This document shows positions 1-38,161 of a stretch of 38,161 bases of DNA, piece after piece; within the stretch, counting starts at the first letter, position 1; each line of letters opens with the position of its first letter. The DNA is from a virus. Its lineage: Duplodnaviria > Caudoviricetes. Where the stretch lies: positions 1 through 38,161 of IMG/VR virus record IMGVR_UViG_3300027566_000017; one strand, 5' to 3'. The notes under the pieces were generated by a model, which did no database searches, had not been told where the DNA came from, and saw only the letters and a program-made list of their open reading frames with translations. A program made the position numbers and the translations under genes.

Positions 1-315
1 CCGGGTATAAAAATATAAAAGAAGGCATAAAAATATAAAAGAGCCCGGAAAAGTTTTGTTAAATGCCGGGCAGTCCTGAAAAATCTGGATAGGCGGCATA
101 TCCGATGGAAATTACTATAGGAGTCTACCGGAGGTCATGCAATATACTACAAAGAAAAAGATAGATGAAAAACATTCAAACTGGATATAAGGAAAAGAAG
201 TATTTACAGACAATATATAAAAAAGTATTTATAATAATTATGTGGGACTACGTTTGCTCACGGCGGAAGACCGCTTTTCCTGGTAAGAAATCCTCTTCCG
301 TTTGTGGGCACTGAT

Positions 316-633
316 TTATGCATTTACAAAATAGAGATGCTCTCTATCAGGGCAGTACATATCTAATTCAATTTTAATTCTGTCTACTATTTCATGTATT
401 ACCTGAGGGGAGATCCCAAAACACGTTTTTAAAGTTTCATATAATTCATACATCCCGATTCCATCTGAAATACATGTCGATTCCAGTATGTTTCTTACAA
501 GTTCATCTTCGCTTATTGTTTCAGTCGTTTCTACCATTTTCAACATGTGTCCGGTTCTAATTTTTAGAGTGTGGACTCGAAAGTTATGGTAGCACGTTTC
601 GCCACATTTCGGACATATTGTTTTTGTATACAT
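316..633 (-). CDS. Hypothetical protein with N-terminal CxxC (Zn-ribbon-like) and helical C-terminus
   Basis: 105-aa ORF, ATG start, CPKC motif, SD-like GTGA upstream on the minus strand. Confidence 0.6.
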   Translation of the reverse strand: MYTKTICPKCGETCYHNFRVHTLKIRTGHMLKMVETTETISEDELVRNILESTCISDGIGMYELYETLKTCFGISPQVIHEIVDRIKIELDMYCPDREHLYFVNA

Positions 634-871
634 CTTTTCACGACCATTTTACAAAAATTGGGTTTTTTTTTGTGGCCGTTTTTCAAATGGGGGTGGCTAT
701 GGGGTTTATAGTTGTTTCGAAAATATATTTCGAATTTATATATTTTGGTTTTTTAGATAAACCTTTTTCGATTTGTGTTCATCGCTTTCATTATATAGAA
801 GAATTATAAAAAACAGTGAATAAAAAATAGTTTGTTTTAAAAGAGTTGTAATGTTTAGTAAATTCTGGAAA

Positions 872-897
872 TACTAAACAAAATGTTTACTTAGTAT
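872..897. promoter_or_regulatory. Imperfect palindrome TACTAAACA-AAA-TGTTTACTTAGTA abutting TATA box TTTAAATA (897-904)
   Basis: Near-identical copy at 1659-1683 also abuts a TATA box. Confidence 0.5.
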
Positions 898-924
898 TTA
901 AATAATGAAAATAAATTTGAAAAA

Positions 925-1106
925 AAGTAGAAAAGGGATACGTGCCTACTGGTTTCAAAGCCGTGTCCGTTTAAACCACTTGTCTCCTCCAATCTTCATC
1001 CCCTAAATAATGTGAACATTGCCTCAGCAATTAGCTGATTCTAATATCTTGAGGATTTGGTGAAATACCAAAAGGCTTTGAAACCAGTAGGTTTCTCTCT
1101 TTTTTT
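925..1106 (+). ncRNA. Candidate sRNA closed by a perfect 18-bp stem
   Basis: CCTACTGGTTTCAAAGCC (945-962) is the reverse complement of GGCTTTGAAACCAGTAGG (1074-1091); TATA upstream, T-tract at 1092-1106; no ORF. Confidence 0.45.
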
Positions 1107-1586
1107 GGTGCAATCATATGGAGATCTGACTAGGTTATAAATCTTTCTAAATTTTACACATTTTAAAAGTAATATAATTATTACATATATATAGAATGTT
1201 ATTTCAGTACCTACTCATGCCGATTATTTCAAATTGTATATATAGAATCACATTTCTTATTTTTTGGGCTATCGCCCAATCCCCTAAATGATAAAGAACA
1301 AAACGAGGTGATAAACATCGATGTGGCAACAGCTGTTGGGTCCCTCATTATAATTTTGTGGTGCACTGAGGAATCCAGCACAAAGCTGCTAAATGCCGCT
1401 AAAAATCTAGCCGAAGCATTTAGACGCATGAAAGGGAAAGAATAATCCCTAGAGGGGTAGGGGCCGGATCCCTTGCCCTTCAAAAATGCTTCTAAATATT
1501 AATACTTAAACATTCTTAATATATTTTTCTACTTGTAAAAAGTAAGGATTTACAAACTACATTTCAATATTTTTTTAAAAAACGGA

Positions 1587-1627
1587 TTATTCTAAAATAT
1601 ATTCCCTCGGAATATCGTTTTCAAAAA
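1587..1627 (+). repeat. 41-bp direct repeat, copy 1
   Basis: TTATTCTAAAATATATTCCCTCGGAATATCGTTTTCAAAAA is identical to 2439-2479. Confidence 0.95.
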
Positions 1628-1658
1628 AGGCAATTTTTCGTTAAGTAAATTGTGTATT

Positions 1659-1688
1659 TACTAAACAAATGTTTGCTTAGTATATAAA
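1659..1688 (+). promoter_or_regulatory. Palindromic operator plus TATA box upstream of the lipoprotein gene
   Basis: TACTAAACAAATGTTTGCTTAGTAT overlapping TATATAAA; matches 872-897. Confidence 0.5.
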
Positions 1689-1776
1689 CACTGTAAACAA
1701 ATATGTCTTGAATAAAATAAGAATAGTTTAATACATCTTCCTTAGATTTTATATCGATTTTTCTGGAGAATGTAGT

Positions 1777-2382
1777 ATGAAAAAATATATCATAATATTG
1801 GCAATAATCATGGTCACGGCGTTAGCTATGGGCTGTGCCTCTGACTCGAATAGTGGTGTACAAGAAGTGAAGCCCTCTACAGATGCAGCAGACTCGACGG
1901 AGGGGTCTGCCTCGGAGACCGAAACTGCTGCGCCTATTAACGGGAGTTACGAGAATCCGGCTGGCATTGGAGAAACGGTAGTTATATCGTCTTCCGGAAA
2001 TACATTTGAATTTTCGATAAAAGAAATTATAAGAGGAGAGAAGGCCGATTATATTGTTTATAGCGAAAATGAATTTAATGATAAAGCGGCTGCTGGATAT
2101 GAGTACTTATTTGTGCATTCACAGGTGGCATATACAGAAGGCAGCAACTCTGCATATTTAAGTAGCGGTGACTTTAAAGCGTTTTGTGATGGGGTTGAGT
2201 GTGTAGAAAGTTACGTCGTTATCCCAGATAGTTACAAAACGTTTTCAGGTGGAGAAGTTATGCCAAGTGGCGTAAAAGACGGGTGGATTGTATACACAGT
2301 GCCCCAGGGCAAAGAAGTGATTATGAGCTACAAGCCAAGTATTTTCAGTTCAAATGAGGCTTATATCTCGATTGGAAAATAA
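1777..2382 (+). CDS. Lipoprotein, DUF4352/MPT63-like Ig fold; possible superinfection-exclusion moron
   Basis: Signal peptide with lipobox LAMG-C, Ser/Thr/Glu linker, GSYENPAGIGETV and SGVKDGWIVYTVP patterns typical of DUF4352; GGAG SD. Confidence 0.75.
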   Translation: MKKYIIILAIIMVTALAMGCASDSNSGVQEVKPSTDAADSTEGSASETETAAPINGSYENPAGIGETVVISSSGNTFEFSIKEIIRGEKADYIVYSENEFNDKAAAGYEYLFVHSQVAYTEGSNSAYLSSGDFKAFCDGVECVESYVVIPDSYKTFSGGEVMPSGVKDGWIVYTVPQGKEVIMSYKPSIFSSNEAYISIGK

Positions 2383-2393
2383 TTGGCTTTCAC

Positions 2394-2440
2394 AAAGATC
2401 CGCTGACTTACAACGTCGGTAGAGATCTTTTTTCTTTTTT
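2394..2440 (+). terminator. Hairpin plus T-tract between convergent genes
   Basis: AAAGATC...GATCTTT stem followed by a long T run. Confidence 0.5.
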
Positions 2441-2479
2441 ATTCTAAAATATATTCCCTCGGAATATCGTTTTCAAAAA
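2439..2479 (+). repeat. 41-bp direct repeat, copy 2 (3' end of the repressor-like gene)
   Basis: Identical to 1587-1627. Confidence 0.95.
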
Positions 2480-2969
2480 GAATGATTTTCTTCGTTTTTT
2501 TATTAGAAGTAGTAATATTAGATTCTTGAGACTCTAATTGATTCTGTTTTTCAGTATTATCTGAGGGGCTTCTGTAGGTTTTTTTTGCTTTAGCTGCCAA
2601 TTCTCTCTCTCTTGGAGTAAGTTCTCTCGGCTCAGGGCAGATAGTCTCGATGAATTCTTTCATATCTTTTTGAGCGTCGTATATCTCCGGTTCGGCTTGG
2701 CTCACGGCATGAGTGCTAGAAGCAATTTTATCAAATGCGCGCTTGCCCTCGGGAGTTTGAAGCATTTTTACAAGAAGATCCATGGCTGAAATTTCATCTC
2801 TTTCAAGTTTATATCGTGTAATAAATTCAGTCACTGCAGTTGATATAAAACTCGAAACATTACTAAAATCTTGATCATTATAAATAATTTCATTTACTCG
2901 TTTACGTAGATAGGGTTCTAAGGATATACTTACCGTTTCCTTCTTCATTTTCTGTTTTGGTTTATCCAT
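2439..2969 (-). CDS. Ribbon-helix-helix (CopG-like) transcriptional regulator, putative repressor
   Basis: KETVSISL strand followed by helices (FSNVSSFISTAV); divergent from the early operon. Confidence 0.7.
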   Translation of the reverse strand: MDKPKQKMKKETVSISLEPYLRKRVNEIIYNDQDFSNVSSFISTAVTEFITRYKLERDEISAMDLLVKMLQTPEGKRAFDKIASSTHAVSQAEPEIYDAQKDMKEFIETICPEPRELTPRERELAAKAKKTYRSPSDNTEKQNQLESQESNITTSNKKTKKIILFENDIPREYILE

Positions 2970-2973
2970 TGAA

Positions 2974-3084
2974 TATTAGTATAGCAATATAACATATTAA
3001 AGTTTTTTATTAGCCCGCTGCTATTTTACTATTAGCCAGCTAATATTCAGCACAAATTTTATATACGTTATTAGCATACTAATA
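2974..3084. promoter_or_regulatory. Divergent promoter region with four 16-bp operators (TATTAGC-NN-GCTAATA)
   Basis: Copies at 2974-2989, 3008-3023, 3030-3045 (perfect) and 3069-3084; TATA-like TTTTATATA at about 3057-3065. Confidence 0.75.
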
Positions 3085-3112
3085 GTATAGTAACAGTGGA
3101 GTAATTACAAAT

Positions 3113-3298
3113 ATGAGACAACGACGTCCAAAGAAGACAACTGATAAAATATCAAGAACGGTGTCATGGTCTGCATACGTAGACGAAATGGTGATAAAAT
3201 ACACCGAGGATGAGTGTGTGAAGAAGTTTTCAAGTGTTTCTAACATGGTGGAAACTGCGATGGATCAATTGATTTACAGACTGGAGCCGAAAGCATGA
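3113..3298 (+). CDS. Small RHH-like regulator (Cro-like position)
   Basis: SRTVSW strand plus FSSVSNMVETAM helix, resembling the divergent RHH gene; GGAG SD. Confidence 0.65.
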   Translation: MRQRRPKKTTDKISRTVSWSAYVDEMVIKYTEDECVKKFSSVSNMVETAMDQLIYRLEPKA

Positions 3299-3597
3299 AC
3301 TCTGACTCATGGACCCCAAAGGCAGCAGGTTTTGAATCCGGAAACTCCGGAAATACAAGCTACGGGAAAGCAAGGATTTTCTCAAAAAGAATGGTTCCTG
3401 ACAGGTGGCAGTATAAACTTGGTCTTCTCATGGACCTTGAGGAAAAAGGTATCAAGTACGAAGAAAAGGCAGACGGCACAATTGTCGCAGATATGCCTGA
3501 CATTGGCCTGGTGCAGATGACACCTGAGCTCCGGGAACGGAACTATAGGAGACACATAAACCAGATGGTTGGACGAGAGATGTACATAATTGCCTGA
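3295..3597 (+). CDS. Hypothetical early protein
   Basis: ATGA overlap with the upstream gene; 100 aa. Confidence 0.7.
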   Translation: MNSDSWTPKAAGFESGNSGNTSYGKARIFSKRMVPDRWQYKLGLLMDLEEKGIKYEEKADGTIVADMPDIGLVQMTPELRERNYRRHINQMVGREMYIIA

Positions 3598-3621
3598 ATT
3601 CAGAAGGTGCTTAGATTGCCT

Positions 3622-3762
3622 ATGAGTTTGTCTGATTTCCCCCCTGAAACACAACAAGATATTGAAGAACTGGCCAAAGCGTCTGACGATACTATAGCTC
3701 ATATGGATCCGTTCTGGGCCCGTATTGTAAAAGGTTGCAAGAGAGTTGTTCAAAATTCATAA
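3622..3762 (+). CDS. Small hypothetical protein (46 aa, MSLSDFPPETQQ...)
   Basis: Read from the sequence; AAGGTG SD upstream; same strand as the operon. Confidence 0.5.
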   Translation: MSLSDFPPETQQDIEELAKASDDTIAHMDPFWARIVKGCKRVVQNS

Positions 3763-3930
3763 TCCATCGAGCCATCCCAAAGATCGCATAGCCATATCGT
3801 TTTACCCACAAAAATTATCAGAAACATCCAATCCAGGTACCAAAAGATCTAGGGAGTTTGAGTCTCCGGGATGGCAAACTCAAGATAAATATATTCCCCG
3901 GCGGTCTACCCGGGGAATTTCCTCCTCTAT

Positions 3931-4057
3931 GCCGTAAAGGGGCAGTCAAAAAGTAAAAGCCTACTCCAATAAGAACAGATCACTGAAGACCCCACTTTCC
4001 AAAATAATAAACTGAACTGCAGGTTGACTGCCGCGGGTTCGAATCCCGCATACGGCT
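3931..4057 (+). ncRNA. tRNA-like RNA lacking a D arm
   Basis: GCCGTA/TACGGC acceptor-like stem, GGCAGTCAA/TTGACTGCC 9-bp stem, canonical T arm GCGGG-TTCGAAT-CCCGC (4033-4049). Confidence 0.5.
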
Positions 4058-4134
4058 TTAAAAACGGAAAAAGTCTGACACATGCCTCCTAAATTTGGTG
4101 GATGTCGGAGCGGGACATCCATCAAAAACAAAAT

Positions 4135-4277
4135 GCTGTAATAGCTCAATGGTGAGCGAATCCCCTGAACTCTCCGAAGCCTTAGAGTCTCTTCCTATAA
4201 GGCCTTCTTCTCTCGAGCGCCACAAAGCTTCGGAGTTGGGTAAGGATTTATCCCAGGTTCAAATCCGGGTTACAGCG
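4135..4277 (+). tRNA. Atypical intron-containing tRNA or tRNA-like gene; predicted anticodon TGA, intron 4170-4242
   Basis: Acceptor GCTGTAA/TTACAGC, D stem GCTC/GAGC, anticodon stem AATCC/GGATT, T loop TTCAAAT, G73; intron at 37/38 with BHB-like pairing; C33, short D loop and short variable loop are non-standard. Confidence 0.65.
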
Positions 4278-4427
4278 TCCCTCGGAAGAGGAGTGATGCA
4301 CATAAAAGACTGCACATGCAGGCCGAATATAAACAAATCTGGATGAAGTTGTAAACCTGCCCTGGATTTTGTACGACCAGGATTCAGGGCATTAAATCAA
4401 ATAATGTTTTTTTTGGAGAGATTAGAA

Positions 4428-4550
4428 TTGACTGAAAAAGTACCGAGTATAGACACTAAGATGATTGATGCTCTTGCAGCTGCTGAAGAAATGCCCGTAA
4501 AAAGACCTCCTGGAAGACCTGGGAAAGGAGATAAGGAGGAAGGGCAATGA
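4428..4550 (+). CDS. 40-aa peptide with AT-hook-like KRPPGRP motif
   Basis: GGAGAG SD, TTG start, stop overlaps the next ATG (ATGA). Confidence 0.55.
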   Translation: MTEKVPSIDTKMIDALAAAEEMPVKRPPGRPGKGDKEEGQ

Positions 4551-5056
4551 AAGTATCAAAAACCTTAACGAATGAAGAGCTTTCTGAAAAAGTCCTTACC
4601 GAACTTGAAGATGTTGTTCTTTCTGTCGTCAACGATGTTGTAGAAGGAATTGACATGCAGTTAAGGAAGGGCCATAATTTTCTTGATTATAAGCAGAAAG
4701 AGGAACTTGTTGAACGTTTGAGAGAAAAAGTCAACCTTAACCTCACGATCAATGCTGGAATTCAGACAAAGGACCTGGCAAGCGTTGAAATTTATCCTCG
4801 TGATATGTTAAACAGAGGTATTGATTCTTTTGTGAAAAATGAAAATAAAGACTCTTTTTCCAAATCAGTAACTATTACAAAAGACGATATACCTAAGCTT
4901 GAGAAACTTGAGAAGGACCTAAGGGCCCAGGCTGAAAAAGATGCTATCTTACGTGCTCCAGTCGAATCGCTTGAAGAGTATGAAGAACGGAAACAGCTCG
5001 TAGAAGAACAGCAGTTTAAGGCCGAAAGGGTTGCAAGGATGGAGGCCCAGGCATGA
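4547..5056 (+). CDS. Hypothetical early protein (coiled-coil)
   Basis: 169 aa, translationally coupled on both sides. Confidence 0.8.
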   Translation: MKVSKTLTNEELSEKVLTELEDVVLSVVNDVVEGIDMQLRKGHNFLDYKQKEELVERLREKVNLNLTINAGIQTKDLASVEIYPRDMLNRGIDSFVKNENKDSFSKSVTITKDDIPKLEKLEKDLRAQAEKDAILRAPVESLEEYEERKQLVEEQQFKAERVARMEAQA

Positions 5057-5595
5057 TCAGCAATGAAGAACTCAACCTTCGAATGAAGGCCCTCCTAAGC
5101 CTTAAAGATCCTGCTATAGTACAAATCGATGATAGTAAGGCTGTAAAAAAATTAGATTCCGAATGGGAATTGAAAATTGATGTTACATTCCCTATCGCGT
5201 TCTGGGAAGCAATGGGTAAGGGCAGGCATTTCGGTTGGAAAGATATCGGGGTTCCAGACCATATAAAAGGAATTATCGAAGTCCTTGAAGAAAAATATAA
5301 TACTGCTCTTGAAAAACTGCGTAGTGAAAAGGTCCCTGAAGTCGTAGAAGAACCTGAGGAGAAAGAGCCCGAGCCGGCAGAGGAAGAGCAGCAGACTAGC
5401 ACAGTAGAAGAGCCTAAAGAAGAAACTATTGAAACCCCTGGAGCCCCTGAAGTGGTTCCTGAAGTTACTCAGTCAACCGAACCTCAGGATAAGGAGAAAC
5501 AATTGATACAGGCGCTTGAAAAACTCCTTACAGGGCCTACTAAGGATGATTGTATTTTCTCTACAGGGGGTGCCAAAGTTGCCTCAGCTGTCTGA
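5053..5595 (+). CDS. Hypothetical protein with acidic Glu/Pro-rich linker
   Basis: 180 aa, ATGA overlap, GGAGG SD. Confidence 0.8.
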   Translation: MISNEELNLRMKALLSLKDPAIVQIDDSKAVKKLDSEWELKIDVTFPIAFWEAMGKGRHFGWKDIGVPDHIKGIIEVLEEKYNTALEKLRSEKVPEVVEEPEEKEPEPAEEEQQTSTVEEPKEETIETPGAPEVVPEVTQSTEPQDKEKQLIQALEKLLTGPTKDDCIFSTGGAKVASAV

Positions 5596-5806
5596 TTATG
5601 AAGGTAATTCTTCGCCTTCCAAAAATGAAGGGTTTGAAACAGTTGTAAAAAATGTAAGTCAATGCAGTGTTAATCTCACAAAGAACACTAAAGGCTATGG
5701 CTGGGAAATAAAAGCCTATGCGGACTCAATGAATAAAGCAATTGATATGGCAATAGCAGCTGATCTGAGACTTAGGACACAGTTTGGGGGCGGTCAAAGT
5801 GAGTGA
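5570..5806 (+). CDS. Hypothetical viral protein
   Basis: Frame of ORF 5516-5806; start more likely GTG 5570 or TTG 5579 after a GGGGG SD. Confidence 0.65.
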   Translation: MPKLPQLSDYEGNSSPSKNEGFETVVKNVSQCSVNLTKNTKGYGWEIKAYADSMNKAIDMAIAADLRLRTQFGGGQSE

Positions 5807-6461
5807 AATCCTTGAAACCCCGAGCACCACCAAGGAGAACCAGGATCTCACTCACCCAGAGGTTACAAGCCTCTCAGATTTTAATTTTTCGATCTCCGTT
5901 AATGTCAAAGTTGACCCTGAACTTATTGAAGCTCTTCAAAAAATAACATCCTGTCTGGAGAGAATAAAACCCATACATTCTGAAGCAGTCCAGGTCGAGC
6001 AAGAACCTGCGTATATTGAAAATATACCTGTCAAAAACGAGCAGTACGGTCAGATAAAATACAACGATACTAAATGGAATATAGTCCCAAAGTACCACAA
6101 TTTCAAATGGAGGCAGGACAAAGACGGTAAACTCCATCTGAAGTATTACGCCGGTGAAGTTGTCACAACCTGGGAAGAAATGGAGAAGCTGCAGGCCATG
6201 AATCTAAGGCAGCAGCGGGAAGAGATCCAGAAGTTCGACAGGGCTAATAACAAAAAAACAGCTGTTCGTGTTTTCTTAGATAGCGTTAAAAAAGGAATTA
6301 CCAAGAAGCCGGTCAATCTGGATGAAGAGCTTGAAAAGAACTTCTCTAAGTTTGAAGCTGAGGAAGATCCGGACGCAAAATTCAGGCCAATGGTGACCCC
6401 TTATCATAGCACCAGACCCGATGAAAACTGCGGAAAAGTTGAAGGAGGGATGGTCGAATGA
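5799..6461 (+). CDS. Hypothetical early protein
   Basis: Frame of ORF 5784-6461; GTG at 5799 follows GGGGGCGGT. Confidence 0.75.
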   Translation: MSEILETPSTTKENQDLTHPEVTSLSDFNFSISVNVKVDPELIEALQKITSCLERIKPIHSEAVQVEQEPAYIENIPVKNEQYGQIKYNDTKWNIVPKYHNFKWRQDKDGKLHLKYYAGEVVTTWEEMEKLQAMNLRQQREEIQKFDRANNKKTAVRVFLDSVKKGITKKPVNLDEELEKNFSKFEAEEDPDAKFRPMVTPYHSTRPDENCGKVEGGMVE

Positions 6462-6601
6462 TCCCCTCTGATCTTTCTAATTTTTTATCTTCGATGTCAG
6501 ACGGTAGGAGATATAACTCTCAGATCTGGCTATGGGAAACTAATCTTGAGATATACCCTGGGTGTCAGACGGCTGTTTGTTCTGGGGGTGTTGGCTTTTG
6601 A
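6458..6601 (+). CDS. Small hypothetical protein (47 aa)
   Basis: ATGA overlap upstream and TTGA overlap downstream. Confidence 0.45.
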   Translation: MIPSDLSNFLSSMSDGRRYNSQIWLWETNLEIYPGCQTAVCSGGVGF

Positions 6602-6987
6602 ACGCCTCTATGATAGACCGCAACACAAAAGCCTGTGAGAATGGGCATTTTTGTGAAGAGTATGTGAAAAAAATATTTCCTGAAATTGAGTGGGTGGGCG
6701 GGACTTATGATGCAGTCCTTAATAGTATCCCTGTAGACGTGAAGGGTTGTGAAGCCTGGTACGCCAGAAATGATACAAGGACATTAAAGCGGGCTGGAAG
6801 AGTCACCCTCGATAGTGTACAGGACGCTGAACTGAAAAAACTAAAGGGAGGTTATTTCTGCGTCGTTCACTTTAGCGATCTCATTGTAAATTCTTTTTTT
6901 GTTCCTGCAGTTAGAGTTGAGTTTTCCGGATCCGGAAAGAGGCAGGTATCCTGGACGACTATACAAAAGCTTGCTGAGGTGATGTGA
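6598..6987 (+). CDS. PD-(D/E)XK family nuclease (restriction-endonuclease-like)
   Basis: GHFCEE...YD...VDVK motif spacing; TTG start after GGGGGTG. Confidence 0.65.
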   Translation: MNASMIDRNTKACENGHFCEEYVKKIFPEIEWVGGTYDAVLNSIPVDVKGCEAWYARNDTRTLKRAGRVTLDSVQDAELKKLKGGYFCVVHFSDLIVNSFFVPAVRVEFSGSGKRQVSWTTIQKLAEVM

Positions 6988-7134
6988 ATGTACCTCCCTA
7001 AATTCCTTTTTGAAGCGTGGCAAGAAACCATGCAGGTCCTCAGTAAATCTCACCATGGGCTTGTGAGGGTGTCTCGAAAAGTTCAGCATCTTTTAATCAT
7101 TCCTGAAGAAACAGGCCACTTGGAGGTAAGCTGA
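6988..7134 (+). CDS. Small hypothetical protein (48 aa)
   Basis: GAGGTGA SD; fills the gap between flanking genes exactly. Confidence 0.5.
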   Translation: MYLPKFLFEAWQETMQVLSKSHHGLVRVSRKVQHLLIIPEETGHLEVS

Positions 7135-7389
7135 ATGCCTCCTTGTATAACACCTGTAGAAGTTACTCTTGCTGAATATACCAGGCTGTCCTGTGCATTG
7201 AAACATAGCCAAAAATACGCGGTATTAAAAATAAAATGGACTGTCGAAGAAGAAAAAAAGGTCGTAAAATCACTCAAAGACGAAGTTTCTGTTAATGAAA
7301 TTATCAGGCAGTATAGACAAGATGGAAGAGGAATTTCTGGAAGAAAAATAATCCAGATAAAAAAGAAGTATGGGCTGTGGGGTGCCTGA
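7135..7389 (+). CDS. Small basic helix-turn-helix-like protein
   Basis: GGAGGT SD; WTVEEEK start of a three-helix motif. Confidence 0.6.
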   Translation: MPPCITPVEVTLAEYTRLSCALKHSQKYAVLKIKWTVEEEKKVVKSLKDEVSVNEIIRQYRQDGRGISGRKIIQIKKKYGLWGA

Positions 7390-7549
7390 TTTGACAGAGA
7401 TATTTGAATCTTTTAAAAAAATATGTAACTTTCGTGAAACGAAAGTTGGTATGTGGACTTCTGGAATGGGACTTGAATGCCTCTATGGGGATGGAGCCGA
7501 GCACTGCAAAGAAGAGATATGTCTTCTTTTTAAAGAGGTGAAATCTTGA
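7382..7549 (+). CDS. Small Cys-containing hypothetical protein (55 aa)
   Basis: GTG start overlapping the upstream gene; stop overlaps the next TTG. Confidence 0.4.
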   Translation: MPDLTEIFESFKKICNFRETKVGMWTSGMGLECLYGDGAEHCKEEICLLFKEVKS

Positions 7550-7821
7550 CCACACGCCTCTTAGTGACTACTTCTTACCATCCTTCTGTCAACCATTATA
7601 GAGGGAAATACCTTGTATTAGACGATACCTTGGCAAAGCAGAAAGGCATCAATCCTGGTAATCACGAAGCTGGGATTAGCTGGGAAACTGCAGCAAAAGA
7701 AGGTAATTCTGGAGCTTTTAAAGTGTCTTACCGAGGCAATGAAATTTGGTTGCCGAAAGATGCAGTAAAAGTAGTAACTGTTGAAGAAAAAGGACTTTTT
7801 GATTTCGCAGAGGGTGTGTAA
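7546..7821 (+). CDS. Hypothetical protein
   Basis: GAGGTGA SD, 4-nt spacer, TTG start. Confidence 0.7.
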   Translation: MTTRLLVTTSYHPSVNHYRGKYLVLDDTLAKQKGINPGNHEAGISWETAAKEGNSGAFKVSYRGNEIWLPKDAVKVVTVEEKGLFDFAEGV

Positions 7822-8225
7822 TGGCCCGCCGATTAAAAGTAAGGCCAAAAGGCCCGAAGCCTCGATACAATATTCCAGAAATTAAAAGGAGAATCCTTAC
7901 GGGTGAGTTGTACAAAGATATAGCCGGTGATGTCGGGTGCAATCCATCTTGGGTGAGTAGGATAGGGCTGAGTATTGGGGAAAAACGGTTGAAGCGGTGT
8001 AGGATAGATATTGCAAATTATGAGCAAATTTTAGTTTTGATATCCTCTGAGAGATTGAATATTAAAAATATCGGGATCCGTATTGGAAAATCAGAGGTAT
8101 GTGCTGGAAGGGACGTGAAGATATTAGAGAAGAGAGGTTATGTAAAAAAGCTGTTTGATGGGAGAAATAGAATTGTTGTATTAACTGATAACGGGAAGAC
8201 GTTGATTGGTGGGGTGAGGGTGTGA
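7821..8225 (+). CDS. Double HTH/winged-helix (MarR-like) DNA-binding protein
   Basis: YKDIAGDVGCNPSWVSRI HTH; LEKRGYVKK...DGRNRIVVLTDNGK MarR-type wing. Confidence 0.75.
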   Translation: MARRLKVRPKGPKPRYNIPEIKRRILTGELYKDIAGDVGCNPSWVSRIGLSIGEKRLKRCRIDIANYEQILVLISSERLNIKNIGIRIGKSEVCAGRDVKILEKRGYVKKLFDGRNRIVVLTDNGKTLIGGVRV

Positions 8226-8226
8226 G

Positions 8227-8457
8227 TTATTTAAATCTAAAAACCAGTGATTTTCCGGACCTTATAACCTCAACTAATTCCTTTTCCTCTAATTCCAGGA
8301 GACGGTCTTTAACATATCTTGCATCTACTTTTTGGTCTTCAGGTAGATTTTCGTTGATTTTATCAGCTACCAAAAAGGCAGGAATGAAAGCCTCTTCTAT
8401 TGCTTTGCGCAAGCCTGTTAATATTTCATCATCAGTTTTCCTTTGTTCTGCAGCCAT
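8227..8457 (-). CDS. Small winged-helix regulator
   Basis: ATG at 8457 (MAAEQRKTDDEIL); RLLELEEKELVEVIRSGKSLVF winged-helix pattern. Confidence 0.65.
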   Translation of the reverse strand: MAAEQRKTDDEILTGLRKAIEEAFIPAFLVADKINENLPEDQKVDARYVKDRLLELEEKELVEVIRSGKSLVFRFK

Positions 8458-8583
8458 ACAAACTCTGGATATTATTTTATCATTATTGTATTTAAGTATT
8501 GCGTTAAACGCGACGTTAAACGATAAGGTTATATACAACTCGTTTCATATAACGTATTCAGGGAATTATACAGGTGATTTACA

Positions 8584-8943
8584 TTGAATCTTGTAAATGG
8601 TATGGACCTTGATTTACTCTTGGAGGATCTTGCTTACACAAAAAAGAGAGTGTACGAGCTAGAAGAAACTCAAGAAAAACTCATCAAATTTTTAAAAGCA
8701 AGGTTCCCTAAGTTTGATAATCAGCTTAAGAAGCTACTTCAAGATCCTGAAGAACAGAAGAGAAGGTCACGACCTAAAAACGCTTATTCTTCATTTGGTC
8801 AAGAGGAAGAAGGCCTTTCTACTGAAGATGCTATAGCTCAGTGTTTAACTGCAAAATCTGTTTCTGTTGATCCTGTTTTGAAAAAAGTTGGAATTTGTTG
8901 GAAAGAAGTTAAACCTGAAATTCCAGCGAGTCTAAGGGGGTGA
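8584..8943 (+). CDS. Hypothetical protein with N-terminal coiled coil
   Basis: AGGTGA SD, TTG start, 119 aa. Confidence 0.7.
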   Translation: MNLVNGMDLDLLLEDLAYTKKRVYELEETQEKLIKFLKARFPKFDNQLKKLLQDPEEQKRRSRPKNAYSSFGQEEEGLSTEDAIAQCLTAKSVSVDPVLKKVGICWKEVKPEIPASLRG

Positions 8944-8957
8944 AAATTCTGTAAAGT

Positions 8958-9097
8958 TACACGTGCCACGTGTAGTACACGTGTGATCAAAACCCCCAAA
9001 CCCCCAAAATAAACACTATCAGCTGAATATTCAGCGTATAAAAATAGCCGAGGCTATTTTTTTAGTGTAGTACACGTGCGTGTACTACACGTGTAGC
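8958..9097. repeat. Dense palindrome and iteron cluster built on CACGTG cores
   Basis: TACACGTG-C-CACGTGTA (8958-8974); GTGTAGTACACGTG at 8970 and 9065; 12-bp inverted repeat 9065-9090; GCTGAATATTCAGC; AAAAATAGCC-GA-GGCTATTTTT. Confidence 0.85.
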
Positions 9098-9134
9098 TGA
9101 ATAAACTCCAACCCTCTGTAGACTTTCGCTGGAG

Positions 9135-9701
9135 GTGAAAATATTGAAGTTAGCAAAAATAGACAAAACAATAAAAGTAGATCCTGTTAAAATGTCTTTA
9201 TTCGATAACACAAAAAACATTCACGGTATGCTAATCTCAGAATTTATTGATCAAAAACTAGAAGAATTTCTCTCAATTCACGCTCCAGACGAAATGCAGA
9301 AAATACGTATTCAGAAATTAAGGACTGAACTATCTGAAGCCGAGCACACACTTCCTGAAATTGAATTTATGATGAAACAAAGAAAAAGTCAGCAAAAGAA
9401 AACAGTGGAAGAAGTAACAATTCCAGACGTTGACTCGATATTTTATGAAAAATTCGAGGAGATAAAGACCTATCTTGCAAATCAGATTAACAGGAAGACA
9501 ATTGATTGGAAATACATCACTGAGACTTATAAATTCAAAGATAGGGATACGGCAGAGGCCATTGTAAGAGGGTTACTGAAAGACAACAGTCTCTTAGGTT
9601 GTGTAGCTTGTAAAAAATGGAACTCCAAGACAGAGTATTGTAGTACTTATAGAAAATCCACGGATGCCGACAATACATGTGGAAATTGGGTAAAAAGGTG
9701 A
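9135..9701 (+). CDS. Hypothetical DNA-binding protein with C-terminal four-Cys domain
   Basis: GGAGGTGA SD (start probably TTG 9144); RHH-like N-terminus; CVAC...YC...TCGNW. Confidence 0.7.
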   Translation: MKILKLAKIDKTIKVDPVKMSLFDNTKNIHGMLISEFIDQKLEEFLSIHAPDEMQKIRIQKLRTELSEAEHTLPEIEFMMKQRKSQQKKTVEEVTIPDVDSIFYEKFEEIKTYLANQINRKTIDWKYITETYKFKDRDTAEAIVRGLLKDNSLLGCVACKKWNSKTEYCSTYRKSTDADNTCGNWVKR

Positions 9702-9708
9702 AATTTCA

Positions 9709-10290
9709 ATGAATCAAAAAATAAGATTTCAAGCTTTAGAAAGAGATAACTTTACGTGTCGATATTGTGGGAGAAAACCCCCAGAAGTAATAATTGAAGC
9801 AGATCACTTAATTCCTGTTCACTTAGGTGGAAAAGACGATCTAGATAATTTAATAACAGCTTGTAGAGAATGTAATAAAGGCAAGGCAGATAATATAATC
9901 GGATATTCAAAATTGAGATATTTAAGGGAATTTGATACTAACAATCAAAAACTTAAGTTTTTAAATAAAAACGTAGAGAAGTTCATCATTTCTCTTAACC
10001 TATATGCCGAGAAAATAAAAAAGAATAAAATCGAGTCTCTTTCTATTTTTTATGAGTATTTAGATAACCATGACGGAAATTTAAATCCTTATGATTTGAG
10101 GTTTAAGAATTTAGATGAAAGTATTGAAGATTTTAAAGACAGATACTTAATTTCAACTAAAGAAGAGCTCTTAGAGTCGATTTCCATTCTGGAAAATATT
10201 GATAATCCACTTGAAATTGTCAATTTTTCTCATCCCATTATGACTGTGAAAGAGGACAAATTAAGACGTTATTATTCAAGAAGGAGCTGA
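9709..10290 (+). CDS. HNH endonuclease
   Basis: RDNFTCRYCG...DHLIP...GG...NLITACRECNKGK. Confidence 0.92.
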   Translation: MNQKIRFQALERDNFTCRYCGRKPPEVIIEADHLIPVHLGGKDDLDNLITACRECNKGKADNIIGYSKLRYLREFDTNNQKLKFLNKNVEKFIISLNLYAEKIKKNKIESLSIFYEYLDNHDGNLNPYDLRFKNLDESIEDFKDRYLISTKEELLESISILENIDNPLEIVNFSHPIMTVKEDKLRRYYSRRS

Positions 10291-10316
10291 AAAGACCTTT
10301 TACATATTGCTAAATT

Positions 10317-10553
10317 ATGCTTCTCAATAAACATACCCAGAAAAAACAAACACAAACATTCAAACATAATCCGAATTTCAAATTTACATTTCCTGGACCC
10401 GAAGGCTATAACTTCCCTACAGGCCATTCTCATAACTCACCTTGTATGGATTCTTACTGGAGGTCCTTATCTATCCGGCCGGGGAAGAAAAGAGATGAGA
10501 TTGAACATGAAGAAAAACCAGAAGAGGAAGAAGGAGAGGAGGGATACTTATAA
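10317..10553 (+). CDS. Hypothetical protein with acidic C-terminus
   Basis: 78-aa ORF with ATG start. Confidence 0.4.
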   Translation: MLLNKHTQKKQTQTFKHNPNFKFTFPGPEGYNFPTGHSHNSPCMDSYWRSLSIRPGKKRDEIEHEEKPEEEEGEEGYL

Positions 10554-11313
10554 AATTCACGCCTGAAAATTCGCATGATTGTAATAAAATACAAACTTTA
10601 TGGAAAAGAGGTTGCTGGGATTGTGTATTCTGTTCTAAATCTACTCCATGTAAAATGAAATTACTCTTTGAAACCCGTATTGAAGAAAAACCTGAAGAGA
10701 AACAAGAACAAGGTAATATGGGGGTTTCTTATGAGACACTTTACACGCTCTAAATAGGTTTTAATTTACAAAGTTAAGAACCCAAAGGACGGTCTGATAT
10801 GGATACATAGGGAATTTTTCAGAAGCATTGATGATCTAATTAAATTTGAAAAAACTAAGAAAAATACCTATGATGTTGTTCAAGATGTCTATAGGGGCCC
10901 AATAAAACAGGCTCCAAACGTTTCTTGTTAAAAAAATCAAAAATCCGAAGAGGAAGAAGATGAAACGGAGTAAACAAAAATACAAACATGTAATTATCGG
11001 CTGCAATCTCAGATTTGGAGCAACTGAAGAAACTTTCAAATCGTGTGATACATGCAGTCTTACGAGGACTGATAATGAATGTTTGGATGATATTATGGTT
11101 GCTGAACGGCATTATGTCTATCAAAAGGTAAGCTGTTAAAGGTGATTCCCCCAATGCAAATCTGGCTATGTTCCCTATGTTCTCCATCTCATTCCTGTCC
11201 ATTTCCATTTTTTGACCCTACAGCTCCTGAGTGGTGCCCGTACAATATCAGGAAACCTGTGTTTAAGAAAACAGATCTTGAAAAAGACGATATTATTTTT
11301 TTATTTAACTCCA

Positions 11314-11337
11314 GTTAACGGCGTTAACATTATAAAA
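11314..11337. promoter_or_regulatory. Late-module palindrome GTTAAC-GGC-GTTAAC followed by ATTATAAAA, upstream of terS
   Basis: 24 bp identical to 32723-32746 region upstream of the protease gene. Confidence 0.75.
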
Positions 11338-11363
11338 ACAACTGACAATATATAAGTGATATT

Positions 11364-11852
11364 ATGGCGGTCCAGAAGAAAAAGACAAAACCGGTAAAAA
11401 ATAAAACCCCAAAACCTCCGGTTTTCAAATGGACTCCTCAAAGAAAACGAGCAGCTCTTCTACTATCGGAAGGCACTAATAATTATGAAGATGTAGCTGC
11501 TATAGTGGGGGTTAATGAAAGAACTCTATATGACTGGAGACAATCGGATATTTTTTTAAAAGAAGTCGATAGATTAACTCTTGAAAACGAGAAGGCAACG
11601 AAAGCCGGATTGGTTAGACTCGCGTTGAAGGCCATGAAAGAAAAGGAAGACAAGCTCAAGGAAGATAAAAATACTGTTTTGGATTGGGCTGAATTCCTAT
11701 CAGATATTCAGAGTATTAAAACCCAGAAACATGAAATCAACGCTAATATAAAAGGCGAACTCGAGGGAGCGCGTGAACTACTCGCAGGCAGAATTGCTGG
11801 CATTGCTTCCAGACTCAGAACAAATGAGCTTCTGGAAAAGCCTGACGAATGA
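11364..11852 (+). CDS. terS: Terminase small subunit (N-terminal HTH)
   Basis: HTH YEDVAAIVGVNERTLYDW; directly precedes and overlaps terL. Confidence 0.8.
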   Translation: MAVQKKKTKPVKNKTPKPPVFKWTPQRKRAALLLSEGTNNYEDVAAIVGVNERTLYDWRQSDIFLKEVDRLTLENEKATKAGLVRLALKAMKEKEDKLKEDKNTVLDWAEFLSDIQSIKTQKHEINANIKGELEGARELLAGRIAGIASRLRTNELLEKPDE

Positions 11853-13122
11853 ACAGGCACTAGCTCTTAATTATGATTGGCAGTTTTGGGCTCGACCTGC
11901 TCAAATGCTTCCGATGGGAGACTGGTTTACCTGGATGTTACTATCGGGTCGCGGTTATGGAAAAAGTCGCGTGGGAGCAGAAACAGTTATCAAATGGGCA
12001 TCCGAAGGATATTCGCCTATCGCGTTAGTAGGCCAGACTAAGGCAGATGTCCGGGATACCATGGTAGAGCTCGGGGAAAGCTCAATTTTAAAAGTGGCAC
12101 CTCCATGGTTTTATCCTGAATACGAGCCTTCGAAGAGAAGGCTTACTTTTCCTAATGGTTCTGTATGCATTATCTACTCAGGGGATGAACCTAACCAGCT
12201 CAGAGGTCCTCAGCACCAAAAAGCCTGGGTGGACGAGCTGGCAAAATTCAAAAAAGCAAGGGAAACCTGGGACAACCTTGAATTTGGCCTGCGCCAGGGC
12301 GATAACCCTCAGGTTGTCTGCACGACCACTCCAAGACCAATAAGGCTGATTAAAGATATTGTTGCAGATAAACGAACCGTAATAACTAAAGGGAACACAC
12401 TTGAAAACGCAACTAACCTGAATCCTCTATTTTTAAATCGGATGCTCGAAAAATACAGCGGGACACGTCAAGGCAGGCAGGAACTTAACGGAGATATCCT
12501 GGACGATAATCCCAATGCTCTTTGGAAGATGAAATGGATTGATGATGCAAGAGTTACGAGCGCCCCAGAGCTAGATAAAATCGCTGTAGGTGTAGATCCT
12601 GCAGTAACATCAAACCCAAATTCTAATGCAACTGGTATTATCGTTGCAGGTTCTACCAGCAAAGGAGCTCCGGATAAAAAAACAGGAAGACCGGTCCCAC
12701 ATTATTATATTTTGGGAGACTATACGATACAAGGAACCCCTCACGAATGGGCTGTAGCTACCGTAAGCGCATATAATAAACATAACGCTGATAAAGTAAT
12801 TGGAGAAGTAAATAACGGTGGTGATCTCGTGGAAGCCAACGTGAAATCTGTAGGTGCAAATATACCTTTCAAGGATGTTCATGCCTCCAGAGGGAAAGCT
12901 GCCAGAGCAGAACCTGTGAGTTCTCTTTATGAGCAGGGTCGTGTTCATCATGTGGGGTATTTCCCAGAGCTAGAAGAAGAGCAGACCGACTGGGTCCCAG
13001 GAGAAGGAGAATCTCCAAACAGAATAGATGCGGAAGTTTGGGCCATCTGGTATTTAATGGGTGGTCCACAAGGATCTGATGATTTCACCCTATCCAACAT
13101 GGCAAGAACTCGCTCAAGATAA
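11773..13122 (+). CDS. terL: Terminase large subunit
   Basis: Walker A GRGYGKS, Walker B WVDE, TTT coupling motif, RNase H-like VGVDPA and C-terminal NRIDA; GGGAG SD before GTG. Confidence 0.97.
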   Translation: MNYSQAELLALLPDSEQMSFWKSLTNEQALALNYDWQFWARPAQMLPMGDWFTWMLLSGRGYGKSRVGAETVIKWASEGYSPIALVGQTKADVRDTMVELGESSILKVAPPWFYPEYEPSKRRLTFPNGSVCIIYSGDEPNQLRGPQHQKAWVDELAKFKKARETWDNLEFGLRQGDNPQVVCTTTPRPIRLIKDIVADKRTVITKGNTLENATNLNPLFLNRMLEKYSGTRQGRQELNGDILDDNPNALWKMKWIDDARVTSAPELDKIAVGVDPAVTSNPNSNATGIIVAGSTSKGAPDKKTGRPVPHYYILGDYTIQGTPHEWAVATVSAYNKHNADKVIGEVNNGGDLVEANVKSVGANIPFKDVHASRGKAARAEPVSSLYEQGRVHHVGYFPELEEEQTDWVPGEGESPNRIDAEVWAIWYLMGGPQGSDDFTLSNMARTRSR

Positions 13123-13150
13123 TTTATATATTATAATACAAATTGTAACT

Positions 13151-13269
13151 GAGTGATGTTAGACTGTCTACACGTCTCTCTATGTCCCTACTCCAGGAAG
13201 ACAGTCTAACAACTCCCTGCATCTTAATGCGATTAGCTAAAGCCTAACTTTCCAGGGCTAGGCTTTAGC
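13151..13269 (+). ncRNA. Candidate two-hairpin sRNA between terL and the portal operon
   Basis: 13-bp stem 13157-13169/13199-13211, 11-bp stem 13236-13246/13259-13269, TATA TTTATATA at 13123-13130. Confidence 0.45.
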
Positions 13270-13350
13270 AAAAACCCTAAAAATATTGCTTTTACCCGGA
13301 CTTTTTTCAATAATACATACTTTTTTATTCTTAAACATCTATTTTTTATA

Positions 13351-13369
13351 TTGTTAACAGCGTTAACAA
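13351..13369. promoter_or_regulatory. Late-module palindrome TTGTTAAC-AGC-GTTAACAA
   Basis: Perfect 8-bp arms, next to a TATA-like TTTTATA and directly before the GGAGG SD. Confidence 0.75.
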
Positions 13370-13385
13370 GTCTGGAGGATTTCTT

Positions 13386-13721
13386 ATGACAATGACACCA
13401 GAATTATTGGATTCTTACCTTAAAGTGATAATTGGTGCTTTGATCACTCTAATTGGTTCGTATCTTTCGCTCAGAGCCACTGGCAGAATCGTGTATCCTG
13501 CAGAAAAGATCGAGGCTGGAAAGGCTAAGATCAAGTCCTTGGTTGAAAGCAATGCAGCCCTCGAAAATGTTGCTGAGCTTGTCGGAAATATCTCAGTTGA
13601 CGAACTGAACAGCATCATTGCGAAGGGAAAGGAGCTTGACAACTCCCCTGAGCTCCCAGTCGAACAGAAAGCCCTGGTCATAGGAACTATGTTTTTAGAG
13701 GCTATGAAGAGCCCTGTGTAG
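13386..13721 (+). CDS. Small membrane protein with one N-terminal TM helix; holin-like possibility
   Basis: Hydrophobic VIIGALITLIGSYLSL followed by a helical soluble domain; GGAGG SD. Confidence 0.6.
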   Translation: MTMTPELLDSYLKVIIGALITLIGSYLSLRATGRIVYPAEKIEAGKAKIKSLVESNAALENVAELVGNISVDELNSIIAKGKELDNSPELPVEQKALVIGTMFLEAMKSPV

Positions 13722-13725
13722 TGAT

Positions 13726-14961
13726 TTGATGCCTACGATTGATGCAGCTGTCTCTCAACCACGAAGCGAGTTTAGATTAGCTGCTGCTGCTGGAGTTCTT
13801 GAGAAAAAAGACAATCCTACTGAATTTGGGGATTATACTAATTTTGATACAACGAATCGCTTTTTTAGATATCAGCAATTGGTTAAGAGTACTCCTTATG
13901 CAAGCATCGGAATGATGAAACTCAAGACCAGCTTGACAAAGGGGATGGATTTCGACGGTAAGAAAACCGTTGTAAAAGAGTTTCAGAAATGGGCTAAGAG
14001 AACAAATCTCATAGGCCAGGTTCAAACTGTTGCCGGCTCCCTGTTCAGGGACGGGACCTTTGCAGGCCGGGCAGTTGGAAACGCAGATAAACTGAAGCTC
14101 AGGCCTCTTATCATGGGATATACTACTATAATCCCTGAAGGGTTTGATCCCAAAACTTCAGGTAAACAACTGCTTGAACCAGATCCTAAATTTTTCATCG
14201 TGAACGAAGGGTCGACGGGTACAGTTAAAGAGATACCCTACAGGGCAGATCAGGTCATTTACGGGACCATAAACGAGTGGGATTCAAAGCAGCTGGACCT
14301 GAAGAAAAGGGAGACCATCGGCTTGTATGGTGAAAGCCTGGTAGATCCCATCGAGCTCTCAATTCGGTACTTGCATATCATCAACCAGGGCTATGTCGAG
14401 TTTGTCAGAAAATACGGCATGGGTCGGTATTCTTATTCTTTTCCTTTCATGGAGATGCTAGTCGAAAAAGGAATAATTTCTTTTGATAAATTTCAGAAAG
14501 AAATCGACGCCTGGATGGAAAGTAACAAGAACCTCAGCCAGAACGAAGATCTCGTGGGCATAGCTAAAGCAACTCCTGTAGACGCAATGGGCAAATTAGA
14601 TGTAATGCAGTTTAAAAAGGCCCTCGAGACTGAAATCCAGCTTGGGTTCTTGCAGTCTGATCTCTCTATGGGGGATTCGAAGGGGAGCACTTACGCTGCA
14701 GGTTACGTTTCTGAAAATTCCAGGATGGTAGTTCTGGAAAATCTCCAGCTGAACCTTTCTAACATCGTTAATGATTTCATAAACAGGCGGTTAAGCCTGC
14801 AAAATAAAAGTCCTGATACTGTAGAAATTGTTTTTGACGAGCTCAGCTTACCTCAGATGACAGCTCAGGATATGCTCGAATGGGCAAACACTGGAAAAAT
14901 TACAGACGATGAATTGAGAGAATGGGGAGGTTTCCCAGTTAAACAGGTGGTCACAGAATGA
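13726..14961 (+). CDS. Portal protein
   Basis: 411 aa, position after terL; GDSKGSTYA and GKITDDELREWGGF patterns typical of portals. Confidence 0.85.
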   Translation: MMPTIDAAVSQPRSEFRLAAAAGVLEKKDNPTEFGDYTNFDTTNRFFRYQQLVKSTPYASIGMMKLKTSLTKGMDFDGKKTVVKEFQKWAKRTNLIGQVQTVAGSLFRDGTFAGRAVGNADKLKLRPLIMGYTTIIPEGFDPKTSGKQLLEPDPKFFIVNEGSTGTVKEIPYRADQVIYGTINEWDSKQLDLKKRETIGLYGESLVDPIELSIRYLHIINQGYVEFVRKYGMGRYSYSFPFMEMLVEKGIISFDKFQKEIDAWMESNKNLSQNEDLVGIAKATPVDAMGKLDVMQFKKALETEIQLGFLQSDLSMGDSKGSTYAAGYVSENSRMVVLENLQLNLSNIVNDFINRRLSLQNKSPDTVEIVFDELSLPQMTAQDMLEWANTGKITDDELREWGGFPVKQVVTE

Positions 14962-16748
14962 CATTTTTTTTAAAATCTTTTGTTAATAGTGTTAACAATA
15001 TAAATAAAATTAAATTTAACTTTGCAATATCAATTTTGATTTTTCTAACTTTGGTTTCGTGTGCATCTGCATCAACTAATATTTCTCTTGGTTTTTGGCA
15101 TCCAAATACAAATCCTGAAACTTATCAGCCAAATTGGACAGCATTAACTCACGTTGCAAACATCGATTGGAAAATAAATGCAGACGGGACTCTTATAGAT
15201 AATAACGCAGATACAAATAGACATTCTAACATCATTTTTTCTAATGCAAAAGTACATGGTGTAAAGACATTAATTAGTGCCGGAACAGGCTCATCTAATT
15301 CAGATAATATACTTGCTTACCATCAGGACGAATTTGTTAATAGTGTAGCGGACAAAATCAATCAAACTGGTGCAGAAGGCATTATTCTTGATTTTGAGTA
15401 CCCTTCAAGCACAAATAGTTACACCGGAACCTCAAACACTCCCCTTTTTGAAGAGTTTATGAGAAAACTCTATAAAAAAGTAAAGTCCATAAATCCGGAA
15501 TATACGGTTGCATTCTGTACACCCCCATACTTTGAGGGAGTTACTACAACATTCCAAAACAGAAATTTGAGCAATTATATAGATTTTGTCTTTATTATGG
15601 GTTATGATTATCATTATAATGGTCCTACAGGTGCGAACTCTCCCTATTATAATGATTCTACCAGATATGGGCTTAGATTCTCAATAGCTGAACAATCAAA
15701 GGTTTATGGAAAAGATAAAATTGTTTATGGAGTTCCATTCTACGGATACGAATATATTGCGACATCTAACAGCCCTGGAGCTTCTATTCAATCAGTGATA
15801 GGGGAATTCCATTTAAAAAATGTTGATAAGAAAATCCAGACATACGGTAAACAATGGGATTCTGATTCAAACACTCCATACTATTACTATTTAAATGATA
15901 GTAGCGGGACTAATAAACAAGTTGTTCTAAATAATTGTGATAGTTTAGGATCTACTACTTATGATTATCATGTTAACAGAACTGTAGAAAAAGGATCATA
16001 TAAATCAGTTGCAACTAGAAACAGTTCTGTATTTTTAGTTCTAAGGAATAGTTCAAGATGGGATATATCTTCTGCAAACTATGTCAATCTGGATGTAAAA
16101 GCACCTCTTGGAAAACCTGTAGTAGTTAGGTTATTCTCTGGCCAGGATACGAATTATATTAATTACCGAGTTATAGTAAATGGAAACTGGCAACACATAA
16201 CAATCCCATTTAAACAGATTTCTCCAGTTGGGCGATTCAATCCAGCCAGCCTATATTATATCCGTGTTGATCTCCAAAACGCTGTAGTAGGAGACACTTA
16301 TTATGTTGATAATATTACCACATCTACCGAAGTTGATACCTACCGGCAGGGATGGTATGATGATGCAGAGTCTCTTGCTTTAAAATATCAATATATAAAA
16401 GACCAGGATATTAGAGGTATCGGTTTCTGGGCTTTAGGTTTTGAACCTTCTAATGTTTGGGAGCTCATTCAGCCTGAACTTCCGATGTTGCCCGCTTCAG
16501 TCCTTCCTTGCGCTAATTTTACGACTGTAACTATTTTGGGTAGAGTTCCGTTCAACGTTTCTTTTATCGATGATAGCACAGGCTCACCTACATCATGGTC
16601 TTGGAATTTTGGTGATGGAAATACATCGACTGAGAAGAATCCAACTCATGTATATGGTAAACCCGGAAATTACACAGTTTCGTTGATAGTTAACAACAAC
16701 AACGGAAAGTCTGCAACGACTGGATATAATTATATTAGGGTGATATAA
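14958..16748 (+). CDS. Secreted GH18 glycoside hydrolase with inserted beta-sandwich (CBM-like) domain and C-terminal PKD domain
   Basis: Signal peptide; EGIILDFEYP, IMGYDY, GVPFYG, GIGFWALG motifs; WSWNFGDG...NPTHVY PKD. Confidence 0.88.
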   Translation: MTFFLKSFVNSVNNINKIKFNFAISILIFLTLVSCASASTNISLGFWHPNTNPETYQPNWTALTHVANIDWKINADGTLIDNNADTNRHSNIIFSNAKVHGVKTLISAGTGSSNSDNILAYHQDEFVNSVADKINQTGAEGIILDFEYPSSTNSYTGTSNTPLFEEFMRKLYKKVKSINPEYTVAFCTPPYFEGVTTTFQNRNLSNYIDFVFIMGYDYHYNGPTGANSPYYNDSTRYGLRFSIAEQSKVYGKDKIVYGVPFYGYEYIATSNSPGASIQSVIGEFHLKNVDKKIQTYGKQWDSDSNTPYYYYLNDSSGTNKQVVLNNCDSLGSTTYDYHVNRTVEKGSYKSVATRNSSVFLVLRNSSRWDISSANYVNLDVKAPLGKPVVVRLFSGQDTNYINYRVIVNGNWQHITIPFKQISPVGRFNPASLYYIRVDLQNAVVGDTYYVDNITTSTEVDTYRQGWYDDAESLALKYQYIKDQDIRGIGFWALGFEPSNVWELIQPELPMLPASVLPCANFTTVTILGRVPFNVSFIDDSTGSPTSWSWNFGDGNTSTEKNPTHVYGKPGNYTVSLIVNNNNGKSATTGYNYIRVI

Positions 16749-18358
16749 TGAAATTAAAAATTTCTCTGCTAATTATTTTTTTTGTTTTGTGTATGGGGTC
16801 GGCATCTGCGACGCAATTACAGGCAGACGAGTACACAAAAATATTGATGCATTTTGATAACGGCAATGGAAATACAACATTTGAGGATGAAACGGGGCGT
16901 GTATGGGCAGGTGTGAATGGAATCACTCAGAGCACGGGATCTATTTTTGATGGTAGTACATCATCTCTATTAACAAGTAGGTCAGCAGATCGTTACGTCA
17001 GATCATCGAATGTTACTGGGTTATGCCCAGGTACACAAGATTGGACAATTGAATTTCAAGCAAAAAGAAACACCGTAGGAACCGAGCAACGAATTTTTGG
17101 AAATACAAAGGCTGATGCGTTATTGCGAAACGCAACATTTGATATTAGATTTGTTGGAACAACTGGCAAAATAAGAGCTGCGTTTGGAAACGGAGCTACG
17201 TATAAAGCAATAGATTCGATATCATCTGTCAATGACACGGACTGGCACACGTATACAATTGAAAGAAAAGGACGATATGCTGTAATACTCCAAGACATGA
17301 AATATTTTGGCTGCACCGATCTCGGAGAATCGTATTCTCTACTCGATTCGGACACACAGTTTGCAATAGGCACAACTGGATTGGCCACTTATCCAGCATT
17401 TGATGGGTATATAGACGAGTTTCGCTATTCTGTCGGTATCGCCAGAGTTTCAGAAGATTGGATGGATTGGTATTTCATAGGCGACTCTAACACAGATGCT
17501 ACAAATACTGGTTTGACACCTAATGACGGGTCATGGTGTTACGTTTTTTCGATGGTTGCAAATGGAAACAATGTTACTGGAGATCATGCAATTGGTGGAT
17601 ATGGGATGTTATCTAGTTGGGGAGTCTCAAATATGAATGCATATTACCCATATCCTAAAAATTACGGTATCATGCTAGGTTCTAATGATGCACATACAGG
17701 AAGATCAGCAGCGACAGCTGCAACAAATGTAAAAACGATGTATGATTGGGCTGTAGCTAATGGATCTAATGCGGTTATATTAGTCCCTCCTATGGCAGTA
17801 GATACTGGAGGGTATTTAGCTTTAGCATATCAGCAACAGTGGATGCATGATTTTCAGAATAATCTGACTGGGTACAAATACATAAAAGCTTATGATGCAA
17901 CTGACACAAATCCGGGTAACGGGGAGCCTGGAGCAATAAATGCTAGCCTTTTCGAATCAGATGGACTGCATCTGAATGAAAACGGACAGACCGCACTAGG
18001 AAATTATATCTGGAGTCAGTTAAGGGGTGATTTTACTGCATCTCATGTTTCCGGGGACGCTCCATTGAAAGTAAAAATAACACACAGCAATCAAATGTTC
18101 CCAGCTTCATCTATGATCTGTGATTTTAATAATGATGGTGTGACAGACTCCAACAGGACAAATCCAGTGCATACATATGGTTCTGCGGGTGACTATACAA
18201 TTAATTTGACCGTTAATAACACATATGGATATTTCCCACATGTTAAAACTAATTATATAACCGCTACATCTCAAACATCACCCTCGACATTAGAGCAGTA
18301 TTGGAATGTCCTAATGAATTTCTTATTCGGATTAACTCTACAGGGGGCGAGAATATAA
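16748..18358 (+). CDS. Secreted LamG-like lectin plus SGNH/GDSL hydrolase plus PKD protein
   Basis: Signal peptide; LMHFD...FDGYIDEFR LamG-like domain; GDS, GSND and DGLH SGNH blocks; NPVHTY PKD. Confidence 0.82.
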   Translation: MKLKISLLIIFFVLCMGSASATQLQADEYTKILMHFDNGNGNTTFEDETGRVWAGVNGITQSTGSIFDGSTSSLLTSRSADRYVRSSNVTGLCPGTQDWTIEFQAKRNTVGTEQRIFGNTKADALLRNATFDIRFVGTTGKIRAAFGNGATYKAIDSISSVNDTDWHTYTIERKGRYAVILQDMKYFGCTDLGESYSLLDSDTQFAIGTTGLATYPAFDGYIDEFRYSVGIARVSEDWMDWYFIGDSNTDATNTGLTPNDGSWCYVFSMVANGNNVTGDHAIGGYGMLSSWGVSNMNAYYPYPKNYGIMLGSNDAHTGRSAATAATNVKTMYDWAVANGSNAVILVPPMAVDTGGYLALAYQQQWMHDFQNNLTGYKYIKAYDATDTNPGNGEPGAINASLFESDGLHLNENGQTALGNYIWSQLRGDFTASHVSGDAPLKVKITHSNQMFPASSMICDFNNDGVTDSNRTNPVHTYGSAGDYTINLTVNNTYGYFPHVKTNYITATSQTSPSTLEQYWNVLMNFLFGLTLQGARI

Positions 18359-18930
18359 CAGAAACGATATGGAAAAACGGACATACTCAAATTATAAGAT
18401 TTACGGCTTTAGCTGATAACCTAACAGCTTTTACAGGCACCAATACCGGGGATGATCTACCTGGTGCTATCGTTGTATATTCAGAAAACCGCTCTACTGG
18501 ATGGATTGATCAGGTGATCGAAAATCCAGTTGTAAAGTGGCAGGCTGAAAACGTAGCAATTTGGGAAGCCGAATTACCTTCTAGTTATATTACACTATCT
18601 TCAGGAAACGGGACATTACAAGTTTCTGGAACAGGAATGAAAATGGTTACAATTCCATTGATAATAGGAGGGAGCGCAACGGGCGGAGGACGTGTAATCA
18701 AAGATTTCACTCATAATGCAGTAGGGAAGACAATCCAGTTTACAGATACGACAATTACAAAGGCCGACATTTTAAAAATAACCGGAGTTGACAGCAATAT
18801 GAAAATATATGATTCTGAGAACCCTACACGCGGAAAGAACATATCTCAGGTCGAAGGAACCCCTGGTTTATTCAGTTATGAATATGGAGGAGTTCCCACA
18901 GGAGAAACACTTCAGATAATTGTGTGTTAA
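18355..18930 (+). CDS. Beta-rich hypothetical protein, possibly virion-associated
   Basis: Frame of ORF 18301-18930; likely ATA start at 18355 after GGGGGCGA, overlapping the upstream TAA. Confidence 0.6.
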   Translation: MTETIWKNGHTQIIRFTALADNLTAFTGTNTGDDLPGAIVVYSENRSTGWIDQVIENPVVKWQAENVAIWEAELPSSYITLSSGNGTLQVSGTGMKMVTIPLIIGGSATGGGRVIKDFTHNAVGKTIQFTDTTITKADILKITGVDSNMKIYDSENPTRGKNISQVEGTPGLFSYEYGGVPTGETLQIIVC

Positions 18931-18932
18931 AT

Positions 18933-19856
18933 ATGGCAACAAAAACCCTTCTTAACTCCCCTGAAATAAACATAATCGAATCTAATTTTATTTCTCTTTT
19001 TGATCGGACCTTCAAAAAAGGGGTCAAAAATACTTCAGGTCCTAAGCTCAAAAACTCTGTAAACAAATGGTTCACTTCATTTACTTTCGAAAAACAGCTT
19101 GACGGTCTTATAGATGACCTATATCTCTATACAGTCGATGAGTCAGACAAGCTCATAAAAAAAGCACTGAAAGCCAGCTTGCAGAGATCTTCTAGAAAGA
19201 ACTTTCTGAGGGCATCAGAGGAGAACATACCTGACGAACCGTTAGCGCTCACTGAGGAGGCCGTCAAAGAGGCATCTGGATTAGCTGAAGAAATCACTGA
19301 GTCAATCATCCGAGTTCTCAAGGATGAGGCTATCTATCAAGAAGGTCCAGATATCCTGGCAAGAAGAGTGCTTGATCTCTGGGGAGGAGAGAAGTACAGA
19401 GCTGTAAGGTGGGCCCGTACATTCAGCGCAGATGTAGCGACAAACACATCATACTACAGATATAAAGAATCTGGAATAGAAGAGTATCAAATATACGCAA
19501 CCATTGACGAAAAAACCTCTATGCAGTGCAGGCTCATGCATGGAACTGTTTTTCGAGTAGATTCACCAGAAGCAAAACTTTATAGATGCCCTTTTCACCA
19601 TCATTGCAGGACAACCATTCTCCCGATAGCGAATAATACAGAGATACCTGATAGCTTACGGTACGAGAACAGAGACTTTTCTCAGCAAGTGGGTCAAAAT
19701 TTAAACCCCATCGAAGAAGGATTGGATAAAGAACTTGTAAAAAACACTTTCAAAAATATAGACACTTTCAAAGAGAAATGGTCAATTCCTCAATACATCC
19801 TGGACGAAGATGTAGAAAAGCGGTTAATAAAGTTAGGGGTAGGAATTTCAACTTAA
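18933..19856 (+). CDS. Minor head protein, MuF/SPP1 gp7 family
   Basis: RAVRWART, DEKTSMQCRLMHG and PFHHHCRT motifs. Confidence 0.9.
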   Translation: MATKTLLNSPEINIIESNFISLFDRTFKKGVKNTSGPKLKNSVNKWFTSFTFEKQLDGLIDDLYLYTVDESDKLIKKALKASLQRSSRKNFLRASEENIPDEPLALTEEAVKEASGLAEEITESIIRVLKDEAIYQEGPDILARRVLDLWGGEKYRAVRWARTFSADVATNTSYYRYKESGIEEYQIYATIDEKTSMQCRLMHGTVFRVDSPEAKLYRCPFHHHCRTTILPIANNTEIPDSLRYENRDFSQQVGQNLNPIEEGLDKELVKNTFKNIDTFKEKWSIPQYILDEDVEKRLIKLGVGIST

Positions 19857-19916
19857 AAATTTTCTGCAAAATTTCACCCAATCATCCAGTATGCAACTGT
19901 TATGTAATTATCCAAT

Positions 19917-19937
19917 CGAAAACTAGTAAAATCACAT
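19917..19937 (+). repeat. 21-bp direct repeat, copy 1
   Basis: CGAAAACTAGTAAAATCACAT is identical to 21049-21069. Confidence 0.9.
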
Positions 19938-19995
19938 AAAGGAAAAAATAGGAAAAAATATAGTAACTCATCCCTTAAAAGGTTCATTGAAGTTA

Positions 19996-20334
19996 TTACT
20001 CGTGCAAAATGACTTCTATTACGTCCCCATCTTTAAACAGTTTAAAAAAATCAGTTCCAACTGCTGCCCTTCCTTTCGAAATGTCAACATCTGATATGTC
20101 CTCCCTCCTGAAAGTCTTCCTGTCCTTCAGGTAAGCCTCGTCAATTTCAATCTGCTTATCAGCTATCAACGTATGCTCTTTGCTCAGGAGTAGCACATCG
20201 AGGATCAGCTCTTGAGCCATCTTTGAAATCGTGGTCCCTGCGTGAAGCCTTCCGTATTTTTTTTCAGTTACGCTTATCTCCGTTTTTATGGTCCTTGATT
20301 TTATTCCGGAAAAAGTAAGTTTTGAAGACATCAC
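19996..20334 (-). CDS. Hypothetical protein with two beta-rich repeats (AbrB/DUF2080-like possibility)
   Basis: 112 aa; coupled to the upstream small ORF. Confidence 0.65.
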   Translation of the reverse strand: MMSSKLTFSGIKSRTIKTEISVTEKKYGRLHAGTTISKMAQELILDVLLLSKEHTLIADKQIEIDEAYLKDRKTFRREDISDVDISKGRAAVGTDFFKLFKDGDVIEVILHE

Positions 20335-20462
20335 CTCATCCCCTTCAACTTTTTTACCTGCCCTAAAAATTTCATGTACTGATGCACTGTTACCTCGAAT
20401 TCTGCAGTTACGTTTTCCTCTCCATGGTTTTCAGAGAGGAAACGGATTTTATATTTTTTCAT
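20331..20462 (-). CDS. Small hypothetical protein (43 aa)
   Basis: GAGGG SD, ATG, GTGA overlap with the next gene. Confidence 0.5.
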   Translation of the reverse strand: MKKYKIRFLSENHGEENVTAEFEVTVHQYMKFLGQVKKLKGMR

Positions 20463-20494
20463 AGAACCCTCAATAAAGGAAGTTTGGAGTTTTC

Positions 20495-20962
20495 TTACTC
20501 CATCCAAACTTTCTCAATTCCCCAGTTATAATATTCTTCAATTTCTTCTGGTTTGACGTTCTCTCTGATGTATTTTACCACAATTTCTGAAACTTCATCT
20601 GCGTTATGGATTTTTGTATATCCATTTTCCCAAAGTTTTTTAACCGACGTTTTGTCTTGTTTTGCAATTTCAGTCAGTGCCTCCATTACAATTTCTGAGG
20701 TATCCAAATCATCTGCATTAACATCATCTTCAAAATCACAGATCCAGTCTGTGATTTCGGTTCTTGCCAGTCTATCCTCAAATTCAATTAATGTTTCTTC
20801 AGGATATTCCAGGGCATCGAATTCTTTCCTGCATTCTTCGCAGTTTTCAAAGTGTTCAGCTATTTTTTCAAGCATTTCCTGCGATTCTTTCCAGAGGTCG
20901 CTGTTCTGCCAGCTGTTCTTTGCACATTCGTTTACTTGTTCGATCAGTTGTTTAGCGTTCAT
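20495..20962 (-). CDS. Highly acidic hypothetical protein with HxxxCxxC
   Basis: AGGAGA SD; 155 aa, very Glu/Asp-rich. Confidence 0.75.
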   Translation of the reverse strand: MNAKQLIEQVNECAKNSWQNSDLWKESQEMLEKIAEHFENCEECRKEFDALEYPEETLIEFEDRLARTEITDWICDFEDDVNADDLDTSEIVMEALTEIAKQDKTSVKKLWENGYTKIHNADEVSEIVVKYIRENVKPEEIEEYYNWGIEKVWME

Positions 20963-21048
20963 TTTGGTTATCTCCTTATTTTGTTATCGTTTTTCTTTGT
21001 CTATAATATACTACACACCAATTGTATATATAGTTATTGGTGTAAACA

Positions 21049-21069
21049 CGAAAACTAGTAAAATCACAT
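21049..21069 (+). repeat. 21-bp direct repeat, copy 2
   Basis: Identical to 19917-19937. Confidence 0.9.
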
Positions 21070-21204
21070 GTATACGTGTTCTCTTCTACCAGGATCCACC
21101 TAACTGTAAAAAAATAGTAAGAAACACATAGGTGATTTTTTATATGTTTTCTGATACAGTTTTTAAAAGAAAAAAAGTAAGAAGAAATTAAAACGAAAAC
21201 GCGA

Positions 21205-21597
21205 TTAGTCCGGAATGAAATTTCTTAATAAAGCTCTTCCTGTCAAGTCTATATCCAGGACTTCTTCTCCCAGATCCTTATGTTTCAATAGGATAACTTC
21301 ATCGTACATTTTCCCCTCCTCTGGAATTTCATAGGGTTCTAAATAAGGCAATATCCCTTCCTTACCTTCAGGGATATATTCGGAGTACTTTATCCACATT
21401 ATATTAAACTCGTCTGCCAACCACACAGGAGCTTTATCAGGATTATCCTTATAGACTTCTGCTTTTTTCCATACGTAAATCTTGATAGGTTTTAGTTTTT
21501 CAATAGATTCGGCCAAACACCCCAGATTCACTTTTGGATGTGTTAGAGAAGCAGAAGTTTCGGCTTTAGTTAACCCACTTTCATCATATTCTGGCAT
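21205..21597 (-). CDS. Hypothetical protein
   Basis: GGTGA SD, ATG start, 130 aa. Confidence 0.7.
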   Translation of the reverse strand: MPEYDESGLTKAETSASLTHPKVNLGCLAESIEKLKPIKIYVWKKAEVYKDNPDKAPVWLADEFNIMWIKYSEYIPEGKEGILPYLEPYEIPEEGKMYDEVILLKHKDLGEEVLDIDLTGRALLRNFIPD

Positions 21598-22019
21598 GTA
21601 TATTCACCACAACACTCTATCTATTATTTAGATGCGCCTTTCCAGCATCTTCCGAATTTAGAAACTTTTGACTCAAAAAAAACAGAGTTTTGATTATTAC
21701 ATGTTCCTTTTTTATTATCAACTGGTATAAAAAACCCACATTTTTCACACATAACCATTCTATTTTTCACTCACCTTTAACATATATAGTATTATCTTCC
21801 TCAAACACATCTACAATGTTAAAAGATCCCGATTCGGATGAAATTATTAATACATCGTCTTCGAGATTACATTTATAGAGTTCGCGGATAAGTTCTTTTA
21901 CTTTCATTTAAAATACCACTTCCCTCTAAATTTAAACCCACCTTCAACTTTATCAACAACCCATAGTGCAAGTACTTCGACAACACAAAATACAATAATA
22001 TATCCCAGGATTGACATAT

Positions 22020-22478
22020 TCAAAAAACCCTCCTTACCCATTTCACGATTTTTATCTTCTTAATTTCTAGAATATTAGAATAAATCTTATCTGCAAGTAT
22101 GTGCCCCCAAAGAGCTAATACTGCACCTATTATACTCTCTTCCCAAACATCAATTCCAAATTTAAAGCGTAGTATTAACCAAACTGGAGTTATCAAGATA
22201 AACGGGCCCCAACCAATAGAGTGGAGTATTTCCCTATGCCCTGCATCCACAAACGGCCTCCAGATAAATTTAAAAGGTCCCCATAGTTTAGTAACCAAGC
22301 TTGTAGATGAATCAAGGTCACAGGTTATCAAAAAAGTATAGGGAACAACTCCAGCCCAAAGTTTTAAAAAAGAATGAAAGTTTAGAAAGTTAGTATATGC
22401 AGCGTAGATCGAGGCAAGAAAAATTAAACTAATATTGAATTTAACGTGGTTTAAATAATCCATATTTTCCTCAAACAT
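22020..22478 (-). CDS. DUF2227/YdjM-like membrane metal-binding hydrolase
   Basis: N-terminal H, DLD, WGPxxxIWxP, HRxxxHS and HILAD motifs with TM helices. Confidence 0.8.
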   Translation of the reverse strand: MFEENMDYLNHVKFNISLIFLASIYAAYTNFLNFHSFLKLWAGVVPYTFLITCDLDSSTSLVTKLWGPFKFIWRPFVDAGHREILHSIGWGPFILITPVWLILRFKFGIDVWEESIIGAVLALWGHILADKIYSNILEIKKIKIVKWVRRVF

Positions 22479-22575
22479 GCTGCCTTATCCACGTCTCTTG
22501 TTAAAACATACCCTCTATGCAGTGGATCACAGTCCTTTCCTATTATACAAAATGGACACCTCACAATCCAAATAC

Positions 22576-22767
22576 TCATACATTTACTCCTGACAACGTA
22601 TGCCTTATACTCCACTCAAAATAACACAGGGCTTGCTTCAGTTTTCGTATTATATCTTCTTTGGGTCTTCCGCTATCGAGCATAACCTGAACTTCGTTTA
22701 CGAGCTCAGGTTCAGGATTAATTAATTCCACAATCAGTTTAGAATTTTTTAAGATTTCAGTAGCCAT
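22576..22767 (-). CDS. Small hypothetical protein
   Basis: 63 aa within a tightly packed minus-strand operon. Confidence 0.55.
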   Translation of the reverse strand: MATEILKNSKLIVELINPEPELVNEVQVMLDSGRPKEDIIRKLKQALCYFEWSIRHTLSGVNV

Positions 22768-22884
22768 GATTCATTTTCCCCTTTCAGATTTTCCCGCTCA
22801 TTTTGTATATATATTCAAAATAATATTCCCAATTTTCAATCATTTTTATGTGTAAATATTCGAATCCGGTAATCATCCCATCCC

Positions 22885-22986
22885 CTAAAAAATAAATAGG
22901 CCGCTAACCACTTCAAGACATAGTGCAAAGGTTGCAAGTGCACTGTAAATTTCTAAGGTATTATGCTCATGTCTTCCAACATTCAT
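22885..22986 (-). CDS. 33-aa single-TM micropeptide
   Basis: AGGTGG SD; MNVGRHEHNTLEIYSALATFALCLEVVSGLFIF. Confidence 0.45.
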   Translation of the reverse strand: MNVGRHEHNTLEIYSALATFALCLEVVSGLFIF

Positions 22987-23000
22987 GTCAAAACCACCTT

Positions 23001-23096
23001 TCAGAAATATCTTGCAGGTGTAGCAGCTGCAACCCCAGCCACAATACTTAGAAAAATACATAACCCTAATAGAAAATTCTCGGTACTTTTTGTCAC
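23001..23096 (-). CDS. 31-aa single-TM micropeptide
   Basis: GGTGA SD, GTG start; MTKSTENFLLGLCIFLSIVAGVAAATPARYF. Confidence 0.45.
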   Translation of the reverse strand: MTKSTENFLLGLCIFLSIVAGVAAATPARYF

Positions 23097-23100
23097 AAAA

Positions 23101-23211
23101 TCACCACGGTTTGAGTTGCATTAAGCCTGCGAAATACGCAACCAATCCCCACAATATAAAAATTGTTAAAAATATAATTTTTCTCCAGATCCAATAACCA
23201 AATCTTGCCAT
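23101..23211 (-). CDS. 36-aa single-TM micropeptide
   Basis: GGAGAG SD; MARFGYWIWRKIIFLTIFILWGLVAYFAGLMQLKPW. Confidence 0.5.
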   Translation of the reverse strand: MARFGYWIWRKIIFLTIFILWGLVAYFAGLMQLKPW

Positions 23212-23245
23212 TGTAATCTCTCCAAAAAAAGAAAGATGGTAAAAA

Positions 23246-23905
23246 TTAACCAAGCACGATGGACATTAATCCTTCATCCTCGGTATCAACATCTATGCAA
23301 AAACGCGTTTGACCAGATGCAACGCTTTTGTATGCTTTTTTTACTACTTCAGCATCCCACCCATTATCTTTTAAATAATCGCACATGTTATTGGCACACG
23401 ATCTACTGGAACAAGTTACCTTTCCAGTATATGCATCAAGGCAATTCACCAGATCTTCATAAGCATGTCCAGAATCTTCAGTATCCTCTACTTCCTCTGT
23501 TTCTTCATCCTCCTCTACTTCATTTTCCTCATCGTTTTCTCCTTTATATTTATCCTTCACAGTGCATCCATTGCCACATACAGGGACACTAATCTCCCCA
23601 TCTACATCACGATATTCAGCATTGTATCCCTTATCATTGTCCGAATTTGAGTAGAAAACAACGAAATCATCTCCATTGCATTCTAAAACATCCCATTTCC
23701 AGGCAGGGTGATCTTCTTCTGCAGTTTCGGTTACTATTTCGATGTAATTACTTTCTCCTTTATACTTATCAAGGAATTTTGTCACGTCAAGAGAATCAGG
23801 AAGGTCTTTATTTGCAGTCTCAGCAGCAGCAGTTGTTGAAAACACAACAGCAAACATAGCAAAAATCAGCATTATGCTACCAATTTTTAATATAGATTTC
23901 GTAAT
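23246..23905 (-). CDS. Secreted acidic, Cys-rich two-domain protein
   Basis: Signal peptide ending AAA-E; ORF track start 23872, but in-frame ATT at 23905 follows GAGGTGA and supplies the basic n-region. Confidence 0.7.
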   Translation of the reverse strand: MTKSILKIGSIMLIFAMFAVVFSTTAAAETANKDLPDSLDVTKFLDKYKGESNYIEIVTETAEEDHPAWKWDVLECNGDDFVVFYSNSDNDKGYNAEYRDVDGEISVPVCGNGCTVKDKYKGENDEENEVEEDEETEEVEDTEDSGHAYEDLVNCLDAYTGKVTCSSRSCANNMCDYLKDNGWDAEVVKKAYKSVASGQTRFCIDVDTEDEGLMSIVLG

Positions 23906-24032
23906 TAAATCACCTCACAATGTTTACATTATTTATATACCTTAAACTTACACTAAAAATAGTTTAAATACCATAAGCTTTAGGTTTAAATAATGTGTAA
24001 ACTTTATAATGTAATACAGTGATATATACTTT

Positions 24033-25895
24033 ATGCATTTGAAAAGTTCGGCAATTATATTACTAACAATATTCTTACTCACATGTCCCGCTATAGCAGG
24101 TGATGAAGTAGGTGATGAAAACGACATAATACAAGGGCTAAAAGAGAATGCCGGAGGTGTATACACAGTTCCTGCAGGGACATACATCCTAAACTGCAAG
24201 GAATCGATCAAAGTCCCAGAAGGTACGACAATTCAAGGGACTATGAGTAAGTCCGGAAAATGGCTCACTATTATTGAATGGGGTCCGGATCTCAAGCTGG
24301 GGAAACAGGTCCCGGTTTTTGAAGCTTCGGATAATACAAAATTTCTATATTTGGATATCCTGGGGAATTCTGAAAACAGGCCTACAGTTCCGTATTGGAA
24401 TGGCCACAGCGGAAAAGAAAAAGGCAAGAAAAAGGGGCAGGGGTATGATAATGCAATAGGTGGAAAACATTTCAAAAACGTGGAAGTAGCTTACAACAGG
24501 TTCTCTGATAGCCTGGGTGATTATTTCCGTTTCTGGTACTGCGAGAACATATCTTTTCATGATAATTATGCTACTGGATGTGGACACGATACCTTCTATG
24601 GGACTCAATCCGAGAAGCTCATAGCGTATAATAATTACATCGAGCCGATGGCCAACTCTGCATTAAGGGTGATGGACTGCTCAGGAGTGTTATTTCATTC
24701 AAATACAATAGTAGTTCCAGAGGGAGGAGGTCCTGCAGGGCCAGGGATCCAGATCCAAAATGATAAAGGGGAAATGCACGATATCGAGGTCTGTTATAAT
24801 ACAATATATTCTTCTTATGGCCCGGGTTTCTGGGTCGTCGGTAAAACAAAAACAGGGAAGCAGAGCGCAAATATTCATCACAATGTTATCATGAATGCTG
24901 GCACTGATCGGGGTATCTACTGGGTCGGAGGCATGGTAATTAGTGGATATGACAACTTGAAAATTTCGAACAACGTTTTTGATTCTTGTTATCGTGCCGG
25001 GATCCTATATTATGCTTATAACAAAGCGTGGGGGACCGAAGCACATTCTGACATTTCGGAAAATATTTTCACAAATATTCAGGTAGGCAGATCTGATAGC
25101 AGAGGCGGTAATGGAATTAGATGCGAGATAGGTCCTCAATCAATAACCAGTGAGGACAACTGTTTTTGGGATAACACAGGCAATGATGTCGAAGGCTGCC
25201 ACAAGTCCAGCTCCGATATCTCATTCGATCCAAAAAAGAACAAAACACCATCTGGGTATACCTGGGACGAAGATGAAGAGGCCTGGTCTTGTGATGGTAT
25301 GCCACCAACTAGTTTAGATTATAATCCAGGTGGAGTCTATGATAACGAGGATCCAATCACAGATGAAGAAGCTCAGGAGTTTGAATTTGATAATTTTCTT
25401 GATGTTCTTTCTGAGAGGATTTGCACTCAAGTAGATGAAGATGAAAATGTTATACTGCCAGATGGAATCGAAGAAAGCCCGACCAAGGCACTATGCGAAG
25501 TTGAATATCGTGTAATGGGTAACAACACGACTACTTTCGTAAAATTCTCAGATGATAAACTAAGGGGAGTTTCTGAGGTAGTATATGAAGTCGATGGAAA
25601 AACAGCTACACATACCCTAATGCTAGGGGAGAAAACTTCACATGGAGTTGTCTTTACAGAGACTTCGATATGGAGTGGCGAATTAGATCATACAGGTGAT
25701 GATTTAGAGCTTCCTGGTAAAATCGATCTGCAAGATATCACCATCACCTGTGTTACTCCAAAGGACACCTTCCAACCAATAATTGAAGCAACCACAGTAA
25801 AGGTTGAGCCAATTACAATAAATCCAATTATGATCGGGATTTTCTTTGAGATTTTTATAGGTATATTTTTGCTTACTGTATTTTTGAGATATTAA
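24033..25895 (+). CDS. Membrane-anchored right-handed beta-helix protein (pectin-lyase fold, disaggregatase-like)
   Basis: Signal peptide; VYTVPAGTY cap; repeated I-x-x-N rungs (ISFHDN, IAYNN, IHHN, ISNN); C-terminal TM helix. Confidence 0.8.
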   Translation: MHLKSSAIILLTIFLLTCPAIAGDEVGDENDIIQGLKENAGGVYTVPAGTYILNCKESIKVPEGTTIQGTMSKSGKWLTIIEWGPDLKLGKQVPVFEASDNTKFLYLDILGNSENRPTVPYWNGHSGKEKGKKKGQGYDNAIGGKHFKNVEVAYNRFSDSLGDYFRFWYCENISFHDNYATGCGHDTFYGTQSEKLIAYNNYIEPMANSALRVMDCSGVLFHSNTIVVPEGGGPAGPGIQIQNDKGEMHDIEVCYNTIYSSYGPGFWVVGKTKTGKQSANIHHNVIMNAGTDRGIYWVGGMVISGYDNLKISNNVFDSCYRAGILYYAYNKAWGTEAHSDISENIFTNIQVGRSDSRGGNGIRCEIGPQSITSEDNCFWDNTGNDVEGCHKSSSDISFDPKKNKTPSGYTWDEDEEAWSCDGMPPTSLDYNPGGVYDNEDPITDEEAQEFEFDNFLDVLSERICTQVDEDENVILPDGIEESPTKALCEVEYRVMGNNTTTFVKFSDDKLRGVSEVVYEVDGKTATHTLMLGEKTSHGVVFTETSIWSGELDHTGDDLELPGKIDLQDITITCVTPKDTFQPIIEATTVKVEPITINPIMIGIFFEIFIGIFLLTVFLRY

Positions 25896-26069
25896 TGTAA
25901 AACGATATTGATTAATCAATATTGTTCTTTTTTTTAATCTTTTAACTTATCTCTCTTTATATAATTTGTAAACAAAAATACCAATTTTTTAATTATAGTC
26001 CACTCTCTTTATATACTTTGTAAACATTATGAAGTATATACAAAACGTATAATTTTTAGAAGGTTAAAT

Positions 26070-26657
26070 ATGAATCGAAAATTGTTAAGAATAATTGGAG
26101 CTGTTTTTTCACTGCTCATGCTTTTTAGCTGTATCATATTAACAGCGGAAGCAGGACGAACCGACCAAGAACCAAAGAAAACATACGACATTGTGCGTTC
26201 TGATGAACTGACTGGCGATGAGGCAGATGATGAAGAGGATACAAATTCTGACTCGAACAGTAACTCAGGGAGTAGCAGCAACGACGACGGTCCCATAAAA
26301 AGCAATGAAATATTTACTAATGATAAAATCCTTGGCTATGATATTAAGGAAAGGGATTTCTGGGAACCATTTAAACCATCTAATTGGCTAAAGGTGGCAA
26401 TGGTCAGTGACACCTTTTTTCAAATATTCTGTTTATTATTTGCAGTTTTAGGATTGAGTTGTTTTTCAGGCTCTATACTCGCGTTCCTCAAGAGCATATT
26501 GATTATGGTATTCGCGTTGTTAACAAACAACGACCCCGATGAAGCGATGGCGACTGTAGATAATGAAACAAAAAAGACTACTAAATTTGTGAAAGGTATT
26601 GGTACAGTAGCCTTTTTTATGTGTGTGGTCTGCTTTGGAATGACTTTGATTATATGA
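26070..26657 (+). CDS. Membrane protein: signal peptide, acidic linker, 2-3 C-terminal TM helices (VirB2/pilin-like position)
   Basis: Hydropathy by eye; first gene of the ATPase operon. Confidence 0.65.
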   Translation: MNRKLLRIIGAVFSLLMLFSCIILTAEAGRTDQEPKKTYDIVRSDELTGDEADDEEDTNSDSNSNSGSSSNDDGPIKSNEIFTNDKILGYDIKERDFWEPFKPSNWLKVAMVSDTFFQIFCLLFAVLGLSCFSGSILAFLKSILIMVFALLTNNDPDEAMATVDNETKKTTKFVKGIGTVAFFMCVVCFGMTLII

Positions 26658-26667
26658 GGAAATACTT

Positions 26668-27840
26668 ATGAAAAAATTATGTGCGTATTTCGCACTTCTT
26701 CTTTTATTGATTTTCCTCACCGGTACGGCGATTGCAGAAACAACTGCCAGCAAAGACAGCAAAGGCATCAAGGTCGTAGATTCAAAAAATGGTAAAATAA
26801 AAGACGCTGACGGGAGTAATAATAATCTTGAATACCAGGCTGCTCTGAAAAAACAACTCGAGGAAGACGACGAAGAAGACGAAGAAGTAATCGAGGATGA
26901 AGAGCAGGAAGACGAAGACACAAAGAAAAACGTAAATGGTAATAATGGGGATGGGGAAGGGGGTTTATTAAAAAGTTTAGAAACTGCGTATGAGAATGCA
27001 CAATATTCTGTAATCAATGGTATTATAGATCAACTGTTTGAAGGATCCGTCACGATATTTGAGACGGAAACAGACACGGATAAAAACGGAGATGAGTTAG
27101 TCACTTATAAAATAAGAAATGTAGCGATCAATCCATTTGAACCGGTTTTTGTTAAAAAATCAATTCTATATACCGGTGCATTTTACCTATGTATCGCTAT
27201 ACTTCTTATCCCTGGATCCTACTTAATGCTACTGATCTACAACAACGCAGAGTATCCTTTCGTAGAGGCAATGGAATATTTGACGGGGGAAGAAAGGCCA
27301 TACGATAATGAAATGCAGAAATTTGTCTGTAAAACTGCATTAACGTATTGGTGTATTTCAATTACAACTGTTTTCTTAATTACGGGGCTTAGAAATCTTG
27401 CTATTTCTGCTATCACTCCACATGAAGTCGTGTTACCGGCTTTATATGCCGACTCTATACCTATCAGATTACTTGAAGGTTTAGCGTCATTCAGCAACGC
27501 TTTTGAGTCAAAATTCGGAGTGTATGGTATCCACATTTTCGCTGCAGCTATATTGATTTTGGGCATAATTTCACTTATTATACTCTTCCTAGGGAATATT
27601 AGAGGGTTCGTTACGATTAATGTGATCTTATGGGGTATGTTCTTACTTTGTAACTTTATTGATGTGATTAACACTGGATCCTTATCAGTAGGCATAGGGC
27701 TTTATTTACATTATTCAGATCCAACATACGTCACTGTAGGCATGATATTCGGAGGGGTTCTGAATATTTTCATTGCTTATAGAATTATTAAATGGGCATC
27801 TTCACAACGTTTTATAGATCAAATAGTCGAGGGGTACTGA
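26668..27840 (+). CDS. Polytopic membrane protein (VirB6/TrbL-like architecture)
   Basis: Signal peptide, acidic region, about 5-6 TM helices; GAGGA SD. Confidence 0.65.
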   Translation: MKKLCAYFALLLLLIFLTGTAIAETTASKDSKGIKVVDSKNGKIKDADGSNNNLEYQAALKKQLEEDDEEDEEVIEDEEQEDEDTKKNVNGNNGDGEGGLLKSLETAYENAQYSVINGIIDQLFEGSVTIFETETDTDKNGDELVTYKIRNVAINPFEPVFVKKSILYTGAFYLCIAILLIPGSYLMLLIYNNAEYPFVEAMEYLTGEERPYDNEMQKFVCKTALTYWCISITTVFLITGLRNLAISAITPHEVVLPALYADSIPIRLLEGLASFSNAFESKFGVYGIHIFAAAILILGIISLIILFLGNIRGFVTINVILWGMFLLCNFIDVINTGSLSVGIGLYLHYSDPTYVTVGMIFGGVLNIFIAYRIIKWASSQRFIDQIVEGY

Positions 27841-28829
27841 TGGCAACAAAAAATCTAGCACCTATTGAGAAGATGAGACCTGTCAGGTATCAGCCACATG
27901 TCTTATCAAGTGCGCTAAACATGTTTGGTGGCACTACGACTATGAAATGGTCAACATTGTTCGCTATAATGGGTATGGTAGATGCAGCACTTGGGATGAC
28001 TATTTTTTTCACATTTGGAAGAAAGATTATTTTTCAATTTTTTATATTTAATGCAGTTTCATTCACTGCTGCCTTACTTATGATAGTAGTATTTACTTTA
28101 TGGTTATGGTTTGCAGGACACCCACAGCGATTGGATAATACAATAGGGCGTATGCTTTTCAATAAACGGGTCAGGAAATTTATTGACAAATTCTCTATCT
28201 TCGATGACAGGGTCACCGAAGCTGAAGTACAAAGAATTACTGGGTTTGTGGGATATGATCCTGAAAGCGGGCTGTACCGCACTCTTGTAAACAAAGCTAA
28301 AGATGGATTCTGGGCAATCAGAGGTCATCCTTACAAGGGAAATTGGTGTTACGTGGTGACTGCCAAACCCGATTATACTATGACAGATCACCAGGTGATT
28401 ATTGAAAACATGTATGCTTCGGATAAAACATTCAAAGCAGGCCACTACAAAAACACAGTGATGATTACTGGAAATACGGCAACTAAGGTCCTGCAGGAAA
28501 TGAAGGATAAACTCAAAAAACCCAACATCGATAAATTTTCAGAACAGGCCCTTTACTCAATTCTTGAAATGTATAGAGGGCAAGAGAGCACGAAAGAGCC
28601 AATTTATCTAATACTTTTCGGATTACCTTTTACTCTTCGAAAAGAAACGGCATTACAAAATATGAGAGATATGAGGGCAGGGTACGAAGCCTCGATAAAT
28701 GTCAAGGGGATCAAAACCGAGCTTATTACAGATCCGTATATACTATCTTTGTTAATAAAAGGCGCTCTAACCTGCAAAATGTTTGTTCGTGGGGATCTGC
28801 TTGGGAAGGGTGGTAAATTTGGGAATTAA
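27840..28829 (+). CDS. PrgI/TcpE/VirB3-like protein with two N-terminal TM helices and a soluble domain
   Basis: ATG at 27840 overlaps the upstream stop, GAGGGGT SD; immediately upstream of the VirB4-like ATPase. Confidence 0.6.
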   Translation: MATKNLAPIEKMRPVRYQPHVLSSALNMFGGTTTMKWSTLFAIMGMVDAALGMTIFFTFGRKIIFQFFIFNAVSFTAALLMIVVFTLWLWFAGHPQRLDNTIGRMLFNKRVRKFIDKFSIFDDRVTEAEVQRITGFVGYDPESGLYRTLVNKAKDGFWAIRGHPYKGNWCYVVTAKPDYTMTDHQVIIENMYASDKTFKAGHYKNTVMITGNTATKVLQEMKDKLKKPNIDKFSEQALYSILEMYRGQESTKEPIYLILFGLPFTLRKETALQNMRDMRAGYEASINVKGIKTELITDPYILSLLIKGALTCKMFVRGDLLGKGGKFGN

Positions 28830-31443
28830 AGAACGCTTGATAAGTAGGGCAAAACGTCGAGCTATAAAGAAAGCAGCAAAAGAACATGATGAGCTTGAAG
28901 GGCTGCTTGACCGTGAAATTTCATACTTAATGGCAATAGAAGATGTAGACTCTCCGACGAAAGGACCCGACGCAGGCCTGTTTACAATTTTCAACCAGGA
29001 AGTGCACGCCCAGGCCTTATTAATCGGCGTGAAAGAAAAGTACAATCCGATGCTTAAAGAGTATTCAGAGAATTACGACCTGGCAACCATAGATAGGGTC
29101 GTCAATCTCTGCAGTGTCGATGAAGCAAATGTAATTCTTTCTCACAATGTGATAGGGCTGAAGGAATCGACAAAACACACCTTGCTAAAAGCTGCCCAGA
29201 ACACTGTCAGTAGGGTAAATGCTCAAATTCGTAAAAGACGGGTGAAGCCTGTAAATGCAGCTGTAAATAAAAATGAAGAAAAGAAGCTGGATGCACACAC
29301 CAACGTTACATTGAATGGAATGGATAGTTATGCGTTATTTGCCATGGTATGTGTGGTCCTATCTCCAGACAAAAACATCGTAAAAGACACTATCACAAAA
29401 TTAAAGGATGTGCTGCTCGAGGGTGGTATTAGATCAATTGTGCCTAGATTTGCACAATGGAGTGCAATACAACTAGCCCTACCTATCAACGTAGTTCCTA
29501 TCAAATTCTTCCAGCCAGTCAACGGGCGCACAATCGCTTCAATGTCTCCATTAAGAGACACTCTCTCTGCATTTTCAGGTAAAGGTCCAGTATGGTTTGA
29601 TGAGCTTGATACGCTTCGCCCGTGCCAGATTTGCGCCACCCTCGAAGATCCGGAAGGAGTTTTTATTCTTGGTCCTCCAGGATCCGGAAAAACAACATTA
29701 ATGTGTAAAGTAGCTGCCAGTGCTCGTGCATTGGGCCATAACGTTGCAATGATAGAGCCAAAGGAAGAAACCAAAAAGGGCACTGACTTCCGTAATTTCG
29801 TGAGAGAATATGGTGGAGCAATTGCTATATTTGGCCCGGATGGAATCAACCCAGCGCCTTTAATCATCCCGTATGACAGAACGATGATGGGCACACGGTA
29901 TGCTACATACAGAAAGGCAAAAGACAATTGGATAGACACGGTTGAAGCCATTGTAAAAACGTGGGTAGGAAAACTATCTGAAAGGCAAGAGGGCTTTTTG
30001 GTAGCTACTCTTATTGGGTTGTATATTAGTCGCCATATCCTTAAGCCAAACGGAGATCCCGATAACGTGGAGTTGTGGGATCAACCAGGAGCTCTTGATT
30101 GGCCTTCCATTCATGACTGGCGACTGTATATGAAAGAAGAAGTAAAAAGAAAAGAATCTGATTACTTCAACGACCAGTCTGTCCTTTCACTGTATCACAG
30201 AATGGTAAAAGCGATGGAAGGAGGCACATACTGGTGGTGGGCTAATTCAAAAGAACATATGCAGTTCGACAACAAATTGAAACTTTATGATGTAAGTGGT
30301 GTTCCAGACAGTCTCCAAAGCGCGATTATGATACAAATCTTCGGTGCATTGAATACGGCATACTATTCAAATGATGAGGTCGAGGACAGGCCACAGACAT
30401 ACATAATAATAGATGAAATCAGCTCGATCATCCAGGCTGAGGAATCGATACCGTATATCGATAAATGCATGAGCAAAGGAAGAGCTCCAGGAGTCTCAGG
30501 TGTCCTCGGAACTCAGCACCCTGTAATGAAAGAAAATTTTGTGAATATGGTCAATGCAAACATTAGCAACTTAATAATAATGAATAACTTAACGCCTCAA
30601 AATATACACCTATATTGCGATCCGTTTAATATTGATGAAAAATACCGATTAGATCTTTTGCAACAGGGGTCAGGTTACGGGACATGCTTCCGGAACGGCC
30701 ATGCAACTAAATTCGTCGTCAGACTCGACGAAAAGCTTGACAAAGCACTTCTAGCAAGTCAGAGGGCTGCAGGATCCGATGGAATAGAAAGTTTGACGGC
30801 AGACGAGCGTGGATTTGCAGTCGAAGAAGCTGTCAGACCTATCTACGATAAAGAGCATTTCTTCGTCACAGACTGGCTTGTAAGCAAACCTCGCGGTAGT
30901 TATCCTGGGTATGAATATTCCAACCCTGAAAATCCACTGAGTAGGGGAGGGAAATATGCTGCCTACATAAGAGAGGACCAGGTGAAGAAAATAGAGGGCA
31001 CCCGCGCCGATGGTGAAAAATATCAGGATCTTGTTGGGCCTGAAAGTGTTAAACATTTCGTCATCGTTTGCATCATCACAGGCTGGATGCGCATGCACGG
31101 TTTCCAGGACGTTGTGATACATCACAACAATGGACCCGATATCACATGGCGCGGAGGCTGTCTTGAGTATGAAATGCCAGGAACTCATAATAGTATAGAG
31201 GCTTGGAATGGAAAGCTCAAGAGGGCGAGAGAGGCCGGATTTAAGCACATAATCTTCACAGGAATAGGTTCAGTTTGTACTGAAATGATGGAGAAGGAAG
31301 GAACTGAAGTCACAGCATACGTATATCCTCAGGGTGAGAAATACCTGAGGGCCAAGTTGGAAAGTATCTGGAAGGAAAATTTAGAGCGTGAAGGGCGGGT
31401 CCTAAGCCCTATATCACCCTCGCCACAGGAAGTGGAGGCTTAA
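28819..31443 (+). CDS. virB4: VirB4/HerA-FtsK family ATPase with C-terminal PD-(D/E)XK-like domain
   Basis: Walker A GPPGSGKT (29671-29694), Walker B IIIDE, KGRAPG and GTQ motifs, N-terminal QxxxxxxxLP; start likely TTG 28819. Confidence 0.8.
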   Translation: MGIKERLISRAKRRAIKKAAKEHDELEGLLDREISYLMAIEDVDSPTKGPDAGLFTIFNQEVHAQALLIGVKEKYNPMLKEYSENYDLATIDRVVNLCSVDEANVILSHNVIGLKESTKHTLLKAAQNTVSRVNAQIRKRRVKPVNAAVNKNEEKKLDAHTNVTLNGMDSYALFAMVCVVLSPDKNIVKDTITKLKDVLLEGGIRSIVPRFAQWSAIQLALPINVVPIKFFQPVNGRTIASMSPLRDTLSAFSGKGPVWFDELDTLRPCQICATLEDPEGVFILGPPGSGKTTLMCKVAASARALGHNVAMIEPKEETKKGTDFRNFVREYGGAIAIFGPDGINPAPLIIPYDRTMMGTRYATYRKAKDNWIDTVEAIVKTWVGKLSERQEGFLVATLIGLYISRHILKPNGDPDNVELWDQPGALDWPSIHDWRLYMKEEVKRKESDYFNDQSVLSLYHRMVKAMEGGTYWWWANSKEHMQFDNKLKLYDVSGVPDSLQSAIMIQIFGALNTAYYSNDEVEDRPQTYIIIDEISSIIQAEESIPYIDKCMSKGRAPGVSGVLGTQHPVMKENFVNMVNANISNLIIMNNLTPQNIHLYCDPFNIDEKYRLDLLQQGSGYGTCFRNGHATKFVVRLDEKLDKALLASQRAAGSDGIESLTADERGFAVEEAVRPIYDKEHFFVTDWLVSKPRGSYPGYEYSNPENPLSRGGKYAAYIREDQVKKIEGTRADGEKYQDLVGPESVKHFVIVCIITGWMRMHGFQDVVIHHNNGPDITWRGGCLEYEMPGTHNSIEAWNGKLKRAREAGFKHIIFTGIGSVCTEMMEKEGTEVTAYVYPQGEKYLRAKLESIWKENLEREGRVLSPISPSPQEVEA

Positions 31444-31458
31444 TAAACCTCCTTTTTT
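31434..31458 (+). terminator. Hairpin plus T-tract ending the ATPase operon
   Basis: GGAGG-N9-CCTCC-TTTTTT. Confidence 0.5.
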
Positions 31459-31637
31459 CTGGCTACTATACGTAGTATAGTTTAAGAAAATTTATTTTTC
31501 TTTTAATAAGTTATTTATGTATAGGAAGAGATATCACATGATGCCCAAACAGCAGTTAAAATTCAAAGAAATAAATATAATATATCTTATAATAATATAA
31601 GGGTTCGTTCAAGATCTTACTTATTGGAGTTATTCTT

Positions 31638-31985
31638 ATGGAAGTTTCGGACAAGATAACAAATGATAAAAAACAAAAAAGACAACGGACTCAACAAAAA
31701 GAGACAAATAGTGTGCAAATAGGAGAAATTACCTTAAAACTAGACTGTTTAAAAAATATAACATCTGGACAAGAAGAAACTGGTAGCACTGGGCACAGTG
31801 GAGAGTATAAGCTGTATATAGACCAATGGAAAGAAAAGACCAACAAAGGTAATGTGTATACAGTTCCAGCTAACCAGGTACTTACTCTACGCTTTTCTAA
31901 AGAGGATGTAGACAGCGAAGTAAGAATCTATGTAGAAAAAAAGCCTCTGAAAAAGGATGAGGTAAAGGATGAAATACCTGAATAA
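31638..31985 (+). CDS. Hypothetical protein
   Basis: GGAG SD, 115 aa. Confidence 0.7.
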   Translation: MEVSDKITNDKKQKRQRTQQKETNSVQIGEITLKLDCLKNITSGQEETGSTGHSGEYKLYIDQWKEKTNKGNVYTVPANQVLTLRFSKEDVDSEVRIYVEKKPLKKDEVKDEIPE

Positions 31986-32403
31986 TTACTCTAAAAATCA
32001 GCAAATCGCACTAGCAATATTATCAATGATACTTCTTGGGGTTGGAGGATCTGCAGCTGTAGATCACCAGTCCAGGACTGCAGAAGAGCAGATTGTCGAA
32101 GAGCTTGAACACTTTGACCAATTTGCTTACAAAGCTGAACAAGAAGTAAATCCCTTTATGCAGTCTGTTATCAAGAACCCAACCGAGTACAACCTGAGAA
32201 CTGCAAATAATAGAATTATTATGAGGTATGAGTCTTGGGCTAAAAGAGAGAATGGAGATAACAAGGAGCTATTTCAGCAGTACCTAGGTGCCTGCGGGGA
32301 TGTTGTAGATAGTATGCAAGCCGGAGAGAAAAGCTTCCAAACTAATCAAAAAATTAATGAAATGAATACGCTTTATACTAAATTAAATCCAAAAAAGAAG
32401 TAA
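31969..32403 (+). CDS. Secreted or membrane-anchored helical protein
   Basis: GAGGT SD; N-terminal hydrophobic segment IALAILSMILLGVGG. Confidence 0.7.
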   Translation: MKYLNNYSKNQQIALAILSMILLGVGGSAAVDHQSRTAEEQIVEELEHFDQFAYKAEQEVNPFMQSVIKNPTEYNLRTANNRIIMRYESWAKRENGDNKELFQQYLGACGDVVDSMQAGEKSFQTNQKINEMNTLYTKLNPKKK

Positions 32404-32720
32404 TCCTGTTTTTGAAAAACGTTTTTTATAATTTGTTTCTGCTATAAACCCACAAGCTTTATTTAGTACCGTTCACAATTGTTAATTAAGGTTATTGATC
32501 TCGTTTTACTGCGGGAATTTATGACATTCGATACTTTGGTATGATACACAGTATTTTAAAAACTCCTCATTTTCGTAACAGTCTACACATACCTTTACAA
32601 TTTAAACATTGATTTATTTACCCTTATTTTCCCCTCACCTTCAATGAGATCGTCCAATACAGCGCCTTAGAATCAATCTATTTTTTAGACAGTTAAAAAT
32701 ACTAATAGATATATTTAAAT

Positions 32721-32745
32721 TTGTTAACGGCGTTAACATTATAAA
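32721..32745. promoter_or_regulatory. Late-module palindrome TGTTAAC-GGC-GTTAACA between TATA box and start of the protease gene
   Basis: TATTTAAA at 32712-32719; motif identical to 11314 copy; no SD, probably leaderless. Confidence 0.75.
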
Positions 32746-33771
32746 ATGTCTATTCTAATTGAGGGGATAGCATTCCCCCTGGGCGCGATAAACGTAAATG
32801 GTTGGGGTGTACCATTTTCAGAAGCAGATAACGCCATCAAAAGCCTCAAAACTTCCGTTGTCCGCATATGTTCCCGCATGGATCCACATGGATGTGACTA
32901 TCTCGGAGATCCTAACTCTGAACTCGGTCATGTGGTTGATGCCTGGCAGGATGGGGATAATGTTATGTGTCGGGCTGAGATCACCGATTCAGTTGCCTCT
33001 CAAAAAATCGAAGATAGAACATGGAAACAGAACTGGTCTATTTTTACAGGATTCTTAGATATAGATTCTGGTGGATGGGGTCACGGAATCGCTATCGAAT
33101 CAATCACAATTGTTAATGACCCTGCATGGGAAACTGCAAAATGGAACGTAGTTTCAGCCGCAAAAGACGGAAAACGAAAAGTCCACACCATTTCACCTTT
33201 CAAAATTCTTGCTTCTCAATCCAAAGGAGATGAAATCATAGCAGACGAACCAACCGTAGAAGAGCTGAAAAAACAGCTCGCAGAAAAAGACGCTCTGATT
33301 GAAGAGCTCAAGCCTAAAGCTGAAAGTGTACCTGGGCTTGAAACACAGGTTGCTGACCTTACAGCCAGTAACCAGAAGCTTGAGAAAGACCTCGGAGATA
33401 AAACAAAGCTTGTAGCTTCTCTTGAAAAAGACAAAGCAACCTCCCTCCCTCTTGAAAAATTAGATGAGAGAATCGCTGCAGCCATTGCTAAACATGATCA
33501 GGAAAATGAAGTAAAGAACACCTTAGCAGCTGCCAGAGCAAAGTTTGTAGCTGCCAGGAAGGAAGCTCTGAATCTTGATACTGCAGAAGATGAGTTCTCC
33601 AGCATGTCAGCTGCGGACTTTGAAAAACTTGCTTCCGAACTTGGGACAAAGCTTGGAGCCGGATGGGATAGCGGTCCGGATCCTCAGTATCCTGCAGGTG
33701 GAGGCGGTAGTAGTGGAAGAAAGAGCCCAATTTATGATCCTTATACAAAGACCTATTCACAGGGGGCCTGA
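32746..33771 (+). CDS. Prohead protease fused to scaffolding protein
   Basis: INxNGW, H, WSI and VNDPAW protease motifs, then acidic coiled coil; precedes decoration and capsid genes. Confidence 0.85.
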   Translation: MSILIEGIAFPLGAINVNGWGVPFSEADNAIKSLKTSVVRICSRMDPHGCDYLGDPNSELGHVVDAWQDGDNVMCRAEITDSVASQKIEDRTWKQNWSIFTGFLDIDSGGWGHGIAIESITIVNDPAWETAKWNVVSAAKDGKRKVHTISPFKILASQSKGDEIIADEPTVEELKKQLAEKDALIEELKPKAESVPGLETQVADLTASNQKLEKDLGDKTKLVASLEKDKATSLPLEKLDERIAAAIAKHDQENEVKNTLAAARAKFVAARKEALNLDTAEDEFSSMSAADFEKLASELGTKLGAGWDSGPDPQYPAGGGGSSGRKSPIYDPYTKTYSQGA

Positions 33772-33775
33772 GTAG

Positions 33776-34285
33776 ATGGCAGTACAACCAGGATTTAGGC
33801 CAGTTGACAACATGACCCAGCAGGGACCTGGAATCGATGTGGAATATTTCCAGATAGGTCCAAACGCAACTGCAGCAAAGTGCCTTCCAGGAACTGCCGT
33901 TGTGATGGATACAACTGACAATTACGTCAAAGAGTACACATCAGGAGGAATAGTAATTGGGTTCCTCAGCTACGAAAAGTCACCTGATAAGCCAGCGACA
34001 ATCGATACCGCATTTAAGGTAGGTGACTGGGTTGCAGTTGAGAGGGGGGCTGGAAAGCGTATAAGGGCTAGGCTGGCCACGAGTCAAACAATTCAGATAG
34101 GCCAGGAACTGTCAGTAACCACAGATGGGTATCTGACCGCGGCCACGATCAATGGGGTTGTATCTGTAGTAGAATCCGGGTCAGCCACGAAGAGCACAGG
34201 TAACACTGATGTAATAGCAGATGCCGAAAAGTCTGTAACCACGACTACATCAACAGCTCCAATCTGGGTACTTACGAGGAAGTGA
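33776..34285 (+). CDS. Head decoration (cement) protein
   Basis: Beta-rich, Gly/Ala/Thr-rich, between scaffold and capsid. Confidence 0.7.
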   Translation: MAVQPGFRPVDNMTQQGPGIDVEYFQIGPNATAAKCLPGTAVVMDTTDNYVKEYTSGGIVIGFLSYEKSPDKPATIDTAFKVGDWVAVERGAGKRIRARLATSQTIQIGQELSVTTDGYLTAATINGVVSVVESGSATKSTGNTDVIADAEKSVTTTTSTAPIWVLTRK

Positions 34286-34289
34286 GATA

Positions 34290-35219
34290 ATGACAGGTGA
34301 AAACCCACTACTTACAAGACTTAAGAATGAGTTTGACCCGACGATTACTCCGGTTCTTACTGCTCAGTCAGTAGGCAGGATGTTAATGCCCATCAACGAA
34401 AAGCTTTCTAATCAGGGGCTAGGCGTTCTGACGATTGATGTACTACGATACGTTGCACGGTCCGGAGCAATCACGAACTATGATATCCAGAAAAACATCG
34501 AGGATACCATAGACCTCGCGCAGGATCAGATCCGTATACCTGTACAGCAGGACGCGGTGAGAATCAAACATCGTGACTGGCTTGCATACCAGAAAAAAAA
34601 GATCACCATTGAGGCAGACATCTCTACTGACATGACAAAAAATATTGCAAAAGAGCAAGACAAAGTCATCGTCGATGGGTGGAAGCCACAAGGAACAAAC
34701 TACCTAATTAAAGGAATGTACCAGGTTGCTGGAAATTCAGTCACTGGGGCAGACTCTGGTACTTATGGAAACGTGAAAACCGCTGTAGTATCCTCAATTT
34801 CAAAACTGAAGTTATCAGGGGTTTATTCACGTGGATATAATCTTTCAATGGCTTCTTTCAATTACGGTGAACTTATGGATTCAGAAAACTCTACCGGAAA
34901 AGAGGAATCTCCGGCTATTCTGAAAATCCTGAATGCTGCTGCACCTAACGGGACTATGCCTGGTCAGATTGTTGAAGTTCCGGATCTTGCTGCAGGAACT
35001 GCGATGGTTAGTCCTGTCGCCGCTCAGGAAAATCTAATGTATTTCGACATTATTGAGACACAGGTTCCGGAAAATGACGTATATTTTGAGACTAACAGTT
35101 CCAAATCCGACATTATGATGGAGCAGGTAGGTGCACTTGTACCACGTTTCAAACACCTGGACACTTCCACCATGACTGATCCTTGTGTCTGTAAGATCAT
35201 CAGCTTAGGCACGAGCTAA
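34290..35219 (+). CDS. Major capsid protein, HK97 fold (encapsulin/Linocin-related type)
   Basis: 309 aa; VGRMLMPI and IAKEQDKVIVDG...IKGM patterns; position. Confidence 0.85.
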   Translation: MTGENPLLTRLKNEFDPTITPVLTAQSVGRMLMPINEKLSNQGLGVLTIDVLRYVARSGAITNYDIQKNIEDTIDLAQDQIRIPVQQDAVRIKHRDWLAYQKKKITIEADISTDMTKNIAKEQDKVIVDGWKPQGTNYLIKGMYQVAGNSVTGADSGTYGNVKTAVVSSISKLKLSGVYSRGYNLSMASFNYGELMDSENSTGKEESPAILKILNAAAPNGTMPGQIVEVPDLAAGTAMVSPVAAQENLMYFDIIETQVPENDVYFETNSSKSDIMMEQVGALVPRFKHLDTSTMTDPCVCKIISLGTS

Positions 35220-35230
35220 ATATTCTGTTC

Positions 35231-35325
35231 GGTAACTCAGTAACCCTAGTAACCGTATTTTCTGTTCAAAATCACTATAGACAAAATAGAATAGAATATG
35301 GGTTACTGTGGTTACCTCGGTTACC
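35231..35325. repeat. About 37-bp imperfect inverted repeat built from 3x GTAAC and 3x GGTTAC
   Basis: Arms 35231-35267 and 35289-35325. Confidence 0.85.
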
Positions 35326-35338
35326 TGGAGATGGAACT

Positions 35339-35713
35339 ATGGTGTTGTGTTCTGTTGCAGATGTCCGGACGAGGGTTTTTACGAAGCTATCAGATGCTGA
35401 TATTGGAAATATCATAGATGCTGCTTATGACATTGTTCTAGGGCTTACCGGCGCGACTGATGACAGTAACGCTGATGTAAATCTGGCAATTCGAGGTAAA
35501 GCATGTGCTTTGACTCTTCGAAAAATGAGAACTAACGGAGAACTTCCAGCCTCAAAGAAGCAGGGTAATGCTCAGGAGCAGAACACTATAGACCAGGACA
35601 TTCAGGATTACGAAGCCGAGGCCAAATCTTTCATTCAAAAATATACAGGATCTTCTTTCAGCATCCCTTCAGGCAGGATGGGTTACGGGACGGTGAACAA
35701 TGAACTCTCTTGA
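35339..35713 (+). CDS. Head-tail adaptor protein
   Basis: CSVADVR N-terminus, helical 124 aa, follows the capsid gene. Confidence 0.75.
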   Translation: MVLCSVADVRTRVFTKLSDADIGNIIDAAYDIVLGLTGATDDSNADVNLAIRGKACALTLRKMRTNGELPASKKQGNAQEQNTIDQDIQDYEAEAKSFIQKYTGSSFSIPSGRMGYGTVNNELS

Positions 35714-36308
35714 TTCCGGAATGATACACTCCTGCCAGGTACTCAGTGCAACCCAGAACCACAGACTGGACTTTACCTCCGGATCTGTAGCTTTTACTGC
35801 AGGGCAAATCCTTACGGGGTCAGTTTCCGGAGCTACAGGAACAATTAAGAGTGTGGTTTTAAGCTCAGGCTCCTGGGCTTCTGGTAATGCTGCAGGCTAT
35901 CTAATCCTTTACAACGTTTCCGGAACTTTCGGAAATGAAACAATACACGACGATCACGATGAAGGCATTGAAACCCCTGGTAGTGCCACAGCCTCCGGAC
36001 CTGTGATCCCCCAAACAAACGGAGTAGGGACTCCACAGACAACTACCTCCAGCATACACTATGCCTGTTTGTTTTCTTCTATCAGTGTATCCGGAGGCAT
36101 TCAAATTTTTGATTCCGGAAAATACATAACTGCTAATGATATTGTTTTCCTTCCAGACAACGCTGTAGTTCAGGAAGGTGATTATGTCACCAGTTCGGAG
36201 ACCGGATACAACCATACTTACAGAGTAGAGAAAGTTACCACACTGTACAATAAAGATGGAAGTATAGACCACATCGAAGCTCAATTAAAAGTCGTTACGA
36301 AAAAATAG
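35700..36308 (+). CDS. Head closure protein with inserted beta domain
   Basis: MIHSCQV...VQEGDYV...YRVEKV...DHIEAQL closure pattern split by a Gly/Ser/Thr-rich insert. Confidence 0.7.
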   Translation: MNSLDSGMIHSCQVLSATQNHRLDFTSGSVAFTAGQILTGSVSGATGTIKSVVLSSGSWASGNAAGYLILYNVSGTFGNETIHDDHDEGIETPGSATASGPVIPQTNGVGTPQTTTSSIHYACLFSSISVSGGIQIFDSGKYITANDIVFLPDNAVVQEGDYVTSSETGYNHTYRVEKVTTLYNKDGSIDHIEAQLKVVTKK

Positions 36309-36319
36309 GTGGATAATTA

Positions 36320-36580
36320 ATGCCTCCTCAGAACACACCTCAAATTCTTGTTTATCGAGGGGAGTGTGAGAAAAACCGCGACTGTCTAAAAAATGATCTA
36401 AAGGAACTTATACAGCAGGAGAAAATCGACAGGAAGGAGGGTGAGATGGAGCTTGGTAAAAGCATTGAGAAAGTAGACGGAAAGATCGATACTATCAATT
36501 CAAAAATGACAGGGCTTCTCGTTACCCTTGTTGTTGGAATTCTGATGTTTCTTATCGAGTTTATGATGGGGAAAATCTGA
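36320..36580 (+). CDS. Coiled-coil protein with C-terminal TM helix (XhlA/BhlA holin-like architecture)
   Basis: IEKVDGKIDTINSKM followed by a hydrophobic C-terminus; AGGTGGA SD. Confidence 0.6.
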   Translation: MPPQNTPQILVYRGECEKNRDCLKNDLKELIQQEKIDRKEGEMELGKSIEKVDGKIDTINSKMTGLLVTLVVGILMFLIEFMMGKI

Positions 36581-36582
36581 GT

Positions 36583-36990
36583 ATGACTGACACTTTCAAA
36601 GTTGAAGTCAAGGGCATAAAGGAGCTCCAGAATACCTTCAAAATTATTGAAAAAGATCTTCAAGATATCCTCTCAAAAGCTGTTTCTCAGGGTGCTGCGG
36701 TTGTTGAGAAAGACGCAAAGATGCGAGTTGTAGTGAAAACCGGAACCCTCAGGCGCAGTATTCGAGAAATTAAAAAAGTGAGGTCACCTACCAGAGCAGA
36801 AAGCCAGGTAGGAACTGATATTAAATATGCTGCGAGGGTAGAATTCGGGTATACTGGACCTGATAAACGGGGAAGAAAATTCCACCAGGTAGCGCAGCCA
36901 TACCTTAGACCGGCTCTTGACAATAATAAAGACAAGATAAATTCAACCGTAGAGGCTTATATTGCCAATGCTCTTGCGAGGTATAGGTAA
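36583..36990 (+). CDS. HK97 gp10 family tail completion protein
   Basis: VKGIKEL, VKTGTLRRSI, YAARVEFG, AQPYLRPA. Confidence 0.92.
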   Translation: MTDTFKVEVKGIKELQNTFKIIEKDLQDILSKAVSQGAAVVEKDAKMRVVVKTGTLRRSIREIKKVRSPTRAESQVGTDIKYAARVEFGYTGPDKRGRKFHQVAQPYLRPALDNNKDKINSTVEAYIANALARYR

Positions 36991-37364
36991 TGGCTCTCAT
37001 TGACGAGGCTATAAGGTCCATTCTCCTGGCAGATCCTGCAGTTTATGGCCTCGTTGGAACCAGGATCTTTCCCTTAGAGCTCCCCTTAGAATGTACTTTC
37101 CCTGCAATTTCCTATTTATTCCCTTCGGATCCATACAAAAGAGTAGCCAGGCCAGCCAGGCTGCAGGTCGATTGCTGGGCTGAAGATGTAATGGAATGTA
37201 AAAACCTAAAATTAGCTGTTGAAAATGCCCTAAACGGCTACGCCGGTATAGTTAACGGTGTTAACATTGAAGGAATTTTTCCAATATCGCCCTATGATTT
37301 AGCCCCGGATGAAACGGGCATTTTCCATATTCCCTATGATTTCAAGGTAATCTATCGAACATAA
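36990..37364 (+). CDS. Tail terminator protein (DUF3168-like)
   Basis: LVGTRIFP...FPAISY...RLQVDCWA. Confidence 0.85.
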   Translation: MALIDEAIRSILLADPAVYGLVGTRIFPLELPLECTFPAISYLFPSDPYKRVARPARLQVDCWAEDVMECKNLKLAVENALNGYAGIVNGVNIEGIFPISPYDLAPDETGIFHIPYDFKVIYRT

Positions 37365-37374
37365 GAGGTATAAT

Positions 37375-38161
37375 ATGCCAACATATCAGACGACAGCACA
37401 AGATGAGGACACGATACGATTTGGGTCAGCCAAAATCGAAGTTGGTACAAGTTCCGCAGATCTTCAGGATCTCGGACTTGTATCCGGAGTAGCAATCAAA
37501 GAAGACTATACGCTCGTTGAACTAAAAGCAGACAATGGAGCTCCTATAACTAAAGGTAACAAGGAACACACAGTTTCACTTTCCTTTGAAATGTGGGAGC
37601 TGGACCTTACCAAACTTGCTCTGATTCGTGGTGGACTTGATTCTACCGGGAGTGTAGCAGCAACTCCAGTAACTGTAACAAACGAAGCGCTTACACTAAC
37701 CGGGACAACTGCAAAAAAACTTGCTTTCAAAAACGGTGACGGGTCTGAAGTTGGTTCGATCGTGGTTACTGATGCAAGCTCAAACGCTGCAGTTCGAAAC
37801 ACAGATTATGTGGTTTCCGTTGACTCGGCTGGTTATACTACCATTGCCAGGGTTGCAGCTTCGACGGTGATCGGCACAGGTGAAGGAGTTTTGGTCGATT
37901 ATAGCTACACTCCTCTTGCAAACAAAACAATGAGCTCAGGTGGTCTGTCAACAATCGCTGCAAGGTACGTCAGAGTAACCAACATCAATTCAGCTGGAAA
38001 GAAATTCCAGATCGATATTTACAAAGCCAAGGTTGTTGGTGGTCTTGATTTCAGCTATCCTGCAGACGACGGCGACGAACCGCTTAAGCCGAAAATCGAG
38101 ATGAAAGGTGAATATGATACCACCAGAACCGCAGGAGATCAGCTCTTTAAGATCACGGATG
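37375..38161 (+). CDS. Major tail tube protein (3' truncated by the window)
   Basis: GAGGT SD; MPTYQTTAQDEDTIRFGSAKIEVG...DLG; open to the window end; follows the tail terminator. Confidence 0.85.
   Translation, partial: MPTYQTTAQDEDTIRFGSAKIEVGTSSADLQDLGLVSGVAIKEDYTLVELKADNGAPITKGNKEHTVSLSFEMWELDLTKLALIRGGLDSTGSVAATPVTVTNEALTLTGTTAKKLAFKNGDGSEVGSIVVTDASSNAAVRNTDYVVSVDSAGYTTIARVAASTVIGTGEGVLVDYSYTPLANKTMSSGGLSTIAARYVRVTNINSAGKKFQIDIYKAKVVGGLDFSYPADDGDEPLKPKIEMKGEYDTTRTAGDQLFKITD

Follow-up and report, generated by a model that had tools for sequence, protein, structure and literature searches.

Why should the genome of a tailed virus carry, among its head genes, what looks like the core of a conjugation apparatus, and what would such a machine transport? 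The question is raised by a stretch of 38,161 nucleotides, here called the window, which comprises positions 1-38,161 of the IMG/VR record IMGVR_UViG_3300027566_000017 (Duplodnaviria; Caudoviricetes). An initial annotation had described five co-directional genes between MuF and the prohead protease and had read them as the VirB2/VirB6/VirB3/VirB4 core of a type IV secretion system. Here, we show that the ATPase of this gene set is a true VirB4 and that the set, referred to as the cassette, is kept under purifying selection in viruses which likely infect methane-producing archaea.

The cassette and its viral setting

The window is the record of a tailed virus (this record is 68% complete), and Pfam scanning found a terminase gene in the window virus itself. 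A second IMG/VR record matches the window at 100% identity over 19376-38161. Moreover, a single 21.5-kb contig of run X1, possibly the source sample of the window, covers 16633-36000 with 0 differences, and no joint skipping the cassette was found in it. By the checks available, the cassette region is thus no assembly chimera. Run X2 yielded short scraps only.

Six further viral records (G002-G004 and G005-G007), which fall into two deep clades, also contain the cassette; four of them are at least 90% complete, and its gene order is conserved in all seven distinct viruses. The two virus clades have few other genes in common, and position and orientation of the cassette differ among the viruses. 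VirB4 is 77% identical between G003 and G004 as compared to 43% for the portals, which indicates that the cassette moves. It is under purifying selection at a dN/dS of about 0.04-0.08; between G006 and G007, the dN/dS pairs are 0.037/1.04 (VirB4), 0.045/0.81, 0.034/0.82 and 0.121/1.46, synonymous sites being saturated in clade A. In a quick unrooted tree, 7 viral VirB4s stand apart from 7 plasmid VirB4s (98 SH-aLRT). Scans of 3/64 parts of the genome contigs and 2/64 parts of the metagenome contigs, both swamped by the Walker A pattern, gave 8 loci each and no full-length homologue. Loci L004-L023, together with 16/20 and 1/5 loci of two scans, were chance matches and were dropped. G008 and G009 gave no close homologue, and the P0007 search gave no viral locus.

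The five genes indeed lie between MuF and the presumed protease, at 24033-31443. MuF is located at 18924-19856 (PF04233, E 1e-9). The gene at 32746-33771 stands before the head decoration and capsid genes and has no protease match in Pfam or PHROG; it is called a protease because of where it lies and because related viruses conserve it at 34-46% identity. MuF and protease were held to be normally adjacent, which is not the case in this virus group, where they are 3.4 kb (G003) and 20.6 kb (G004) apart. Nor does the place inside the head module carry the meaning first attached to it. It is incidental, being clearly common to only one of six relatives (G004), and in G003, G005 and G006 a long distance separates the cassette from the head genes.

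Concerning integration, a tyrosine integrase was found in 0/5 records and a resolvase in 0/5, with positive controls matching; the five records scanned for these and for VirD4 include four relatives at least 90% complete. VirD4 (PF02534) was likewise found in 0/5 records (control matched in 5/14), and Pfam scans of the ORFs gave no relaxase family, in line with the earlier statement that integrase, VirD4 and standalone relaxase are not recognisable. No att-like repeat flanks the cassette. A 21-bp repeat at 19917/21049 was rejected as its boundary, since it brackets two small reverse genes instead. With no integrase, no att repeats and no joint skipping the block, an ICE or a phage-ICE tandem was rejected as well, and the block is part of the virus genome. 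G003 encodes MCM and ParA, and G004 is circular with Cdc6; both thus combine virion genes with replication or partition genes and no integrase, as phage-plasmids do. The 53 kb of the window virus and G001 contain no recognised replication or partition gene.

A VirB4 ATPase with a fused C-terminal domain

The ATPase g5 (28783/28819..31443, plus strand; 886/874 aa) consists of a VirB4 N-terminal domain, a RecA-like motor and an extra C-terminal domain that the initial annotation had missed. Its motifs are GPPGSGKT (Walker A, 285), IIIDE (Walker B, 529) and GRAPG...GTQ (554-566). A phmmer search of the PDB with the single sequence gave P-loop matches only. A profile of 44 relatives, in contrast, scored 163 bits against VirB4 (4ag5), 41 against HerA and 36 against FtsK. 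Foldseek ranks 1-10 are all VirB4/TrwK; of these full-length matches only the ranking was used, because low model confidence (pLDDT 58.7) leads to low TM-scores. The N-terminal domain aligns with that of a haloarchaeal plasmid VirB4 (94.6%, hhalign), and one clade-B ATPase matches TrsE/TraE over 73% of its length. Motifs, Foldseek and profile agree, and the proposed VirB4-type ATPase of about 875 aa with Walker A/B and R...TQ motifs is a true VirB4. An assignment to HerA/FtsK or to packaging ATPases is ruled out by the profile scores, the Foldseek order and the separate terminase. A CedB orthologue was rejected too: the match to the CedB profile NF041017 (E 1.8e-6) reached 26.8 bits, far under the cut-off of 700, as compared to 55 bits for the monoderm ICE VirB4 model.

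The C-terminal domain (31020..31400, plus strand; about residues 735-860, about 130 aa) is predicted to adopt a PD-(D/E)XK-like nuclease fold. Its model has a pLDDT of 88.8. Among the 44 relatives, H746 and D774 are conserved in 44/44, E783 in 43/44, K799 in 40/44 and E785 in 36/44. The top VIA matches (Z 8.2-7.4) are all PD-(D/E)XK-like, some of them CRISPR ancillary nucleases, with unrelated alpha/beta folds next at Z 7.2. Atlas matches range from TM 0.53 to 0.70, the best being a HerA/DUF87 cluster with such a domain; a Replic_Relax cluster stayed under the bar at TM 0.58. Foldseek gave no match under E 0.001, and hhalign against one Replic_Relax sequence gave none. There was no sequence match to PF13814 either, the six-frame search with this family being uninformative, as it returned zero matches anywhere, controls included. 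Taken together, the predicted nuclease fold is moderately supported.

The signature of MOBC relaxases is a D...ExE acidic pattern. TraX of pAD1 and MobC of CloDF13 have this pattern and a PD-(D/E)XK-type fold, both of which the g5 domain may share; unlike them, it is fused to VirB4. PMC12857230 lists MOBC relaxases as PD-(D/E)XK enzymes. Among the best 25 of 346 plasmid matches, 0/25 reach the g5 domain. The putative nuclease is a concrete candidate for relaxase-free DNA processing.

Surface and membrane proteins and upstream motifs

The first cassette gene, g1 (24033..25895, plus strand; 620 aa), encodes a protein predicted to be anchored in the membrane and exposed at the surface. It has a disaggregatase-related domain (PF08480, E 1.7e-27), a beta-helix domain (PF13229, E 3.9e-15) and hydrophobic segments at 5 (signal-like) and 599 (C-terminal). 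Its homologue is also the first cassette gene in G002-G004, and several other disaggregatase-related beta-helix proteins are encoded by these viruses. The domains suggest an adhesin or matrix-contact protein.

Three membrane protein genes follow on the plus strand. g2 (26070..26657; 195 aa) has a signal-like segment and two hydrophobic helices (three segments by hydropathy), a topology suggesting a pilin-like, VirB2/TedC-like protein. It matches no family above cut-off, and the clade-B gene in its place matches a pilin-like ICE model in the signal region only (E 0.03-0.07). g3 (26668..27840; 390 aa) is polytopic with five hydrophobic segments (five or six in relatives) and is homologous to a clade-B protein of 303 aa (hhalign 89% over 219 columns). 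By topology and position it would be the channel in the place of VirB6/CedA. Pfam and NCBIfam are blank for g3 and Atlas has no usable match; among 396 plasmid ORFs, TrbL came top with a weak, high-bias match (E 0.018; hhalign 0.1%). By hhalign, the N-termini of g2 and g3 are alike at 85% across 40 columns, which are largely signal peptide. g4 (27792/27840..28829; 345/329 aa) has two hydrophobic segments and a soluble domain, and is a candidate membrane anchor of VirB4 in the VirB3/PrgI place. Natural fusions join it to the N-terminus of the ATPase in P0046 with its cluster (E 1e-44) as well as in P0017/P0049, and the clade-B equivalent is fused likewise in P0114, P0116 and P0165. Kinship of g4 to the VirB4 N-terminal domain was considered and gave no match. 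The proposed VirB2/VirB6/VirB3/VirB4 order stands for VirB4. For g2, g3 and g4 it fits in topology and in the order of the genes, and the fusions to VirB4 agree with it, whereas Pfam, NCBIfam, Atlas and hhalign, being blank or weak, gave no support for homology to VirB2, VirB6 and VirB3 or to CedA.

Three further genes accompany the original five, either in all relatives or in part of them. g7 (31969..32403, plus strand; 144 aa, one N-terminal hydrophobic segment) follows the ATPase in each of the four viruses of clade A (36-39% identity to G002, G003 and G004) and may be an entry-exclusion protein or accessory subunit. g6 (31638..31985, plus strand) encodes a soluble protein of small size; its conservation behind the ATPase is weak (E 7e-6 to G002 by blastp). 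The divergent g0 (23246..23872, minus strand; 208 aa, signal-like N-terminus) also adjoins the cassette in two relatives, G002 and G003 (31-34% by blastp, E 1e-29 and 2e-17), with no blastp match in G004.

Cassette and virion genes carry different motifs. Two copies of TTTATATA-N3-TGTAAACA, a TATA box plus conserved 8-mer, form a 24-nt direct repeat, 96% identical, at 25951..26026 (plus strand). In the window, G002, G003 and G004 the motif occurs only directly upstream of g2, with 5 matches in 8 records and 0 in 100 shuffles of the window; its sequence and place suggest a promoter-like site of the core cassette genes. The palindrome GTTAAC-N3-GTTAAC (expectation 0.02 exact matches per shuffled window) is found before the protease gene at 32723..32737 and also at 11314, 13353 and 37251, and in G004 before TerS, the portal unit and the protease. 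The palindrome is thus a mark of virion-gene units, and the cassette lacks it. Neither next to the cassette nor next to the ATPase did a conserved oriT-like repeat turn up.

What the channel may carry

The VirB4 identity, the gene order in seven viruses, purifying selection, the nuclease-type residues, the g4 fusions, the cassette's own motif and the lack of integrase and resolvase in four near-complete relatives favour a channel for self-transfer. The VirB4-centred module is likely a type IV secretion channel of minimal make-up, through which viral DNA would enter a cell in contact with the carrier; in the carrier, the virus probably persists as a circle, like a plasmid. g1 would bind the matrix or surface of the neighbour cell, g2 would make a pilin-like contact, g3 the pore, and g4 would tether the VirB4 ring to the membrane. 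The putative nuclease on the motor may nick or cut the viral circle and the ring pump viral DNA out, so that motor and nuclease cover the work of relaxase and coupling protein. The module would be on in the carrier state and not with the virion genes. That these are episomal viruses with such a minimal channel, the nuclease replacing relaxase and coupling protein, has in our judgement about an even chance of being right. More tentatively, and with doubt outweighing confidence, they could be virus-plasmids that spread by virions and by their own conjugation via a motor-plus-nickase VirB4; no earlier virus would then be self-conjugative, and archaeal conjugation, whose enzyme for DNA processing is missing, would have a candidate for it. 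Several points speak against self-transfer. According to PMC12857230, VirB4 is accompanied by VirD4 in the conjugative plasmids known from archaea, and pT33-3 depends on the two together, whereas VirD4 was found in 0/5 records here; systems without VirD4 such as Ced import DNA (PMC9905601). Moreover, g2, g3 and g4 lack significant homology to VirB2, VirB6 and VirB3, the nuclease fold is only moderately supported, no conserved oriT-like repeat was seen by the cassette, and in 53 kb the window virus lacks a recognised gene for replication or partition. The missing integrase also fits a lytic life.

The import by Ced leads to a different direction of transport: the carrier would take up neighbours' DNA as repair template or nucleotides, and the nuclease would process it. 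In PMC9905601, Ced (Sulfolobales) and Ted (Thermoproteales) are minimal pilin-like, polytopic and VirB4 sets without VirD4 or relaxase, like the cassette, and the CedA N-terminus is common to the pilin, as g2 and g3 share an N-terminal stretch. This likeness of g2 and g3 is, however, 40 columns of mostly signal peptide, the CedB match despite its E value scored below the monoderm ICE VirB4 model, and the gain for a virus would be less direct. Ced and Ted are cellular (PMC9905601), whereas the cassette is viral and in addition has g4 as putative anchor, a surface protein with beta-helix and a predicted nuclease fold fused to the ATPase. We consider such import quite unlikely. A channel for protein delivery, or for contact-dependent defence or competition, is rather unlikely. 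It would secrete proteins or destroy incoming DNA at the membrane to exclude superinfecting viruses or competitors, comparable to cytoplasmic HerA-nuclease defence, and would account for the lack of VirD4 and standalone relaxase, the HerA/DUF87 top match and the CRISPR ancillary nucleases among the VIA matches. But the ATPase has a VirB4 N-terminal domain and ranks with VirB4 over HerA, the nuclease is fixed to the motor with no separate cargo, and, g7 and g0 aside, the neighbourhood of the cassette showed no conserved gene for an effector or for immunity.

The variable position and orientation and the G003/G004 identities would also suit a partial conjugation system that depends on a plasmid or ICE in the same cell for coupling protein and relaxase, or a passenger acquired from such an element not long ago, the more so as small parts of cellular genomes and metagenomes were scanned. 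This reading has a small chance only: the frames are intact and dN/dS is low, there are no att-like flanks, integrase or skipping joint, and the cassette is found in two otherwise dissimilar virus clades with VirB4s apart from those of plasmids. A part in the virion cycle, namely non-lytic release or DNA entry through S-layer and matrix, is very improbable. While the cassette adjoins head genes in the window, G004, G002 and G007, and the other beta-helix proteins would fit, it is distant from the head genes in the three other viruses and has its own motif instead of the virion-gene motif. Nor could a capsid get through a T4SS-type pore.

Among known systems, monoderm MPF_FA/FATA conjugation (TrsE/TraE plasmids of Bacillus and Staphylococcus) and haloarchaeal plasmids such as pSTJ002 share with the cassette a VirB4 with N-terminal domain and small and polytopic membrane genes upstream of it; in pGS18 and haloarchaeal plasmids, the gene immediately preceding VirB4 also encodes, like g4, a 2-TM protein, its length being about 350-370 aa. 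Unlike these systems, the cassette sits in tailed-virus genomes, VirD4 was not found, and its membrane proteins show no significant similarity to theirs. Phage-ICE tandems of Streptococcus and others (PMC13651849) likewise unite phage genes and virB4 on one transferable unit, but as two adjoining integrative elements with integrases, VirD4 and a MOBP relaxase, none of which was found with the cassette, which is embedded among viral genes. If self-transfer is true, two gene-transfer routes treated as separate would be joined in one virus, which would explain how viruses get from cell to cell in methanogen aggregates whose matrix slows the diffusion of particles. Even with protein cargo, tailed viruses from two clades maintain a T4SS-derived machine under selection, a case that the literature searched does not describe. 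The near-complete relatives resemble phage-plasmids such as P1 and N15 (PMC12282955) in having virion and replication/partition genes and no integrase.

Integrity and recurrence of the cassette

The initial annotation had described five genes at 24033..31443 of the window: an anchored beta-helix surface protein (g1), a small multi-TM (g2), a polytopic (g3) and a 2-TM (g4) membrane protein, and an ATPase (g5). The genes, their order, their hydrophobic patterns and the ATPase motifs are confirmed by our analysis, and we identify the block as part of a VirB4 module that tailed archaeal viruses conserve under selection, in which a nuclease fold is fused to the ATPase and a coupling protein is lacking. 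The available checks speak against an assembly chimera. A 21.5-kb contig from sequencing run X1 spans 16633-36000 with 0 differences; as X1 may be the source sample, this is stronger evidence against a fault of the assembler than for spread. The contig and its neighbour have similar depths (11.6 and 12.2). No joint bypassing the cassette was found in X1. Cassette and left head block have the same GC content (0.405 and 0.404), and no repeat pair flanks the block in the window.

The window is an entire linear record of a virus, 38,161 bases long and with an estimated completeness of 68%. It encodes a small terminase (11364), a large terminase (11773), a putative portal with a weak match (13726), MuF (18924), a protease named from position only (32746), a head decoration protein (33776), an encapsulin-like capsid protein (34290) and neck, tail terminator and major tail proteins. 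G001, a second record of the same virus that is left out of the counts of relatives, is identical to it over 19376-38161 and extends it by ~15 kb, where genes for the tape measure and the tail lie. We infer a Methanosarcinales archaeon as host from a disaggregatase-related family, which among 14 control genomes has a match in Methanosarcina acetivorans only, from a FilR1-type regulator encoded by the relative G003, and from the ANME-2 and Methanosarcinales bins after which a distant ATPase family member is named.

Relatives of the cassette form two clades. In clade A, consisting of the window's virus, G002 (20.5-kb fragment), G003 (101.7 kb, 100% complete) and G004 (56.2 kb, direct terminal repeats), g1-g5 and g7, a downstream gene for a 144-aa protein, are present in unchanged order, and the ATPases of the three relatives share 40-42% identity with g5. 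Clade B comprises G005 (59 kb, 94%), G006 (63 kb, direct terminal repeats) and G007 (13-kb fragment). Terminase genes are present in all three and capsid and portal genes in G005 and G006. Clade-B cassettes contain small pilin-like, anchored, polytopic, 2-TM and VirB4 genes, the polytopic protein being homologous to g3 (89%); beyond the cassette the clades have little in common. The loci of both clades were drawn from a virus collection, which makes their viral context partly a matter of selection. Comparison of G006 with G007 gives VirB4 a dN/dS of 0.036 and three membrane genes values of 0.04-0.08. In a quick unrooted tree with 34 rows, the 7 viral VirB4s are separated from 7 plasmid ones (98 SH-aLRT); its other 20 rows, for which no origin is given, fall among viral and plasmid sequences.

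The VirB4 ATPase, its nuclease-like domain and the membrane proteins

The order of Foldseek matches, the profile bits and the match of the N-terminal domain identify g5 as VirB4 and not HerA, in agreement with the initial annotation. VirB4-type models were top in NCBIfam (best E 3e-15), every one under its cut-off. With a low-confidence g5 model, Foldseek ranks 1-10 were VirB4/TrwK chains and HerA appeared from rank 11. A search of 1.84 billion representatives yielded 572 proteins at E <= 0.001 and 49 at 1e-30. The family profile, made from 44 full-length relatives which we selected from this search and earlier matches, scored 163 bits against T. pseudethanolicus VirB4 versus 49 for DptH, 41 for HerA and 36 for FtsK. 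The N-terminal domain of the family matched haloarchaeal plasmid VirB4 at 94.6%. One clade-B ATPase (805 residues) matched 346 plasmid records, with TrsE/TraE at the top, and the best 25 of these 346 matches all end by residue 648.

The last 211 residues of g5 (predicted model, pLDDT 88.8) likely form an active PD-(D/E)XK-type nuclease. Foldseek gave no match under E 0.001 for this domain, its first rows being nucleases. VIA ranked VC1899 top (Z 8.2, rmsd 2.9, 108 aligned), followed by Can2 (7.8), a putative restriction endonuclease (7.5) and Hjc (7.4). Folds unrelated to these began at Z 7.2. In Atlas, Mrr, Replic_Relax and HerA-fused domains matched with TM 0.53-0.70, each below the naming bar. 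Across the 44 family sequences, H746 and D774 are invariant (44/44 each), followed by E783 (43/44), K799 (40/44) and E785 (36/44), a conservation resembling that of the Walker residues. MOBC relaxases have a D...ExE signature. According to PMC12857230, they belong to the PD-(D/E)XK superfamily. For the g5 domain, a sequence match to PF13814 was not found.

The labels VirB2, VirB6 and VirB3 initially given to g2, g3 and g4 are supported indirectly, by topology, by gene order, by a similar order on haloarchaeal plasmids and pGS18, and by natural fusions in which the ATPase is joined to g4 or to the clade-B counterpart of g4; VirB3-VirB4 fusions are known. Family matches did not back them: Pfam/NCBIfam-type and structural searches put no name on g2, g3 or g4. 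A g3 profile (26 rows) ranked TrbL 1st among 396 plasmid ORFs, at E 0.018 and with strong composition bias, and hhalign found no match between g3 and TrbL.

Position, control and possible roles

In the window and in G004, MuF and protease flank the cassette; the gap of G004 measures 20.6 kb and includes Cdc6 as well. It is ~33 kb away from the head genes in G003, oriented opposite to the terminase in G002, and follows the tail genes in G006 and the terminase in G007. The palindrome GTTAAC-N3-GTTAAC, a candidate late-gene activator site, has 4 exact matches in the window versus 0.02 expected (11314, 13353, 32723, 37251), before TerS, the portal unit, the protease and the major tail gene. G004 also has four (26244, 33130, 51923, 53893), before TerS, the portal unit and the protease and just beyond g7; G001 has it at 30584, and G002 and G003 have none. 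By this placement the head genes are divided into separate units, and the space between these is open to other genes. The window cassette is without the palindrome; instead TTTATATA-N3-TGTAAACA stands directly upstream of g2 in 4/4 viruses of clade A and at no other site in 8 records, a motif derived from these same sites, so that the evidence is its conservation. From both features we infer that the core cassette is controlled separately from the virion genes.

Six-frame searches, with controls matching, found tyrosine integrase in 0/5 records (G001, G003-G006) and resolvase and VirD4 each in 0/5 (G000, the window, and G003-G006). MCM and ParA are encoded in G003, Cdc6 and RecT in G004, and primase-helicases in G005 and G006. 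Together this fits plasmid-like carriage, and a lytic life also.

The module is predicted likely to work like a T4SS core, with no defined conjugation or Ced/Ted family assigned. We see an even chance that a minimal T4SS exports the viral genome, whereby the nuclease-bearing VirB4 would cut viral DNA and pump the same DNA out. The strongest argument against export is the absence of VirD4, which pT33-3 requires (PMC12857230). That the virus is self-conjugative is a tentative proposal. Protein delivery or membrane-level exclusion is unlikely, and DNA import of the Ced type rather more so; a helper-dependent or passenger module appears improbable, and a role in the virion cycle highly improbable. 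A VirB4 gene may already be annotated for genomes of this kind in published methanogen-virus surveys or their supplements. No description of the module was found in the mostly openly accessible literature, including the accessible parts of PMC9905601, PMC13651849, PMC4158269, PMC12282955 and PMC12857230.

Further genes and repeats

Haloarchaeal plasmids have a conserved 1274-aa ATP-binding protein directly after VirB4 (stretch L082, 10066-13890); the plasmid stretches examined contain primase genes and no annotated relaxase. Among the viral loci, an HNH-NUMOD4 homing endonuclease heads the G003 cassette (L003, 5065-5631), a DNA methyltransferase is inserted within that of G006 (L066, 6198-6950), and a 678-aa gene without portal match occupies the portal place past that of G007 (L067, 10221-12257). 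In G004, two pairs of ~100-bp direct repeats with internal palindrome between cassette and Cdc6 (L034, 13767-14770) are a candidate replication origin or transfer origin.

A DUF2227/YdjM-like membrane protein is encoded by 3 of the viruses (window 22020-22478, reverse strand; G003 47515-47919; G004 26404-26745), in 2 of them inside the MuF-protease gap. Outside the cassette, every clade-A virus has more beta-helix, disaggregatase-related or Mtd_N proteins (G003 10666, 55199, 97523; G004 7803, 14001, 47875; G001 30654), likely tail fibres or matrix-degrading enzymes. From portal to MuF (14958-18358) the window has two large genes, both with signal-like N-termini, for a GH18 glycoside hydrolase with PKD domain and a lectin/GDSL-esterase/PKD protein, whose likely target is the host surface matrix. 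A 21-bp exact direct repeat (19917-19937 and 21049-21069) brackets two small reverse-strand genes; it could reflect a promoter that is repeated or a scar left by recombination. A 41-bp exact repeat (1587-1627 and 2439-2479) brackets a lipoprotein-like DUF4352 gene (1777-2382), together possibly a mobile cassette.

What the first reader, a model, noticed from the sequence alone, without database searches (positions are those of the whole stretch)
31042..31400. VirB4-like ATPase carries a C-terminal PD-(D/E)XK-like nuclease domain, a possible built-in relaxase
Seen: about 240 aa follow the ATPase core, ending in ESVKH...GPDITW...CLEYEMPGTH...KLKRA, i.e. helix-H, PD (31135-31140) and ExE (31165-31173). 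Established: this spacing matches restriction-endonuclease-fold nucleases, including the Replic_Relax family linked to some conjugative elements; canonical VirB4 has no nuclease. Inference: motor and DNA-processing activities are fused, which could explain the missing relaxase and coupling protein.
Basis: partly seen in the sequence, partly recalled or inferred. Interest (0 to 1): 0.8.

Follow-up and report, generated by a model that had tools for sequence, protein, structure and literature searches.

The report
Nuclease-tipped VirB4 motor in archaeal virus
A tailed virus, probably of a Methanosarcina-type methanogen, carries a conjugation-type motor protein (VirB4) that ends in a conserved domain predicted to fold like a restriction enzyme, and this domain likely cuts DNA for transfer through a membrane channel, a step for which archaeal conjugation has no known enzyme.

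The parts
28783..31443 (+). VirB4-type ATPase fused to a C-terminal nuclease-fold domain (886 aa from first TTG; true start probably residue 10-13)
28900..29562 (+). N-terminal VirB4-type domain (about residues 40-260)
   Evidence: a family member (P0055) aligns from residue ~30 onward with plasmid TrsE/TraE/DUF87 ATPases; boundaries approximate
29563..30747 (+). P-loop ATPase core; Walker A 29671-29694, Walker B 30403-30417
   Evidence: family profile hits VirB4 structure 4AG5 at E 1.7e-27, own clade at E 4e-4
30808..31023 (+). small alpha/beta subdomain (residues 676-747), conserved, not a Replic_Relax winged helix
   Evidence: model; profile probability 0.5% against Replic_Relax; dN/dS 0.10-0.18
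31024..31386 (+). predicted PD-(D/E)XK-fold nuclease domain; candidate active site E754 (31042), H758 (31054), D786 (31138), E795 (31165), E797 (31171), H802 (31186), K811 (31213)
27792..28829 (+). two-TM protein with a soluble domain, VirB3/PrgI-like position (inferred); fused to the ATPase in some relatives
   Evidence: homologous across clades, probability 96.7%; fusion seen in P0018 and L064
26668..27840 (+). five- to seven-TM membrane protein, VirB6/CedA-like (inferred from topology and position; no family hit)
   Evidence: homologous across clades, probability 96.3%
26070..26657 (+). signal peptide plus short TM hairpin, candidate VirB2/CedA1-like pilin (inferred)
   Evidence: a small 2-3 TM gene holds this place in most loci, but the two clades do not align (probability 1.6%)
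24033..25895 (+). membrane-anchored beta-helix, disaggregatase-related surface protein; candidate envelope-opening or adhesion factor
   Evidence: Pfam PF08480 E 1.7e-27; conserved at the head of the module
31969..32403 (+). 144-aa one-TM protein conserved downstream in the close clade
   Evidence: found in L004-L009 and L012-L014

Best explanation
The protein is a VirB4-type ATPase fused to a conserved domain that is predicted to be an active PD-(D/E)XK nuclease and that likely cuts DNA at the mouth of a minimal conjugation-type channel, making the free end that the motor would pump into a neighbouring cell. Shown: the fusion, its conservation, the five-gene module, its place in head-tail virus genomes. 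Predicted: the fold and the site D786/E795/E797 (metal) with K811 moved to the next helix. Inferred: Mg-dependent hydrolytic nicking or trimming without a covalent protein-DNA bond, as CoiA and MOBC enzymes do. Because cutter and motor are one chain, no separate coupling protein is needed to bring the DNA to the pore. The DNA would travel without a pilot protein and be repaired in the recipient by host or viral recombination (G001 encodes RecT). Export of the virus's own plasmid-like genome is the likeliest use.
For: Model pLDDT 94.9, alpha-beta-beta-alpha-beta core. The top 7 of 48,161 chains are all PD-(D/E)XK-type proteins (superfamily labels for those entries partly recalled). Five candidate catalytic residues kept in 111-114 of 114 rows down to about 22% identity. 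dN/dS 0.055-0.127 in three clades. A domain profile over 1.84 billion proteins gave 19 hits: 11 long ATPase fusions, 6 shorter pieces of the same region, 2 unrelated repeat proteins. The same module sits with the fusion across clades. Complete viruses G001 and G002 show no Pfam relaxase, VirD4 or integrase but carry Cdc6, or ParA and MCM. One locus has Cdc6 and the anti-restriction gene ArdC beside the module.
Confidence: 0.5

Rival explanations
1. Import system like Ced/Ted: the channel brings DNA in and the fused nuclease trims it or resolves recombination intermediates, as CoiA does after uptake.
For: The module has the Ced/Ted minimal set, and Ced imports DNA (PMC9905601, passages). CoiA is the closer of two profiles tested (72%) and is a D-loop resolvase (PMC13663708, passages). 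Chromosomal copies keep the active site.
Against: Most loci with context are viruses or mobile regions; only about 30 of 284 Methanosarcinales genomes carry it. A virus gains more from export. 72% is not a confident family assignment.
Confidence: 0.17
2. True site-specific relaxase working like MOBC: it nicks one oriT and starts rolling-circle transfer of one strand.
For: It shares the H...D...Ex(E/D)...K layout with Replic_Relax. The Atlas lists a Replic_Relax cluster at TM 0.60, under its naming bar. A conserved non-coding element lies right behind the gene in 8 of 8 loci of the sister clade, single-copy in G001 and G002.
Against: No PF13814 hit, no winged helix, Ala in place of the K+4 tyrosine. 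The element is not found in the window. A motor-bound domain cannot easily travel with the DNA.
Confidence: 0.14
3. Conflict function: the nuclease destroys competing incoming DNA at the membrane (superinfection or entry exclusion), or the channel secretes protein and DNA transfer is not its job.
For: PD-(D/E)XK domains are common in defence, and several structural neighbours are restriction or CRISPR-ancillary nucleases. No coupling protein is present.
Against: Fixed fusion to an intact VirB4 inside a full channel module with a wall-degrading-type surface protein.
Confidence: 0.12
4. The domain is a catalytically dead DNA-binding adaptor that replaces the coupling protein.
For: No canonical (D/E)xK lysine; no assay.
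Against: D, E, E, K and H are nearly invariant. Lysine migration to the next helix is a known active variant (PMC1189080, passages).
Confidence: 0.07

Closest known systems
VirB4/TrsE/TraE ATPases of Gram-positive-type conjugation systems (PDB 4AG5; NCBIfam NF045975, NF045971, TIGR02746)
   Same: N-terminal domain plus P-loop core, with 2-TM and multi-TM neighbours
   Different: An extra ~200-aa tail. All 95 matching plasmid records covered under 80% of the query, and the 40 listed stop by residue 637 of 807. Scores are far below the family cut-offs.
MOBC relaxases / Pfam PF13814 Replic_Relax (TraX of pAD1, MobC of CloDF13)
   Same: PD-(D/E)XK fold, D..E..E/D metal motif, lysine in the following helix, link to conjugation (PMC12857230, PMC6736028, PMC5357655, passages)
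   Different: MOBC are separate proteins with an N-terminal winged helix, a conserved K-x3-Y tyrosine (26 of 30 sampled) and a VirD4 partner; none of these is seen here.
CoiA nuclease domain (PF06054)
   Same: ES..H first helix, D, E and a basic helix residue align over 72 columns (probability 72%)
   Different: No Pfam hit, ExE not ExQ, no N-terminal zinc-finger context, fused to VirB4.
Ced (Sulfolobales) and Ted (Thermoproteales) DNA-exchange systems
   Same: Minimal VirB4 + VirB6 + pilin set without relaxase (PMC9905601, passages); weak CedB hit, E 1.8e-6
   Different: Ced/Ted are chromosomal, with the separate HerA-NurA pair proposed to make the substrate; here the nuclease is on the motor and the module rides in tailed viruses.
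Archaeal conjugative plasmids (Sulfolobus plasmids, Thermococcus pT33-3)
   Same: VirB4, no identified relaxase (PMC12857230, PMC6563490, passages)
   Different: They encode both VirB4 and VirD4; this module has one ATPase. I did not test their ATPases for a nuclease tail.

Membership tests
PD-(D/E)XK nuclease superfamily | mixed beta-sheet core flanked by helices | tested here: met
PD-(D/E)XK nuclease superfamily | conserved Asp before strand 2 and Glu on strand 3 | tested here: met
   D786 114/114, E795 113/114; positions fit model strands; distances not measured
PD-(D/E)XK nuclease superfamily | catalytic Lys, canonical or migrated | tested here: met
   canonical place holds E797; K811 in the next helix 111/114; migrated variant described in PMC1189080
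PD-(D/E)XK nuclease superfamily | metal-dependent cleavage | not testable with these tools
   needs an assay
MOBC / Replic_Relax (PF13814) | match to the family HMM | tested here: not met
   0 of 9 members at E<=1; 0 of 5 virus records at E<=0.1; profile probability 25-37%
MOBC / Replic_Relax (PF13814) | N-terminal winged helix | tested here: not met
   residues 676-747 against a 30-sequence alignment: probability 0.5%
MOBC / Replic_Relax (PF13814) | conserved Tyr four residues after the helix Lys | tested here: not met
   Tyr in 26/30 Replic_Relax; Ala 76/114 here, Tyr not among the four commonest residues; no invariant Tyr in 34 rows
MOBC / Replic_Relax (PF13814) | D..Ex(D/E) metal motif | tested here: met
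   aligned
MOBC / Replic_Relax (PF13814) | strand- and site-specific oriT nicking | not testable with these tools
   candidate element only in the sister clade
CoiA_nuc (PF06054) | match to the family HMM | tested here: not met
   no hit in 9 members; profile probability 72%
VirB4 ATPases | Walker A/B core homologous to VirB4 | tested here: met
   motifs; 4AG5 best for the wider family, E 1.7e-27 against HerA 2e-4
VirB4 ATPases | VirB4-type N-terminal domain, no N-terminal TM anchor as in VirD4 | tested here: met
   alignments to plasmid TrsE/TraE/DUF87 begin at residue ~30; no N-terminal TM segment by hydropathy
VirB4 ATPases | curated cut-off of a named VirB4 family | tested here: not met
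   best 55 bits against 590
Ced/Ted-type minimal T4SS | VirB6-like channel and VirB2-like pilin beside VirB4 | tested here: inconclusive
   topology and order fit; no family hit
Ced/Ted-type minimal T4SS | contact-dependent DNA transfer | not testable with these tools
   needs mating assays

The most novel reading that the evidence does not exclude
Tailed viruses of methanogens live as plasmid-like replicons and spread by conjugation as well as by particles, using a one-ATPase machine in which VirB4 itself recognises and cuts the transfer origin: a relaxase-free, coupling-protein-free class of conjugation that hosts have also domesticated.
Probability: 0.3. Interest if true: 0.9.

Novelty: new variant of a known kind. 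Interest (0 to 1): 0.66.

Why it matters
Reviews state that no relaxase has been identified for archaeal conjugation (PMC12857230, PMC9905601, PMC6563490; passages read). This fusion gives a concrete enzyme and named residues to test in a genus with genetic tools (Methanosarcina tractability is my own knowledge). It would also mean a virion-forming virus can move between touching cells. Limits: the family was found almost only in Methanosarcinales (3 of 401 sampled genomes of the phylum), so it would explain one lineage, not Sulfolobus or Thermococcus plasmids.

Tried and rejected
Single-sequence Pfam, NCBIfam and PHROGs scans and a PDB profile search gave nothing usable for the tail. A full-length model from 4 sequences was unusable (pLDDT 41). 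Foldseek found no match at E<=0.001 in PDB or BFVD; the best BFVD row was a 'competence protein' at E 0.007. The window protein had no tblastn match in 72,556 plasmid or 50,697 phage records; a distant family member matched 12 phage records over the ATPase part only. The first genome scan found nothing. No Replic_Relax structure appeared in the fold lists, which does not exclude it. Replic_Relax was found in 1 of 284 Methanosarcinales genomes, one without an ATPase match listed. No shared oriT-like repeat in the window's intergenic regions. Rfam gave no match for the sister-clade element. No RNA holder was listed for the region, which is no evidence either way. No internal duplication between the 2-TM protein and the ATPase N-terminus. 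I sent no complex prediction, as no binding claim is made. The TGTTTACA motif count had no chance control.

Full report
Setting. The window is a whole 38,161-base virus record, 68% complete and without terminal repeats. It has terminase, portal-like, minor head, capsid-type and tail-completion genes. G005 is identical over 18,786 bases and continues into tail genes. Between the minor head gene and the capsid genes lies a co-oriented block: beta-helix disaggregatase-related protein, small TM protein, multi-TM protein, 2-TM protein and the ATPase. A Methanosarcina-type host is inferred from the disaggregatase-related domains and from named Methanosarcina and Methanoperedens genomes that hold the same module.

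Observation. All quoted motifs are at the stated coordinates. The tail after the ATPase core has a subdomain (676-747) and a nuclease-like domain (748-868). In 12 close homologues E754, H758, D786, E795, E797 and H802 were invariant. In 114 rows H758 and D786 were invariant, E795 113, E797 112, K811 111, H802 97, P785 19. These rows are redundant, and 81 were kept because they matched the domain profile. dN/dS for the domain is 0.118, 0.127 and 0.055 in three clades (9, 3 and 2 unsaturated pairs), against 0.013-0.055 for the ATPase.

The ATPase is VirB4-type. NCBIfam's best hits are VirB4, TraC and CedB models, all far under cut-off. The wider family profile hits VirB4 structure 4AG5 at E 1.7e-27 and HerA at 2e-4; the window's own clade hits 4AG5 at 4e-4, below repeat-driven RecA rows. 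A family member matches 95 plasmid records, none over 80% of its length; the 40 listed align from about residue 4-148 to 468-637 of 807, mostly to TrsE, TraE or DUF87 genes.

Not Replic_Relax. I built alignments from 30 Replic_Relax and 23 CoiA domains and compared profiles: 37% to Replic_Relax, 72% to CoiA, 67% between those two. The domain is a further branch, not a member of either. It lacks the winged helix and the K-x3-Y tyrosine (26 of 30 in Replic_Relax). TraX Y181 is reported essential, yet no covalent adduct was seen for MOBC enzymes (PMC6736028, PMC12857230, passages; Francia 2013 itself not read). So failing membership does not rule out MOBC-like hydrolytic nicking.

Distribution. 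The domain profile found 19 proteins among 1.84 billion: 11 long ATPase fusions, 6 shorter pieces and 2 unrelated repeat proteins; that profile was narrow and would miss distant stand-alone relatives. A second search gave 94 proteins, 81 with the domain. Of the 13 without, 4 are close relatives that end early and 9 are distant ATPases, one of which (P0138) may have a weak domain. The module is kept across clades only 22% identical in the ATPase. It sits in head-tail viruses (L012, L014, L015, L027, L066), beside Cdc6 and ArdC (L031), and among host genes with the active site intact (L033-L035, L064). 39 of 284 Methanosarcinales genomes matched, about 30 beyond the Walker A region; 3 of 401 sampled across the phylum did.

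What is missing. In G001 (56 kb, terminal repeats) I scanned all 62 ORFs of 90 aa or more; in G002 (102 kb) 108 of 118, leaving out module and virion genes with window homologues. Both are rated 100% complete. Pfam showed no relaxase, VirD4 or integrase; G001 has Cdc6 and RecT, G002 ParA and MCM. A Walker A pattern showed no second large unexplained ATPase (it misses deviant motifs such as ParA's). Shorter ORFs and unknown families are not excluded.

Candidate origin. A 160-base non-coding element with an imperfect inverted repeat follows the gene in 8 of 8 sister-clade loci and occurs once each in G001 and G002. It scores 54 against 16 for shuffles, but the next 160 bases are also conserved (43 against 20). 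It is marginal in L027 (0 of 200 shuffles, 1 of 14 loci tested) and absent from the window. It is a lead only.

Mechanism. Most likely the ATPase oligomer sits under the multi-TM channel, its tails cut the DNA hydrolytically, and the motor pumps the free end out to a touching cell (0.5). Import with CoiA-like processing (0.17), a site-specific MOBC-like nick (0.14), a conflict role (0.12) and a dead adaptor (0.07) remain. CoiA nicks supercoiled DNA and cuts ss-ds junctions (PMC13663708, passages), a workable model for the chemistry.

Novelty. Nine completed-term literature searches plus one on pT33-3 listed no paper whose title or abstract start describes this fusion or a VirB4 module in methanogen viruses. 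I read passages, not whole texts, of PMC4158269, PMC6563490, PMC5357655, PMC5714925, PMC9905601, PMC12857230, PMC6736028, PMC8152469, PMC1189080 and PMC13663708, and no supplements. The library lacks most subscription papers; surveys of methanogen viruses (recalled, not seen) or their supplements could already annotate it. This scan's earlier notes report the same fusion and module on other genomes; they are not independent evidence. Verdict: real, a new variant of VirB4, function untested; interest 0.66.

Noticed in passing
L004-L009, L012, L014, about 90-250 bases after the ATPase stop (e.g. L012:12716-12875): Conserved non-coding element with an imperfect inverted repeat, single-copy in G001 and G002, no Rfam match, absent from the window; candidate oriT, origin or regulatory site.
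   Followed up: partly
G001 and G002 (L016-L024): Complete head-tail virus genomes with no Pfam integrase but Cdc6/RecT or ParA/MCM: possible plasmid-like prophages that also carry the channel module.
   Followed up: partly
L033, L034, L035 and L064, L065, L069, L070: Module among host genes with active-site residues kept. L033-L035 ATPases are about 70% identical to the viral L027 copy, suggesting capture from a virus; the L064 group has the 2-TM gene fused to the ATPase (about 1075 aa), near a primase-polymerase gene in L064, L065 and L069.
   Followed up: partly
window 14958-18358: GH18 glycosidase-PKD and GDSL esterase-PKD genes lie between the portal-like and minor head genes.
   Followed up: no
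window 25951-26026: Two 24-base direct repeats (96% identical, 52 bases apart) before the pilin candidate, ending in a motif also seen reversed in promoters after the ATPase gene of relatives; possible operator.
   Followed up: no
window 31450-31470: Short overlapping palindromes just after the ATPase stop; seen by eye, no chance control.
   Followed up: no
L031:11168-11977 (-): ArdC-type anti-restriction gene next to the module, with Cdc6 upstream.
   Followed up: no
G290 (L072-L074): The only one of 284 Methanosarcinales genomes with Replic_Relax genes (three copies); could be real or binning contamination.
   Followed up: no
window 22020-22478 (-); L017, L021, L027, L029, L066: A DUF2227/YdjM-like membrane protein recurs near the module in several viruses.
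   Followed up: no
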